A DNA stretch of 57,012 nt, the filler included, from Sphacelaria rigidula (lineage: Eukaryota): NCBI GenBank assembly GCA_964200075.2. It is 8 parts of 8 records of this genome, joined end to end, with 100 filler letters (N's around TTAATTAATTAA, not from the genome) between each part and the next. Parts side by side here need not be neighbours in the genome. Positions count along the whole stretch, not along the records: positions 28,557 to 35,595 come from CAXNAA020016819.1; 7 more parts are not named here. One strand, written 5' to 3'. A model generated the notes under the pieces. The model ran no database searches and was not told where the DNA came from. It saw nothing but the letters and a program-made list of their open reading frames with translations. Within the stretch, counting starts at the first letter, position 1, and each line of letters begins with the position of its first letter. Below are positions 1 through 57,012 of the stretch, piece by piece. A program made the position numbers and the translations under genes.

Positions 1-1216
1 GGGGGTAGGGGGTTTAACGGCTGGAAAGAGGTTCCGGGGGGCGGGGTTGCCCGGAAACCCCGTTTTTGGGGGGGGGGGAAGGGGGGGGGGGGGGGTACAC
101 CTCTTCGAGGGATGGGTACCCTCGTGATCAGGTGGATCATGACGACAGTAGGTACTGTACTGTGCAGTACGTGCATGGACGACTTTTCCTGGCTTGTGCC
201 AGGCTTGTGTACAAGTTGTGTGTGGTACGGCTGCACGGCAGGTATTAGCGGCACGCCGAGCCTTGGTTGAGCAACGTCGAGGCACGTCGAGGAGAACATG
301 TCCGCAGATGCAGGGAGTGGAAATTAAAGCGTTGGGGGTACAGGTGCTGGAAGTGTACGGACTCGACAGCATGCTGCACGATACATTAATCTATCAAAAG
401 CTCTGGAAACGGAGCCGTGGTTGTTGCAAAACCCGTATTTGTTGGGATAGATAATGCCAGCATGAGTGAAGAATACAGAACCGTGACTCGTTGGCTACTT
501 TCTTCAGCGATACCATTTTCACGAGATTCTCATTTGTCCCCTTTACCTGTGTCGCTGTTCAGTTTGCCGACCTTTTTAGAGATTGCCTTCGACACAGCTG
601 TCCGAACGCAGGCACTGCCTTCGCGGACACCAGGTGATTATTCTTAAATATTCTGCAACTATTTGATACCATGGAAGTACTAGCAGCGCATTTTTATGCC
701 GGTTGGAATTATACAGTCAAGTTACAGTAGTAGTGTATACCCTTGATGTCACTCAGCAACACGTACGACTCGTGGTACACTCCCCTTGATGGACAAACAG
801 AACGCCATCGGCGTCACGTCTTGAGTACGCGGCCCTCTTCAGCACTGCGGCCTCACTGCTATAACACCTATCCCAAAGTCATTATCCAGCAGTTACCTTG
901 ACTGAAAAGTCATCATCCAACCGCCGAGTTTTGGGCTGCTCGGGAACAGGCCAGCATCGTGGTGAAGGCACGGTTCAATTCCGTATTCCGGCGAAGAAAC
1001 AGGTAGAAAAAGGGGTTTGGACACCATTTTTCGATTTTACTCATTCTCGACCGCCTCTGGGGGGGGAGGGGGGACTGCGTAGCGTATTCCAGTCTGTAAG
1101 GCCCCTTGCGGAGGGAGCGATGTTCACCGTTTGTATCACGGAACACCAGGCACGAGTGATGAAATGTTACACACCTTGGACAATATATGGTCAATAGTTG
1201 CAATATACAAGAAACA

Positions 1217-1292
1217 TACTGCACAGAGTATAGGCCTATTGCGACTATTGTCTGCCGGAAATAGTTGAAATAGGCCTATACTCTATGCAGTA
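1217..1292. repeat. Short near-perfect hairpin (~33-bp arms, ~10-nt loop)
   Basis: tactgcacagagtataggcctattgcgactatt pairs with aatagttgaaataggcctatactctatgcagta; 3 differences between arms. Confidence 0.85.
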
Positions 1293-1995
1293 CAGTTCTC
1301 GTCTATTGCATCTATTGACCATATATTGTCCAAGGTGTGAAACGTTATTTTCCAGTGATGTCCCAGATTAAACGTACTTCCAAAATTATACTCGGGCCGG
1401 GTGTTTTCGTGATCCTCCTGAGCAGCTCTCGATCGCGGTGTTACCCATGTCGACATTGAAATAACGGTCTTTAGCCGCACATCCCCGTGTCACTTTAGAC
1501 TTACTCACCGCCACCCTTCGCTGTCGCACTTACGATGCTGGAAGATGATTTTATTGGCTGCATGTGTGTCCGCCGCTCCTACGAACATACAAAAAAGCAT
1601 GTACACCGTACCCCGTGTCAGAAAATGAGGCTTTTGTGAACTGTTAGGCAGTAACCAGCACGAGAACAAAAGCATCCGGTCGGGACGTACGGTAAGTGAT
1701 TATACGTATAAACGGTATATATATATATATATATTCTGTGTACGTAGTAGACAGTGAAATACACAGGGCAGAGCAAGAACAAAATTATTAGAACCAGAGA
1801 GAAAATGTGCATATGTCTGATCCGTCTGTCTTCCTTCACAACCACGGGGTGTTTTTTTCGCTTCCACGCTGCCTCCCCTTCTTCGCCCGCCGTTTCATCT
1901 TCACACAATTTAGAACATATTTTGGTTCTCGCTCGTACGCGTCGTCTACTTCCTGCCCCGCATGTACGCATACATTTGGGATGCCCGTTACTCAG

Positions 1996-4900
1996 GAGTG
2001 GCGTACTGAAAGCCTGGGCGATGATCGCGGAGCGCGGGGCCCTCCCTCGAAAGCGCTTCGTTGTAGCCGCTCGCATCGGGGCTGGCCGCTTGTGTGACCA
2101 GGGTATCCTCGTAAGGAAGGAGGCCGTCAAGGTATGTGGTTATTGGCGATGAAATGGTGGTGGTGATAGGGGGGGGACGTACTCATATGTTGCTTGCCTT
2201 AGTCGTGTGACCATTGACCACGCATCCCTTTCGAGATGGAGCACCGTTTCTACTCCTAAAAGGGTGGGGGGAGGGGACGTACTCATTCGTTGCTTGCCTT
2301 AGTCGTGTGACCATTGACCACGCAGCGCTTTCGAGATGAAGCAGGGGGGGGGGAGCTCAGAATAGGGTCGATTGAGATGCGTGTCGTATAATAGTGTAGA
2401 TGATACCAACGCGGGGAAGAGATGAGCAGCGGAAATATATTTTTTTTTTTAGCAAGTGTCACGTGCGAATGTGCTGTATGCCCAGGAATCAACAGTGTTC
2501 ATTTACTGCGCATCCGACGACAGAAATAGAATATACTGCTCACAGAGGAAGGGAAGGAACGGAAAGTGAGGGAAAGGGAGGGAGAGATGGCGCACGTGAC
2601 AAAAAGTAATCGAGCAATGAATCAAAATAAGATCTCCCAAGAGAGTCATCGCCCACCCCGAAGTCATGGCTCACAGACGACGTATAACCTACTTTGTTAA
2701 CGATAAAGTCGCGACATCGGTGAAAACTACAACCTGTACGACATGATATAGCCTGAAGGGCGGACACGTCGGTGATATTGCTGCCGATACACGGCTGTAC
2801 CCATGGAGTGACAGAACGTTGACACCGAGGGTAAATGCACTTTTAACGTGTTTACGCGGCACCGGGGGTACACGACGTGACCGCAGAGACAGAAGATGGC
2901 CTAAAGATTGTAAAATGTCTGTCCAAATACACACGTTCTGAGGTGCAGGTAGCGGTGTGCACATGAGTCTCTTTTTTCACCTGGTATCCTGTGCGCCTGG
3001 CCGCCTGTGTTGTGTGTGACTCTCTCTCTCTCGCGCGCTTGTGTGTTGATTGATTAGTTGTTTGGTTGTCGTACGTTGTGGGTGTTTCCTTTTGTCTCCG
3101 TTATTGAGTATTTTCTGTCGTTGTTCCGCGTGCAAATCCTCCATGCAGCCGCGTGCTTCACGTGCCGGCAACATCCCGTCCATCACGTGTTTGTCGTTAT
3201 TGCTGTTGTTGTTCTTGTCACTGCTGCTGCTGTCGTCGTGGTCGTCGTCGTTGCTGTTGTTTTATGCTCCCCTGACGCATGCAGCTGCTAGCTACACTTC
3301 TCGGCTATAATCCGTTCAACGACACCATGGATCGCGCATCCAACCAGCTGAACATGGAAAAGGCAGAGGCCGAGCTGCGAGCAATGGCTCCCGCTTCGCC
3401 CCCCGCCACCGCCGCCCCGAGCCTTCCCCGACCAGGACGACAGGAAACGGGGGCTGAGAAGGACGATGGTGACGGTGAGAGTGACGCACATCTTATTTCT
3501 TGTTTGTGCATTTTCCGCATGTATGGGAATATAGTCCCCCGCCCCCCCCTCTGCCCCCCCGTGCGCGAGGCAGTGTGTAAGCCGTAGCTGTCTCTGGGAA
3601 TGACAGCGCCAGAAAATGGAGCAATTCACGGAAGGCTGTTGTCTATATGCAAGATGATCAGTAAGCTTGCGATTGAACAATCTTAGCAGGATGTGGCTCA
3701 CCATTCATGCGACTGGCCGAATACATCACGGCGCTTCGCGCATGGTGATTGACTGCGAGCCTGGTGCCGACGAAAACCCAGCGTGCTCCGTCCTGGCTTC
3801 GTGGGAATGTGAGGTCAACGGTCTTCTGACTACGGCATGCAAGGTCACGAGCACATACCTCCGCGCGCGTACGCGTTGAATCCCTGGATCCTTCGACCGC
3901 GAAGTCGTATTTCGGGACAATATCGCCGTCTGGTTGTCCATGATGGTAATCCCGACGCTGTGGCTCGAGAAGATCCTCTATTCTTGTGGGCACACACCTC
4001 CCAAAGACGATATGCCGTGTACTCCGTGATCGCCACACCCCAGATTCCTGTAATATACTGTCGTGGCCGATGCTGGGTCAGTTTGTGTTTCCGAACAAAC
4101 TCAGCGGTCGATGAAGTGGGGACCTGTGCCATATTGCGCGAGAGGGATTACTACACCATGTATTCACATGCTCGGTATGAAAAGGGCCGTCAGGGATCCC
4201 GCCCCTCGCCCCGCCCCGCCCCGCCCCTGAGTGAACCAAATAATTGACCTCAAAAATATATTTTCGAACAAATACGCTTAGTATGCCGTTTTTAGAACGC
4301 TGCTCCCCCCTCCATCTGCTTGTTGTCTGGCGTGAAATATCGCTCAGCTGGCTCAGACGATGAAGACAATCGCAGTGAGAAGAGCTATCGGGGGTCAGAC
4401 GAAAGTGGCGAAGAAGGGGACGGAGCAGTGGAAGATGACCAGGAGAACGGTGACGAGAGCCGGGAGGCTGGCGATACCCCTGGCGAAGCCGATGAGGGCG
4501 ATGCTGACGATGGTGATGATACCGAGGTATATGATAATAAGTGTACTTGCGAAAGAGTACCGGCGGAATCGCTTTCCCCTCAAGAACGAAGATTAAAGTC
4601 AGCACGAATTAGGCGAACGGGGAAGTGTTGGAAGGAGGTGTATGCAGTGAAATAGAATGTGTGCAGTTAGTATTCGTTTTGGGATTCCATGTGCATGCTA
4701 GAAGGGCGGTCGGTGATTTATTGTTGCAGTCATGAGCGAGAAAGTGACGATCGTTTCTCTTTTTATTGCATGATCTGTTTAGTTCAAAGTGTTTTGCGTC
4801 GTGCACGCGCGCGTGTGTATTTGTTTGTTTGCCAGGACATACGGAAGTGTTACACAACGCCATTTATTGGGCGTACAATACTCGTAGCAGGCGCTCTGTC

Positions 4901-6200
4901 GCTCCCCGTTGTTTAGCGCTTTTCTGGATCCTCGCTTTTTTTCTTTGTGTTGGGGGTCCTGAGAGACCGCAGATGTGCAGAATAGTCAACCTGCATCCCT
5001 CCCCCCCCCCACGCACGAGTGCGAGGTAAGGGATGGAGGTAGATCCAGAAGTGGTGTAAAAAAATCGAGGTCCGAGTGCACCGTCTCGACTTGAGAGGGG
5101 GGGAGGGGGGGGGTTAATGAGGTCACGGTTACGGCTCGTACGATCCCCGTGGTTGATGCACATAATTTCGACCTGGTGAACTAGTTTGAAACCACTATTA
5201 AATCATACACAATTTTCCCCGCCTTCCGCCTGCCTCCGACCCGCGCGGCTTCATGCTCATTCGCCATTCTGTTCTGGGCTGAATATCGTGTTTCAGGCAA
5301 AAATATTTTCCCGGGGTAGCTGTCTGCACACGTGTTTGAAATTGTATTCTAGAGTCGGTGTGTGATGCAATGTGATGTACTGTAATGCACTGCAGCGAGA
5401 AGATTCATATATATATATATATTTTTTTATTTCCATTCCCATGAGCACAGCCTTGGAAAATTTCACAACCTGCGTAACACGTATGCTGTGAGGATGATAT
5501 TTTTTTGTGTCATTTCTAATCGTGGCTTTATCAGCATACTCCCTCTGACCCATAAGTAAAGTCCGTTATGATCACACGGACACTTGACCGTGTCCAATGC
5601 CGTAGGCGTTTTTTTTTTATCTTCATTTTTTTTAGTTGAAAGGCGTTTTTTTTTTTCCTGTTTGCGCAGCAGCCAGCGTGCGCGAATGGCCGATAAACGA
5701 TCAGTCGGTCCGAAAATGGCCATATTTAGCCCCTTTTCCATGACACAGAGAAGAACCCTGGAAACCCGAAAAACGGCAAAAATCGCAAAAAAAAGTGTAA
5801 GTGGCTCTTTTTCTCCGGTTCATCGCGGACATACGGTAGCTAGGCCTAGTCTGAAACCAATTCGTTTACATTGCAAACTTGTATTACTTCAAAACAATCC
5901 AGATTCGTCGAAACTACTTATGGGACAGAGGGAGTATGTTGAAAAAAATGGCCGGCTCAACGAGGTAAACTGGGGGAGACCAAACCAGGGTCCTATTTTT
6001 CCTGTCTCTAGGGACAAATGAGTGGATGAGGTCGCGGTCAAGGTTCCGCTTGTGTGATAATGGAGCTTGTCCTCATTCCTTCGTGTATTCGGTGCACTAG
6101 TTGAGTCTTGAAAAGTTCAACTGTTTACGTAGTCCATATACGTGCGATGGATTTGCTTCGGAAGTGAAACAAGCCAGCGTCAAACTAAAACAGAGCTTGC

Positions 6201-6258
<58 letters not shown>

Positions 6259-6600
6259 TTCCCCTCTTTCTCCTTGCCGTGGCTTCAGGGCCCTGGCCTN
6301 NNNNNNNNNGCTATGGTTTTCCTTCCGAGGTGGACCATGCCCTCGTGAACCTATATCGCAGCCTCCTCCCCCCCCCCCTCCCCCCCCGACCCCTCCCCTC
6401 CCCTCCCCTCCCCTTTCCTTCTCGGTGGTTTGTAGTCGCGGCCGTTGAGCGAGCGTGACAGTAAGGAGGCGGAGTGCGAGCACCTCCGCGCGGCTATGCT
6501 GTTCATCTCAGAACTGGAGACGGCCACCGGCAATCTGGTGGGGATGCTCGGTAGCAAAGCGAACAGCGATGTCGAGCACGCCCTCAAGTTTTTCGTCACG
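1996..6600 (+). CDS. NCAPD2: Condensin I complex subunit 1 (CAP-D2/Cnd1/Ycs4), partial; exons 1996-2131, 3285-3474, 4348-4526, 6436-6600
   Basis: AG/GT-bounded, phase-compatible exons splice to ...GVLKAWAMIAERGALPRKRFVVAARIGAGRLCDQGILVRKEAVK|LLATLLGYNPFND..., an acidic linker, then ...LFISELETATGNLVGMLGSKANSDVEHALKFFVT. This matches the CAP-D2 motifs GRLxDKSxLVxKxAIQLLxxxLxxNPF and LLxSKxxxDVxEAIxFFV. The acidic exon's acceptor (4348 vs 4357) is less certain. Confidence 0.88.
2169..2353 (-). mobile_element. Two tandem 5'-truncated LINE 3'-end copies (family A) with C-rich tails
   Basis: Copies 2169-2259 and 2262-2343 match the 3' end of the LINE at 13746-14178 (gtgctccrtctcgaaagggatgcgtggtcaatggtc...aaggcaagcaac..tgagtacg). 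Each is followed by a C-run on the element strand, and a further C10 run flanks the 5' side. Confidence 0.85.
3560..3879 (+). mobile_element. LINE 3'-end fragment (family B)
   Basis: Homologous to 42835-43010 and 43082-43310 (reverse strand). Contains gtgctccgtc...gaggtcaacggt and is preceded by C-runs at 3536-3560. Confidence 0.7.
5539..5934. mobile_element. Stowaway-like (Tc1/mariner) MITE
   Basis: TIRs ctccctctgacccataagta / tacttatgggacagagggag, flanked by a TA TSD (5537-5538, 5935-5936). CTCCCTC termini are the Stowaway signature. Confidence 0.9.
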
Positions 6601-7039
6601 GTGAGTCAGGTTTAGTCGTCGTCGTCGTCATCACCGTTTTTGTCGTTTTCGTTACCATTGCTGTTGCTTCTGCTGTTGTTGCCGTTGGCGTGTGGGATGT
6701 GGGATGTGTCGGGGGCAGACGAAGACAAAAACGCATCGCCTTTGGCTGTTGTTTGTTTTTCCATGGGTGATGTTGCTATTATTACCGCTGCTGCTGTTTT
6801 CGAACGTAGCTCCTGTACAACGACACAAGGGGAAACAGACACTGACCTCATAGTTTGACACCCTCAGAGATAATGGGTTGTTTCGAGACCCGAAAAATCA
6901 TCACCCGGCCAGTGATGTGTTTTTTTTTCTGGGAGGGAGGGGAGGGGGGGGGGGGGGGGGGGGGGCCACAAAATTGTGCTGTCCAGTTGATCTCTTGATC
7001 AATCACAACCCCCCCTAGTGGAACAGTATGTGGTGGGGA

Positions 7040-7139
7040 NNNNNNNNNNNNNNNNNNNNNNNNNNNNNNNNNNNNNNNNNNNNTTAATTAATTAANNNNN
7101 NNNNNNNNNNNNNNNNNNNNNNNNNNNNNNNNNNNNNNN
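7040..7139. other. Artificial contig spacer (N44-TTAATTAATTAA-N44); identical spacers at 14179-14278, 21318-21417, 28457-28556, 35596-35695, 42735-42834, 49874-49973
   Basis: The same six-frame-stop linker recurs every 7,139 bp and every intervening segment is exactly 7,039 bp. Confidence 0.99.
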
Positions 7140-8440
7140 TGGTGCCTTTGCATTAGTGGCTGCCAGTGCTCCTGAGCGAGCTATGGCGCCGGGGGGGGGG
7201 GGGGGGGGGGGGGAAAGAGGTTGATTCACGAAAAACAAAGGCTCACAGGTGTTTCAGACAACCCAACTACTCGCGGTGGGTTTTTATTCGGGTGAAAATG
7301 GTGCCAGGCGGTATGAATGATTGTGTCATTTATCTACCCTGGGTACGTTCATTTGGTGACGACGGCTGGAGTCGTATCGAATCATTCATTGTGCCAACAC
7401 CAATTGATATATCAATCAACAAAGCGCGGTCTCCAAATGGCCGAGTCGCGGCCTGCTCCCATTGCCTTGTTTTCGTACGGCCTGACGTCTTATCCCACGC
7501 CATGGCAGAGGCCTGTCGTTGGATTTGTTGGGAGCGGTTCTAGTTCTTCACCTGGCGTATTTTTTTTCTCTTTTTTCACATGTTTCGGTTTTTTTCGAAA
7601 ACCGAGTTACTCTGCCGTAAAACACACCACGCGTGGAACCTGTTCTTTTTTATTTACAGTGTCGCTTGGTCACCCAAAACTATTGTAAAGAAGACGCACG
7701 ATCACACTCACACACCCTCTCTCGGTCCATGAACCTGTCTCGGTACATGATGTTATGCTAGCCCAGTCAACAACAGCATGCAGTGTTCCACAGCACGGTA
7801 CCCTCACAAGAAAAAAATCATGTTGGGCGCGAGGTCATATTTCGGAATGATATATCCGACCGGTCTCGAACAGTCATGACGCAAAGGCTGCAGCCGAGCA
7901 GCTCCTCTACGTCAGCAAGCACCACCCCGAAATGACAGTATACGCACACACCATGGCCCTCAACCCCTGAGACATGCATAATTATGTGACCAAAACGTTG
8001 TCCCTTGCGTATTTCCAGAGGAAGATATCAAGGGTTTATTTTGAGCATCTCGCGGTTGATTCATTACTTTGATTTATTATTTTACATTGAGGTTTGAAAT
8101 ATTAGCACACAAACCATATGGCCACGTAGGACACTACCCAAGTGAAGGCAACGAAAAACATACTACGGAAGGCCAATAAAGTGATCGGCGTTTGTACCGC
8201 GTCCAGTAATGGAAGTCTTTAGTGGTTTGTTGTATTTTCAAAGCCGGCACGGTTTCGCCACAGTACAGTCACTTCGCCATGTATATCGCCACATATGAGA
8301 ATCGAGAAAGCGAACAATATTCTTTACCCCCCGCGCTAGGACTTTTGTAATGGAAGGTATGATCACACACCCCGGTTAGGGGGTTAACGTCTGGTTCTAG
8401 CACCATTGCGAACTCACTTCTGCGGAATACATTGTTCTAC

Positions 8441-8710
8441 AGGGCAATGCTACGATAGGGCCTACACTTTTTTAGCGAAAACGTTTATTGCGGCTGCTCG
8501 GGGTGTGTGTTGAACGAATCGTTTTTAGAATCGGCATTATTTTTACTTGAACAAGACTGAAAATGATGCCGATTCACGAAAAGGCCCCTGTGTGCATTTC
8601 CATGTCCTGTCCCCGGAGATTTGGGTTGCACAGTAAGCCCCATACATTTTGGCTCCTACAAAAAAGAGATTCCAGAAACAAAAAGTGCAACCCCTACCGT
8701 AGCATTGCTC
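8441..8710. mobile_element. ~270-bp MITE, copy 1 (copy 2 at 23564-23826)
   Basis: ~30-bp imperfect TIRs (gcaatgctacgatagggcctacactttt / aaaagtgcaacccctaccgtagcattgc); the internal sequence is clearly homologous to the copy on a different contig. Confidence 0.85.
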
Positions 8711-9737
8711 GACACTTCATCTATGCAGCAGCCGAAACCTCATGATAGATGGATGCAACGTGCTTGGCACACGTGAGGACACCAAGATTCGCATCTTTGC
8801 GGGGTTGACAGTTCCAACTGCTCGCCAGCGTGTGCAGCACGCGGGTTTGCCAAACTCTGCGCCTGTTGACGCACAATTTTAGTCTTAGGACACCCTCTCT
8901 GAGCCCTCCGTTTCCGAAAGTCGGGTTCAGGCATGCGTCAGGAATACCGTTTAGGTTTAATGCAAAACAAGCACGTGTCAACCATGGGCCCTGGTCGTCG
9001 AGGTGGGATAAAACCCGCCTCGTTATGAGCATACATGTCGAGCGTCTTTTTTTTTTTCAAAAGGTTTGGTAAGAAAACAAAGCGCGTTTGGTCGTCGCAA
9101 AGGACTACGAACTCTCATACCCACTTTTGTCGTCGCAGCTCGTGGCTCCATGATTTCACGGTTAGGACGAATCATCACGACTACTTTTTTTACCAAATCC
9201 ACGATCTCTTCGACCTGATTGCCCAAAAGGGAGAAAAAAGTTGACCGTAGGTCCAAGGGGTATCCACGCAACGCTTGCGCCATTCCACGTGTCTGGGCTG
9301 CGTGTACCTGGGTTCCAACGCTGAAAACCAAGTCTAGGTATTCATGTGTACGATTCGAATCAATCATACTAAAACCAAGTCATTTCCAGATGAATCATTA
9401 TTTGTCAGACACTTGAATGATTTCGAGATAGACACCTCCCGACGATATCGTTTTTGTCGAGCACATGGTTCGAACTTTTTGCCGGAGAACCCAACCATGC
9501 AGGTTGCAATGACACAACCAACGCAACGAGCGCTAAAGCGCGTGGGTCCGAACTATGGGTTATCTCTATGTGTCCGTGCGCATACCGAAACGCACACACA
9601 CACACAACGAAATCGTCGAGAAACACCACAAAAGTCAGTTGTGCTGGAGAGAACACCCCGTAAAAGAAACCCAGCTGCCAAAAAACACCCAGCAAAGCAA
9701 GCTGCGTCTCGCTTCTCTTTCCAGGAAAATCGCTTAC

Positions 9738-12700
9738 CCATCACGAGAGCGCTCATGATCTGGCTCTTCATGTACGCCTTATCCTTCAGAAGGAGCGTCA
9801 GCTTCTTGTCGAAGCACAGCTTCATGTGGTAAGACCAGGACCCCGCAAACTGCTTGGTGTACACCGGAGGCCAAGACGCCCCGTCCATCGGCCCCGGCCT
9901 GGCCAATTCCTGTTGTGTCATGTTGTTCATGGGGTTTGGGGACGAATCATGGCACCAACTACGAATTTAATTTGGGCGCACGAGGGGAGAAGCGGGCTTT
10001 TCGACGGTGGAGGGGGGGGGAGGTCGTCCCGAAAATGTGTCGCAGCACCTCGGTTGCAAGCCACGGTGACGGCAACGACATACCCTAACGAGCGGAGGAC
10101 ATGCCATCGCACAAGGAGTATTCATTTCGATATGCTTAAATACGCTGCGATCATGATTACATGTAGATCGTGAAATACATATGGGCTGATTGACCTCCTC
10201 TGAGACTACGAGGTTGTCCCGACGAGATGCCAGGAGGGGGGCTGGGCATTATGACGAAAAAGTAAGAGACATCTTCGTGTGTGCGTACCGCTTGTGTGTG
10301 ATTCTGCTGCCGTGTTAGGTCGTCTGCTGACTGCAATGCGTAACATCACCCATTCACTCCATGGACTTCGATGTCGTGTACGTACACACTTATCTTTCAC
10401 CACTGCTGTAGCTCTGCTTCATCTCCGTTTGTTTTCATTCGGACGTGTTTGTGACTGCACGTATGTCTGCCCCCAACCTTCTGCTCTCAAAACGTTCAGC
10501 AGCCTACCCCAGAGCTGGATCACACACTGCGAAGGGGCGTTCACTCGAAGCCTATCATGAGGGGGCACATCTACGACTCGTCCCGCGACTCGGCGGTATA
10601 ACTGATGCACCAGCGCTACTTACTGTAGGTCGAGGGGATCCCGCAAGTACAGAGATCTCGACAGTTGACAGTACGAAGCTTTTTATTTTGGCGCCCGTGG
10701 TCCGAAAATGTGCAAACGGGACTTGTTAAGAAAAGAAACGTGAGTGTCGAGGCTACACCAGTGCTGGTTCAACTGTCGACGATGGAGTACTCCGCAGAAA
10801 CCGTGGATGACACGGGTTTATCCTTTGGACTGCGGAATTTCCTGAAAAAAGGTAAGGAAGCGGAATATATATATATATATATATATACATAAATCGGAGG
10901 GGGGGGGGTCATACACTAGCGCTTGCCTGACAAAAAGCAATGGGAAAAGTTCGTAACACGACGCTCTGATATTTTACACATGTACGTGTCAATTTCTCGC
11001 ACAAGTCATACCTGCCGTGGTTTCCCCGACCTCCTCACTCACAAGACTATGGCATGAAGACATTGATTCGCTTTTCACTACAATACCCTCGTGCTTGTCC
11101 GCTACTCTATTTTATCCTGTACACGGGTGAGGATCCGGCTTGAAGCATATTCATGAAGAGCGAAATAATACTTGGTTTATTCGCCGTCTCGCGACCCTCC
11201 CTCCACCTGAGGCGGTGATTGTAAGCGGTGGTTCCACTATTTTTGTTTTTGTGCTTTTATAGAATGAATATGCATATTTACAATGTCGTCGTGTGTACAA
11301 ATTCGGTCTTGAAAGAACCCTTGACGTCTACGGAGTTGTTCTGAATACTTGCAAGACCTCCAAACTGGACAAAGGAGCGGGGAACGGGGGGGAGGGGGAG
11401 CAGGGGGGGGTGAACATGGCAGGAGCTGTCTCTTCCGCGTTGCGGTGTCTTCGAAGTAGCGATGTGTAAGTAGTCCATCAATAGGGTGATGAAGATACTC
11501 GAAACTTGACATGTTAACTAGCATCAAGAGCTGGGCCAGCTTGGAGCATATGTTGGCGCTTGATCAGCTTTGCTAGATCTACCTTCAAGAGTTACGAGCT
11601 TATTTTTTTTGCATACGGCGTACATCACCATGACTCAAAAACTCATTGCCTTAGCCTACGAAAAACAGAAGGAAAGAGCAAACTAGAGCCGTTGATCCGA
11701 CAAACATAAAAAATGTTATAACTCAACAAATAAGTGTGTTTATATCTTTGGCTACGGGGGTCTATTTTTGCGTTGTCGTGTAAAATGTAAGTATCAAATT
11801 TCAGAAGAAAAAAAATGTTCAATTGGGCCTTACAGATTAATTCATGTATGACGGGGAAGATATGCCGTGCAATAGAACAGCGGGTCGTGGGTACGAATGC
11901 TGACAGATACGAACTTTTTCAGGTCGGTATAAAGAAAATGTCACAACGCCATGAGGAAACACTTATTGTTGCTTGCGTGGAGAATTCTTCACCTACATGC
12001 AGAAGAACCTCTTGAAAATGGGCGGTGCGTTCAACTTATCGTATGACATCGCTGAACCCCGGCGGTCGATGAAATAACGGTAGGTATAACTTGTGCGAGA
12101 AGTTAACACATATCTGTTCGAAATGTAAGAGCGTCGTATATCAAACTATTCCCCGTTGTTTTTTTGTCGAGCAAGCGCTGGTCTACGACGTCCCCCCTCT
12201 AATGAAATATATATATATATATATATATATATTCCGCTCTCTTACCTTTCGCCAAACAAGTCCGCAGCCTTAAAGGATCACCCGTCTCCCCCCCGGTATG
12301 TCTGGCACTACATTATCGAGCGTTGAGGACGTGATTTCATCAACCTCCCGATTATTTTTATAAATGTCTGGAACAGGTAAGTACAACCCTGCAGTATATC
12401 CATTAGACAATAGTTGCAGGTGACCCGTCAATTTTGTTACTGTTGTCTCAGACGATAACCGAATGATATTACTTCCTATTTTACCAAGTATTTGGGTACT
12501 GCAGGATATTCTTACCCCCCCCTCCCCCTACCTCCTCAAAGGGACTGATGGCGATATGTGAGTACTGCGCTGCATTTCTTCGTTGCGAATAACGACAGTA
12601 TGATGTATGATTGAAACATGCGATTTGTGTGTCAAAGAGGGCAGACGAACATGAGCACGAACTACTGCGCGTGGCGGTTACTGTTTGCACATCATGACAC

Positions 12701-12977
12701 GTCACTACCGCGTACTTCGCGTTTTTCCGGGTCACAAAACGAAGCTGAGATGATGGGCTACTATCTTCTTCGTGTAAAAACAAGGGGAAAAAAAATGAGG
12801 GGAGGGGAGGGGGGGGGGGGGGGGCGGTATCCCTCCCCCGCCTGCTCGATAGCCTTGCCGGCTTCCCTCCCCCCCCATTTGGGGTTTAACCCCNNNNNNN
12901 NNNGGATGTGTTGAGGACCACAAACGAGGAAGAGAGATGTGGCGGATCTTGTGGTGAGAAAAGAGGGGGGAGGAAAA

Positions 12978-13012
<35 letters not shown>

Positions 13013-13212
13013 GGTATCCCTCGCTCGCCTGCTCGATAGCCTTGCCGGCTTCACTCTCCCGCCATTTGGCGTTGAAATCCTCCGCGGTTTCCGGCACCTT
13101 TCCCAGACCCAGGTCGGCCATCTCGGCGGGGTTGGGGCGGTATGCCTTTCCGGCTTCCCCCGTGAGCTCCACCAGCCAGTCCGCCTCGTCCTTGCGCGGA
13201 GGACACGTCAAC
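9738..13212 (-). CDS. Pleiotropic drug resistance (PDR)/full-size ABCG transporter, partial; exons 13212-13029 and 9909-9738
   Basis: Spliced peptide LTCPPRKDEADWLVELTGEAG...KWRESEAGKAIEQ|ELARPG...FAGSWSYHMKLCFDKKLTLLLKDKAYMKSQIMSALVMG. It carries the PDR motif GFxCPxRKxxADFLxEVT and the segment leading into TMD1. The first donor is GC. Confidence 0.85.
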
Positions 13213-13289
13213 CTGGTCCTCGTTTCGACACAACGTTGAGAAAACCAACATTGTTTCCACGGCTCCATACGTGGAAGTATGATATACCA

Positions 13290-13574
13290 CCGAGCGTTGG
13301 TGGTGAGACGGACACACCGATGGTTGGTGTGGGAGGACATCGTGGGTTCGAACCCTCTGGTTTCTGCCGTCGAAGCCATGGGGATGTGGAAGTGTCGACA
13401 TGGAGGCTAGTAGGTGGAATCGACAGGCGGCGGCAGTGCTGATAGTCATGATCCAACACTCGAAAAAACGTCCGTGAGGTAGGTGTAAGGGTAGAGATTG
13501 GTGGATCCCTTGAGACTACGGAATCGGCCCGAGCAGGGTGGGGAAGGGGAGTGAAAGCATGAAAATGTAGATGT

Positions 13575-13610
<36 letters not shown>

Positions 13611-13630
13611 GTAGATAGATAGATAGATAG
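13290..13630 (+). mobile_element. Putative tRNA-derived SINE with (GATA)n tail
   Basis: B-box-like gggttcgaaccc (~13345); the 3' segment ggatcccttgagactacggaatcggcccgag is shared with 46715-46750 (reverse); ends in (GATA)n at ~13575-13630. The 5' boundary is approximate. Confidence 0.55.
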
Positions 13631-13745
13631 GTTTTGATATGAGGATACTGTTTTTTATCTTTCCTTGCAATTGCGATTTAGTTTTTGGCCTCTTTTTCGC
13701 ACGAATTCCTTATTAGCGAGTGTGGTACGCTCATGGTTTTATCCT

Positions 13746-14178
13746 GGGGGGGGGGCGTACTGATTTGTTGCTTGCCTTCGTCATTTGACCATTGATCACG
13801 CATCCCTTTCGAGACGGAGCACCCTTCCTACTCCTAATAGAGACACTTTCAACACTCCGGCGCTCCTTACGTTTCTTCCATACATTACACAAAAATCTTC
13901 CACATATCTTATCCCCGTCCTGTTTCGCCGTCTCTGGCCACCATCTATCTCCTATTAATAGTACAACCATCGTTTTCTCCCTACTGTCTAATGCATCAAA
14001 CGATTTTATGCCACCTTTCTTCACGTCCCGCATTTCCCCCTCCAGCACTTTTCGTTCCTCCTTGTAAAGCTCACATTTTGCCACAATATGATTTCTGCTT
14101 TCTATTGCTTTGCCACAGAGGCAGTTCTGTTCATCTACTTCCTTGTCCTTTCGACGACTGGTATATCTCTTTCTTCTT
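13746..14178 (-). mobile_element. LINE ORF2 C-terminus and 3' end (family A), cut by the contig end
   Basis: Open frame RRKRYTSRR...CLCGKAIESRNHIVAKCELYKEER (C-terminal CCHC knuckle)...IGDRWW...GAPSRKGCVINGQMTKASNK, followed by a C10 tail. Confidence 0.85.
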
Positions 14179-14282
14179 NNNNNNNNNNNNNNNNNNNNNN
14201 NNNNNNNNNNNNNNNNNNNNNNTTAATTAATTAANNNNNNNNNNNNNNNNNNNNNNNNNNNNNNNNNNNNNNNNNNNNTCAC

Positions 14283-14406
14283 CTACTGGTAGCTAATCGG
14301 ATCGCCGAAATTCCCCGAAATTGGATTTTCCCGTAGGACCCCAACATTTCGGTTATTGACATCCAAATTTTTAGGACATGTAGCGGTTATAATTAGCTAC
14401 CAGTAG
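14283..14406. repeat. Small inverted-repeat element
   Basis: ctactggtagctaat ... attagctaccagtag, a 15-bp perfect inverted repeat about 95 bp apart. Confidence 0.6.
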
Positions 14407-15199
14407 TAGGAGGTGAAGAAATGGAGCCATATTTCACAAAAACATTGTAATGTGCGAAAGCACGATTTGGGGGCCAAAAAACGTCATTTTTTCACCCCGA
14501 AATCGAGGCAAAAATGTGCTTTCGCACATACTCTTTGGGGGGATGGAAGGATGGAAATTCCACGAAATAGTTTCAGTTTCAGGGAGGTCGGGAGGAATGG
14601 AGTGGTCCATATGAAAGTCACTTTTCATGAATTCAGGTCAGGGAAAGCACGGCTTTTGAGTTGAACCTCATTTTTTTTCCAACCCTATTTTCGAAGATCC
14701 ACTATTTTTTCTGTTGTTTGTAGGTTAGTCCACAGTGCACAGCGGTATGCCCGAATCGTACTGATTTGGGAAACGTGACAGGCGGTGGGGAAAACTAATG
14801 CAGAATGAACTACCGCCCCATCTTGTACATGATTTAAACGGGAAATATTGAACAAAGGAAGAGAAGACGAAGCAGCCAAGAAATGAGCGATGCTACAGTA
14901 GGGGTTTACAAATATTTTCCAAGCTCAAATTGTTGGGAGCCCTTCACCTCATCGAAAACACAAATTACGAAAATAATATGCCAAAGCACGCCAGGATTAC
15001 TACGGAGTATCCCGGATACGCTTTGCACTTTCCGTGGTTTTCTCCACTCAATCCTAGGATTTCAGCCCGTTGCAATTCGAGTTGCTCCCGTGGACTGAGC
15101 TTTTGGGCCCCAGTTCGTTAGGCAATCTTTTTCGCTCGCCGACGATGGTCGCAGCAGGGGTAGAGTTCATGCGTACACTCCTCACTCATCAGCATCTTC

Positions 15200-15412
15200 C
15201 ACCGTATCGTTGGCCAAGCGATGGGACCTTCCCGGCGGTTGGCTCACGGGTTCGAATCTCGTTGGCGCCTACAGAGTGAGCGGCCACGCCAAGCATACAT
15301 GCCGTTAGACCGGACGGACCGCGAAGGAAAGGGACTACGACACCCTCTCGCGCGAGGAGAAGGCAGACGCCACAGAAGGAAGGTCGAGTGCCAGAACTAA
15401 AACAGAAAAAAA
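15200..15412 (+). mobile_element. Putative tRNA-derived SINE
   Basis: A-box-like tggccaagcg (~15210) and B-box gggttcgaatc (~15248) at tRNA-like spacing; A-rich end at ~15398-15412. Confidence 0.5.
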
Positions 15413-16461
15413 GTTCCTGTTCCATCACTCTCGTGTGCAACTGCGGCTGGTGCACCCTCACTCACCGAAACGGATCAGACTATCGTCCACAACAGATGGG
15501 ATCGGAGTGGTGCTCTCTTTGCTTGGATCGGGTATCCAGCGAACCACGGAGTAGACTCTTTCAAGATGCAAGTTGAGGACGTTTGACTCAAGCCGAGGTG
15601 CCCACCGTGGATCAAAGCTCTCGTCGACTAATGTAACATGTTCAAGTGCCCTCTTTCCAGGGATCTGACCGCTGTTGGGATCAAGGGAGTCACCTGTAAA
15701 TCGCCGAAAGACCATTTCGCAGTCCTCAGTATATATAGCGTCATTTCAAACTCGTCACTTCACTCCTTCGTCCTACTTTTTACGACGCCAACGCAGCCCA
15801 AGGGCTCGTGAAGACAGGAAATGATGGCTACACTCTGTAGTACTCTTGGTCCACAAATCCGTGACGAAACCGTCCACAGATTGAAGCATTCCACCCTCAC
15901 ATCAAACCAGAACGACAAAATCGAGGGTTGAGTACGTAACTCCTGACTACAAATACAAGCCCACATCAAGGGAAACACATGATCCACTTACAGGGTCACC
16001 ATGACACCCACTCAGTAATACATAAATCTTGGAAGGCGGCTGATGAGCTTGTGCACTCGGGGCCGCTCCTTCCCAACAGTGATCTGGTCCAGGCCCATCG
16101 ATCGTATCACACAATGAAATACATAAAACATATCAAATGCTGTACCGGATCATGTCACCAATACCCAAGACAACTGGAACAATCCACCAAAAAGCGGCTC
16201 CAGCCACGTAACACCTGTCCAGACAAATGCCGGATAAATCGCATATGATTCCGGGAGCTCGACTGACCACAGCTTGCGTACACTCCACATCAGACGTGGC
16301 AATATCGTATTTTACACGCATCAAACTCTGCCCCGATTTCAGCTCCGGAGAAAATGTCAAGAAAATTGCGTGGGACACTGGCAACGACCGTAAAGTCAAA
16401 TATCCCCGCCAACTGGATACACACACTTCAAAGTGGTCCATTTCGACCCAAGTTTTGATCC

Positions 16462-19400
16462 CTACTTGCTTGTGATCAGCGCATCGGGGGATACCCAGTT
16501 GGGACTCTCCGTGAGTTCAACCCTCATAGTCTTGGCCTCCGGGCTCGAGATCCAATCGTTTATCTTTCCGGTGCCCGACAAGAACTCCCGGAACACGGAT
16601 CCCTCCGGCGCCAGGCTCGTAAGCTCCGGTACGTCCTTGGGCAGGCACACGCCTCCATATGGGGCGCCCACACGAAGACCGTACTTTCGGCTGAGGAAGC
16701 ACTCGGCCGTGGAGGACACAAGGTACAGCACTTTTTGCGCGTCGATGCTGGGGTCCAGCTCATTGGCCAAACCGTAGATGCAGTTGGCGAACGAGATCTT
16801 GAGGCCATTCGCGTAGCTGGTGTTCGGCAACGGCGACAAAAATGGAGAGTACGGGGAGGTTGGGGAGGGCTCAGGACTTATGCTCTCAACTCGGGGTGTT
16901 CGTGATCCCGATAAATCACGTGCGCGGACAGTCGCCTCCCCAGACTCAGTGCGGACGTTTCAGTTTCCAGCAGACTCAAAATTGGGAGTATCGTCAAAAA
17001 TACCGGGGGGGGGCATTCCCACCTTGATGCCGGGAAATTTCGCCGGACATTTCTCGAGTGCATGGTTAAGGTTCATTTTCGTCCTTTGATGACAAAGGAA
17101 ATGTTCCATCTTGGCTACACGGTTTCATCTTTGGGAGGTTGTCTTCGAAGTTATGGGTGGGACAGATCACATAGCCGGACCAACAGCGGTAGGTTACCGA
17201 GAACCATCAGCGGGAGTCAGAAGATCAAAACTGTCGTGTGGTTTTACTATCGCGGCCATAAATAAGCAGTCTGACCGAGGGTGATGAATCATCAAATATT
17301 TTAGGTGAACGGTCAAGCTTTGGCCTGCAGACCACACCGTGCCATGTAGGATGCGACAAGGATTTCACGTCACGTCGGTACTGTTCGTCGAAAACAGATG
17401 CAAACACTGTAGGCGTCATACTTCGCTAATTGTCTCTTCCCAGCATGATGGGAGGGTGAGTGTTGTCCCGAGTTCAGCAGTTTCTTAAAAAGGAGGGCCA
17501 CTCGTTCTCATCAAATGGGGAACACAAAGTAGCCATGACCTGCGAACGTTGCATACGTGGATGGCTGCCAGCACTGCACGCTTCTTTGGTGAATGTTCAA
17601 CAGTGTTATGAACAACGTAGACACGATGGGTGGGCAGAAATTTGGCCGAATCAACCATGCACGACTTCTCGACAGATGTGCCGAAATTTACGATCATGAT
17701 GACTCAAAATACCACCGTCAGGACATATCGTTACGGCTCGGAGTCACCACATCCACGATTTCTTCGGCCCGACTGTCCAAAATAATTGATCGCTTGTCCA
17801 AGGAGTACCCACGCAACTTTCGCGCCATTTCATGTGTCTCGAGTAGCGTGTGAGTTGGTTGCAACGCTGAGATAAGGCCCCAGGATCGATTTATCACGAG
17901 TCGACTTTTCATACTACAAGGTAATTTTCAGACGAATCATCTGTCCCGACTCTTACAAAACGAACGTAACGAGGGACATCTCCAAACTCACTTGTGTACA
18001 AGCTTCATGAACTCGGCCTCCGCGATGTTGAGGACGGTGAGCTTAGACTCATCACGACCCACGAACTCGAGGAACGCGTTGGACATCCTGGCCTTCACGT
18101 CCTCTTCCCCGGGCATGTAGCCGAACACCACCTGCCACGGCGCGCGCGCATCTTCCTCACAGGAAACTGCTCGCAAGAATTCTGGCTGGAAGGCCACGTG
18201 GAAGGGCTTGTCCGTCTTTTCCTTGACGGCCGCCATCCACTTCTTAGTCATACCCGGCGGCACGCTGTCGAGTTACAGACGGGCAAACGGAAAACGCGGT
18301 TCGGTTTGGTCACAGTCGGGTAGCAGGGAGAGGGCTAGAGTGTCCCGGCCTCCATCACAGCGGGGTTGGAAAAAAATGTTCCACCAGAGTCATCACCGCT
18401 ACTGTGGGCATAATCACATTAGTTTGGCTAGGCTCAGCCTTCGAACAGGATTTGTTCTTGCTTCGAGTTAGCCGTTCATTCTGCCCTGGATGTATCATAC
18501 ATTTGTCGAAAAGATATCCATTTTTTCCAGACCGGGACCGTTCACGGAGGAAAAGCGAAGATCGAAACGACCATGACGTCATCACCGCGACACCAAATGT
18601 TTCCCACATAATCATCTCGAATCCGTACATATATGTTCATGATCGTTGGCTGACATGAATGTGCCCCTACTGCCTGATCGCCATCATGACAATATTGGGG
18701 CGGGTGTAGGACAGATGGTGTTGATGTATACCACGGGAGCGGCGGTTTCCGTGCAGGCGGCGGGATCTTCGGCTCACGTTGTGACGTTGAGTCCCAAAAT
18801 AGGAACAACTTCGGGCAGCAAAAGTTTCGGCTTTTTTCTGTTCGATCATCATCCCCCAGGTGACGGGAACATTCCAAAAATATTTTGTTCCGTGTGCCAA
18901 CAAGACACGGAATCTTTCACACGTGGGAATCTACTCGACATCAGGAGGACTTGCGCAAGACCAGAGGTCCCGTGCCCTTTTGATCTCTAGCGTTGGTGTC
19001 GCAGTCGTATGATACCAGACGTGGCCGCGTAATATATCAGACGTTAACACGGCCGTCTCCACTGCTCGAGGGCATGAAGTCCATGGCTCCGAGAGTGATT
19101 CATTTCTGTTCTTCAGACGCTCCGGTACCTCAGATTCATCATCACGAACAAGATGAGACTCTGACACCCTCTCACACAGCGAAGTTCTTGAGAGGATTTG
19201 TTTTCCAAACGATAAGGTGATGAATACACTCAACCCGTTGTCCTTCGACAACAGGACCCCCTGGTACGTATTTGTATATCTCAACACATGCCGGGTTGCC
19301 ACCATGCAACAGCTGGAGCACAGGTGAGTCTTACCCGTGCTCACAACAGTGTCGACCGAAGACGCGAGTCTCTCGACTTCAAGATTCGGACAAGAAACAT

Positions 19401-19778
19401 ACCGAAATATTCGACGAAAGGAACTCACGTGGAACGGATGACGAAGATGGGAACAGATCCGGTAGACTGCTCGATCAGCTTCAGCACAAGGGGCACGGTG
19501 GACCAGACATACTTCATGTCCAAGCGCTGAGTCTCCTTGATCAAAGGAGTGGGCACCGACAGGAGCACGATCTCAGGGTTGAGGTCGGCGGGGCAGTCGT
19601 CCGGGTGACAGCAGGGGATGCCTGCCTCGTTCATCTTCTCGATAATGGCAGGCACCACGTCGAACCCGTGGATTTTGAAACCGTGGTGCTTGTATGCCTT
19701 GGCGTAGGCACCGCCAACCACACCGCAACCGATCTGGATGATACTCTCCTTCGGCATAGTAGTAGCAGGGGCAGACAT
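16462..19778 (-). CDS. GMD: GDP-mannose 6-dehydrogenase (brown-algal type, UDP-glucose/GDP-mannose dehydrogenase family), complete; exons 19778-19429, 18264-17992, 16816-16462; 325 aa
   Basis: Exons of 350+273+355 = 978 nt form an intact ORF with canonical GT-AG phase-2 junctions. Motifs: Rossmann IIQIGCGVVG, SVPTP, IRST|VPPG, FQPEFLR, AEFMKLVHN|YANGLKISFAN and catalytic GAPYGGVCLPKD. It is short and lacks the C-terminal domain, as described for brown-algal GMDs. Confidence 0.92.
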
Positions 19779-21501
19779 TTTTATCGGTGGCAGGATACTG
19801 AACTCAGGGATAGAGAGTGTATGTCGGGTTGGAAAGTGGAGTGACCGAAGTGGGGATGGGATGGACGGCGGGGCAGGGCTGTCTTGAGTTTTTTTTTGTG
19901 GGGAATGATGCGTACCTGCGTGGATGAAATGTTCCGAGAGCGAAACTAAATGACCGGAATTTATAAAAAAAGGTACAGGTATACCCGATTCGACGACGTA
20001 GCTGCGAACCGAGAAGTAGGAGCGCAAGGTGGAACGCAACCCTTCTGGCTCGATATCACACCCTGCAGTAGCTAAGTGGAGAGTGCTCCTACCTATAGGA
20101 TCAATATAACGGTGAGCTGCAAGATATTTTTGGTTACATTTCATATTTCGCACACTTTGGCGTGGATTATGACTAAAGGGTGATATATTATTCCTTATTT
20201 CCGTCTTGGGCGGTGTTGTCATCGCGCACAGCAACCTTGGCAACAGAAGACAGCAGCTAGACACTGAGAGGGGAAGAGAAGAGGGGCGGGAGCTAGGGAA
20301 ATATCGTGAAAGAGAGAGATAGTTGTGTCAATTTCCACCCGTGTAAGTGCTGCATCTCTCTGTGTGTGCTTGAAGCGGGTAGCCCATTTGATTGCTTGCC
20401 GGCGCTACAATAAATTGGTATTATAGTGCAACTTTCAACCTTAGACGGTATACTGAGCGACGTCTTTCAGCTACACTACTTGTAGGACACAGAGACTAGA
20501 CTGGAGGCAAAATGGTGCTGGTTCTTTTCCCGGGTTACATCGCTTGAATAAAGTACGCGGATATCACTGAAATATCAAAAGTACATGACGGCAAACCCCA
20601 ACATCTGGCGTGCCAAACGCGCATGACATGGCATGCACACTTCGACTGGTGATAACACAAGACCACACACCCCCCCCCCCCACCACCCCCCCCACACCCC
20701 CAACCTCACCCCCCACCACCTGCCCTCCCAACGCGAAAAACCAAGCTAGCCCACCTCCCTTTGTGAAAAACCCCCCCCCCCCCCCCCCTCCCCAATCGAG
20801 ATATCTATGACAGTGCTTGCTCCACATAAATATCGAGGCCTAAAACTCTCGAAAAATTCACGTTAGTGTACGATCTTCACGCGATTCATCCGAATGCAGT
20901 GACATTGACGGCACGGGCCCACCGCAGTATCCGAGAAAGTCGAGGTTCGTTATATTTTCTCACCGGGCATGTTATACACCGTCATCTAATAGACGCGGAC
21001 CACAAGTCTATCGTGTCACATTTGCGATTCCAAGCAATTGCCTTGTACTTGATAGGAGATGTGCTGTTTGGCTTAGCCAATGTTACGCTACGAATTCCCT
21101 GGCACATGGGGGCAGAGTTTAACTGTTCACCGTACTTGTTTCACCCGGTATTTGGTAAAATCTTGAGGACGTGAACCCTTAGACAGCGAGATTAGTCTTT
21201 CTGAATCACGCATACTTTTTTTCACTTGAAATTGAACACGATTCAACAGAAGACTACGAGCTGGGCCAGCCCAGAAACGTATTTAACCTGGCAGAGCAAT
21301 ATCTCATCACCGGAAACNNNNNNNNNNNNNNNNNNNNNNNNNNNNNNNNNNNNNNNNNNNNTTAATTAATTAANNNNNNNNNNNNNNNNNNNNNNNNNNN
21401 NNNNNNNNNNNNNNNNNCCCGTTTTCCGAATGGCCGGGTAATGGCCCTTGGCTCACGGCCCCCAAAAATCATCGGTCCCCCCCCCCCCCCCCCCCCCACC
21501 C

Positions 21502-23445
21502 CTCGGCATCAGCAATGATGATGAGGTAAGGAGGTTGAGAATAGGATCGTGGAACGTGTGTGGATTCACCCCAGACAAGGACAAGAGAATAGAGATAGCC
21601 AGACAATTAACGCGGCCTAGATACAGTGGGAATCCAAGAGTAATGGAAGAAAGAGGGGGCGGAAATAGGGTGCAAAGTTGAAGAGTACGCATGGATAGGG
21701 GAAAAGCGGAAGGGACAGAACACTAAGAGCAGGGGAGCGGGGGGAGTAGGATTTTTAGTCAAGGAATACCTGTGTGACGTCATAGAAGTGATCACAGACA
21801 CAAAATTCGACGAGAGCATACAGTTGCGGCCCGGAGATAAGAAACGTCAATTTGGGGTTGACGCTCAGAGTCTTATTTCGGGCGCAAACACCAGCATAAG
21901 TTGTGTCTTTTCTTACATCGAGTTTTCATATATTTGTGGCCGACCGGATCCTGTTGATTCTCTTAAATTGTCGTTTTTTCATTTCTTCGATGTACTGCCT
22001 CCGCCACCTCCTCGCTGCACGCAAATTACCCAACGAAAAACACCCCCGCAGGTCTACAGTGTCTACCCGGCGCTACCCAAAATCAAAAACGAATGCCGCT
22101 CCCACAAAAAGTGCAGTTTAGCAGGAGGGGGGGGGGGGAGTCTAGATATAGAGGGTACGTTTCTTAGTTGGGAAGGGGCTCCTCAGTCACTTAGTTTCTT
22201 ATTTCTCATGCCTATTTTAGGTATGCATCCGCGCTGTTTCTTATTTTCATGTTTCTTATCTTGTCGCCCAGTTTGAGGTGTGTTTCTTAGTCCATTTTTT
22301 TAATTTTCCGAGAAAGGCCCAGCCTCATTTTCTCAACTATTTTTTTCTTAATTGCGGGCCGCAACTGTATGGATTAGGGTACCAGGAGAGCGGGGAACGA
22401 AGGACTTCTCCGTAGGGAACATCCGTATGCCCCCAGAATCGAAGTGAACGGTAAACAATATACAGCTGAGGTTTGGAGAGATAGTAGCACATGTGCAGGA
22501 GTACAAAAGGCAAGGAGAAGTAATGTTAGTGGGAGATTTTAATGCAAGGGTTGGAAAAGCAGGACGACCGGATCATATCATTGGGCAATACGGGGAAGAG
22601 GAGAAGAACACGAACGAGGCAGATATCTTCAAGTTCCTCGAGAATGATGAGGGGAAGACGCTGAACGATAGAGCACAGAGGTCAAAGGCGCGATGGACAC
22701 GGACTAGAAAATGCAAAGACGAGAGAGAACGCTTCGTTCTTGACAGCATGGTGGTCAAGCATGGAAATAGTAAAAAAATGGAAGTACATGTACGCGCAGA
22801 GGACGTGGGAACTACAGATCACTGCGTAACATGGAGAGAAAGCCAACAGACGAGAGCTGGAAGAAATAGGCGGGGTAGGAAGTTGTACAAATAGAAAATC
22901 GATAAACTAGAAACGGAAGAAAAACAGCAAGAGTTTAAAGAAGAGATGGCAAACACTACAGTGCAGTGAACTTCTCTGAGCTATTGGAAAGCGTAGGTAC
23001 AGCCGATACCGAAATGGAGAGGGATTGGGCAGGAGCGAATATTACTGAAGGATGGGAGCGGTTGGTCGAGAACACAGCGAGTAAAATCATAGGGAAAAAA
23101 CTGATCGTATGCAATAGAACAGTAACAGTAAGATGGCGGGATGAGGAAGTGAAAGAGGCTATAAGAGTGAGAGAGGGGCCCACGCAAGATACATATCGAG
23201 TAAAACTACGGTAGGATGGGAGGAGTATGCTACAAGCTCGAAAGGAAGTACAGAAGGTGGTGGAGAAGAAAAAATGAAGGGAGTGTGGAAAGATGTAGGG
23301 AATTGAACAAATGAATATTTCGATGGCGGGATGAAAACAAATATGGGTAGGGATGAAAGGGATCAAGGGAAACAAGGCAGGAAAAATAGACAAGGGGATA
23401 GCCACGCTACGGAATGAGGACGGTAAAGTGGTGAGTAGTTCGAAG
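21502..23445 (+). mobile_element. Degenerate LINE, N-terminal APE endonuclease region of ORF2
   Basis: RRLRIGSWNVCGF, GGVGFLVKE, EVMLVGDFNARVGK, FVLDSMVV and GTTDHC motifs with stops and frameshifts. Starts right after a long C-run and is interrupted by a MITE. Confidence 0.88.
21821..22367. mobile_element. Tc1/mariner-type MITE nested in the LINE
   Basis: TIR cagttgcggcccg / cgggccgcaactg with a TA TSD. Removing it restores the LINE peptide TKFDESI-WIRVPGERG. Confidence 0.92.
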
Positions 23446-23563
23446 TGAACACCAACCGTGAAGTTCGACTGCTGTGAACCCATGTGACCGGTTGAGTGAA
23501 TACCACATTTGAAGCTTGATTACGGTAGACCTGTTTGATTTGCACACACGCGTAAACACGTCA

Positions 23564-23826
23564 AGAGTGATGCCACGGTAGGGGTTGCACTTTTTCAGCG
23601 AAAACGTTTTGTTTCTCGGGGTGTACAACGGGCCATTTTGAGAATCAGCATCGTTCTTATTTGAAAAAGACTGAAAACGATGCCGATTTATGAAAAGGCC
23701 CATGCGTGCATCTCCATGTTCCGTCCCCGGAGACTAGGGTTGCACAGTAAGCCCCATATATTTGGGCTCCTACAAAAAAGAGGCCCCCAGAAACAAAAAG
23801 TGCCACCCCTATCGTTGCGTTGCTCT
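23564..23826. mobile_element. ~265-bp MITE, copy 2 (see 8441-8710)
   Basis: TIRs and internal homology to 8441-8710. Confidence 0.85.
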
Positions 23827-24000
23827 CAACACAAGCCGATAGACCAAGCCGGTAGTACTTCCTTCACCACGATGGACGCGGTTACAGTTGTGTGCACGCA
23901 CTACACTGCACCGCACTACACCGCGCTGCAGCTTGCAAGCAAGCGGGGCAGCCACGCCACACAACATCTGCATGCAGCAGCGGCTCGTATCTTGCCAACG

Positions 24001-24203
24001 GCAGCACAGCCAACAATACATTCAGCTTTTATGGGGGGAAACCATACAAAGTTTCAAGGCTGTGTTCTGTAAGATATAGCGACTGAAATCTGAGCATTCG
24101 TGTCTTGCCACACGCAGCACCGTCAACAGTAGATTCAGCTTTTTCTATGGCAAACCATACAAAGTTTCAAGATCGTGCTCTGTAGGATATACCGACTGAG
24201 ATT
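24001..24203. repeat. Diverged direct duplication, ~113-bp period
   Basis: gcagcac...attcagcttt...aaaccatacaaagtttcaag...ctgta.gatata.cgactga occurs at 24001-24090 and 24114-24203. Confidence 0.75.
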
Positions 24204-24257
24204 CGATCATTTACACCATAATAGTATAGACGAAGTTTTGAATCAGTACATGCCGTT

Positions 24258-24355
24258 CGGAACCATATCGGCGAGTTCCGAACCATATCGGCGAGTTCCG
24301 AACCATACCGGAGAGTTAGGAACAGGGCCCGATACCCTGCCGAACCATACTGGAA
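24258..24355. repeat. 20-bp minisatellite (gaaccatatcggcgagttcc), 3-4 units
   Basis: Two perfect and two decayed units visible. Confidence 0.75.
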
Positions 24356-24455
24356 TGTTTGATAGGCATTCCGGTATGGTTTCAGTATGCCATCAATTTA
24401 TGTTATCTTTTTCTCCACTCGAGATTCATCTCTTCACCTCTTTCCCCTTGAGCCT

Positions 24456-24548
24456 TGCTCCGTCTCGAAAGGGATGCGTGGTCAATAGTCCAACGACTTA
24501 GGCAAGCAACAAATGAGTGCGCCCCCCCCCCCCCCCCCCCCCCCCCCC
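24456..24548 (+). mobile_element. 5'-truncated LINE 3' end (family A) with C27 tail
   Basis: tgctccgtctcgaaagggatgcgtggtcaatagtc...aggcaagcaacaaatgagtgcg followed by 27 C. Confidence 0.85.
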
Positions 24549-26057
24549 AGGTGTATCTACCCTCTACAGAACACAACCTTGCAAATTTTCATGTGCGACC
24601 AAAGCAATCGCACGGTTGAGATGGTACACTGACGTAAAAGACACGCTTCATACAAAAATGTGCACACATATTCATGATCAGAAGTCATCCGAATTTGGAA
24701 CAGCGCCCGGGCAAAGTCAAGTTGTGGCCATCAGACACTTACCCTCGAGGTACCAGACACCGCTGTTGCTCGCCAGCACGCAGCTTGTACAGCTTGTTCG
24801 GACATCAAACGCCGCGACCAGGGCATCAAATGTGTCTCGGTACTGCAGTATACTTCAGGAGTCGGTTCCGTGGCCTATGAACCTGAACTGGTCGATAAAC
24901 GCTTGCCGATCATCTTCGGGCACTTTTTTTTTTTTTTTTTTATTTTTTTGATCATCTCACACCAGATTAGAGTCGGTAAACCCGCGCCCTCCCAAAGCCC
25001 AACAGGCCACTGTTTTGCACGCCGATGCTGAGTTTGTACAAGTATTTTTGTATACACAAAACGCTGACCTCAGTATGCCCAGTTTGTTTCTCTGTGAGTT
25101 GCTTTCATGGCCCATCTGTGGCACCAGACAAGCTGAGACGTGGGTCTTTATGATGACTTTAAGTGTGGCGGTACTGTACTGTAGATTGAAACCGTCACAC
25201 CCGTTCGTTTCGGCCTCAACTATATCACGGGCGGTATGTGCTGTGTCAAGATGCTGGAAGAAGGCACGAAAGCGCTTTCAAGACGACACGCATGATTCGC
25301 AGTTCTACTACATGTGATTAAACCTTCGCCAGAGGTCACGCAGAAATCATAGCAACGCTTTGGAACTGTGCTCTCCCTTTCTCTCTCTCATTTTCCTTTT
25401 CCTTTTTCGGTTCCAACCACCTATGATTGTCCTTTTTTTTTTGCCGTCCTTCTCCTTTCATGGGTTGCCTTCACGAGCGTTCTGTTCACTTACCTTGGGT
25501 GCGTGCGTCTACGGTTTGACTGGCCACGGCTGTACGAGTCATAACGGCTCGGATAACATGCAACAGTCTATCTAGCTATCAATCGATGAATCAATCGACC
25601 AATCGAAGTGCATCTGGGTGGGGATCTCTCGCGCAGTCGTTTTCGGCCTTGCGAGGGAGCGACTGTACGGCGCAAAATCTTTCAGGACAAGACGAACGAA
25701 AAAGCGCCCTCGTGATGGCAACATTGCTTTCTCTGCCTTTGTTCGTATCGTCTTAATCTAAACACGTCCAACACGTTTCGCTGCTGACAGTCCGGAGAGG
25801 GGAAGAGCCATTTTTTTTCTCCAGCCGTGTTTTTGTCCAGAGGCCGTTTTGAAACCTCGGAGCCAAGCGAATCTGAGAAGCGGGCTACACTCCTCTCGGT
25901 GGGGCGATGCAATCTGTCCAAGGCGCGTGGTGGCGATATTTCCTGTTTAAGGGCCACAAAACCGTGTTAGAGGTACCAAAAGTGGAAAATACGACGCCAA
26001 AACAGTACGAATCGTAAGAAACAGTCTAACATATCTGGAGGTATTCCAAGAAAAAAT

Positions 26058-26490
26058 TGTGTCGAAAATTGCCTTTTTGATCCTTCTCCGTCGTTTTACG
26101 CCCGAAAAGAGGGCTAGGCAGAGGTCGACACCTTGGAATGACTTGCTCCAGTCGTTGAGACCGTTTCAGATTTCAGGGCACATTTGCGTTTCCCTGTGTC
26201 CACAGTTTCCTTTCACCAAACTTGCATTGTCAATAACAAACGGTCAAGTTGTAAAAAACAAAGGGGAAATTGCCAGTTTTCTTGTAACTTGACCGTCTGT
26301 TGTTGACAAGGCAAGTTTGATAAAACAAAAAACTGTCGACACCGGAAAACGCAAAGGTGCCCTGAAACCTGAAACGGTCTCAGCGATTAGACCAAGTCAT
26401 TTCAAGGGTGTCAACATCCGCCTAGCCCTCTTTTCGGGCGTAAAACGACAGAGAAGGACGAAAAGGGCAGTTTCAACTGTTTTCGACACA
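26058..26490. repeat. Long palindrome / foldback element (~200-bp arms, ~16-nt loop)
   Basis: 26058-26259 is the reverse complement of 26276-26490 along its whole length (e.g. gtcgttttacgcccgaaaagagggctaggc / gcctagccctcttttcgggcgtaaaacgac), roughly 85% identical by eye. Confidence 0.92.
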
Positions 26491-28391
26491 TGATGAGTGG
26501 CCAATACTGTATAGAAACTAAAAAAAAAGGCAATACATTTTGCCGATTAATGTATTTTGGGTAGTTACCGTGAACCAGCTCATATATACTGTACGAATAA
26601 TGTATTACTCGAGAAAATCTTCCCGGTGGCTGCACATCCACCTATGAAACTTGGCACACTAGTTCGATACTACACAGACAGGTGGCACGTGCTCCAACAT
26701 GCACCAACCGGCGGCACGTTCGGATCCCCACGCACGAAAATAGCACCGTGAGTTGCGATTCTTCGTCAAACTATCGAAGCCTAACTAAAACCCCGCTCTT
26801 TGCAGACAGAACTTCGTTCACCTTGAGTTAATGCATATGTAGACACACGGCTGCAAGAGATTACACATTATATGGAGCAGGGCGCCACCCATGCGGGCGA
26901 ACAACACCCGTCTGTGCTGTCATACACTCTAGATAATTACTTCATGTACGAGAATAATCCGCATATCACTTGCACAGGTTCTCACCTTGCTCGGTACCAC
27001 CGCACACGCGCTAACGGGGCTGCAAGGCACAGAAACTTTTCCTGCATGTCCTCTGACGCACAGTACTGTACCGCCAACAAGCTCATATCCAAAGCATTGG
27101 AGCTACGCCTTGCAGCAGTGCTCAAGGGGGTGAAGAGAGGTCGGATTGTGTTCCGAGTTTTCTTCTTCGGGCGCAACATTGCAGAAAATGAGACGACACG
27201 ACATTACACTACTGTCTGTCTGGAGCAACAGTATGTTGAGGACGCAGAAAAGGTTGAACCTGACCCGCCCCTGTATCATGGTTTTCCAATACTGCCTTGG
27301 TGGAGATGATACTCCCACGAGGCCAAACCCCCCGAAGAAGAGTAGTCAGTTTTCCTCGCACCCTGAGCAATGATCCAGTACTGCTGTTGTCATCATGCTG
27401 TTTTTTCTTCCCCTTGACGTGAGGAGCAACCATTGTCCGGCCAACTTTGCAGTTTGGATTCTGCGGGGACCAGGTGGTTTTATCAACAGATGCGGATGTC
27501 GTCCTGCACACGAGATATGTAAATACAAGTAACCAGTCATTGTCCTATGCACACACAGACGCTCGTCAGCAACATAAAGCACATGAACGCACACATACAC
27601 ACCTATCATCATTCCCGTGGGTGACATGTAAACCTTGGTCGAAAACGGCTTCATGTGGTATCAGATCATAGAGCCCCGAAGAAGAAGTCGACCAACTACC
27701 CGTAACCGCGTCGCCTGAGGGCCACTTCTCCAAATGATGCAGATCGTCCAGCGGATATACTCTGGTAGTTGCCATGAATATGTGTCCCTTGATTGGATTT
27801 GTGTCGATGTGCAGCGATACGCGTAGACAGAAGGTACTCTCCCAGTGTGTTCGTTCACTGGGCCGTTATCAGGAGTGATATGCATGATCCCACTTGAAAT
27901 AGTTTAATTACATTGAATTAAATTCAACCTTGGTCATATTCTGCGCCACAAAGGGTAAAAACGTAAGACACCGTACTCTATACCAGGTACTACTGACTGG
28001 CGGCATCCCAACGCAGCGGCGATTTGGTGCCGAACATATGGGGACGTGCCTTTCGCTGTACCAGGGATTCAGCAACAACCCATTGCCTGGACGAAAGGCC
28101 TGAGTATGAACAACACGTGTAGTGCATCTGCTTTGTCATAGTACAGTGTCACGACATATACTGTTGTAGCGTGAATAATCCTCTGAATATGTTGGGGAAA
28201 TGCTGTGCGGTCCGTACGCTTGGTGGCTGTGCATTCTTCCCTTTCCTACTTCATATGTACCCCCATGAGAGTAACACCGAGTATGGGATACAGATCATGC
28301 AATATATATCCCCTATGAGTCCCTGACGGAGGTACCTGTGATACTGAAGTTACGCCCATTTAAAGGGTATAAAGTTATGAAGATGTTAAAA

Positions 28392-28456
28392 GGGGGGGGG
28401 AGGGGGGGGCGTTCTCATGTGTTGCTTACCTTAGTCGTCTGACCATTGACCACGCA
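28392..28456 (-). mobile_element. LINE 3' end (family A) with C-rich tail, cut by the contig end
   Basis: tgcgtggtcaatggtcagacgactaaggtaagcaacacatgagaacg followed by C8-T-C9. Confidence 0.8.
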
Positions 28457-31400
28457 NNNNNNNNNNNNNNNNNNNNNNNNNNNNNNNNNNNNNNNNNNNN
28501 TTAATTAATTAANNNNNNNNNNNNNNNNNNNNNNNNNNNNNNNNNNNNNNNNNNNNGTTGTCCATACCGGAGTCCACGAAATGTACTGGATGAACACAGG
28601 ACCTTGGGAAGAGGGTGGTACTGTAGTGTTATCACGGATGTTTGGTTCACATACATAGTACAGGGTGGGGTCGGATGATGTACAGTCAACACCCAGGTTG
28701 GGCACAAAACAAATGTGCTGCACGGTGAGCATATTTCAAGACAACAAGAGACGGTCAACATTAGCTACTAAAGAATTAAAGGCCGACGGTACATGCGGCG
28801 GGGTGAGTGTAGCGAAAGGATGCACGTTGATACAGTGCCGGTGGTGGTAGAAACGAGTTGGTAGTTGATAATGTACGGGCAGCTCATGTGGGAAAATGTA
28901 ACGGGGGCAGGACAGTCACGGTATAAATTGGACTCTAAATGATGAATCGCATCCGCTACAGAGTAGACGGGTATTATTACTTGGGCGGGTGCCACAAAGA
29001 GGCAGATGGGACGAGCAGGTGGGGATGGTGAGGGGGCACGTGCTATTGTTCGCGTACGTTCGCGTCGGAGTCGGCGCAGGGTGCGAGCGTCTAGTGTATT
29101 AGAGGCCCTTGAACTCATGTCGTCAGGGATAGATGACAGAGCAACGGCTACAGACGGCTAGACGGTGAACAAACAAAATAGATGCGCATGCAAGGCACAC
29201 AGGAGTAGTGTAGTATACACGACAGCTCGGCAGTCCGAACACAACGCAACTCAAAACAAATAGTACAGCAGAGGCAGTGCGGGAGCTCCAACTGTGATGT
29301 GATAAGGGTGAGGCACCTTGAGAAGGGTGTAATGGTGTTCACCACGATTGATTCCAGGTTCAGACCTCTGTGCACGTTGGTTATTTACTCAGCTCAGCAG
29401 CGCGGGCTGACCACAGTAGCTCTCGTGTTGCATCCACAAGGAGACAACAAGAAAATACAGACAAGGGTAGCACCGGGGTCTTTTTACGCAATGGATTGCA
29501 TCCAAGCTTCATCTACAGAACAAGAAAACACAACACAAACCGAAACAAGCCGAAGCCTCAATCAATAAAACACACCAGACAAAACAGAAGCCCGACTACT
29601 GCTCTTATCTCTGGGACTCACTTTCTCGCGGTTTGTAGATACCCCAATGGGGAAACTGTTGAATTGCAGCCAAAAACCGGGAATGAGAAGAGAGTGACGC
29701 TCGTTGGAACTGCTTACAGCTTCAAACGTGTTTCGCCGCCCCCTAATCGTCATAAACTGAGGTCATACCATAAAATCCAAGAGCCGAGCTCTTCAATACA
29801 TGCCATGGTTGGGTCACTACTTCTTTTTTCGAATTCAAACACATGCTCTCCGTAGAATGTCAACTCAAGGGGCAGCCAATTTTCCGCTATTTGAATATGA
29901 AAATGTCCATCATTCAATGTCACCGTTGCCCGACGTCCTGCAGTCACATCATATCACACTGGCCTCCAATGGGTAAAGCAATCGCAGGAGAACGCAGTGG
30001 AACGAAGTTGCTTTACCCACACATTCCATTCCCCCACACCACAGAAAAAAGAAAGCAAAACAAGATACCACAATAAAGAGAAAAAACAAGCCGGTAGTAC
30101 ATCCGCTTCAAAACCGTAATAAAATGCTTGACTGCTATCATGCGAAGGGGAAATTATGTCTCAATACACAACCAGTTCCGTTGTGAGAGTTTTTTCAAGC
30201 AGCCCGCCAAGGCATTTCACAGTGCCGGGGAAGCACAAACGATCGTACACTTCTTTCATCAGTAGAACCCAACGGTGTTGGATGCTCAAGCGGGAAAAAA
30301 AAATCGCTGAGCGGAAGACACCGGAACCCAAAATCAACATGCAGCCGTGGGGCAACATGATGCACCAACATGACGAGGAAGGGCGGCCCGTCGAATTGAA
30401 AAGGTGCCTGTATCGTCCCGCAAAGCGTCAAGGAATAACACACAACCGTAGGAGATAAATCCAAGGCGGGTAATCCGATGCGTTCGTGGTGAACCACGAC
30501 AAGTATACAGAAAGAGGGGGAAATGCGGCCTGCTCTTAGATACGTGCCCGTTCAGACGAGAAAATCGAGAGGGTGTGCATACAAATGGAAGGATAAACTC
30601 CCGCCGAGCACATCAATGCAATAATTCGCCAGCAATAACCCTACAACAATAAACGGACCACCGTACTGGTTTCCGAAGCGGCGGACTGGATGTACGACGT
30701 TGAGACTACGGAAAACAAAACGATTTTTTGGCGGACTGGTGTTGGGCGGAATATAGCCGAGCAACGGCATTGAACATAATCCAAGAGAAAAGAAATATCC
30801 CCGAACATGGGACAACTGGTACAGAGAACAATTACAAAGAATCTGCGACGGTACTCAAGAAGAGGGCTTGTTGGATATGCAACACATAACCCGGTCATCG
30901 AAAGCCAACGTGAGTCAAACGGTATTAAGCTGTCAAAAAACAAACACACACACAAAACAAAGAAAAGAGTCGGGGGGGAACGAATAACAGTGTTCGCCGA
31001 AAGAGCCAGTCCGTTGGAGAGGTTGATGGCGGACGTGGTTGGGCAATCGCGCACACCGGGCATTTGCCCCGGAAAGGAGTTGGTACGGGACGTGCTGAAG
31101 AATACCAACGGTGTGCGTCGGCCGCCTCCGAATACAAACAAAAACAAAAACCAAAGACAAAAACAAGGAAAACAGGTGATCATGCAAGGTAGGAAGCAGG
31201 GGAAACAAAAGAAAACAGAAAACAAAGAAAACAAAGAGAACAAAGGAAACAAAACAAAAATAAAAACAAAAAAAAACAAAAAAGCTAACAAAAACGAGGG
31301 GAAAAGAGAACACAAAAGCTTCATACAGGAACAGGCATACGCGGCAACGGTTCACTACAGAACACAGACATACGCGGCTACTGGGTACTGCCGAGGGAAA

Positions 31401-31543
31401 CGTGGGCAACCGGGCTACACGGTATTCGAGGAAACGAGACCACGAGAGGACAAGGAAAAGCAGGGGGGGGTTCTTGAAAGAAAAAAACACGACGAGACCA
31501 GAGGGACGACGATTGGCGATAAGGAAAAACGCAGACAACCGAC

Positions 31544-34500
31544 TCACAACGCTACTTGAGAGAACGACACCAACGACAAGACAAGGGGAAAAAAAAAACA
31601 GAGGGATTTCAAAGAACACGAAAAAACTCGGAAGAAACGCAATTCACTATCAAGGTTATTCCGTGTCCCCGCCGTGTCGGGGTTGCGCAAGACAGCTGTG
31701 TCGATGTCCCCTTTGTCATGTCGTTGTAGGCACCAAGATCCCCGGCGAGCGGTCGGCATCTCGGTGTAGTAATCGTCGTGGAGACGGATCTTGAGAGGAC
31801 CCGGATCATCGAGGAAGCGGGTGTAGTAGGAATCATCCGCCTCAGGATCTATCAAATGAATCTTCCCCAGCCACCACCGCGAATCCATAGCCCTGTACCA
31901 AAAATATGCACCTTCCGGCAAACGTTTCTTCGAAAAAGAGCGCAGGTATTGCGAACGAGAAATGAGACTATAGCCCGAAATGACAAATCGTGCCGAGTGT
32001 TCTCGGCCCAGTTCACGAGCTGCTGCGCCTTTTCGCTTGGACCTATATCGTTTGTTCAACGGGCGGTGTTGGACGACATCTCCGACCCAATATAAAAGTA
32101 TCTCTCTTCGAAAATGACGCAAATCCTCCTCCCGTTCCCACGTAACACGCATGAGGCCTTTCCAGTGTGTCTGATACATAACCGCAATTTTACCGCCTCG
32201 ATCTCGGACTAATTGATGGCCCGAGATACGATCTACCACTACACGTTCAAGAGGACCGTCAGCGTCTTCAACCGTCATGTGGTACGGTGGGGATGTCGCC
32301 GCATACCTGGTTAGCACATACTGACTGAGCCCCATAGGCAATTGCTTGGGCATATCACTAGTGTCGTGAGGGGGCAGACACGGCTTGCACCGAAGCATCG
32401 AGACCCGGTTTTTGGGTTTGACGCCAGGTTCATCTGTGGGAAAATCCAGATACAAAAGCTTCTCACCTACTGGTTCATCGTCAGGTGCGGTATCACAGGG
32501 TCCAACTGCCAAAATCTTCCAAGGACCACTCCAATTCAAGCAAAGCTTCGACTTCAACACCTTATCCGACGACGACTTAGCAGAGCTTGCACCTTGGGTT
32601 ACAGTTCTCACATCGTTATACACCCATGCCCATTCACCTACTTTCCACACCGGACGGTTGTTCACGGCATCATCCAACACGTTGTTTGCCTTAGCTACCT
32701 TTGCTGCGTTGATCAAGTTCTGCTCCCGTACCACATATGCAAGACGAAGGCGATTACTAACAGACATATGATACTCCACAATATCTCGATCCAAACTCTG
32801 ATGACCACCAGGGGGTTTCCTGTCGATAACTGTCAATGGCAGCCTGGGCATACGACCAATATGAACTTCATTGGGAGCCAAGCCTGTGGCGGCATTGACG
32901 GAGTTGTTGTAGTTCATTTGGACAAGGGCTAAGTGCAGGTTCCAGTCCGTTTGTCGCTCATTGGTCACTGTGGCAAGCATTTGCGCCATCGTGTGATTAA
33001 GTCGTTCGGTCCCACAGTTTGTGGACAGATGGTATGAACTAGTAAAAATACGATGGGCACCCAGGAGATTACTGATCGCGGCAGAACGTTTGCCGGCAAA
33101 ATGTGGGACGTTATCGGATAACAAACGTTTGGGGACACCCCACTGAGGGACGCATGTGTACACAAGGACGTTGGCAGTCCCTTCTGCACTATAGTTGGCC
33201 TCCGAAACAGCATTCATCACAGCATGTCGATTGAACCGATCCGTAAACAACGAAATGTAGTTGTTACCACTATCAGTGAGGGGCAGGGGGCCAAATCAGT
33301 CCCATAAAACTATTTCACCAGGCCCATGGAAGAGGGGCATAGAGATTACCGGCCATCCAACGGTTTGACGCGAAGTTTTGCGTGCTTGGCAAAGAAGACA
33401 CCGCCGAACCCACCAACGCACACATTGGTCCATACAAATCCACCAAAAAACAAACACTGAAGCATCTGGGAGGTCCTAGCGACGCCCAGATGTGTGAATG
33501 CTTGTGAGTGGCATTCATGGAGAACCCATGGATGCAGAAGCATCGGAATATTAATACGTACGGGGGCATCACCCAACAAGCGGGCGTGACTACTTGTAGG
33601 TTTCCCTCCAGGAGGGTTCCTGGGGGGGGGGGGCGTACTCATTTGTTGCTTGCCTTAGTCATTTGACCATTGACCACGCATCCCTTTCGAGACGGAGCAC
33701 CTAAGGCTTCCTGGGGGGGCAGTGGACTAAAAGAACAACGCCACCATCATCCGTATAAAGTATGCCTTTACGCGATAATTCAGTAACTTCATCCTGTGTG
33801 GGGGCTCGGTGGGGCCCTACTGGCAAAAGGAACTCAGTTTCTGGAAAGGGGGAGGGGCATCCTTTGGAAAGATAATGTATAACTGCTCTACAAGCAGGTT
33901 CAGCTTGCTGTTCCCGGGCCCAATCGGCATGAGAAAAGAGGGTCAGTTCCTTGAATACACCGTCGGAGGGGTTGTCCAAAACGCAGGGGATCAAATCGCT
34001 GTGGGATGGACACGAGGCGTTATTTGGATCAAGGGCAGAAGGGGTGGTCAGTGTATTCTCAAGCGGAACGTTCACCTCTATTCCTACGTTGTGGAGAGTG
34101 TCGGATGGTGTGGTACCGGAGGTGATACCATCACGGGGTGGAGGAGGCACAGTCGAGGACTCGACTATGGTGGGCAGAGGTGGTTTGGAAGGTGTCGATT
34201 TTCTGGGGGCTTTGCGCCGTGGAGGTAGCGGGGGCGCAAGGAGGCTATCGGGGACTTGAATGGGGTTGGGGATTGGGAGGTCTGGGCCGGCTGCTGCCAG
34301 GGCGGCAGCCGTTTTCGCGGCCCGGCGTCCTCGGGTCCGGCTCGAGATGAGGTCTCGGACTTGAACCGGGAGGACGCAGTCAATAGAAACCGGCTCTACA
34401 GTGCAAATCATCCGATGACCAGACGCACGAAATTAATCATACCCGCCGGCATTTGCATGAATTTCACTCCTAACTGAACACAACGATCGTGGGGCCAAAC

Positions 34501-35595
34501 TGCCCAATACAGAAGCGTGAGCCGAAGGCGTCAGCTTATTTTCAACAAGTGCCGAGTTGTGGTTCAATAAGAGTGGAGTATAGAATCCGCGATGACCATT
34601 TGTGCTTATGAAATATACAATGTCTTCGGTGGGGTCTGTGACGCGACCCAAGGCAAAGTTATCGATGGGTTGGGCTGGTAAGGGCAAGCGTGACAGGAAG
34701 TTGGCGTTTGCGTTTTGGGTACCTGTGCGGTACTTCAACGTGAAGCTGTAGGAAGACAGGATTTCAAACCAGCGTTTAACCCGGGCATTGTGTTCCGCCA
34801 TTTTGGCGAGGTTTTCCAAAGACTTATGATCTGTATAAATCAAAAACGGGAGGTCATACAAATACTGCCGGAGCCGGCGCACTCCCCAAACAATTGCACC
34901 TGCTTCTTGTTCCATAATAGACCAGTTCTGTTCGTTTGGGTAGGTGGTTCGGCTCAGATATATAATGGGGCGAGCACTAGCATCGTATTGTTAATGTTCC
35001 AGTGTGCAGCCAAACCCAATTTTCGAAGAATCTGTGTGCAGTCGGAACGGACGGGAGCCATTTTCAGCAGCTGACCAGTCTGGAAAAAGCAGAATTGGTG
35101 GCTTTGACAATGTATCGAGCTGCTCTCGTATAATGTTTTCCATTTTCGACGTGAACACGAATTTCACCCCCTTCTTGAGGGGGGTGGTGAGAGGTTTTAG
35201 AGCTTGGGCTAAATTGGGCAGATATTGACGGTAGTAACTCAAACCACCCGGTAAAGAGCGCAGTTGACAGACATCGCGTGGCATGGGCATCTCTTTAAGT
35301 GCGGCAACTTAGTCGAGGTTGGGGCTACGACCGTCAGGGCTGATACAATGGCCTAGGAACTCGATGCGCGTGGCTCCAATGCGGGATTTAGATGGGGCGA
35401 GCTTCAAATTGTGTTGTTCAAAACGAGCAAAGAAGGACGCCAAATGTTCGACGTGTTCAGCAGGTGTACTGCCGTGAACCACCGCATCGTCGAGGTACAT
35501 GCGGCATTTGGACAGTCCATCAATGACGCGAAACATCACACGTTGAAACGCTCCTGGGGCGCCGGCGGCACCTTGTGGAGTGACCAGCCACTCAT
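31544..35595 (-). mobile_element. Ty3/Gypsy LTR retrotransposon pol (RT-RNaseH-integrase-chromodomain plus extra C-terminal domain), degenerate, 5' part cut off
   Basis: RT: PQGAAGAPGAFQR...YLDD...IEFLGH. RNaseH: FRLHTDSS, EQEAGAIVW, IYTDHKSL. Integrase: HECH..HLG, LLSDN..HF, GTERLNHT, WSGPWKI (GPY/F). Chromo-like: VDRISGHQ..YQTHWKG..TWERE. The RT-RH-IN order is Gypsy. Several stops and frameshifts. Confidence 0.95.
33629..33703 (-). mobile_element. 75-bp 5'-truncated LINE 3' end (family A) inserted in Gypsy pol, with 16-bp TSD
   Basis: Flanked by agggttcctggggggg (33613-33628) and aggcttcctggggggg (33704-33719). Removal restores Gypsy HCPPR(N/K)PPGGKP. Confidence 0.9.
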
Positions 35596-35695
35596 NNNNN
35601 NNNNNNNNNNNNNNNNNNNNNNNNNNNNNNNNNNNNNNNTTAATTAATTAANNNNNNNNNNNNNNNNNNNNNNNNNNNNNNNNNNNNNNNNNNNN

Positions 35696-35757
<62 letters not shown>
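35696..35757. repeat. (AAT)n microsatellite
   Basis: About 20 perfect units. Confidence 0.97.
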
Positions 35758-37524
35758 CTATTCCGAACAAGAACGGATGCATTTCATTGAGGTCCTATAC
35801 TAATCGCTCCATGCAAATTCCAGAAAAAATGTTGGTGACACTATGTCATCGTATTTTCGTACGTCATACCAAACCCAAAGCGAGCGCCCCCCCTCAGCTT
35901 TTGAGAACCGTCTTGATTCCATGAATTGATATTCAAATATCAGTTCTTGTCGTGCTTGTACTATGTGTGAGCATCAAATAGCTACATGCAGTCAGTACAG
36001 CAGGGAAATCGTCCGGGCTTCTTCGGTGTATTGCCGACTACACTGCTTGAAAGCTAATCTCAGGCAAAATCCTTCTGATCAGCGCTTGACGGCGTGGGTC
36101 ACAAATGAAAGGACAAGTGGCTTTTAATATAACACCGTTACTCCTGGCGAAACCATACCTCCCCTCAGTTTGCAATGGCCTCGGCAGATTCGAGTTTCGA
36201 AATAAACAGACACACACACCCCTTCGCACACGACCGATCGTGCATCAGATGAGCTCGTAAATTACGGTATGCCAGCCCCCATATGGGTCACGCCAGTAGT
36301 AGCTAAGTCACCGCCAGAGGTATCTTATTGCACTCCGTATGCCTAGAAGGTCTTCATGAGTCTTTGATCTCTCATACATCCCCCCAACTGGGATGTGGCA
36401 GACGCTTGTCCTTGGGCCAAACGTTGGGCAATATCAACCGATGATAATAATGACACCCTCTAACATACGGTTGGATCTCGGTGGAACCGGCCTTGCTCGC
36501 ATGCCTCTGTGTGAGAACAGTAGTGGTGACGGGAACTTCGCCTTGCTTTTCGACGGCGTGTTCTGCAGCGCACAGAGGCACTTCTTGTCCAAGCAGAGAG
36601 ACAGAGAAGACACGATCTTCGCCTCGGTCAGCGCCACAGACAAGAGACGATCATATCAGTCAAGATGCGGCAACCCTGGGCACCCGGATTTTGTTTGGGG
36701 GGCTATGAGCAATACATCGACTGCCGGCACATGGCGAATCGGGTAGGTGCTGATAACATTATGCTAATTTTCTCTCCAGCGAGTGGGAATTGTCGAACGA
36801 GGGCACACAAATGACGCGGGCGAGAAGCTTCCCCTCCGCCATTGCTCCTCCGGTGGTATCGTCAATGACACACGTGTACACCGCATTCATTGGGTGCACC
36901 TAGCTGCACCTGCTCAGCTGCATAGCACACGGTTTTTGCGCTAACCCTTTCATTTGCCAATGCTGTTTCGCACGAAACCTGACCTTTTGGAATGCAACTT
37001 GAACCCCATTCGAGTGTTCAACCTCATTTTTCAGGATCCGTTGTTTCGCGTTTCGGGTGGGAATGATGCCGACTCAAAAGATCGCATACCCTCGGGGTCA
37101 AAGGATTCTTGCTCGAGCTGCGTGCAGCGGGAGTTTATAGGACCCCACGGCTGTGTGGTGCGGCGACGAAGGCAGGCGTGAATTGTGGAGTTCGAGAAGG
37201 TTTAGAAGCCTTCGATAAGGTCCGCTCGGAAATGTCGACCACAGAGGTACCGACCGAAGAGCCAGCGGAGACGACCGTAACCCCAGTTATTCTGAGAGAA
37301 GGGTTGCGGCCTCCCACTTACGGGAATTTGTATTCTGAGTGTGCTTCTCGTTCGTTAAACACGAAATGTGTGGAATACAAAAAGCGGGTGGAGCATGCGA
37401 ATGCGGGGGGTGCGGTAAGGCATTATCAGGTGGTATCCATGGCGCAACTCGTGCCTACCCCCCTCCAACGCGTTTTGCGACAAGACTCCACCAGAAGAAC
37501 ACAATAACGCCGCCGCAATTGGCT

Positions 37525-37766
37525 TCAAGTTCATCGCGCGTTCACTCGCGCTCGAAGAACACTGATCATGCAACCGCGCGCACCCTACCTGCTCCGCCTC
37601 AGTCACGCCGCCGTCATTTACACAATGATAATACTGTACATGCTGACGACATCCAGAATATATTTTCGGACATCTCACCGGCTCTCGAATCCTCAGTTGA
37701 AGGATCCAGCCGTAATTCATCGCATAACCGACGACCCCGCAATGATCGCGACCCCCCGTCCCGCTC
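37525..37766 (+). repeat. 242-bp direct repeat, second copy at 38845-39086
   Basis: Near-identical (about 9 substitutions), offset 1,320 bp. Confidence 0.95.
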
Positions 37767-38249
37767 GGATGTCAAGAAGCATGCAGGGCATGCGGCGGGC
37801 GCTGAGGTATAGCTAACCCAGGCGTCCGCGGCCGTGGCGAAGGCTGTCGCCATGAACCACAAGGGGAAGACCATGCGTGAGAGGGTGGAGCCAATCATGG
37901 GAAAGTTGTAGACATATTTTTCCGAAAATCCCAACGTCGAGATGTTTTATCGTTCCTCCGATGGGAAATTCCGTCGAGGGCTCGCTGCGGTGATCACAAA
38001 AGCGATGGCGGAGGGTATGGCACCGGCGAAATTCATACAGGCCGTGCTTATGCAATTACAGCACGAAACCAATTGGAAGTCAGACCCGTACTTAGTTATG
38101 GATACCGTGGTGGCTGAGGCTCAGGCATGGCGGAAGATTGAAGTATTCGGGAAATCATCCACTTCTTCGCCGCAGTCTTCGAGCTTGTGTAACCGCGGAT
38201 CAAAATCCACAGGCAGTAACGCCGCCAACATCACTTGCTTTCAGTGTGG

Positions 38250-40885
38250 GCCCCAATCGCAGGACTCTCGCCAGTCCAATGCGCTCTGCTGCGCAGTCCA
38301 ATGTTGGACCAGCAGTCGCGGCTATGCATTCTGCCCTGCAGAATTTGCGTCGCCCTTGATCGGCGTCGGCGCACACGCCAGTCTCAGCTCTAATCGAGGC
38401 ATTTACGGCCTTTTGCCAGGCCACGCTCCAAAACCAATCGGCGTCTGCTCACGTGCAGCTCACCGATGACTCTGCACCTGCCACTCCCTAACCCACACGT
38501 TGGGCGCCCCGATCGGCGACACCGCGTTCTCCGTTCGTTTCCCATGAAAAATCTAAGGAACACGAGTCCAGCCCCTCCTCCACTTCAAACCAAAGTCCTG
38601 GTCGCGCTCCTGAACAGCGCCGCACACCGACAGTTGGTCACGACCACGTAACCCGTGCTGGCAGTTCCAAGGACAACTCCCAGCACAGCTTGAATTGATC
38701 GCGCGTTTCCACACGCCCGACGATATCGCTTATGGCCGCACATATGAAGGTAGTACACGCAACAGTTCCAATTCACCGCGCGCTCCGAAGCGCCCGATGA
38801 ATGCCGACCGTGACCGTACTCACGAGGATAATTCGCGGCACAGATCAAGTTCATCGCGCGTTCACTCGCGCTCGAAGAACACTGATCATGCAACCGCGCG
38901 CACCCCTCTCGCTCCGCCTCAGTCACGCCGCCGTCATTTACACAATGATAATACTGTACATGCTGACGACATCCAGCATATATTTTCGGACATCTCACCG
39001 GCTCTCGAATCCTCAGTTGAAGGACCCAGCCGTAATTCATCGCACAACCGACGACCCAGCAGTGATCGCGACCCCCCGTCCCGCTCTGATGCTGCGACTA
39101 TTCGCTCCCTCCAACAACGACTGAAAGGTCTCGAGCGAGAACTGACCAAGTCCAGAATGAAGAACAAGGGAGTTACCACCGCCGCTACCGCCAAGACCGC
39201 TAGGGAAAATACAGGAGTTGCGCCACTGCTGCTGCTGTCACCACTGCCGCTGCCGCTGCCGCCCCTGCTGCCATGACCGCTGCGCCTCCCGTCACGACGA
39301 CTACAGTCACGGCTCTCACGACCGTTACCGCCCCATCTGCCGTCAATACAGACGCCGATGGTGGTTCTGTCACGGATGCCCCCGTGCTCCCGCCCCCGTC
39401 TGTGGAGGATCTCACTCCGCTCGGCGACGAGTACTGCCCAAATGATATCCTCTTGACGCTGTTCAGGAACTTCCCCCGCGCGGAGCAGTTAAGGCTCATC
39501 GAGGGTTATGCCTCGCAAGCGCCAGCACTTGCCAAGGACATCATAGAGCAACAACGGGAGGCCGACGCCGCTGCTGCACGCCTTGTGGTTGAGGAACACG
39601 CTGACATGCACAGAGATCTTCAGCGACAGGCTTCACGCGCTCAAACTACGAATTCCGCGGCCCAGAGACGAGTGAGAGACCTCGACGACCATGTCCGACG
39701 GACCGCCCACGAAGCGGTCACGTCGGTGGCCCGCCTGACCAACAATCAGGCCTCTCCTCCGTCCTCCAGCAACCCACTCAGTGGTTGCCCTTCTCGCCAG
39801 CCCACGACCGGCACGTCGACTCACGTTATTTTCACGTAAGTCCGACCAACCGCCGTATGCTGCGGCCGCTGCCGTCCCCAACACGGCCCCAACACCCCCG
39901 CTTTGTGCAGCTAGCTCGGCAGCCAATGCCGGCCCGATACCAGGCCTGCAACTCGCGCCCCACGAATGAACGTGGCTTTCTCGTTCCGCGGCCGATTGTA
40001 CCGGCCCGTTCCGGATCACCTACGCTGCTTCCGCCAAGCTTGGAACTTGGTGTCACAACGCCTGCACCACGTTACTGGTCTTTACGTGGACCAGGGGGGA
40101 TTCTTCCCCGACAACGGCGTACCGTCCCTCACCTTGGGCCGACTTGTTCTGCATATGACCATCGACGACAACTCTGGTCACCAGCATTACGTCGAAACTG
40201 TCACCGATCGTTTTGCGGCACTATGTGCCGCTTACCCCTCTGATCCCGGCGCCACAATCACCGACGATGACCAGGATGACGATAGTTGGACTCCCACGAG
40301 TGCCAACTGCAGAGGCAAGAACAAGAACCGCCGGCGGGATGACGACGATAACGATGGAGGAGGCCCACGCCGCCGCTGTGGCGGCGGGGGATCCTCCTCG
40401 GGCGCTTCCGGACCGAGCCGCCCGGTTCACAATAACCGCGACCCGACCGGGATGGAAACAGGAGGCAATTTTTCCGGATCTTCCGCGCCGAGTTGGAACC
40501 GGTCTAGCACAAACCTGCCCCCCTCGGGTTCGGTGACACCCAGGCAAGTCATACCTAAGTTGGCCGATGTTTCGGGTCGCATTTTGGGTTTATCTGATTC
40601 GGACACACTAGACCGTCCATTGTCTTCCACTGCAGCCCGCGCTTTAGCAACCGCTGCGGCCGACAAAGAACGTTCCGAAGCTATTAAAAAAGCAGCTTCC
40701 GATAGAGTTGAGTCTGCCCGAGTAGCTGCAGTACAGAGACAGTACATCCAGATCGACGTGAGAAAGCTTTCGCATATCAAACACATGCCTGCTGCGGAAA
40801 ATGAAGATTCGGGACAGTCTACTTCTGCCCTCATCACATCCATTCGCCCTACAGTTTGCAATATCCTTCACTTCGCGGATGCCAC
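38250..40885 (+). other. Unidentified coding-like segment (Thr/Pro-rich, coiled-coil, gag-like), probably from another retroelement
   Basis: GC-rich ORFs 38695-39276, 39273-39839 and 39966-~40885 with coiled-coil character (LAKDIIEQQREADAAAARLVVEE); no recognised catalytic motif. Confidence 0.4.
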
Positions 40886-42834
40886 TGGCGGCGCCCTTGC
40901 GTCTTTTCCTAGAAGAACTCATAATGGGGGCTGCAAGGCGCACGAAGCGGGTGGCCAAACACCGCGTTACCGCCTGCATCGTGGACGGAGGACAGGCTGC
41001 AGGCATGGGCGGAAGCGAAGGATCTGGTGGCTCATGCCGTGCACTGTTCCATCCCCGCCCCGGTTGCCAGGTGCTGATGTTTCCGGATGCATCCGAGTGT
41101 CATTGGGGTAGTTTTGTAACGCAGGTGCCTGATGCAGAAATGCAACAACGGTTGCCGATTGAAGACATGACGCATGGACCGCTGACTTTTCTTAGTGGTA
41201 ATTTCAAGGGTTCACAGATGCGTTGGGCAACCATTTACAAGGAAGGTTTTGCTATCGTGAGCACTTTTCGTCGTCTCGAGCATCTATTGTGGAATGGCGT
41301 ACACATTTTCACGGATCACCTCAATCTAGCCTACATTTTCAACCCGGAGGCATGGGTGACGTCTGTGTCGAAGGCGTTGGCACAATGATTGGAGGGGTGG
41401 CAAGGTGTATTAGGGCAGTATCGGTACACGATTTGTCATATTTCGGGTGAATGTAACGCGTGGGGTGACTTGCTGTCGCGCTGGGTCAATATTCCCACTA
41501 TGCCCGCGCGAGCTGTGACTGCATCTGGTCCGTGTGAAGCGGATGATTCGATGCCATCGAAATCTGTGGTCCGCCAAGCTCAACGGAAAGAACTTGGGGC
41601 CACTGATGCGGATGTGCAATCCTTCGAGTCGGATGTTGATACTGCTATTTTGGACAATGAAGGTCTGTTTCGTGTGCATGTACGTGGTCGAAACAAATTG
41701 TGGATTCCCAGCTCCGACAAACAAATGCACATACGTTCGATGATTTGTGCGCACATGCGCGATGCCGGGCATCGCGGTGTGGCTGCGACGCTCGTGCGCT
41801 TGCAAGAGTTTTGTGTTTGGCAGGGAATGGAAACTCAGGTGCGCGAGTTTGTCCGACAGTGTCTTCGCGGTGCTGATTGAGGGCGGTTGATGTTTTTCCC
41901 CGCCCGCTCGGTGAAACGGTCCACGGGACCACGCCGAATGAAGTAGTTCATTTTGACTTTTTGTACGTGGGCGAGAGTGACCCGCTAGCTCCCCAAGGTT
42001 TGTCGGAGGATGCTGGATTTCGATACATTTTGGTAACCATGGATGGTTTGAGCAACTTTGTGGCTCTGGAACCAGTAGTAGCAGTTTGTACTGCAGAATC
42101 GACCGCTGCATCTTTGCTGAATTGGTGCAAAACTTTGGGGGTGCCGCGTGTGTGGATGAGTGATACCGCCACACATTTCAAGAACACGATCCGGACCCGC
42201 TTGCGAAAGGCATTACACGTTGATCACCGGTTTGCGGTGGCATATTCTCCGTCGTCCAACGGTACGTGCGAACGCATGGTCAAGGAAGTAGTTCGTGATC
42301 TTCGATCTATTCTTCTTGAGCAGCGTCGAGAGGTGACCGAGTGGGTGGACGTGTTACCCGCTATGCAATGGGCGCTAAATACAGCATATCGCCGTCGGTA
42401 CGATAGTACGCCGTATCACGTGATGTTTGGTCGTGCACCTCGAACGACTTCCTCAGTGTTGGCGTCCTCATCGGCGGGGGAGTGGAACTGTGATGTCTTG
42501 GACGATACACAATTGAAGCGTGCTTTGCAAGGAGTTTTGGAGTTGCAGAAAGTTTCCACGTTCAAGTACAGGAGCATGTTGCCGCTGAACGTGCGCGTAG
42601 ACGTGAGGGGTCTTCGTCGGGGCTCGAAGTGCCGAATTTCGAGGTAGGCGATTATGTTTTGTATGCACGCGTGCGTCGCCCGGGAGTTACGCCTAAATTG
42701 ATGGCGACGTGGACTGGTCAGTGGAGAGTGGTTGNNNNNNNNNNNNNNNNNNNNNNNNNNNNNNNNNNNNNNNNNNNNTTAATTAATTAANNNNNNNNNN
42801 NNNNNNNNNNNNNNNNNNNNNNNNNNNNNNNNNN

Positions 42835-43310
42835 CGAAGCGCCGTGGTGTGTTCGGCAAGCCGCATGAAGGGTGAGCTGCATGCTGCTAAGATTGTTCGG
42901 CCCAGAGCCTACTGATTATCTTGCATTTGGATGACAGCCGACAATGAGTTGCTTCATTATCTGGTAATGCCACTTCCTGGGACAGCCACAGCTTCTTCAC
43001 TGCCTCACAGGTGCTTCACCATGTAAACACTACGTGGAACGATCATCCACGTTGTGCGGAGTTGAGGTTCTCCCACGCCGAGGGGGGGGAGGGGGGATGT
43101 AGTCATGATCTTGCATGTCTTTGTCATATAACCATTGACCTCGCATCCTTACAAGGCCAGGACGGAGCACGCCGGGTATTTCCGGACCAGGTTCGCAATC
43201 AATAACCACCCGCGAAACGCCGTGGTATATTCGGCGAGTTGCAAGAAGGGTAAGCTGCATCCTGCCAAGATTGTTCCGCCCGAAGCCTACTGATTATCTT
43301 GCATACGAAT
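42835..43310 (-). mobile_element. Two LINE 3'-end fragments (family B): 42835-43010 and 43082-43310, the latter with a C-rich tail
   Basis: Homologous to 3560-3879; gtgctccgtcctggccttgtaaggatgcgaggtcaatgg...gactacat followed by C6-T-C8. Confidence 0.75.
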
Positions 43311-43755
43311 GTCTAGATGATACATACATGCAACGAACTGGTGACCGCCTGGAGCAACTCCTTGGTGAGCTACTGCCCCCCCGTACCGTGGATGATTCCA
43401 CAATGCTTCTCATTATCAATGGCGACCCCGCCGAGGAAAGCTTTGTAGATGTAAAACGCACGATCGGCACTACGCTAGCCTTGCTCGCGTGCGAATACGC
43501 CCCTCAACCAATTTCAAGGCAAGCGTGGCACACCACCACTATCCGCCGAGCCCCGCCATCAGTCCCGAATATTGTCCTACCGGCAGTAATTGACCATCCA
43601 CTGATGGATCGAGATTGTCACATGTTCATGCATCCTCCAAAATTCCAGCTACGGTCACAAGATGGGCCTATCCTACACAGTCACACTAACCGTAGCCGTC
43701 GCTGAACGAAAATCTGGTGGGGAAACGAAGAGGATACGCCAGTAGTACAGCATAC

Positions 43756-46700
43756 CTGGTGCACACGCATAAGGAACACCGCGCACCGCGCGCACAACTC
43801 TATCTCCAAACCGGCCTCCAGCAGGCGCATCAAGAACTTGGCCAGCACTTCCACCTGGGAGAAGGGCAACACCAGCAGCGCTTGTTCCAACTCCGGTGTC
43901 TTGATCATCTGAATAGCAACACACACGCATCAACGCAACAGTGCAGGAGACGACAGTTCCAAGTTTCGACACTCTTGATTTTTCCAACATGTCAATTCTC
44001 GTCTTCGATTCCTTGAATTCCAGTCAAGATAGATGAACAGTACCTCTTGCAGCCAAAAGTCCCCGTTTCTTTTCCGGTACTTACGTTTGCGAGTCATCAA
44101 GTTATTGTACCAAACTTTGAATCGCTACACTTCCACAGACCGTCTACTTTCACTTGACATCATTTTCGACAATCCAAACCACGTCCTCGTATCTTCGCGC
44201 GGCGTAAAGTAGGAAAGAAACTTTTCCGACACTGCCGGCACTCGGAACACACCTACACCCCCCCCCCCCTTTCGCCAAACTAGTGAACCTCCATGTCCCA
44301 GCCTGACGTCTAGTCTCCTCGCCCAAACCACAGCCCACCCCGAACCTCTCCCCCGAAACCCTCTCGTCCCAACATCACACAGAAAATGCAGACCTGGAGT
44401 GTTCGCAGCACGTATCTCAACGGCGATAGATTCAATAAGATCGGGTTGGGCCGTCGGGCGGGCGGCGCCGGCTGCCCTTTCCTTTTGGCGCGCGCGCCCG
44501 CCTTCTCATCGGCCCTCAACAGCCCTTCCTCCTGCTCCGCCAGTTCTAGGGCGTCCATCAACCGCTCTCCGGCCTTGACGGATTCCAAGGACCGTTTTGT
44601 TGCTGGTCCTGACTCCCTCGTGGCACCCTGGGGCGTGTATTTTCATATTTCGCGTGAATAGTATGAGAAAAGCAGTGTGAGCGAAAAAATGCTGGCGTAT
44701 CAGGGGGCGTGCAGTAACTGTCCTTCAGTCCGTCATGAAAAGAGTGTCAGGATGTGTCTTGTTTCCGTGACAAAATGTGTATGCGCGCGCGTGCCTCCCT
44801 TTCGTGTTCCCATCTGTTCCAAAGTGCGCAATCTTTCTTCAAGTTAGACTCTGATCGTTCTGTGGTCCGGCCAATTTTTCCTTTTCCGCGCGTTTGTGAG
44901 CTGAAATGCGTTCCATCATCATTGAAAGAAAAAATGGGAGAGGGGAAGTGTTTGTGAGTGGATTAACAGTCAATTGCGACAGTGCGTACTACAACAGTCA
45001 CTGTCGTGTATGTCCAGTGGACGTATCTTTGAAATGCTGTGTACACGGATGCAGAGCAACAGCTCTCGCATCGTTGGTACAACAGTCGTATACATCCGTT
45101 CACCTTTTGTTTCGATCTATCTGAGCTACTTGCGACCGTACTTGTGGTTTGACCCATCCTTCGCTGTGCACTTAGCCGACAATAACATATCGCCCATGGC
45201 ACCCGGTCTGCGCAATAGTCGTAGACAGAATATCTCAAAACACTAGCGCTACCTTGGATGCCCCACTATTGGGAACACAAGGTGGCCGAGGTGGAGGAAG
45301 CACGCCATCCATAGCCCGAGTACAGCGAAGGAGCAAGTCGTGCTTCATCGATATAATCCGTGTAGTAAGTTCTCGAATGTTTTGATGCACGTGCGGCGTC
45401 CACGGAACAGGAGTCCCCGACGGTAGCCCATCCATGATACCAGTCGAGGCACTGGGAGGGTGTCCAGAGTTCGAGGCGCCGGTACTTACGCTAGTGAAGA
45501 TCATGCGCAGGATGTGCAGCAGCTGTAACAGAAAATTGAACCTGGTACGATGCAACGACGGTCGCGGGTTGGAAGGATGGGGCCAAATCCCATGTGGACG
45601 GAGACGGAATGAACTCATCCAGAGGAGGAAGGGATGAGCTCGTCCTACTTAAGGCTTGGTGGCAAGTTAGGAAGAGGTGGCACTGTGACCACAGGAGTCG
45701 AGGAGCTGGAGAGGGCGGAACAGCAAGTGCCAGCAAAAAGGATTGAAAAAGCACCGTAAAACGGCCATCAAGACCGCTTCTGTGACCCGGTTTCTGCGTC
45801 TCTGGTGGAGGCGACATGGCATGAGAAAAGCGTTAGACTTGCGAAGAGTCACGGCGCTATCGTCATGCTGTCGTCATGGTTGTAGCACCATCACTCGAGT
45901 CGGGACGGGACATTATGCGAGCAAGTGAAGATCCTTCGAAAAATTTGGGTTGGTTTCGTGGGCTTGCTAATGTCTGGTTTGGGAGCTAGGTTCGACCCAA
46001 GGTGGACATGATGAGTTCTGGGCGAACGATTCGCTCGCAAGGAAGTATCTTGAGATCGTGTTCGATATGGCTATGGGAGCTCACATATGTCTGCGTACGG
46101 AGTTTTGGATGACCACTAAACGCGCGAATTACCTCAGATGAGGAGACGAGAGGAGCAATTGGCACACGGTGATAATATATGATGAGACTTGGTCCCGTGC
46201 GCACGAGGACGAATGATCTGCCGTCCAACAAAGGCTCCAAGGACAGGTCCGGTAGGGCGTACCCGATGTTTTGGTATTATGAAAGTCGAGATCCGGTCCA
46301 TGCCCACATCATCAGCAAGCCCAGTGCTGTCATGCTCCGATTTAAAGCCTATACTTGTACTAGTCACTGTGATCGACTCAGGAAGGTGATGTATGACTTT
46401 TCAAAATACCAACAATATCGGGTATACCTCCACCCGACACGCCCTTTGAAGGCCGGAATTCATCTACCGCATGGTCAAACATTGGGCTTTACCGGAGTTT
46501 TGAGTGTTCGCATGATCATTGTTTTGATAGGCTGACGCATCCGAACATGAAGGAACTCGCAACAGTCAGAGTCAAGAGCTAGTTGATAATATCTCGGAGA
46601 CGTGTGTGTTGAGCAGTGATGCATGATGTCTCTGAAGAGTGACGTGCCATTTTTGTTTCCCCACTGCTCATTATTCTTATTTCATCTGTCGTGCTCTGAA

Positions 46701-49451
46701 CTTCTCCCCTCCCTCGGGACGAGTCCGTGGTCTCAAGGGATCAATCCATCTCTCCCCGGCACACGCCTTGCATCTTGGTCTCGCGAACTGGGTCAGCACA
46801 CTCCCGCACCGCGTCAACTCTCGTCAAACAAACTCAGTCAACTACTTCTTGTATACTCACGTCCCAATAATAACGCTTTCGACCATGGAAATCAGATACT
46901 TTGAGGTACTTCGAAGGAAAATCCGACGGATCTGGATTCGAACCCTCATTCTCTCCACTCTAATGATGACAGTCGGACTATTTTACTTCATACCACGGAG
47001 GCGCGGTGGTGCCATACCTTCACTGAAGGCTTGGTCAGAGAAAAACCCACGCTGGAGTTAGCGTGTAGTGTGAAGACTGCCACGTGAGCGGGTCCAGAGA
47101 ATTAATCCGCATGAGGATTTCGGCTACAATGTGACTTTTCAAAAAGGGTTGAACTTCGCCCAAGAGAAATCCACGCTTGACTTACGAGTATAGTGATGTA
47201 CCCGTTTGATACTGGCATTTTTGGATGGGCTTTGTTCTACATTTACCTTCGATGGAGTATAAACTGCGCTGATGTGCTGAAGTTGAAAAATATGGTCTGG
47301 CAAAACGAAGCCCGCGTTCGGGCGCGAATGTATTCAAATGTGATCCTGCAATATCACCTTCAAGGGTAGGTTTGTGTCGGGGGTAAGATCTGATTGTCCA
47401 TGTTTTCTTCCTTCATTATCTAGTGTACTGACGATGTATTGTGATGTAAACTGACAGCAGATGCAGCTGATGCAACCACAGCATATCCATTCTTTTTTCC
47501 CACCAACGTTAGTCAGGAAAAGACGTGAGAGATTAAGTTAATGCCGAGCGAGTCGCATCTGCGGGGTTGACGGGTGATATTTAGCAGGTATTGTCGATGG
47601 AACCTCAAGTACCCAGAACAAGGTGACAAAACTGCTCCAAGGGCTTCCTCCTTGACTAGGGCTCGTGGAATTCACAACAGATTTTGTTCACGAACAGTTT
47701 TCGTTACGATGAGTGAGCTTGCGTCTTTGTCCATGCACATACATCTTGTGTCAAGTAGTCGTGTACAAACATGCAGATAATATCCCATGATCTCATCTCA
47801 TGCAAGCCTGATATCTTATCCCCTGCTGCGCTGTATACCAACCGACAGCGAATTCATGCACCTGCAGTGTACTGTAGGTGGTATACTCTACAGCACCCCC
47901 AAAGCTCCGCAGCGGGCCAGAATAGGATGAGCATTGAGAGCTTGCTATGGCGGCGCTTGCCTGTGCTGTACAGCTTGCTGTGCTCCGTCCCGAAAGGATA
48001 CATGGTCAATGGCCAAACGACCAAGGCAGAATTGTGTGTACAGCTTTGGAATCTCCGCAATTTCATCTCCTCACCCATCTCAACTGTAGCATCGTGCGCG
48101 CCTGCGTTAGGGAGATACGACTTGCACCCCATAACCGCCTAGACGTATCGGACAAAGGAAGTACACGGACGGACAAGCCACGCTCTTCAAAAACAAGGAA
48201 CAACAGAAAACAACAGGTGAAACGCACACACACACACCTCGCCTTCTCCTTCCCCTTTTTCGCCATCAACAACACCAGCCGCCCCAGCTCCTGCAGTGCC
48301 ACCATCACCGCCCGCAACATCATCCCTATCCAATTCCGCTTCGAAGAGTCCCTCCAGCTCCTTCTCTCGTTCCTCCTCCAGGAACACCATCTCGTCCGTG
48401 CGCTGCCACAATCTGAGGGAGCGATCGTGCCCCCCGGAGAGGACAAACGATCCGTCCGGAGATACTTCCAACGTCCACGCCTATTTTCGTTTTCGTGTCA
48501 TGTTGAGGGGGGGGCATCAGGGTAGTGCCAGTTGGATCTTCACCTTGAGAGAGTGACAGTATTCATGCATAGTCAAGCGTCAAGCCCAAAATAAGAAAAC
48601 ATTTTCCAATCGAGTTCCGGGTGAGAACGAATCTGCGCCATGCATGTATGCTCGAACATATTTTCATCAAGGACTTCAAAAGTCGGGGGAGACCCTGACG
48701 GTTAGCATATGTACATGAAGGGACCCAAGCGAACAAAACGTGAACGTGCGTGTGAGGGGACACAGCACACGTTACCATCATCGATCCCTTGCGTGCATCC
48801 TAGCTTAGTTGTGTTTGCCGTTGCCGTTCCTGTTGCTTACCTCCGACTGGTGGCCCTTGAGGGTCAGGATCTTGTCGAAGTGATCGGCGTCCCAGTGCTT
48901 CAAACTTCGGTCCTTGGAGCACGTGAACATGTAGTGCGTCCGGGGTACAAACCGAACGCTCTGGGACAAGACAAGGAGAAGGAGAAAACCAAAAAGTTGG
49001 ACAAGGACGACGGAGACAAACGAGAGACGAGAGACGAAAATTCAGCAAACAGCATCAGGCGAAGGAAACAGACGAGTAACGGGGACAACAGGTCGACGGA
49101 TAAGATCACCGGAAGCATATCTTCGAAGAAGAGGGGAATACAGTAGTCGGATTTTGCGTCGTGCCTCAGGAGATCGTGAGACCGTTGACGAACAAGCGAG
49201 GCTGTAGAGAATATGAAAAAACAAGAAAGCACGCACCATAACACTGTCGTCGTGTGCATGCAGGCTGCGGTGACAGTCCCCGAAATCCAGGCCCCAGATC
49301 TTCACCGTCTTATCCGCCGATCCCGTGGCGAGCAGCGCGCCGTCGTCGGAAATATCCATGGACATTACGGGCAACTTGTGGCCGTACAGAGAGAGGAAGA
49401 ACTTCAGGGAATCGTCGTGGAACACCTTCACCGTGCTATCCAGGATGGCGA
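43756..49451 (-). CDS. WDR3: WD-repeat protein 3 / U3 snoRNA-associated protein UTP12 (Dip2), partial; exons 49451-49237, 48960-48841, 48480-48238, 44627-44394, 43908-43756
   Basis: Canonical, in-phase exons: [84 protein letters not shown]...|...[10 protein letters not shown]...|[20 protein letters not shown]|..[11 protein letters not shown] (Utp12 domain). Confidence 0.95.
46660..46990 (-). mobile_element. Putative tRNA-derived SINE in a WDR3 intron
   Basis: B-box gggttcgaatcc (~46934-46945, reverse); 3' segment shared with the element at 13290-13630. Boundaries approximate. Confidence 0.55.
47980..48028 (+). mobile_element. Decayed LINE family A 3' fragment without tail
   Basis: gtgctccgtcccgaaaggatacatggtcaatggccaaacgaccaaggca. 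Confidence 0.65.
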
Positions 49452-49806
49452 CTGGAAAAAACAAATAAAAAATATGGAAAATGGCGAGTGGTCACTTGTG
49501 GAACCAGGATAACTTCTATTTCAATTGCATATGCATATCTTCCTGTGTGGTGGACGGGGGGAAATGTACCGATGGGCGGGGGAAGATCAATTTATGTTTG
49601 CGACGAACCTACAACCGCGTCGGATGCTATTCTCTTCTCAGGAATGGCGGAGGCAGAGGTAGACGTCGGGGTGGGGTAGACAACGCCAACTGCACGGTAA
49701 AATGTTACCTCGTCTTCAGAACATGACTTGATGTGAACATCGATACGGGATCTTGGATGCACAACCCGAAGAGTATACACTACACTTTCTACGATAGCAC
49801 CCCCCC

Positions 49807-49853
<47 letters not shown>

Positions 49854-50001
49854 CCCCCCCCACCCACCCACACNNNNNNNNNNNNNNNNNNNNNNNNNNN
49901 NNNNNNNNNNNNNNNNNTTAATTAATTAANNNNNNNNNNNNNNNNNNNNNNNNNNNNNNNNNNNNNNNNNNNNACCAACTCTCACTTCCTCCTCTCCCCC
50001 C

Positions 50002-50043
<42 letters not shown>

Positions 50044-50218
50044 TGCAAATCGCAGATATCGCAGAAAACAAACGCCGATGCATGTGCAGACGTTCAAATG
50101 AAAGCATCTTGTTTCCCCGTTGCGGCTGCTCACTACCTCCTTTATTCGTTTCTGACACTATTGTTGATTTTGTTGATCAAATGCCTTTGGGGTTTTGCTG
50201 CTGTTCTTCTTTTGTCAG

Positions 50219-53105
50219 GGTGGCGATGCCTTGTCTGGCGACCTAACGGTAGATCTCAAGAGGCGATCTTGCCGGATTGTTTCTCACAGGAGGACACCCT
50301 CAACACCAATGACGATCCCTGCCGACTGGGAAGGCCATCATGAGGTACGTTTTCTACTTTCCGTTGGGCGTTTTGGAGTCAGTGGCGGACGTATCGAGAT
50401 GGAGAAATGGGTTGACCCTGTTGGACATACAACAAAACCCGAGGGAAGGGAGGGCCGTTTATGTACGACAAAAACAAGGAAATATAGGTACTACGGGGGT
50501 GAAATACTATACAGAGTTATCGTGCATACCGCTATTCTGTTGCGGCTGCGTCTGATCATGCCCGTCGATGCATGTGCAACCGTAAGTACAAATGTTGAGA
50601 TCATTGCCTGCATGCATGTCCACTACGTGTTTTCGCACCCTCACACAAGCTTTGAAAGGTGGCAATACTCCTTGATCCTTGCTTCGCAAGTCGCCCCCTT
50701 CCCCCAAACCCGTTCGTGTGAAGTACGCCCCCCTCCTTTTCCCCCTTTATCTGTACGTTTTCAGGTGCCTGCGGAAAGACTTGATCGAGAGGGCGAGACA
50801 CCCTTCGAAGGCGAGAAAGACTCTCACAACAATGGTGACGACCCAGCCATTGAAGCATTGCCGGACGATGCTGTGGATGATGACAGTGACGATGAAGTAC
50901 TAAGTGTAATTCTGCACGCCTCATCTCCGCACACCCTTTCACTCCCTCGACGTTCCGTTCACTCCCGACGCCCCTCGCCACTTGAAGGTTCGGCGGTGAT
51001 ACAGCTGTCGGTTGAGGGCTCGAGAAATTCCACCGCCATGTCTGACCCCGGTCGCGCCGAAACCATGACGGCACTGCTCGATCTCGGCACGAACGAGCCC
51101 ACAGCAATCCAGTCCGTCCTCACGACAAACTCGGCGATTCCCACCACAAGAGTGGTCAAATCGGCCCTCGCAGATAGCACCGCTCGCTGTCCGTCACCCT
51201 TGCCCGGAATGGAATCGCCGCTGGTCGGCGTACTATCGCCGCGCAGAAGCGTGCCGCCTGGCAACGTTACCCCGCGTCGCAGTGTGCCATATCCGCGAGA
51301 CGTGGAATCACTCAGTGATGAACTGTTGGACATGGCGCCTCTAGGGGCGCCGTTGCGACTTCCGCCACTGCCGCTGACTTCACCCCAGTCGCTTGCGGAG
51401 CAGAAGAATCAGCGACGACTGTCCCCTCTGACAACGCCCGTCCGATGCCGTGCGCGCTCCCTCTCTTCAAGGGAGATTCAAAACTCGCCTCACGTGGATA
51501 ACAGCAACAGTAGCCCCATGCACTCGTCAACGTCAACCATCGCCTTTCCTGCGACGCGTGCTGCTCCTTCCCGAGATGCAGGCGAGGAACTTGAGCCCCA
51601 CCTATTGGAGGCATCGAGGTCATCGGAGGAACAGGTTGACGGCTTGGAGAGAAGGGTCCTCGGGCGGCGCGATGGAAGGTTCGTGTTCGGCAGCGGCGAC
51701 AGCGGCAACGGGACAAATTTTTGACACGCTGGGAGATCAAGCTAAAACGACAGCAGCGGCGAGTTCCACATGCAATCAACCTCAGCACGTGTCCCCGTAC
51801 TCAACCGCATCGCCGGTATCATCGCTGTCGTCCCATGACAAAGTCGTTCCCTCCTGGAGCCAGGGAAGAGATCTCTTGCCGCAGCAAGGCGAAACACAAG
51901 GGTACGGGCTCGATAGTCGAGGTGGAAGCACCCGCAGCCATGGCCGGAGGACCGATACTGGGAGACAAGAGGAAGAAAAGTGGGTGCGATTGATCTCGGT
52001 AGACTCCGCTGCCATCCCCGCTAGCACATTATTGGGCGACAGCCAGTGTCTTGTGCAAGGAGCTGATCGGGCGTGGTCTGGTGAGTCAGATTCCACGGTG
52101 GTAGCCAAAGCCGCCGCTGTACACTCCTTGAACGAGAGAGCCATCGACAACGAGGGGCCGCCGGTCCACCACCGAGCTAACTTCACAGGTTGCTCCAGCT
52201 ACGGTGGCGATGGCAGCGACCTCTACGTGGTCAACTGTGTCGACGGGGGCCATACCACACCGGCGGCACCCGCCCGCCACCCCAGCTCGACGTCTAACTC
52301 ACACTGCTCGAACATGGCACCAGCCGCCACCACCGTGATGTCTACCCAACCGTCGATGCCCAGTTCCAGCAGTGATACCAGTGGCACAAGCGGCAGCTAC
52401 AGCAGCGGACGCGGCGGTGACGGCCACGGTGCCGGTGGCAGCGGCATTGCTCCTCATACCCAGGTCATTTCCGTGGATCGAGGCACGCGGTGCTACAACA
52501 GAGTGGGTCGCCAAGAAGACGAGAGTAGAAGCGTGAGCGATGGGTCCGGCGACAAAGAAGCTAGCAGTTGCCGATCTTCATCGACGGGGAATGGCGCAGT
52601 GCTACTCCCCGTTTCTCCGTCCCTTCAATCGCGCTCGAGAATGCGAGCACACGGCCGCGGGCGACGGAGTACGTCGGCGGCAAAGCCTGAACGCCGATAT
52701 CGCTCCGCGTCCCCATGCCCTGCAGATGGTGGTGACGTTGGGGGCTTTGAATTGTACTGCCGTTCGTCGTTGAGTGGTGGTGGAGAAGGAGGTGGAGAGC
52801 GGGAACATCAACGCGGAACTGTTCAAAGTGAAAGCCAATCGCTACACGACTAGCATCGCAGCGCACGCGCACGCGTACACGTTGTCCCTGGCGGTGGCTT
52901 GCGTCTCGGCGACCAGAAGTTTGCCGCTACTTCGGTGGCAGCTACCGCCGCGAGGGTGAGGGCAACGATAGCGGAGCAGGTAATGGACGGTATTCCTTGT
53001 TTTTCGTCATCGCCGTTGTTTTCGAGCGATGTCCCGAGGTCGCTTTCATGTCCCGATATGTATGGTGGCGGCGACGGTGGCTCTTGTAGAACGCCCGAGG
53101 GCTAG
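50219..53105 (+). pseudogene. Uncharacterised Ser/Pro/Gly-rich protein; exons 50219-50344 and 50765-~53105, with a frameshift (~51650) and an in-frame TAG (52851-52853)
   Basis: In-phase AG/GT junction HHE|VPAERL. Long GC-rich ORFs 50765-51724 and 51450-52853 overlap at a GA repeat, and the frame continues past the TAG to 53105. Either a pseudogene or sequence errors. Confidence 0.55.
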
Positions 53106-56099
53106 AATGAAATGCATACCTGCAAGGTAGGCGGGTGGTGGTGAGGTCGCGGCGAGTACTCCGGCACCCCATTCCCCCTGAATCGGGATGTCTCGGGTGT
53201 GCACCAATTACGCTAATAGTAGTGCCAGAAGCCCCATTCGATGATTCAGAGTCAAAAATGCTCGTCGGAGGAGTTCGTTGCTGAAGGAAAATGGCGGCAA
53301 CCGGAGCGATGGTTTCATCACTTCCACCACCACTCTCACGGCGGTCATTTCGACGTTGCCGTGCCAGGTCGTCGGGTGCCGATAGCACCAGAAATGGCAC
53401 CACCAGTATGACGTGAGTGCGGCTCACGAGAAGTATGAGAATATTCTTGCCAGTTCTGCGCGGATCCGGGGGTAGGAAACGACGAGTTATCGCGGACTTG
53501 TCATCTCGCTTCCGGAGGAGGGTGTGCACTAGGACGCGATGACGGGGTTAGGGTTACAGTAGGGGTGGCGACTCCTCACACCTACCACCGAATGACCTTC
53601 TCTGTACATCAGTTAACCGATCCCACGTGGGGGAAAAGAGAGAAAAAAGGTGTAAGAGAGTAAGAGGTGCAGAAGGGAAAGTAGCGCTGTGCTGGTCTCC
53701 ACCGATCGAAGGTTTATTCAATCTGCGCATTCCTCCAATTGTTACTTCCGTATGTACGTTGCTGTTCTGTAGAATTTCAAACAATGAAGTTGGAAGAGTA
53801 GACTGAAGACATTTTGCAGGGAGGATTCAAACCGACCTTATTCACTCCCATGGTATCGTGGGTTATGTAGGCATTTGGCCTTCCTTTTTTCCTACCTTCC
53901 GTCGAGTTATTGCAGTCATTTGGTATAAGTATTAAGCTGTGTCCGATTTTGTCTCTTTAGAGTCGTCGTGTTATGCTTGAATGTTCGCGTACTGTCTCCA
54001 CACAAACGTGCTTAGTACCTTGCGTAGAACTTCTTGATTTCCCCCTGAATTCAGCACGTTGATCCAAGTCTGCATATATATACGCCGCAGTAAAGTTAGT
54101 ATCGTTGACAGAGCGCATGATGCGTACCGTGGTGTTTGTGGATTTCCCCTCTGTTCTCTGAGTCAGTTCGCCATTCGTGTGGATAACCTGCCTGTTCTGG
54201 AACATTCTTACCGTTTCAAAATCGCGGGACAGTTGGCTCAGAAACTCAGCAATTGGAGCCCCCCCATGGCGATGCACGATAAAAAACAAATTCGGCGCGC
54301 GATACACGACGAACACGTCAGAGGAGAATCAATGAGCATTTTTGTTTTCGGTGCGCGATACACAGCAAACATATAAGTAAGCACGCCGTACCCTGCGTAG
54401 CATTGTATAGCGTACTGAGTGGCATCAAGAAAGGCGAGGGGTCTTGTGGGGGTGGATCAATGCTACGGTAGGGATGCTCTTTTTTGCGCAAAATCTTGTC
54501 TGGTTCAGAGGCTCCTAAGGATCCTAGATGCACAAGAACATGGGTCTGGGCATCCCCGTTCGCAAATTCATTCGGTATATCCCTCGTACATCAGAATAGT
54601 AATCCTGGCGTGCTCGGACATATTTTAAAAGTCGTATTTTGGATGAGGTAAAGGGCTCCTAACGATTCTAAGCTCAAAACATATTTGTGCACCCCTGCCG
54701 TAGCTTCACTCGGTGGAAAGATGAAGCGCCCCCTTTGTGTGTGTGTGAGGATGTGGCGAACGTTTGCCATCCACTGTCTGCTTGGTATGGTAAATTGTTA
54801 TGAAAAATCAAATTTATTTTAGGTATGAGGTGGGTGCTGTCTTCAGTTTGATTTCTGCGATTATTGATAGTATGAGTGCTGTCGGTCGTCAGCAGTGAAA
54901 TTTGCGATTTACTACATGAGTATCTGTTGTTGTGCCGATGCCGCCGTATCTCCTCCTGAGTCGTAGGTGCCCAAACTATTCGGTTAATTTTACCCCTTAG
55001 TATGTTGTTGTAACTGTTGGTGGTGATTTTGTTTCCCCCCGTCCACCCCCCAGCGCCAACTCTGCCGGCACACCATCGAAAGGGTTTAGTCTAGTTGTCT
55101 TTTATTCAATGTGCGTCACCTCTTTCATACTTATAGTTTCGTGTTGCGTGCGTGTTCTAGTTTTCGTTCGTTATAGTGATGGTTTGAGTTTTACTCATGC
55201 GAGATTGCTTTGTCGCTTCTATCGCCGTTTTTTTAGCAAGTCGATGCCTTGTTGTGCTTTAACCCGCGACCTTTGATTATGTGATGGGTCATCTTGTTTG
55301 ATGTCGCCTATGGTTGATGGCGTTTAAAGAGCGACTTATTGAATTATTTTTGTTGTCAACCACCGCCTCGTTACTCTGCGTATGCTATCCCGGCTGCATG
55401 CCGGGTGACGATGCAACCGGCCGATCCGTAGAAGGACCGCACTCGCTGACCCTGCCTACTATCTACTTGATGCGTTGATGGTGGCCACCCCCATGATCCA
55501 CACCTGCCAATTTCATATCCGATGCCCTCGAAGCTGAAATATCATGGAAGCAGCCGCTACCACGGACTGGCACATAGTTGACGCACGTCTCAGGCAGGAG
55601 GCTCCAGAAGGATGTGTCGAAGGTGTCATGTGTATATGCAAAGGCTTGTCATACAACCGGTCTTACGCATGTTTCTGATCGATCGATGGTTCTGAATCGG
55701 TTCAGACACATCGGCATTTGAGAGTTGGACCCAGTTCAAGGGTTCCATGTGAGATTTTCACGCTTTCCGTCTGGTCAAGAATGCTTCGAATCAAAGTTGT
55801 GCCTGGTTCAAGGAAGATCATCGTATGTAGGTGATCGGCTTAGCTGATCATGTATGCTTTTGTACCGGTCGTCGTAGATCCGCCGAAACGGATCGCCATG
55901 TTCGAAGCCTACTATCGGTGCACAAGCCATTTCGGCAACAATATGCGCAGATTCGCTACTTTCTCGACGCGTTTCGGTATATTTATGTTGTGCTGAAAAT
56001 GCACACCGCTCCATTTCAAAAACGAGGTTCACATGGTGGGCAGCCTTTACGACTGGGCTGAACAACGCGTTTGTGATTTCCCTGCTAATGGACGGTCAC

Positions 56100-56500
56100 G
56101 GGATCCCGAATACAAGCTTGAGAAGCTGCATTGCAAAGCTCAGGGTCTCAAGTTGAAGATCCAACGTGCAAGCTAAAGCTTCAACTTGAACGCCAGGGCT
56201 TCAGCTTTCACACCGAAGCCTCATTTTTTGACCAAGTCTTCAAGATGAAGGCCCGAAAATATTGGACTCTAATTCTAACCTTCCCTGGAACGCTCGGCCT
56301 TAATGTTGAAGGCTAGATATTCAAATTGAGAGGTTTGAACTTTCAACATTGATGGTCGATGGCCGAGTGATGGTTCAAGTTAAACATGAGGTTTCCAAGC
56401 TAAGTAAGTTTCGCGAGCTTCTACTTGAACCTTCGAGATGAAGGTCTGCCTTGAATATGAAGCTTCAAGTTGAGCGTGCAAGTTAACCCTTTGGGAACCC
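56100..56500. mobile_element. ~400-bp MITE-like element with subterminal repeats
   Basis: Termini gggatcccgaa / tttgggaaccc, with multiple aagcttcaa(c/g)ttga-like motifs near both ends. No clear TSD. Confidence 0.55.
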
Positions 56501-56517
56501 TCCCCGTCCGTCCCTGA

Positions 56518-57012
56518 TGAGAAATATCCGGCAGAGTTCAAGTGGAAGTGGGGAGAAAAGAGACTGCCGATCGTAGACCAGAGTACATACCTTGGCGTAG
56601 ATATCTCAAGAAACTGTTCTTGGGATGCACAAATAAACAAAGTAATAGAAAAGGGTAAGGCACAGATAGGCAGGTCGCATGTGGTCCTCAGAGAGCCGCG
56701 CCTAGACACTAGGATCAAGAGATGTATGCTGATGAACGTGATCGTACCAAAGCTGGAATATGCAGGAGACGTATGGGAGGGGAATGTGAAGTTGGTGGAG
56801 AGGTTGGAGACAGTACAGATGGCAGCAGCTAAGGAAATACTTGGATGCTCGAAATGACGAGTAATACAGTTTTGATAGCAGATTTGGGAATGTATTCACT
56901 TGGAACGAACAGAGACATGAGGAAATTGCGATGACAATATAGCGTAAAGAACATGCAGAGAAAGAGATTGCCAGGTATAGTTGATAGGGCTGTATGGAGG
57001 AAAAGTACGATA
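56518..57012 (+). mobile_element. 5'-truncated LINE ORF2 fragment (RT domain 7/thumb)
   Basis: KWGEKRLPIVDQSTYLGVDISRNCSWDAQINKVIEKG...LMNVIVPKLEYAGDVWEG...LETVQMAAAKEILG, then a stop and frameshift. Confidence 0.85.

Follow-up and report, generated by a model that had tools for sequence, protein, structure and literature searches.

Copies of a LINE in the brown alga Sphacelaria rigidula end in a (C)n tail of variable length in place of poly(A), a conclusion that is well supported by the copies that could be read. The LINE has a single ORF whose coding end reaches almost to the tail, and one of its copies is flanked by a target-site duplication that starts with C7. We consider it probable that the RNA of this LINE carries a genome-encoded (C)n end and that its target-primed reverse transcription is primed by G-runs. 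The analysis was carried out on the window, by which we mean the whole stretch of 57,012 nt, consisting of eight parts of the genome assembly GCA_964200075.2 joined end to end with filler letters between them.

A LINE insertion with a target-site duplication in a Gypsy element

At 33613–33719, a minus-strand LINE 3′ end lies in the pol region of a Gypsy element and is flanked by a 16-bp direct repeat. A repeat search placed the two copies at 33613–33628 and 33704–33719, with 15 of the 16 positions matching (94% identity) and a spacing of 91. On the element (minus) strand the repeat reads C7-AGGAA(G/C)CCT, with C7 followed by AGGAAGCCT in the upstream (5′) copy at 33704–33719 and by AGGAACCCT in the downstream (3′) copy at 33613–33628. 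The 75 nt between the repeats consist of two extra nucleotides at the 5′ junction (33702–33703), a 5′-truncated LINE 3′ end of 68 nt (33634–33701), and five C's in addition to the duplication's C7 (33629–33633). The extra nucleotides, TA, match neither the LINE nor the target, and other copies of the LINE have AAC before GGTGCTCC. The final 20 codons of the ORF lie in these 68 nt, with the TGA stop at 33639–33641 and GTACG at 33634–33638. We assign the five C's to the copy's own oligo(C) tail, the division of the C12 that is now at the 3′ junction into tail and target being arbitrary. The 80 nt at 33622–33701, including the C12, are 100% identical to the public contig L001, and 33634–33701 matched the last 20 residues of the LINE protein P0003 at 100% in a tblastn search. 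Judged from its sequence, the insertion is a young, 5′-truncated copy of a very abundant single-ORF brown-alga LINE.

The sequence bore out a preliminary description of this DNA, which had reported a 75-bp LINE 3′ end inside Gypsy pol with a 16-bp duplication starting with C7 and a C12 at the 3′ junction. The description had also held that the pre-insertion site can be rebuilt from the reading frame, and when the inserted 91 nt, which are not a multiple of 3, were omitted, one open Gypsy frame ran across the site. The geometry of target-primed reverse transcription that it had assumed was right as well, since the nicked bottom strand must end in G7 if the repeat begins with C7 on the element strand. 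The C7 of the upstream repeat lies inside the Gypsy coding frame, and it is from this reading frame alone that we place the C-run in the target. In the window, C-runs of at least 7 start at 4.3e-4 of oriented positions, so a repeat that starts exactly on such a run is unlikely to have arisen by chance, with the reservation that this case was chosen with hindsight.

The host Gypsy pol spans 31544–34990 on the minus strand and was identified with Pfam. Its RNase H (34433–34990, PF17917) matched with E 2.6e-23, and the integrase core and chromodomain (31544–33295) gave weak matches below the Pfam cut-offs. This Gypsy copy has more frame breaks elsewhere. Among the joints listed for the public contigs, none skipped the insertion as an empty site would. 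One 103-letter X18 contig fits 33536–33627 and continues with 11 letters that do not fit, as an uninterrupted Gypsy copy would do; it was not counted.

A single ORF ends shortly before the tail

In contig L001, the LINE has a single ORF of 1,382 aa (999–5144) that encodes an endonuclease (APE), a reverse transcriptase (RT) and a CCHC knuckle. The L001 ORF and P0003 matched PF03372 (E 8.1e-11 and 3.4e-12) and PF00078 (E 6.7e-32 and 9.8e-31), and PF14529 was found too. The endonuclease lies N-terminal to the RT within one ORF, as in APE-type LINEs, and a Pfam search of the N-terminal 194 aa and the C-terminal 365 aa found no domain. The best matches of the protein among solved structures were L1 ORF2p (E 6.6e-21) and R2 (E 8.8e-20), and a search for look-alikes among protein clusters (Atlas) returned only generic APE/RT clusters, none labelled with a clade or taxon. 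Neither of the long copies, L001 and L008, allowed its 5′ end to be defined.

The conserved 3′ motif is the last 20 codons of this ORF. Six of the seven homologous proteins end in ...NGQMT(K/T)ASN(K/N), exactly at the TGA inside AAATGAGTACG, and since no more than 5 nt separate the stop from the C-run, the element practically lacks a 3′ UTR. A reading of the 70-nt 3′ motif as a UTR was therefore rejected in favour of the C-terminal coding end of the ORF.

Copies and relatives of the LINE in the window and in public data

A search of the window with the 15-nt 3′ motif, allowing up to three mismatches, gave 8 matches compared to 1.5 expected, a number reached in 0 of 100 shuffles. Six of the eight were true family copies at the places that the preliminary description had listed; the matches at 11724 and 21244 were rejected as chance matches. 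Together with five copies in unrelated public contigs, this gave 11 readable family copies, and in all 11 the sequence ...GAGTAC(G) is followed by a C-rich run of 8–27 nt and then by unrelated flanks. An A-run was found at the 3′ end of none of them. The claim that the 3′ ends at 2169, 2262, 13746, 24456 and 28392 close with a C-run and never with poly(A) thus agreed with the six window copies, with the variable C-run as the terminal tail of the family.

The tails of the six window copies are T-C8, TCCCCTCCCCCCACCC, C10, C27, C8-T-C9 and C12, all directly after the unit. Two belong to a head-to-tail dimer on the minus strand (2169–2353), in which a 66-nt unit (2278–2343) with the tail TCCCCTCCCCCCACCC is followed by a 94-nt unit (2178–2261) with the tail T-C8 (2169–2177); both tails start with T, an interruption common to the subfamily. 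A C10 (2344–2353) lies directly upstream of the first unit of the dimer, and the 9-mer T-C8 is found on both outer sides. The minus-strand copy at 13746–14178 extends from the C-terminus of the ORF, with the CCHC knuckle, into the unit and a C10 tail (13746–13755); its stop is mutated from TGA to TCA, and it is cut by the end of the piece. A plus-strand copy recognised by the sequence motif (24456–24548) is a 66-nt unit with a C27 tail (24522–24548); a target-site duplication was looked for around this copy and around the copy L002, and in neither case was one found. The minus-strand unit at 28392–28456, a motif match that is also cut by a piece end, carries the C8-T-C9 tail.

Relatives in the window include two plus-strand fragments of related LINEs, an older one from the endonuclease to the N-terminal RT (21520–23445, P0003 residues 162–615) and an RT fragment (56516–57009, P0003 residues 960–1124). 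A diverged sister family is represented by a minus-strand 3′ end at 43082–43175, with the core GTGCTCCGTC...GGATGCG.GGTCAATGG...ATGAC and an aligned TGA, followed by CTACAT and then C6-T-C8, and by a plus-strand copy at 3782–3858 with the decayed tail CCTCCGCGCG. The core is common to the sister families, and diverged relatives are mostly C-tailed (43082–43097 in the window, L026, L027 and L002 2644–2719); one relative, an old diverged unit at 47974–48043 on the plus strand, has no C-run. A second C-tailed repeat in the window (12799–13076) had no match in the three genomes behind the family loci.

In three public runs, 47,907, 7,984 and 55,086 Logan contigs matched, almost all on 33622–33701. 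Among the loose ends just beyond the 3′ end, the largest classes are runs of G on the plus strand (1,197, 175 and 1,114 contigs at 33622), in agreement with a non-A simple-repeat tail of variable length in all 11 copies. Short units of about 66–68 nt occur in head-to-tail arrays with C-runs between the units; these arrays were shown by joints going back 70–80 nt, found in at least about 200 contigs in each of two runs among the joints listed. The family also has the features of the LINE class, with 5′-truncated copies, between 66 nt and about 5 kb long, that have their 3′ end in common, and one 16-bp duplication. Among the metagenome loci that matched a 20-nt pattern, 3 of 20 were family members and the other 17 chance matches, and a search of viral contigs by DNA pattern and by protein found no family member. 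Pieces of the algal LINE occur in contigs filed under bacterial genomes.

C-runs on the target side

The preliminary description had inferred that G-runs are where the family nicks its target and that a C-rich end of the RNA serves for priming. This was borne out in part, by the clean repeat pair at 33613–33719, by the dimer at 2169–2353 as a probable second pair and by the arrays, and did not extend to 24456–24548, which has no repeat and no C-run upstream; in the window, a C-run is present at the 5′ flank in two of three testable junction pairs. The dimer, with T-C8 to T-C10 on both sides, probably speaks for a C-run in the target, with tail and duplication being indistinguishable there; the T-C8 on both outer sides matches the tail of its own subfamily, which starts with T. 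C/G runs of at least 7 are about 8 times commoner in the window than expected (49 compared to 5.8), which raises the chance of landing on one.

A LINE strictly site-specific for (C)n/(G)n tracts would place every insertion in a pre-existing C-run, and the tail would be mostly target. This would fit the C-runs directly upstream of many short units, seen in 346, 95 and 325 contigs that pass into a G-run at 33699, and likewise the C-runs on both sides of the dimer and the 25 C/G runs of at least 9 in the window, compared to 0.44 expected. However, in the public contigs head-to-tail arrays confound these upstream C-runs, which may be the tails of preceding units, and the copy at 24456–24548 has no C-run on its upstream side. 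Furthermore, the clean duplication contains nine nucleotides outside the C-run, and its target run is only C7, in coding sequence. We consider strict site specificity unlikely; the targeting of C-runs looks like a preference.

The origin of the tail

A tail could also be made without any C-run in the RNA, if the RT added untemplated G's to the nicked end and the C7 of the duplication were a coincidence. R2-type enzymes are known to add untemplated nucleotides at LINE junctions. The variation in tail length from 8 to 27, the five C's at 33629–33633 in excess of the C7 of the target, and the extra nucleotides at 33702–33703, which show that the enzyme or the repair step can add letters, are all consistent with such addition. 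Against it, the C7 of the upstream repeat, in the Gypsy coding frame, places the run in the target, where a coincidence would have a chance of about 4e-4, and an identical T-C8 flanks the dimer on either side. The T interruptions common to the subfamily, with which both dimer tails start, fit a templated tail. Untemplated addition is accordingly improbable as the source of the tails.

Still less credible is that the element ends in a few C's and that the long runs grew later by replication slippage, with no role in retrotransposition. Homopolymers are unstable, the tails range from C8 to C27, and 18 of the 25 runs of at least 9 have no recognisable unit. But the youngest copy, with its 80 nt identical to L001, already has C12, at least eight C's are present in 11 of 11 copies, and the duplication itself starts with the run.

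The pairing of the conserved 3′ module is counted in favour of the model given below, and its fold also bears on another source of C's. A covariance model finds 17 units, in which 90.4% of cells pair compared to 29–50% with the partners slid, and two pairs change on both sides; the covariation score was reached by 6 of 500 shuffles. These pairing figures are biased toward the structure, which comes from a family sequence and to which the alignment had been fitted. In fold energy, the unit was no better than shuffles (z 0.03), and a second test was not significant either (z −1.49). After the predicted terminal stem, GUGCUC/GAGUAC, come a single unpaired G and then the C's. Such a stem with a discriminator base could be a substrate for a nucleotidyl transferase, for example of the CCA-adding type, that adds the C tail after transcription, and some reverse transcriptases of retroplasmids are known to initiate at a tRNA-like 3′ CCA. 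This speculative route is highly improbable in view of the fold energies, the absence of tRNA-like genes in an ARAGORN search of the window, an Rfam search of the unit that gave a single weak chance match (E 0.67), and the T interruptions noted above. Sequencing or assembly artefacts can practically be dismissed: two-colour sequencers produce poly-G read ends, and one contig of run X5 has the opposite homopolymer at the element end, but the runs lie at one fixed end and strand, flanked on either side by unique sequence, in six copies of the window and in five contigs from unrelated assemblies.

A model for integration and comparison with other LINEs

In the model that we consider probable, G-run-primed reverse transcription of a templated tail, the RNA would end in a genome-encoded homopolymer (C)n, with the stop codon of the ORF 5 nt before this end. 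The endonuclease would nick the bottom strand next to a G-run, and the freed 3′ end of the G-run would pair with the (C)n of the RNA. The RT, presumably bound to the adjacent conserved 68-nt module, which is also coding, would start there, and slippage on the homopolymer may give the variable tail length. A second nick, here 16 bp away, would produce the target-site duplication. The element's own tails are C-runs and so may become targets or template-switch points, which would give head-to-tail arrays of short units.

Human L1 nicks at TTTT/AA and has a poly(A) tail. The brown-alga LINE resembles it in having an APE and an RT, in a duplication that starts at the run and in the proposed pairing of a homopolymer on the nicked strand with the tail of the RNA; it differs in its single ORF and in a tail of C instead of A. 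A tail of C cannot come from normal polyadenylation and must be templated or made in another way. The 3′ end is strongly conserved, which suggests that the RNA is recognised specifically and not in the relaxed manner of L1. Among the microsatellite-targeting LINEs (Dong, Waldo, Mino, Kibi and Koshi), which were reportedly treated by Kojima and Fujiwara in 2004, a simple-repeat target likewise matches the element's own tail; in contrast to these, the clean duplication described here contains nine unique bases, and the target run is only seven C's. Very short simple-repeat 3′ UTRs are typical of RTE.

Non-A tails and template slippage on terminal repeats have been described for I, UnaL2 and green-algal RTEX (PMC3747384). 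The I factor, with (TAA)n, and UnaL2 of the L2 clade, with (TGTAA)n, have a conserved 3′ end and a tail whose varying length is explained by slippage when the RT starts (PMC3747384). The brown-alga LINE shares with them a conserved 3′ end common to its copies and a variable short-repeat tail other than poly(A), but its repeat unit is a single C, its conserved 3′ module is coding, and it has practically no 3′ UTR. The tails given for green-algal RTEX include (CA)n, (CAA)n, (CCAT)n and similar repeats, with no (C)n among those in the available part of table 3 (PMC3747384). The brown-alga LINE resembles this group and may belong to it. Among the LINEs of Ectocarpus, RTE-X is the largest group by copy number, at 16,418, and the short non-autonomous elements of RTE-X have the 3′ end of the LINE in common (PMC12477816).

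The preliminary description knew of no poly(C)-tailed LINE, and our literature search, whose reach stopped short of the terminal-motif annotation of Ectocarpus transposable elements, likewise found no paper describing one. LINEs with non-A simple-repeat tails are known, and the homopolymer C tail is new as far as these searches reach; curated libraries of brown-alga transposable elements may already record it.

Implications

If G-run priming holds, this LINE would be a natural test of whether LINE integration is guided by base pairing of the tail with the nick, with a base pair different from that of L1, and it would explain why C and G homopolymers are common in the Sphacelaria rigidula genome. 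An RT recognition element could then lie wholly inside coding sequence, and the C-tailed module would allow short LINE-derived units and arrays to be annotated by the thousand in brown-alga genomes. Of practical import is that pieces of an algal LINE are present in contigs filed under bacterial genomes. A broader and more tentative idea, which we think rather doubtful, is that a whole clade of brown-alga LINEs switched from an A or microsatellite tail to homopolymer C. Their endonuclease and RT would be specialised for priming from G-runs, and the RNA recognition module would lie in the coding end of the ORF. If so, the many long (C)n/(G)n tracts of these genomes would stem mainly from the tails, from abortive insertions consisting of a tail only and from arrays; the supply of targets would then reinforce itself, and the genomes would bear a heavy load of G-tracts able to form G-quadruplexes.

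The LINE insertion within Gypsy pol

The window is made up of eight ~7,039-bp pieces joined through N44-TTAATTAATTAA-N44 linkers, located at 7040-7139 and then every 7,139 bases, and features are not readable across these joins. The preliminary description had placed a 75-bp LINE 3' end within Gypsy pol at 33613-33719, and the duplication, the 68-nt LINE 3' end and the C12 junction were all found to be present. On the minus strand, the upstream duplication copy (33704-33719) reads C7-AGGAAGCCT and is followed by two extra nucleotides, the 68-nt repeat ending ...CAACAAATGAGTACG, C12 and then AGGAACCCT. A repeat search showed that a 16-nt direct repeat with 94% identity flanks the insertion. On one side of the site is the Gypsy RNase H ORF (34433-34990), and on the other the Gypsy ORF for integrase and chromodomain (31544-33295). 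The 91 nt inserted into Gypsy are no multiple of three, and the frame across the site is open once they are omitted; the host Gypsy copy has breaks elsewhere as well. Over 80 nt, the 68 nt of the unit plus the 12 C's, the sequence was 100% identical to L001, a public contig, and the insertion is therefore young.

A comparable arrangement was seen in an Ectocarpus gene model of 1,927 aa (P0008), in which Gypsy pol domains (RT, RNase H, PF08719) are joined to the C-terminal third of the LINE ORF. This is probably a LINE inserted in Gypsy and annotated as one gene, with the same nesting as at 33613-33719.

The 3' end of the family and its tail

Upstream, the window copy at 13746-14178 continues as an ORF that encodes a CCHC knuckle. 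A search returned seven longer homologues. Among named proteins, the LINE's best relative was from an Ectocarpus species, and public runs containing the sequence bear algal labels, so that a brown alga is the most likely source. The C-terminus ...NGQMT(K/T)ASN(K/N) was present in six of the seven, at a TGA inside AAATGAGTACG, and L001 carries a single 1,382-aa ORF (999-5144) that encodes endonuclease and RT domains. The 68-nt unit thus comprises the final 20 codons, the stop codon and a further 5 nt, leaving practically no 3' UTR. Three contigs with this eukaryotic LINE are filed as bacterial, namely L001 (uncultured bacterium MAG), L002 (Sulfitobacter MAG) and L003 (330 bp, from an assembly of Hyphomonas oceanitis and 99% identical to L001), apparently through contamination of bacterial assemblies with algal DNA. 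Protein P0005 likewise bears a bacterial label, Parasphingorhabdus.

The 3' motif had eight matches in the window at three or fewer mismatches, compared to 1.5 expected, and six of the eight were true family copies. Five further copies were found in public collections (L001, L002, L005, L008 and L019); 17 of 20 public pattern matches were due to chance and were not family members. In all 11 copies, GAGTAC(G) gives way to a C-rich run, with the tails T-C8, TCCCCTCCCCCCACCC, C10, C27, C8-T-C9, C12, C13, C9-T-C9, C8, C10 and CCTCCCCCCCTCCTCCC, and the sequence past the run was unrelated between copies. Poly(A) was found at the 3' end of none of the 11. The earlier proposal of a C-run tail, never poly(A), holds in all 11 copies. 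Contigs of four public runs aligned to 33200-34100 (47,907, 7,984, 55,086 and 14) fell almost all on the 80-nt unit, and the largest run-on classes past the 3' end were plus-strand G-runs, at 33622 (1,197 contigs in X16, 175 in X18 and 1,114 in X1). Together, the 11 copies and these G-run classes show that the C-run is no fixed internal segment but a terminal tail that varies among the members of a family with very high copy number.

Diverged units and predicted RNA structure

A profile and a covariance model detected further, diverged units, three of them in the window (43098-43171, 3782-3855 and 47979-48042) and three elsewhere in algal contigs (L026, L027 and L002 2644-2719). Their tails were C-rich in four of the six, decayed in one and absent in one, and the TGA was aligned in the sister family. 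In the predicted three-helix structure of the unit, 90.4% of cells pair compared to 29-50% with partners slid, in an alignment that was fitted to the structure, and two pairs showed change on both sides. Because of this fitting, and because the fold energy of the unit was no better than that of shuffles, a conserved three-helix structure is taken as a hint only. The sister-family copy at L002 2620-2660 (minus strand) has its last 7 nt, CGAGTAC, twice, 10 nt apart, followed by a short C5; the doubling may have been left behind when synthesis slipped or re-initiated at the 3' end.

Target choice and proposed G-run priming

The preliminary description had also proposed that the family nicks at G-runs and primes on the C-rich RNA end. 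Its nick geometry was correct: with a duplication starting C7 on the element strand, the nicked bottom strand would have ended in G7 and could base-pair with RNA ending in (C)n. In the window, 4.3e-4 of oriented positions start a C-run of 7 or more. The proposed priming is favored by the C7-initiated duplication at 33613-33719 and by the dimer at 2169-2353, which has T-C8 to T-C10 at both outer sides; however, no duplication was found around the copy at 24456-24548. In the dimer, tail and duplication are not separable, and both units of its subfamily start their tail with T.

Public contigs breaking at 33699 into a G-run numbered 346, 95 and 325, which places a C-run immediately 5' of a unit that begins TGCTCC; 656, 213 and 667 contigs ran on into the LINE at 33701. 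Joints going back 70-80 nt were seen in at least about 200 contigs each in X16 and X1 and in few in X18, among the 15 of 60 joint classes listed, and represent head-to-tail arrays of units with C-run spacers. Such arrays would be expected if the family's own tails served as targets or template-switch points, and with arrays present the C-runs found upstream of units do not bear independently on target choice. The three truncated window copies begin within a few nucleotides of one position, which suggests either that a discrete short unit exists or that the templates came from arrays. Priming from G-runs best explains the observations, on the basis of few junctions.

The public contigs in X16, X18 and X1 mostly had G at 33661, where the window has A. 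This variant, which on the element strand reads ACGACT in place of ATGACT, is common to the dimer units and the copy at 24456-24548, and the short array units seem to be a subfamily distinct from the long copies in L001 and L005.

C/G homopolymers and a second C-tailed repeat

The window contains 49 C/G runs of 7 or more (5.8 expected) and 25 of 9 or more (0.44 expected), and among runs of 15 or more there were 11 of C/G compared to one of A/T. Very long runs included C55, C44, C40 and G33, at 6202-6256, 49808-49851, 50003-50042, 12978-13010 and other positions. No recognisable unit was found beside 18 of the 25 runs of 9 or more. A second repeat at 12799-12889 and 12986-13076 (minus strand), extending upstream to ~13400, ends in ...GAGGGATACCG(T) and then C16 and C33. 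This 3' end does not resemble the LINE unit, and GGGTTCGAACCC, ~340 nt upstream, resembles a tRNA B box; the repeat may represent a SINE, or a further LINE family that likewise has a C tail. Elsewhere in the window, direct repeats of 247 bp with 96% identity (37525-37771 and 38845-39091) lie 1,320 bp apart where the GC content is 59%. The ORF at 19425-20327 (minus strand) encodes an N-terminal NAD-binding domain of the UDP-glucose/GDP-mannose dehydrogenase type (PF03721, E 8.1e-8) and is probably a host gene exon.

Comparison with known LINEs

A literature search for poly C and non-LTR elements returned nothing relevant. In part of the text of a 2025 Ectocarpus TE paper, RTE-X is the most abundant LINE group and short non-autonomous elements have the LINE 3' end in common, and C tails or C targets are unmentioned in that part (PMC12477816). 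The LINE groups named in the relevant part of the Saccharina genome paper are Jockey, RTE, L1, CRE and RTEX-1 (PMC4421812). The C-tailed LINE may already stand in curated libraries. It is established that LINEs can end in non-A tails and that slippage takes place there, as described in part of one source for I (TAA)n, UnaL2 (TGTAA)n, green-algal RTEX (CA)n and others (PMC3747384). A non-A simple-repeat tail is common to these elements and the LINE studied here, whose well-supported (C)n tail appears to be a further form of such a tail.
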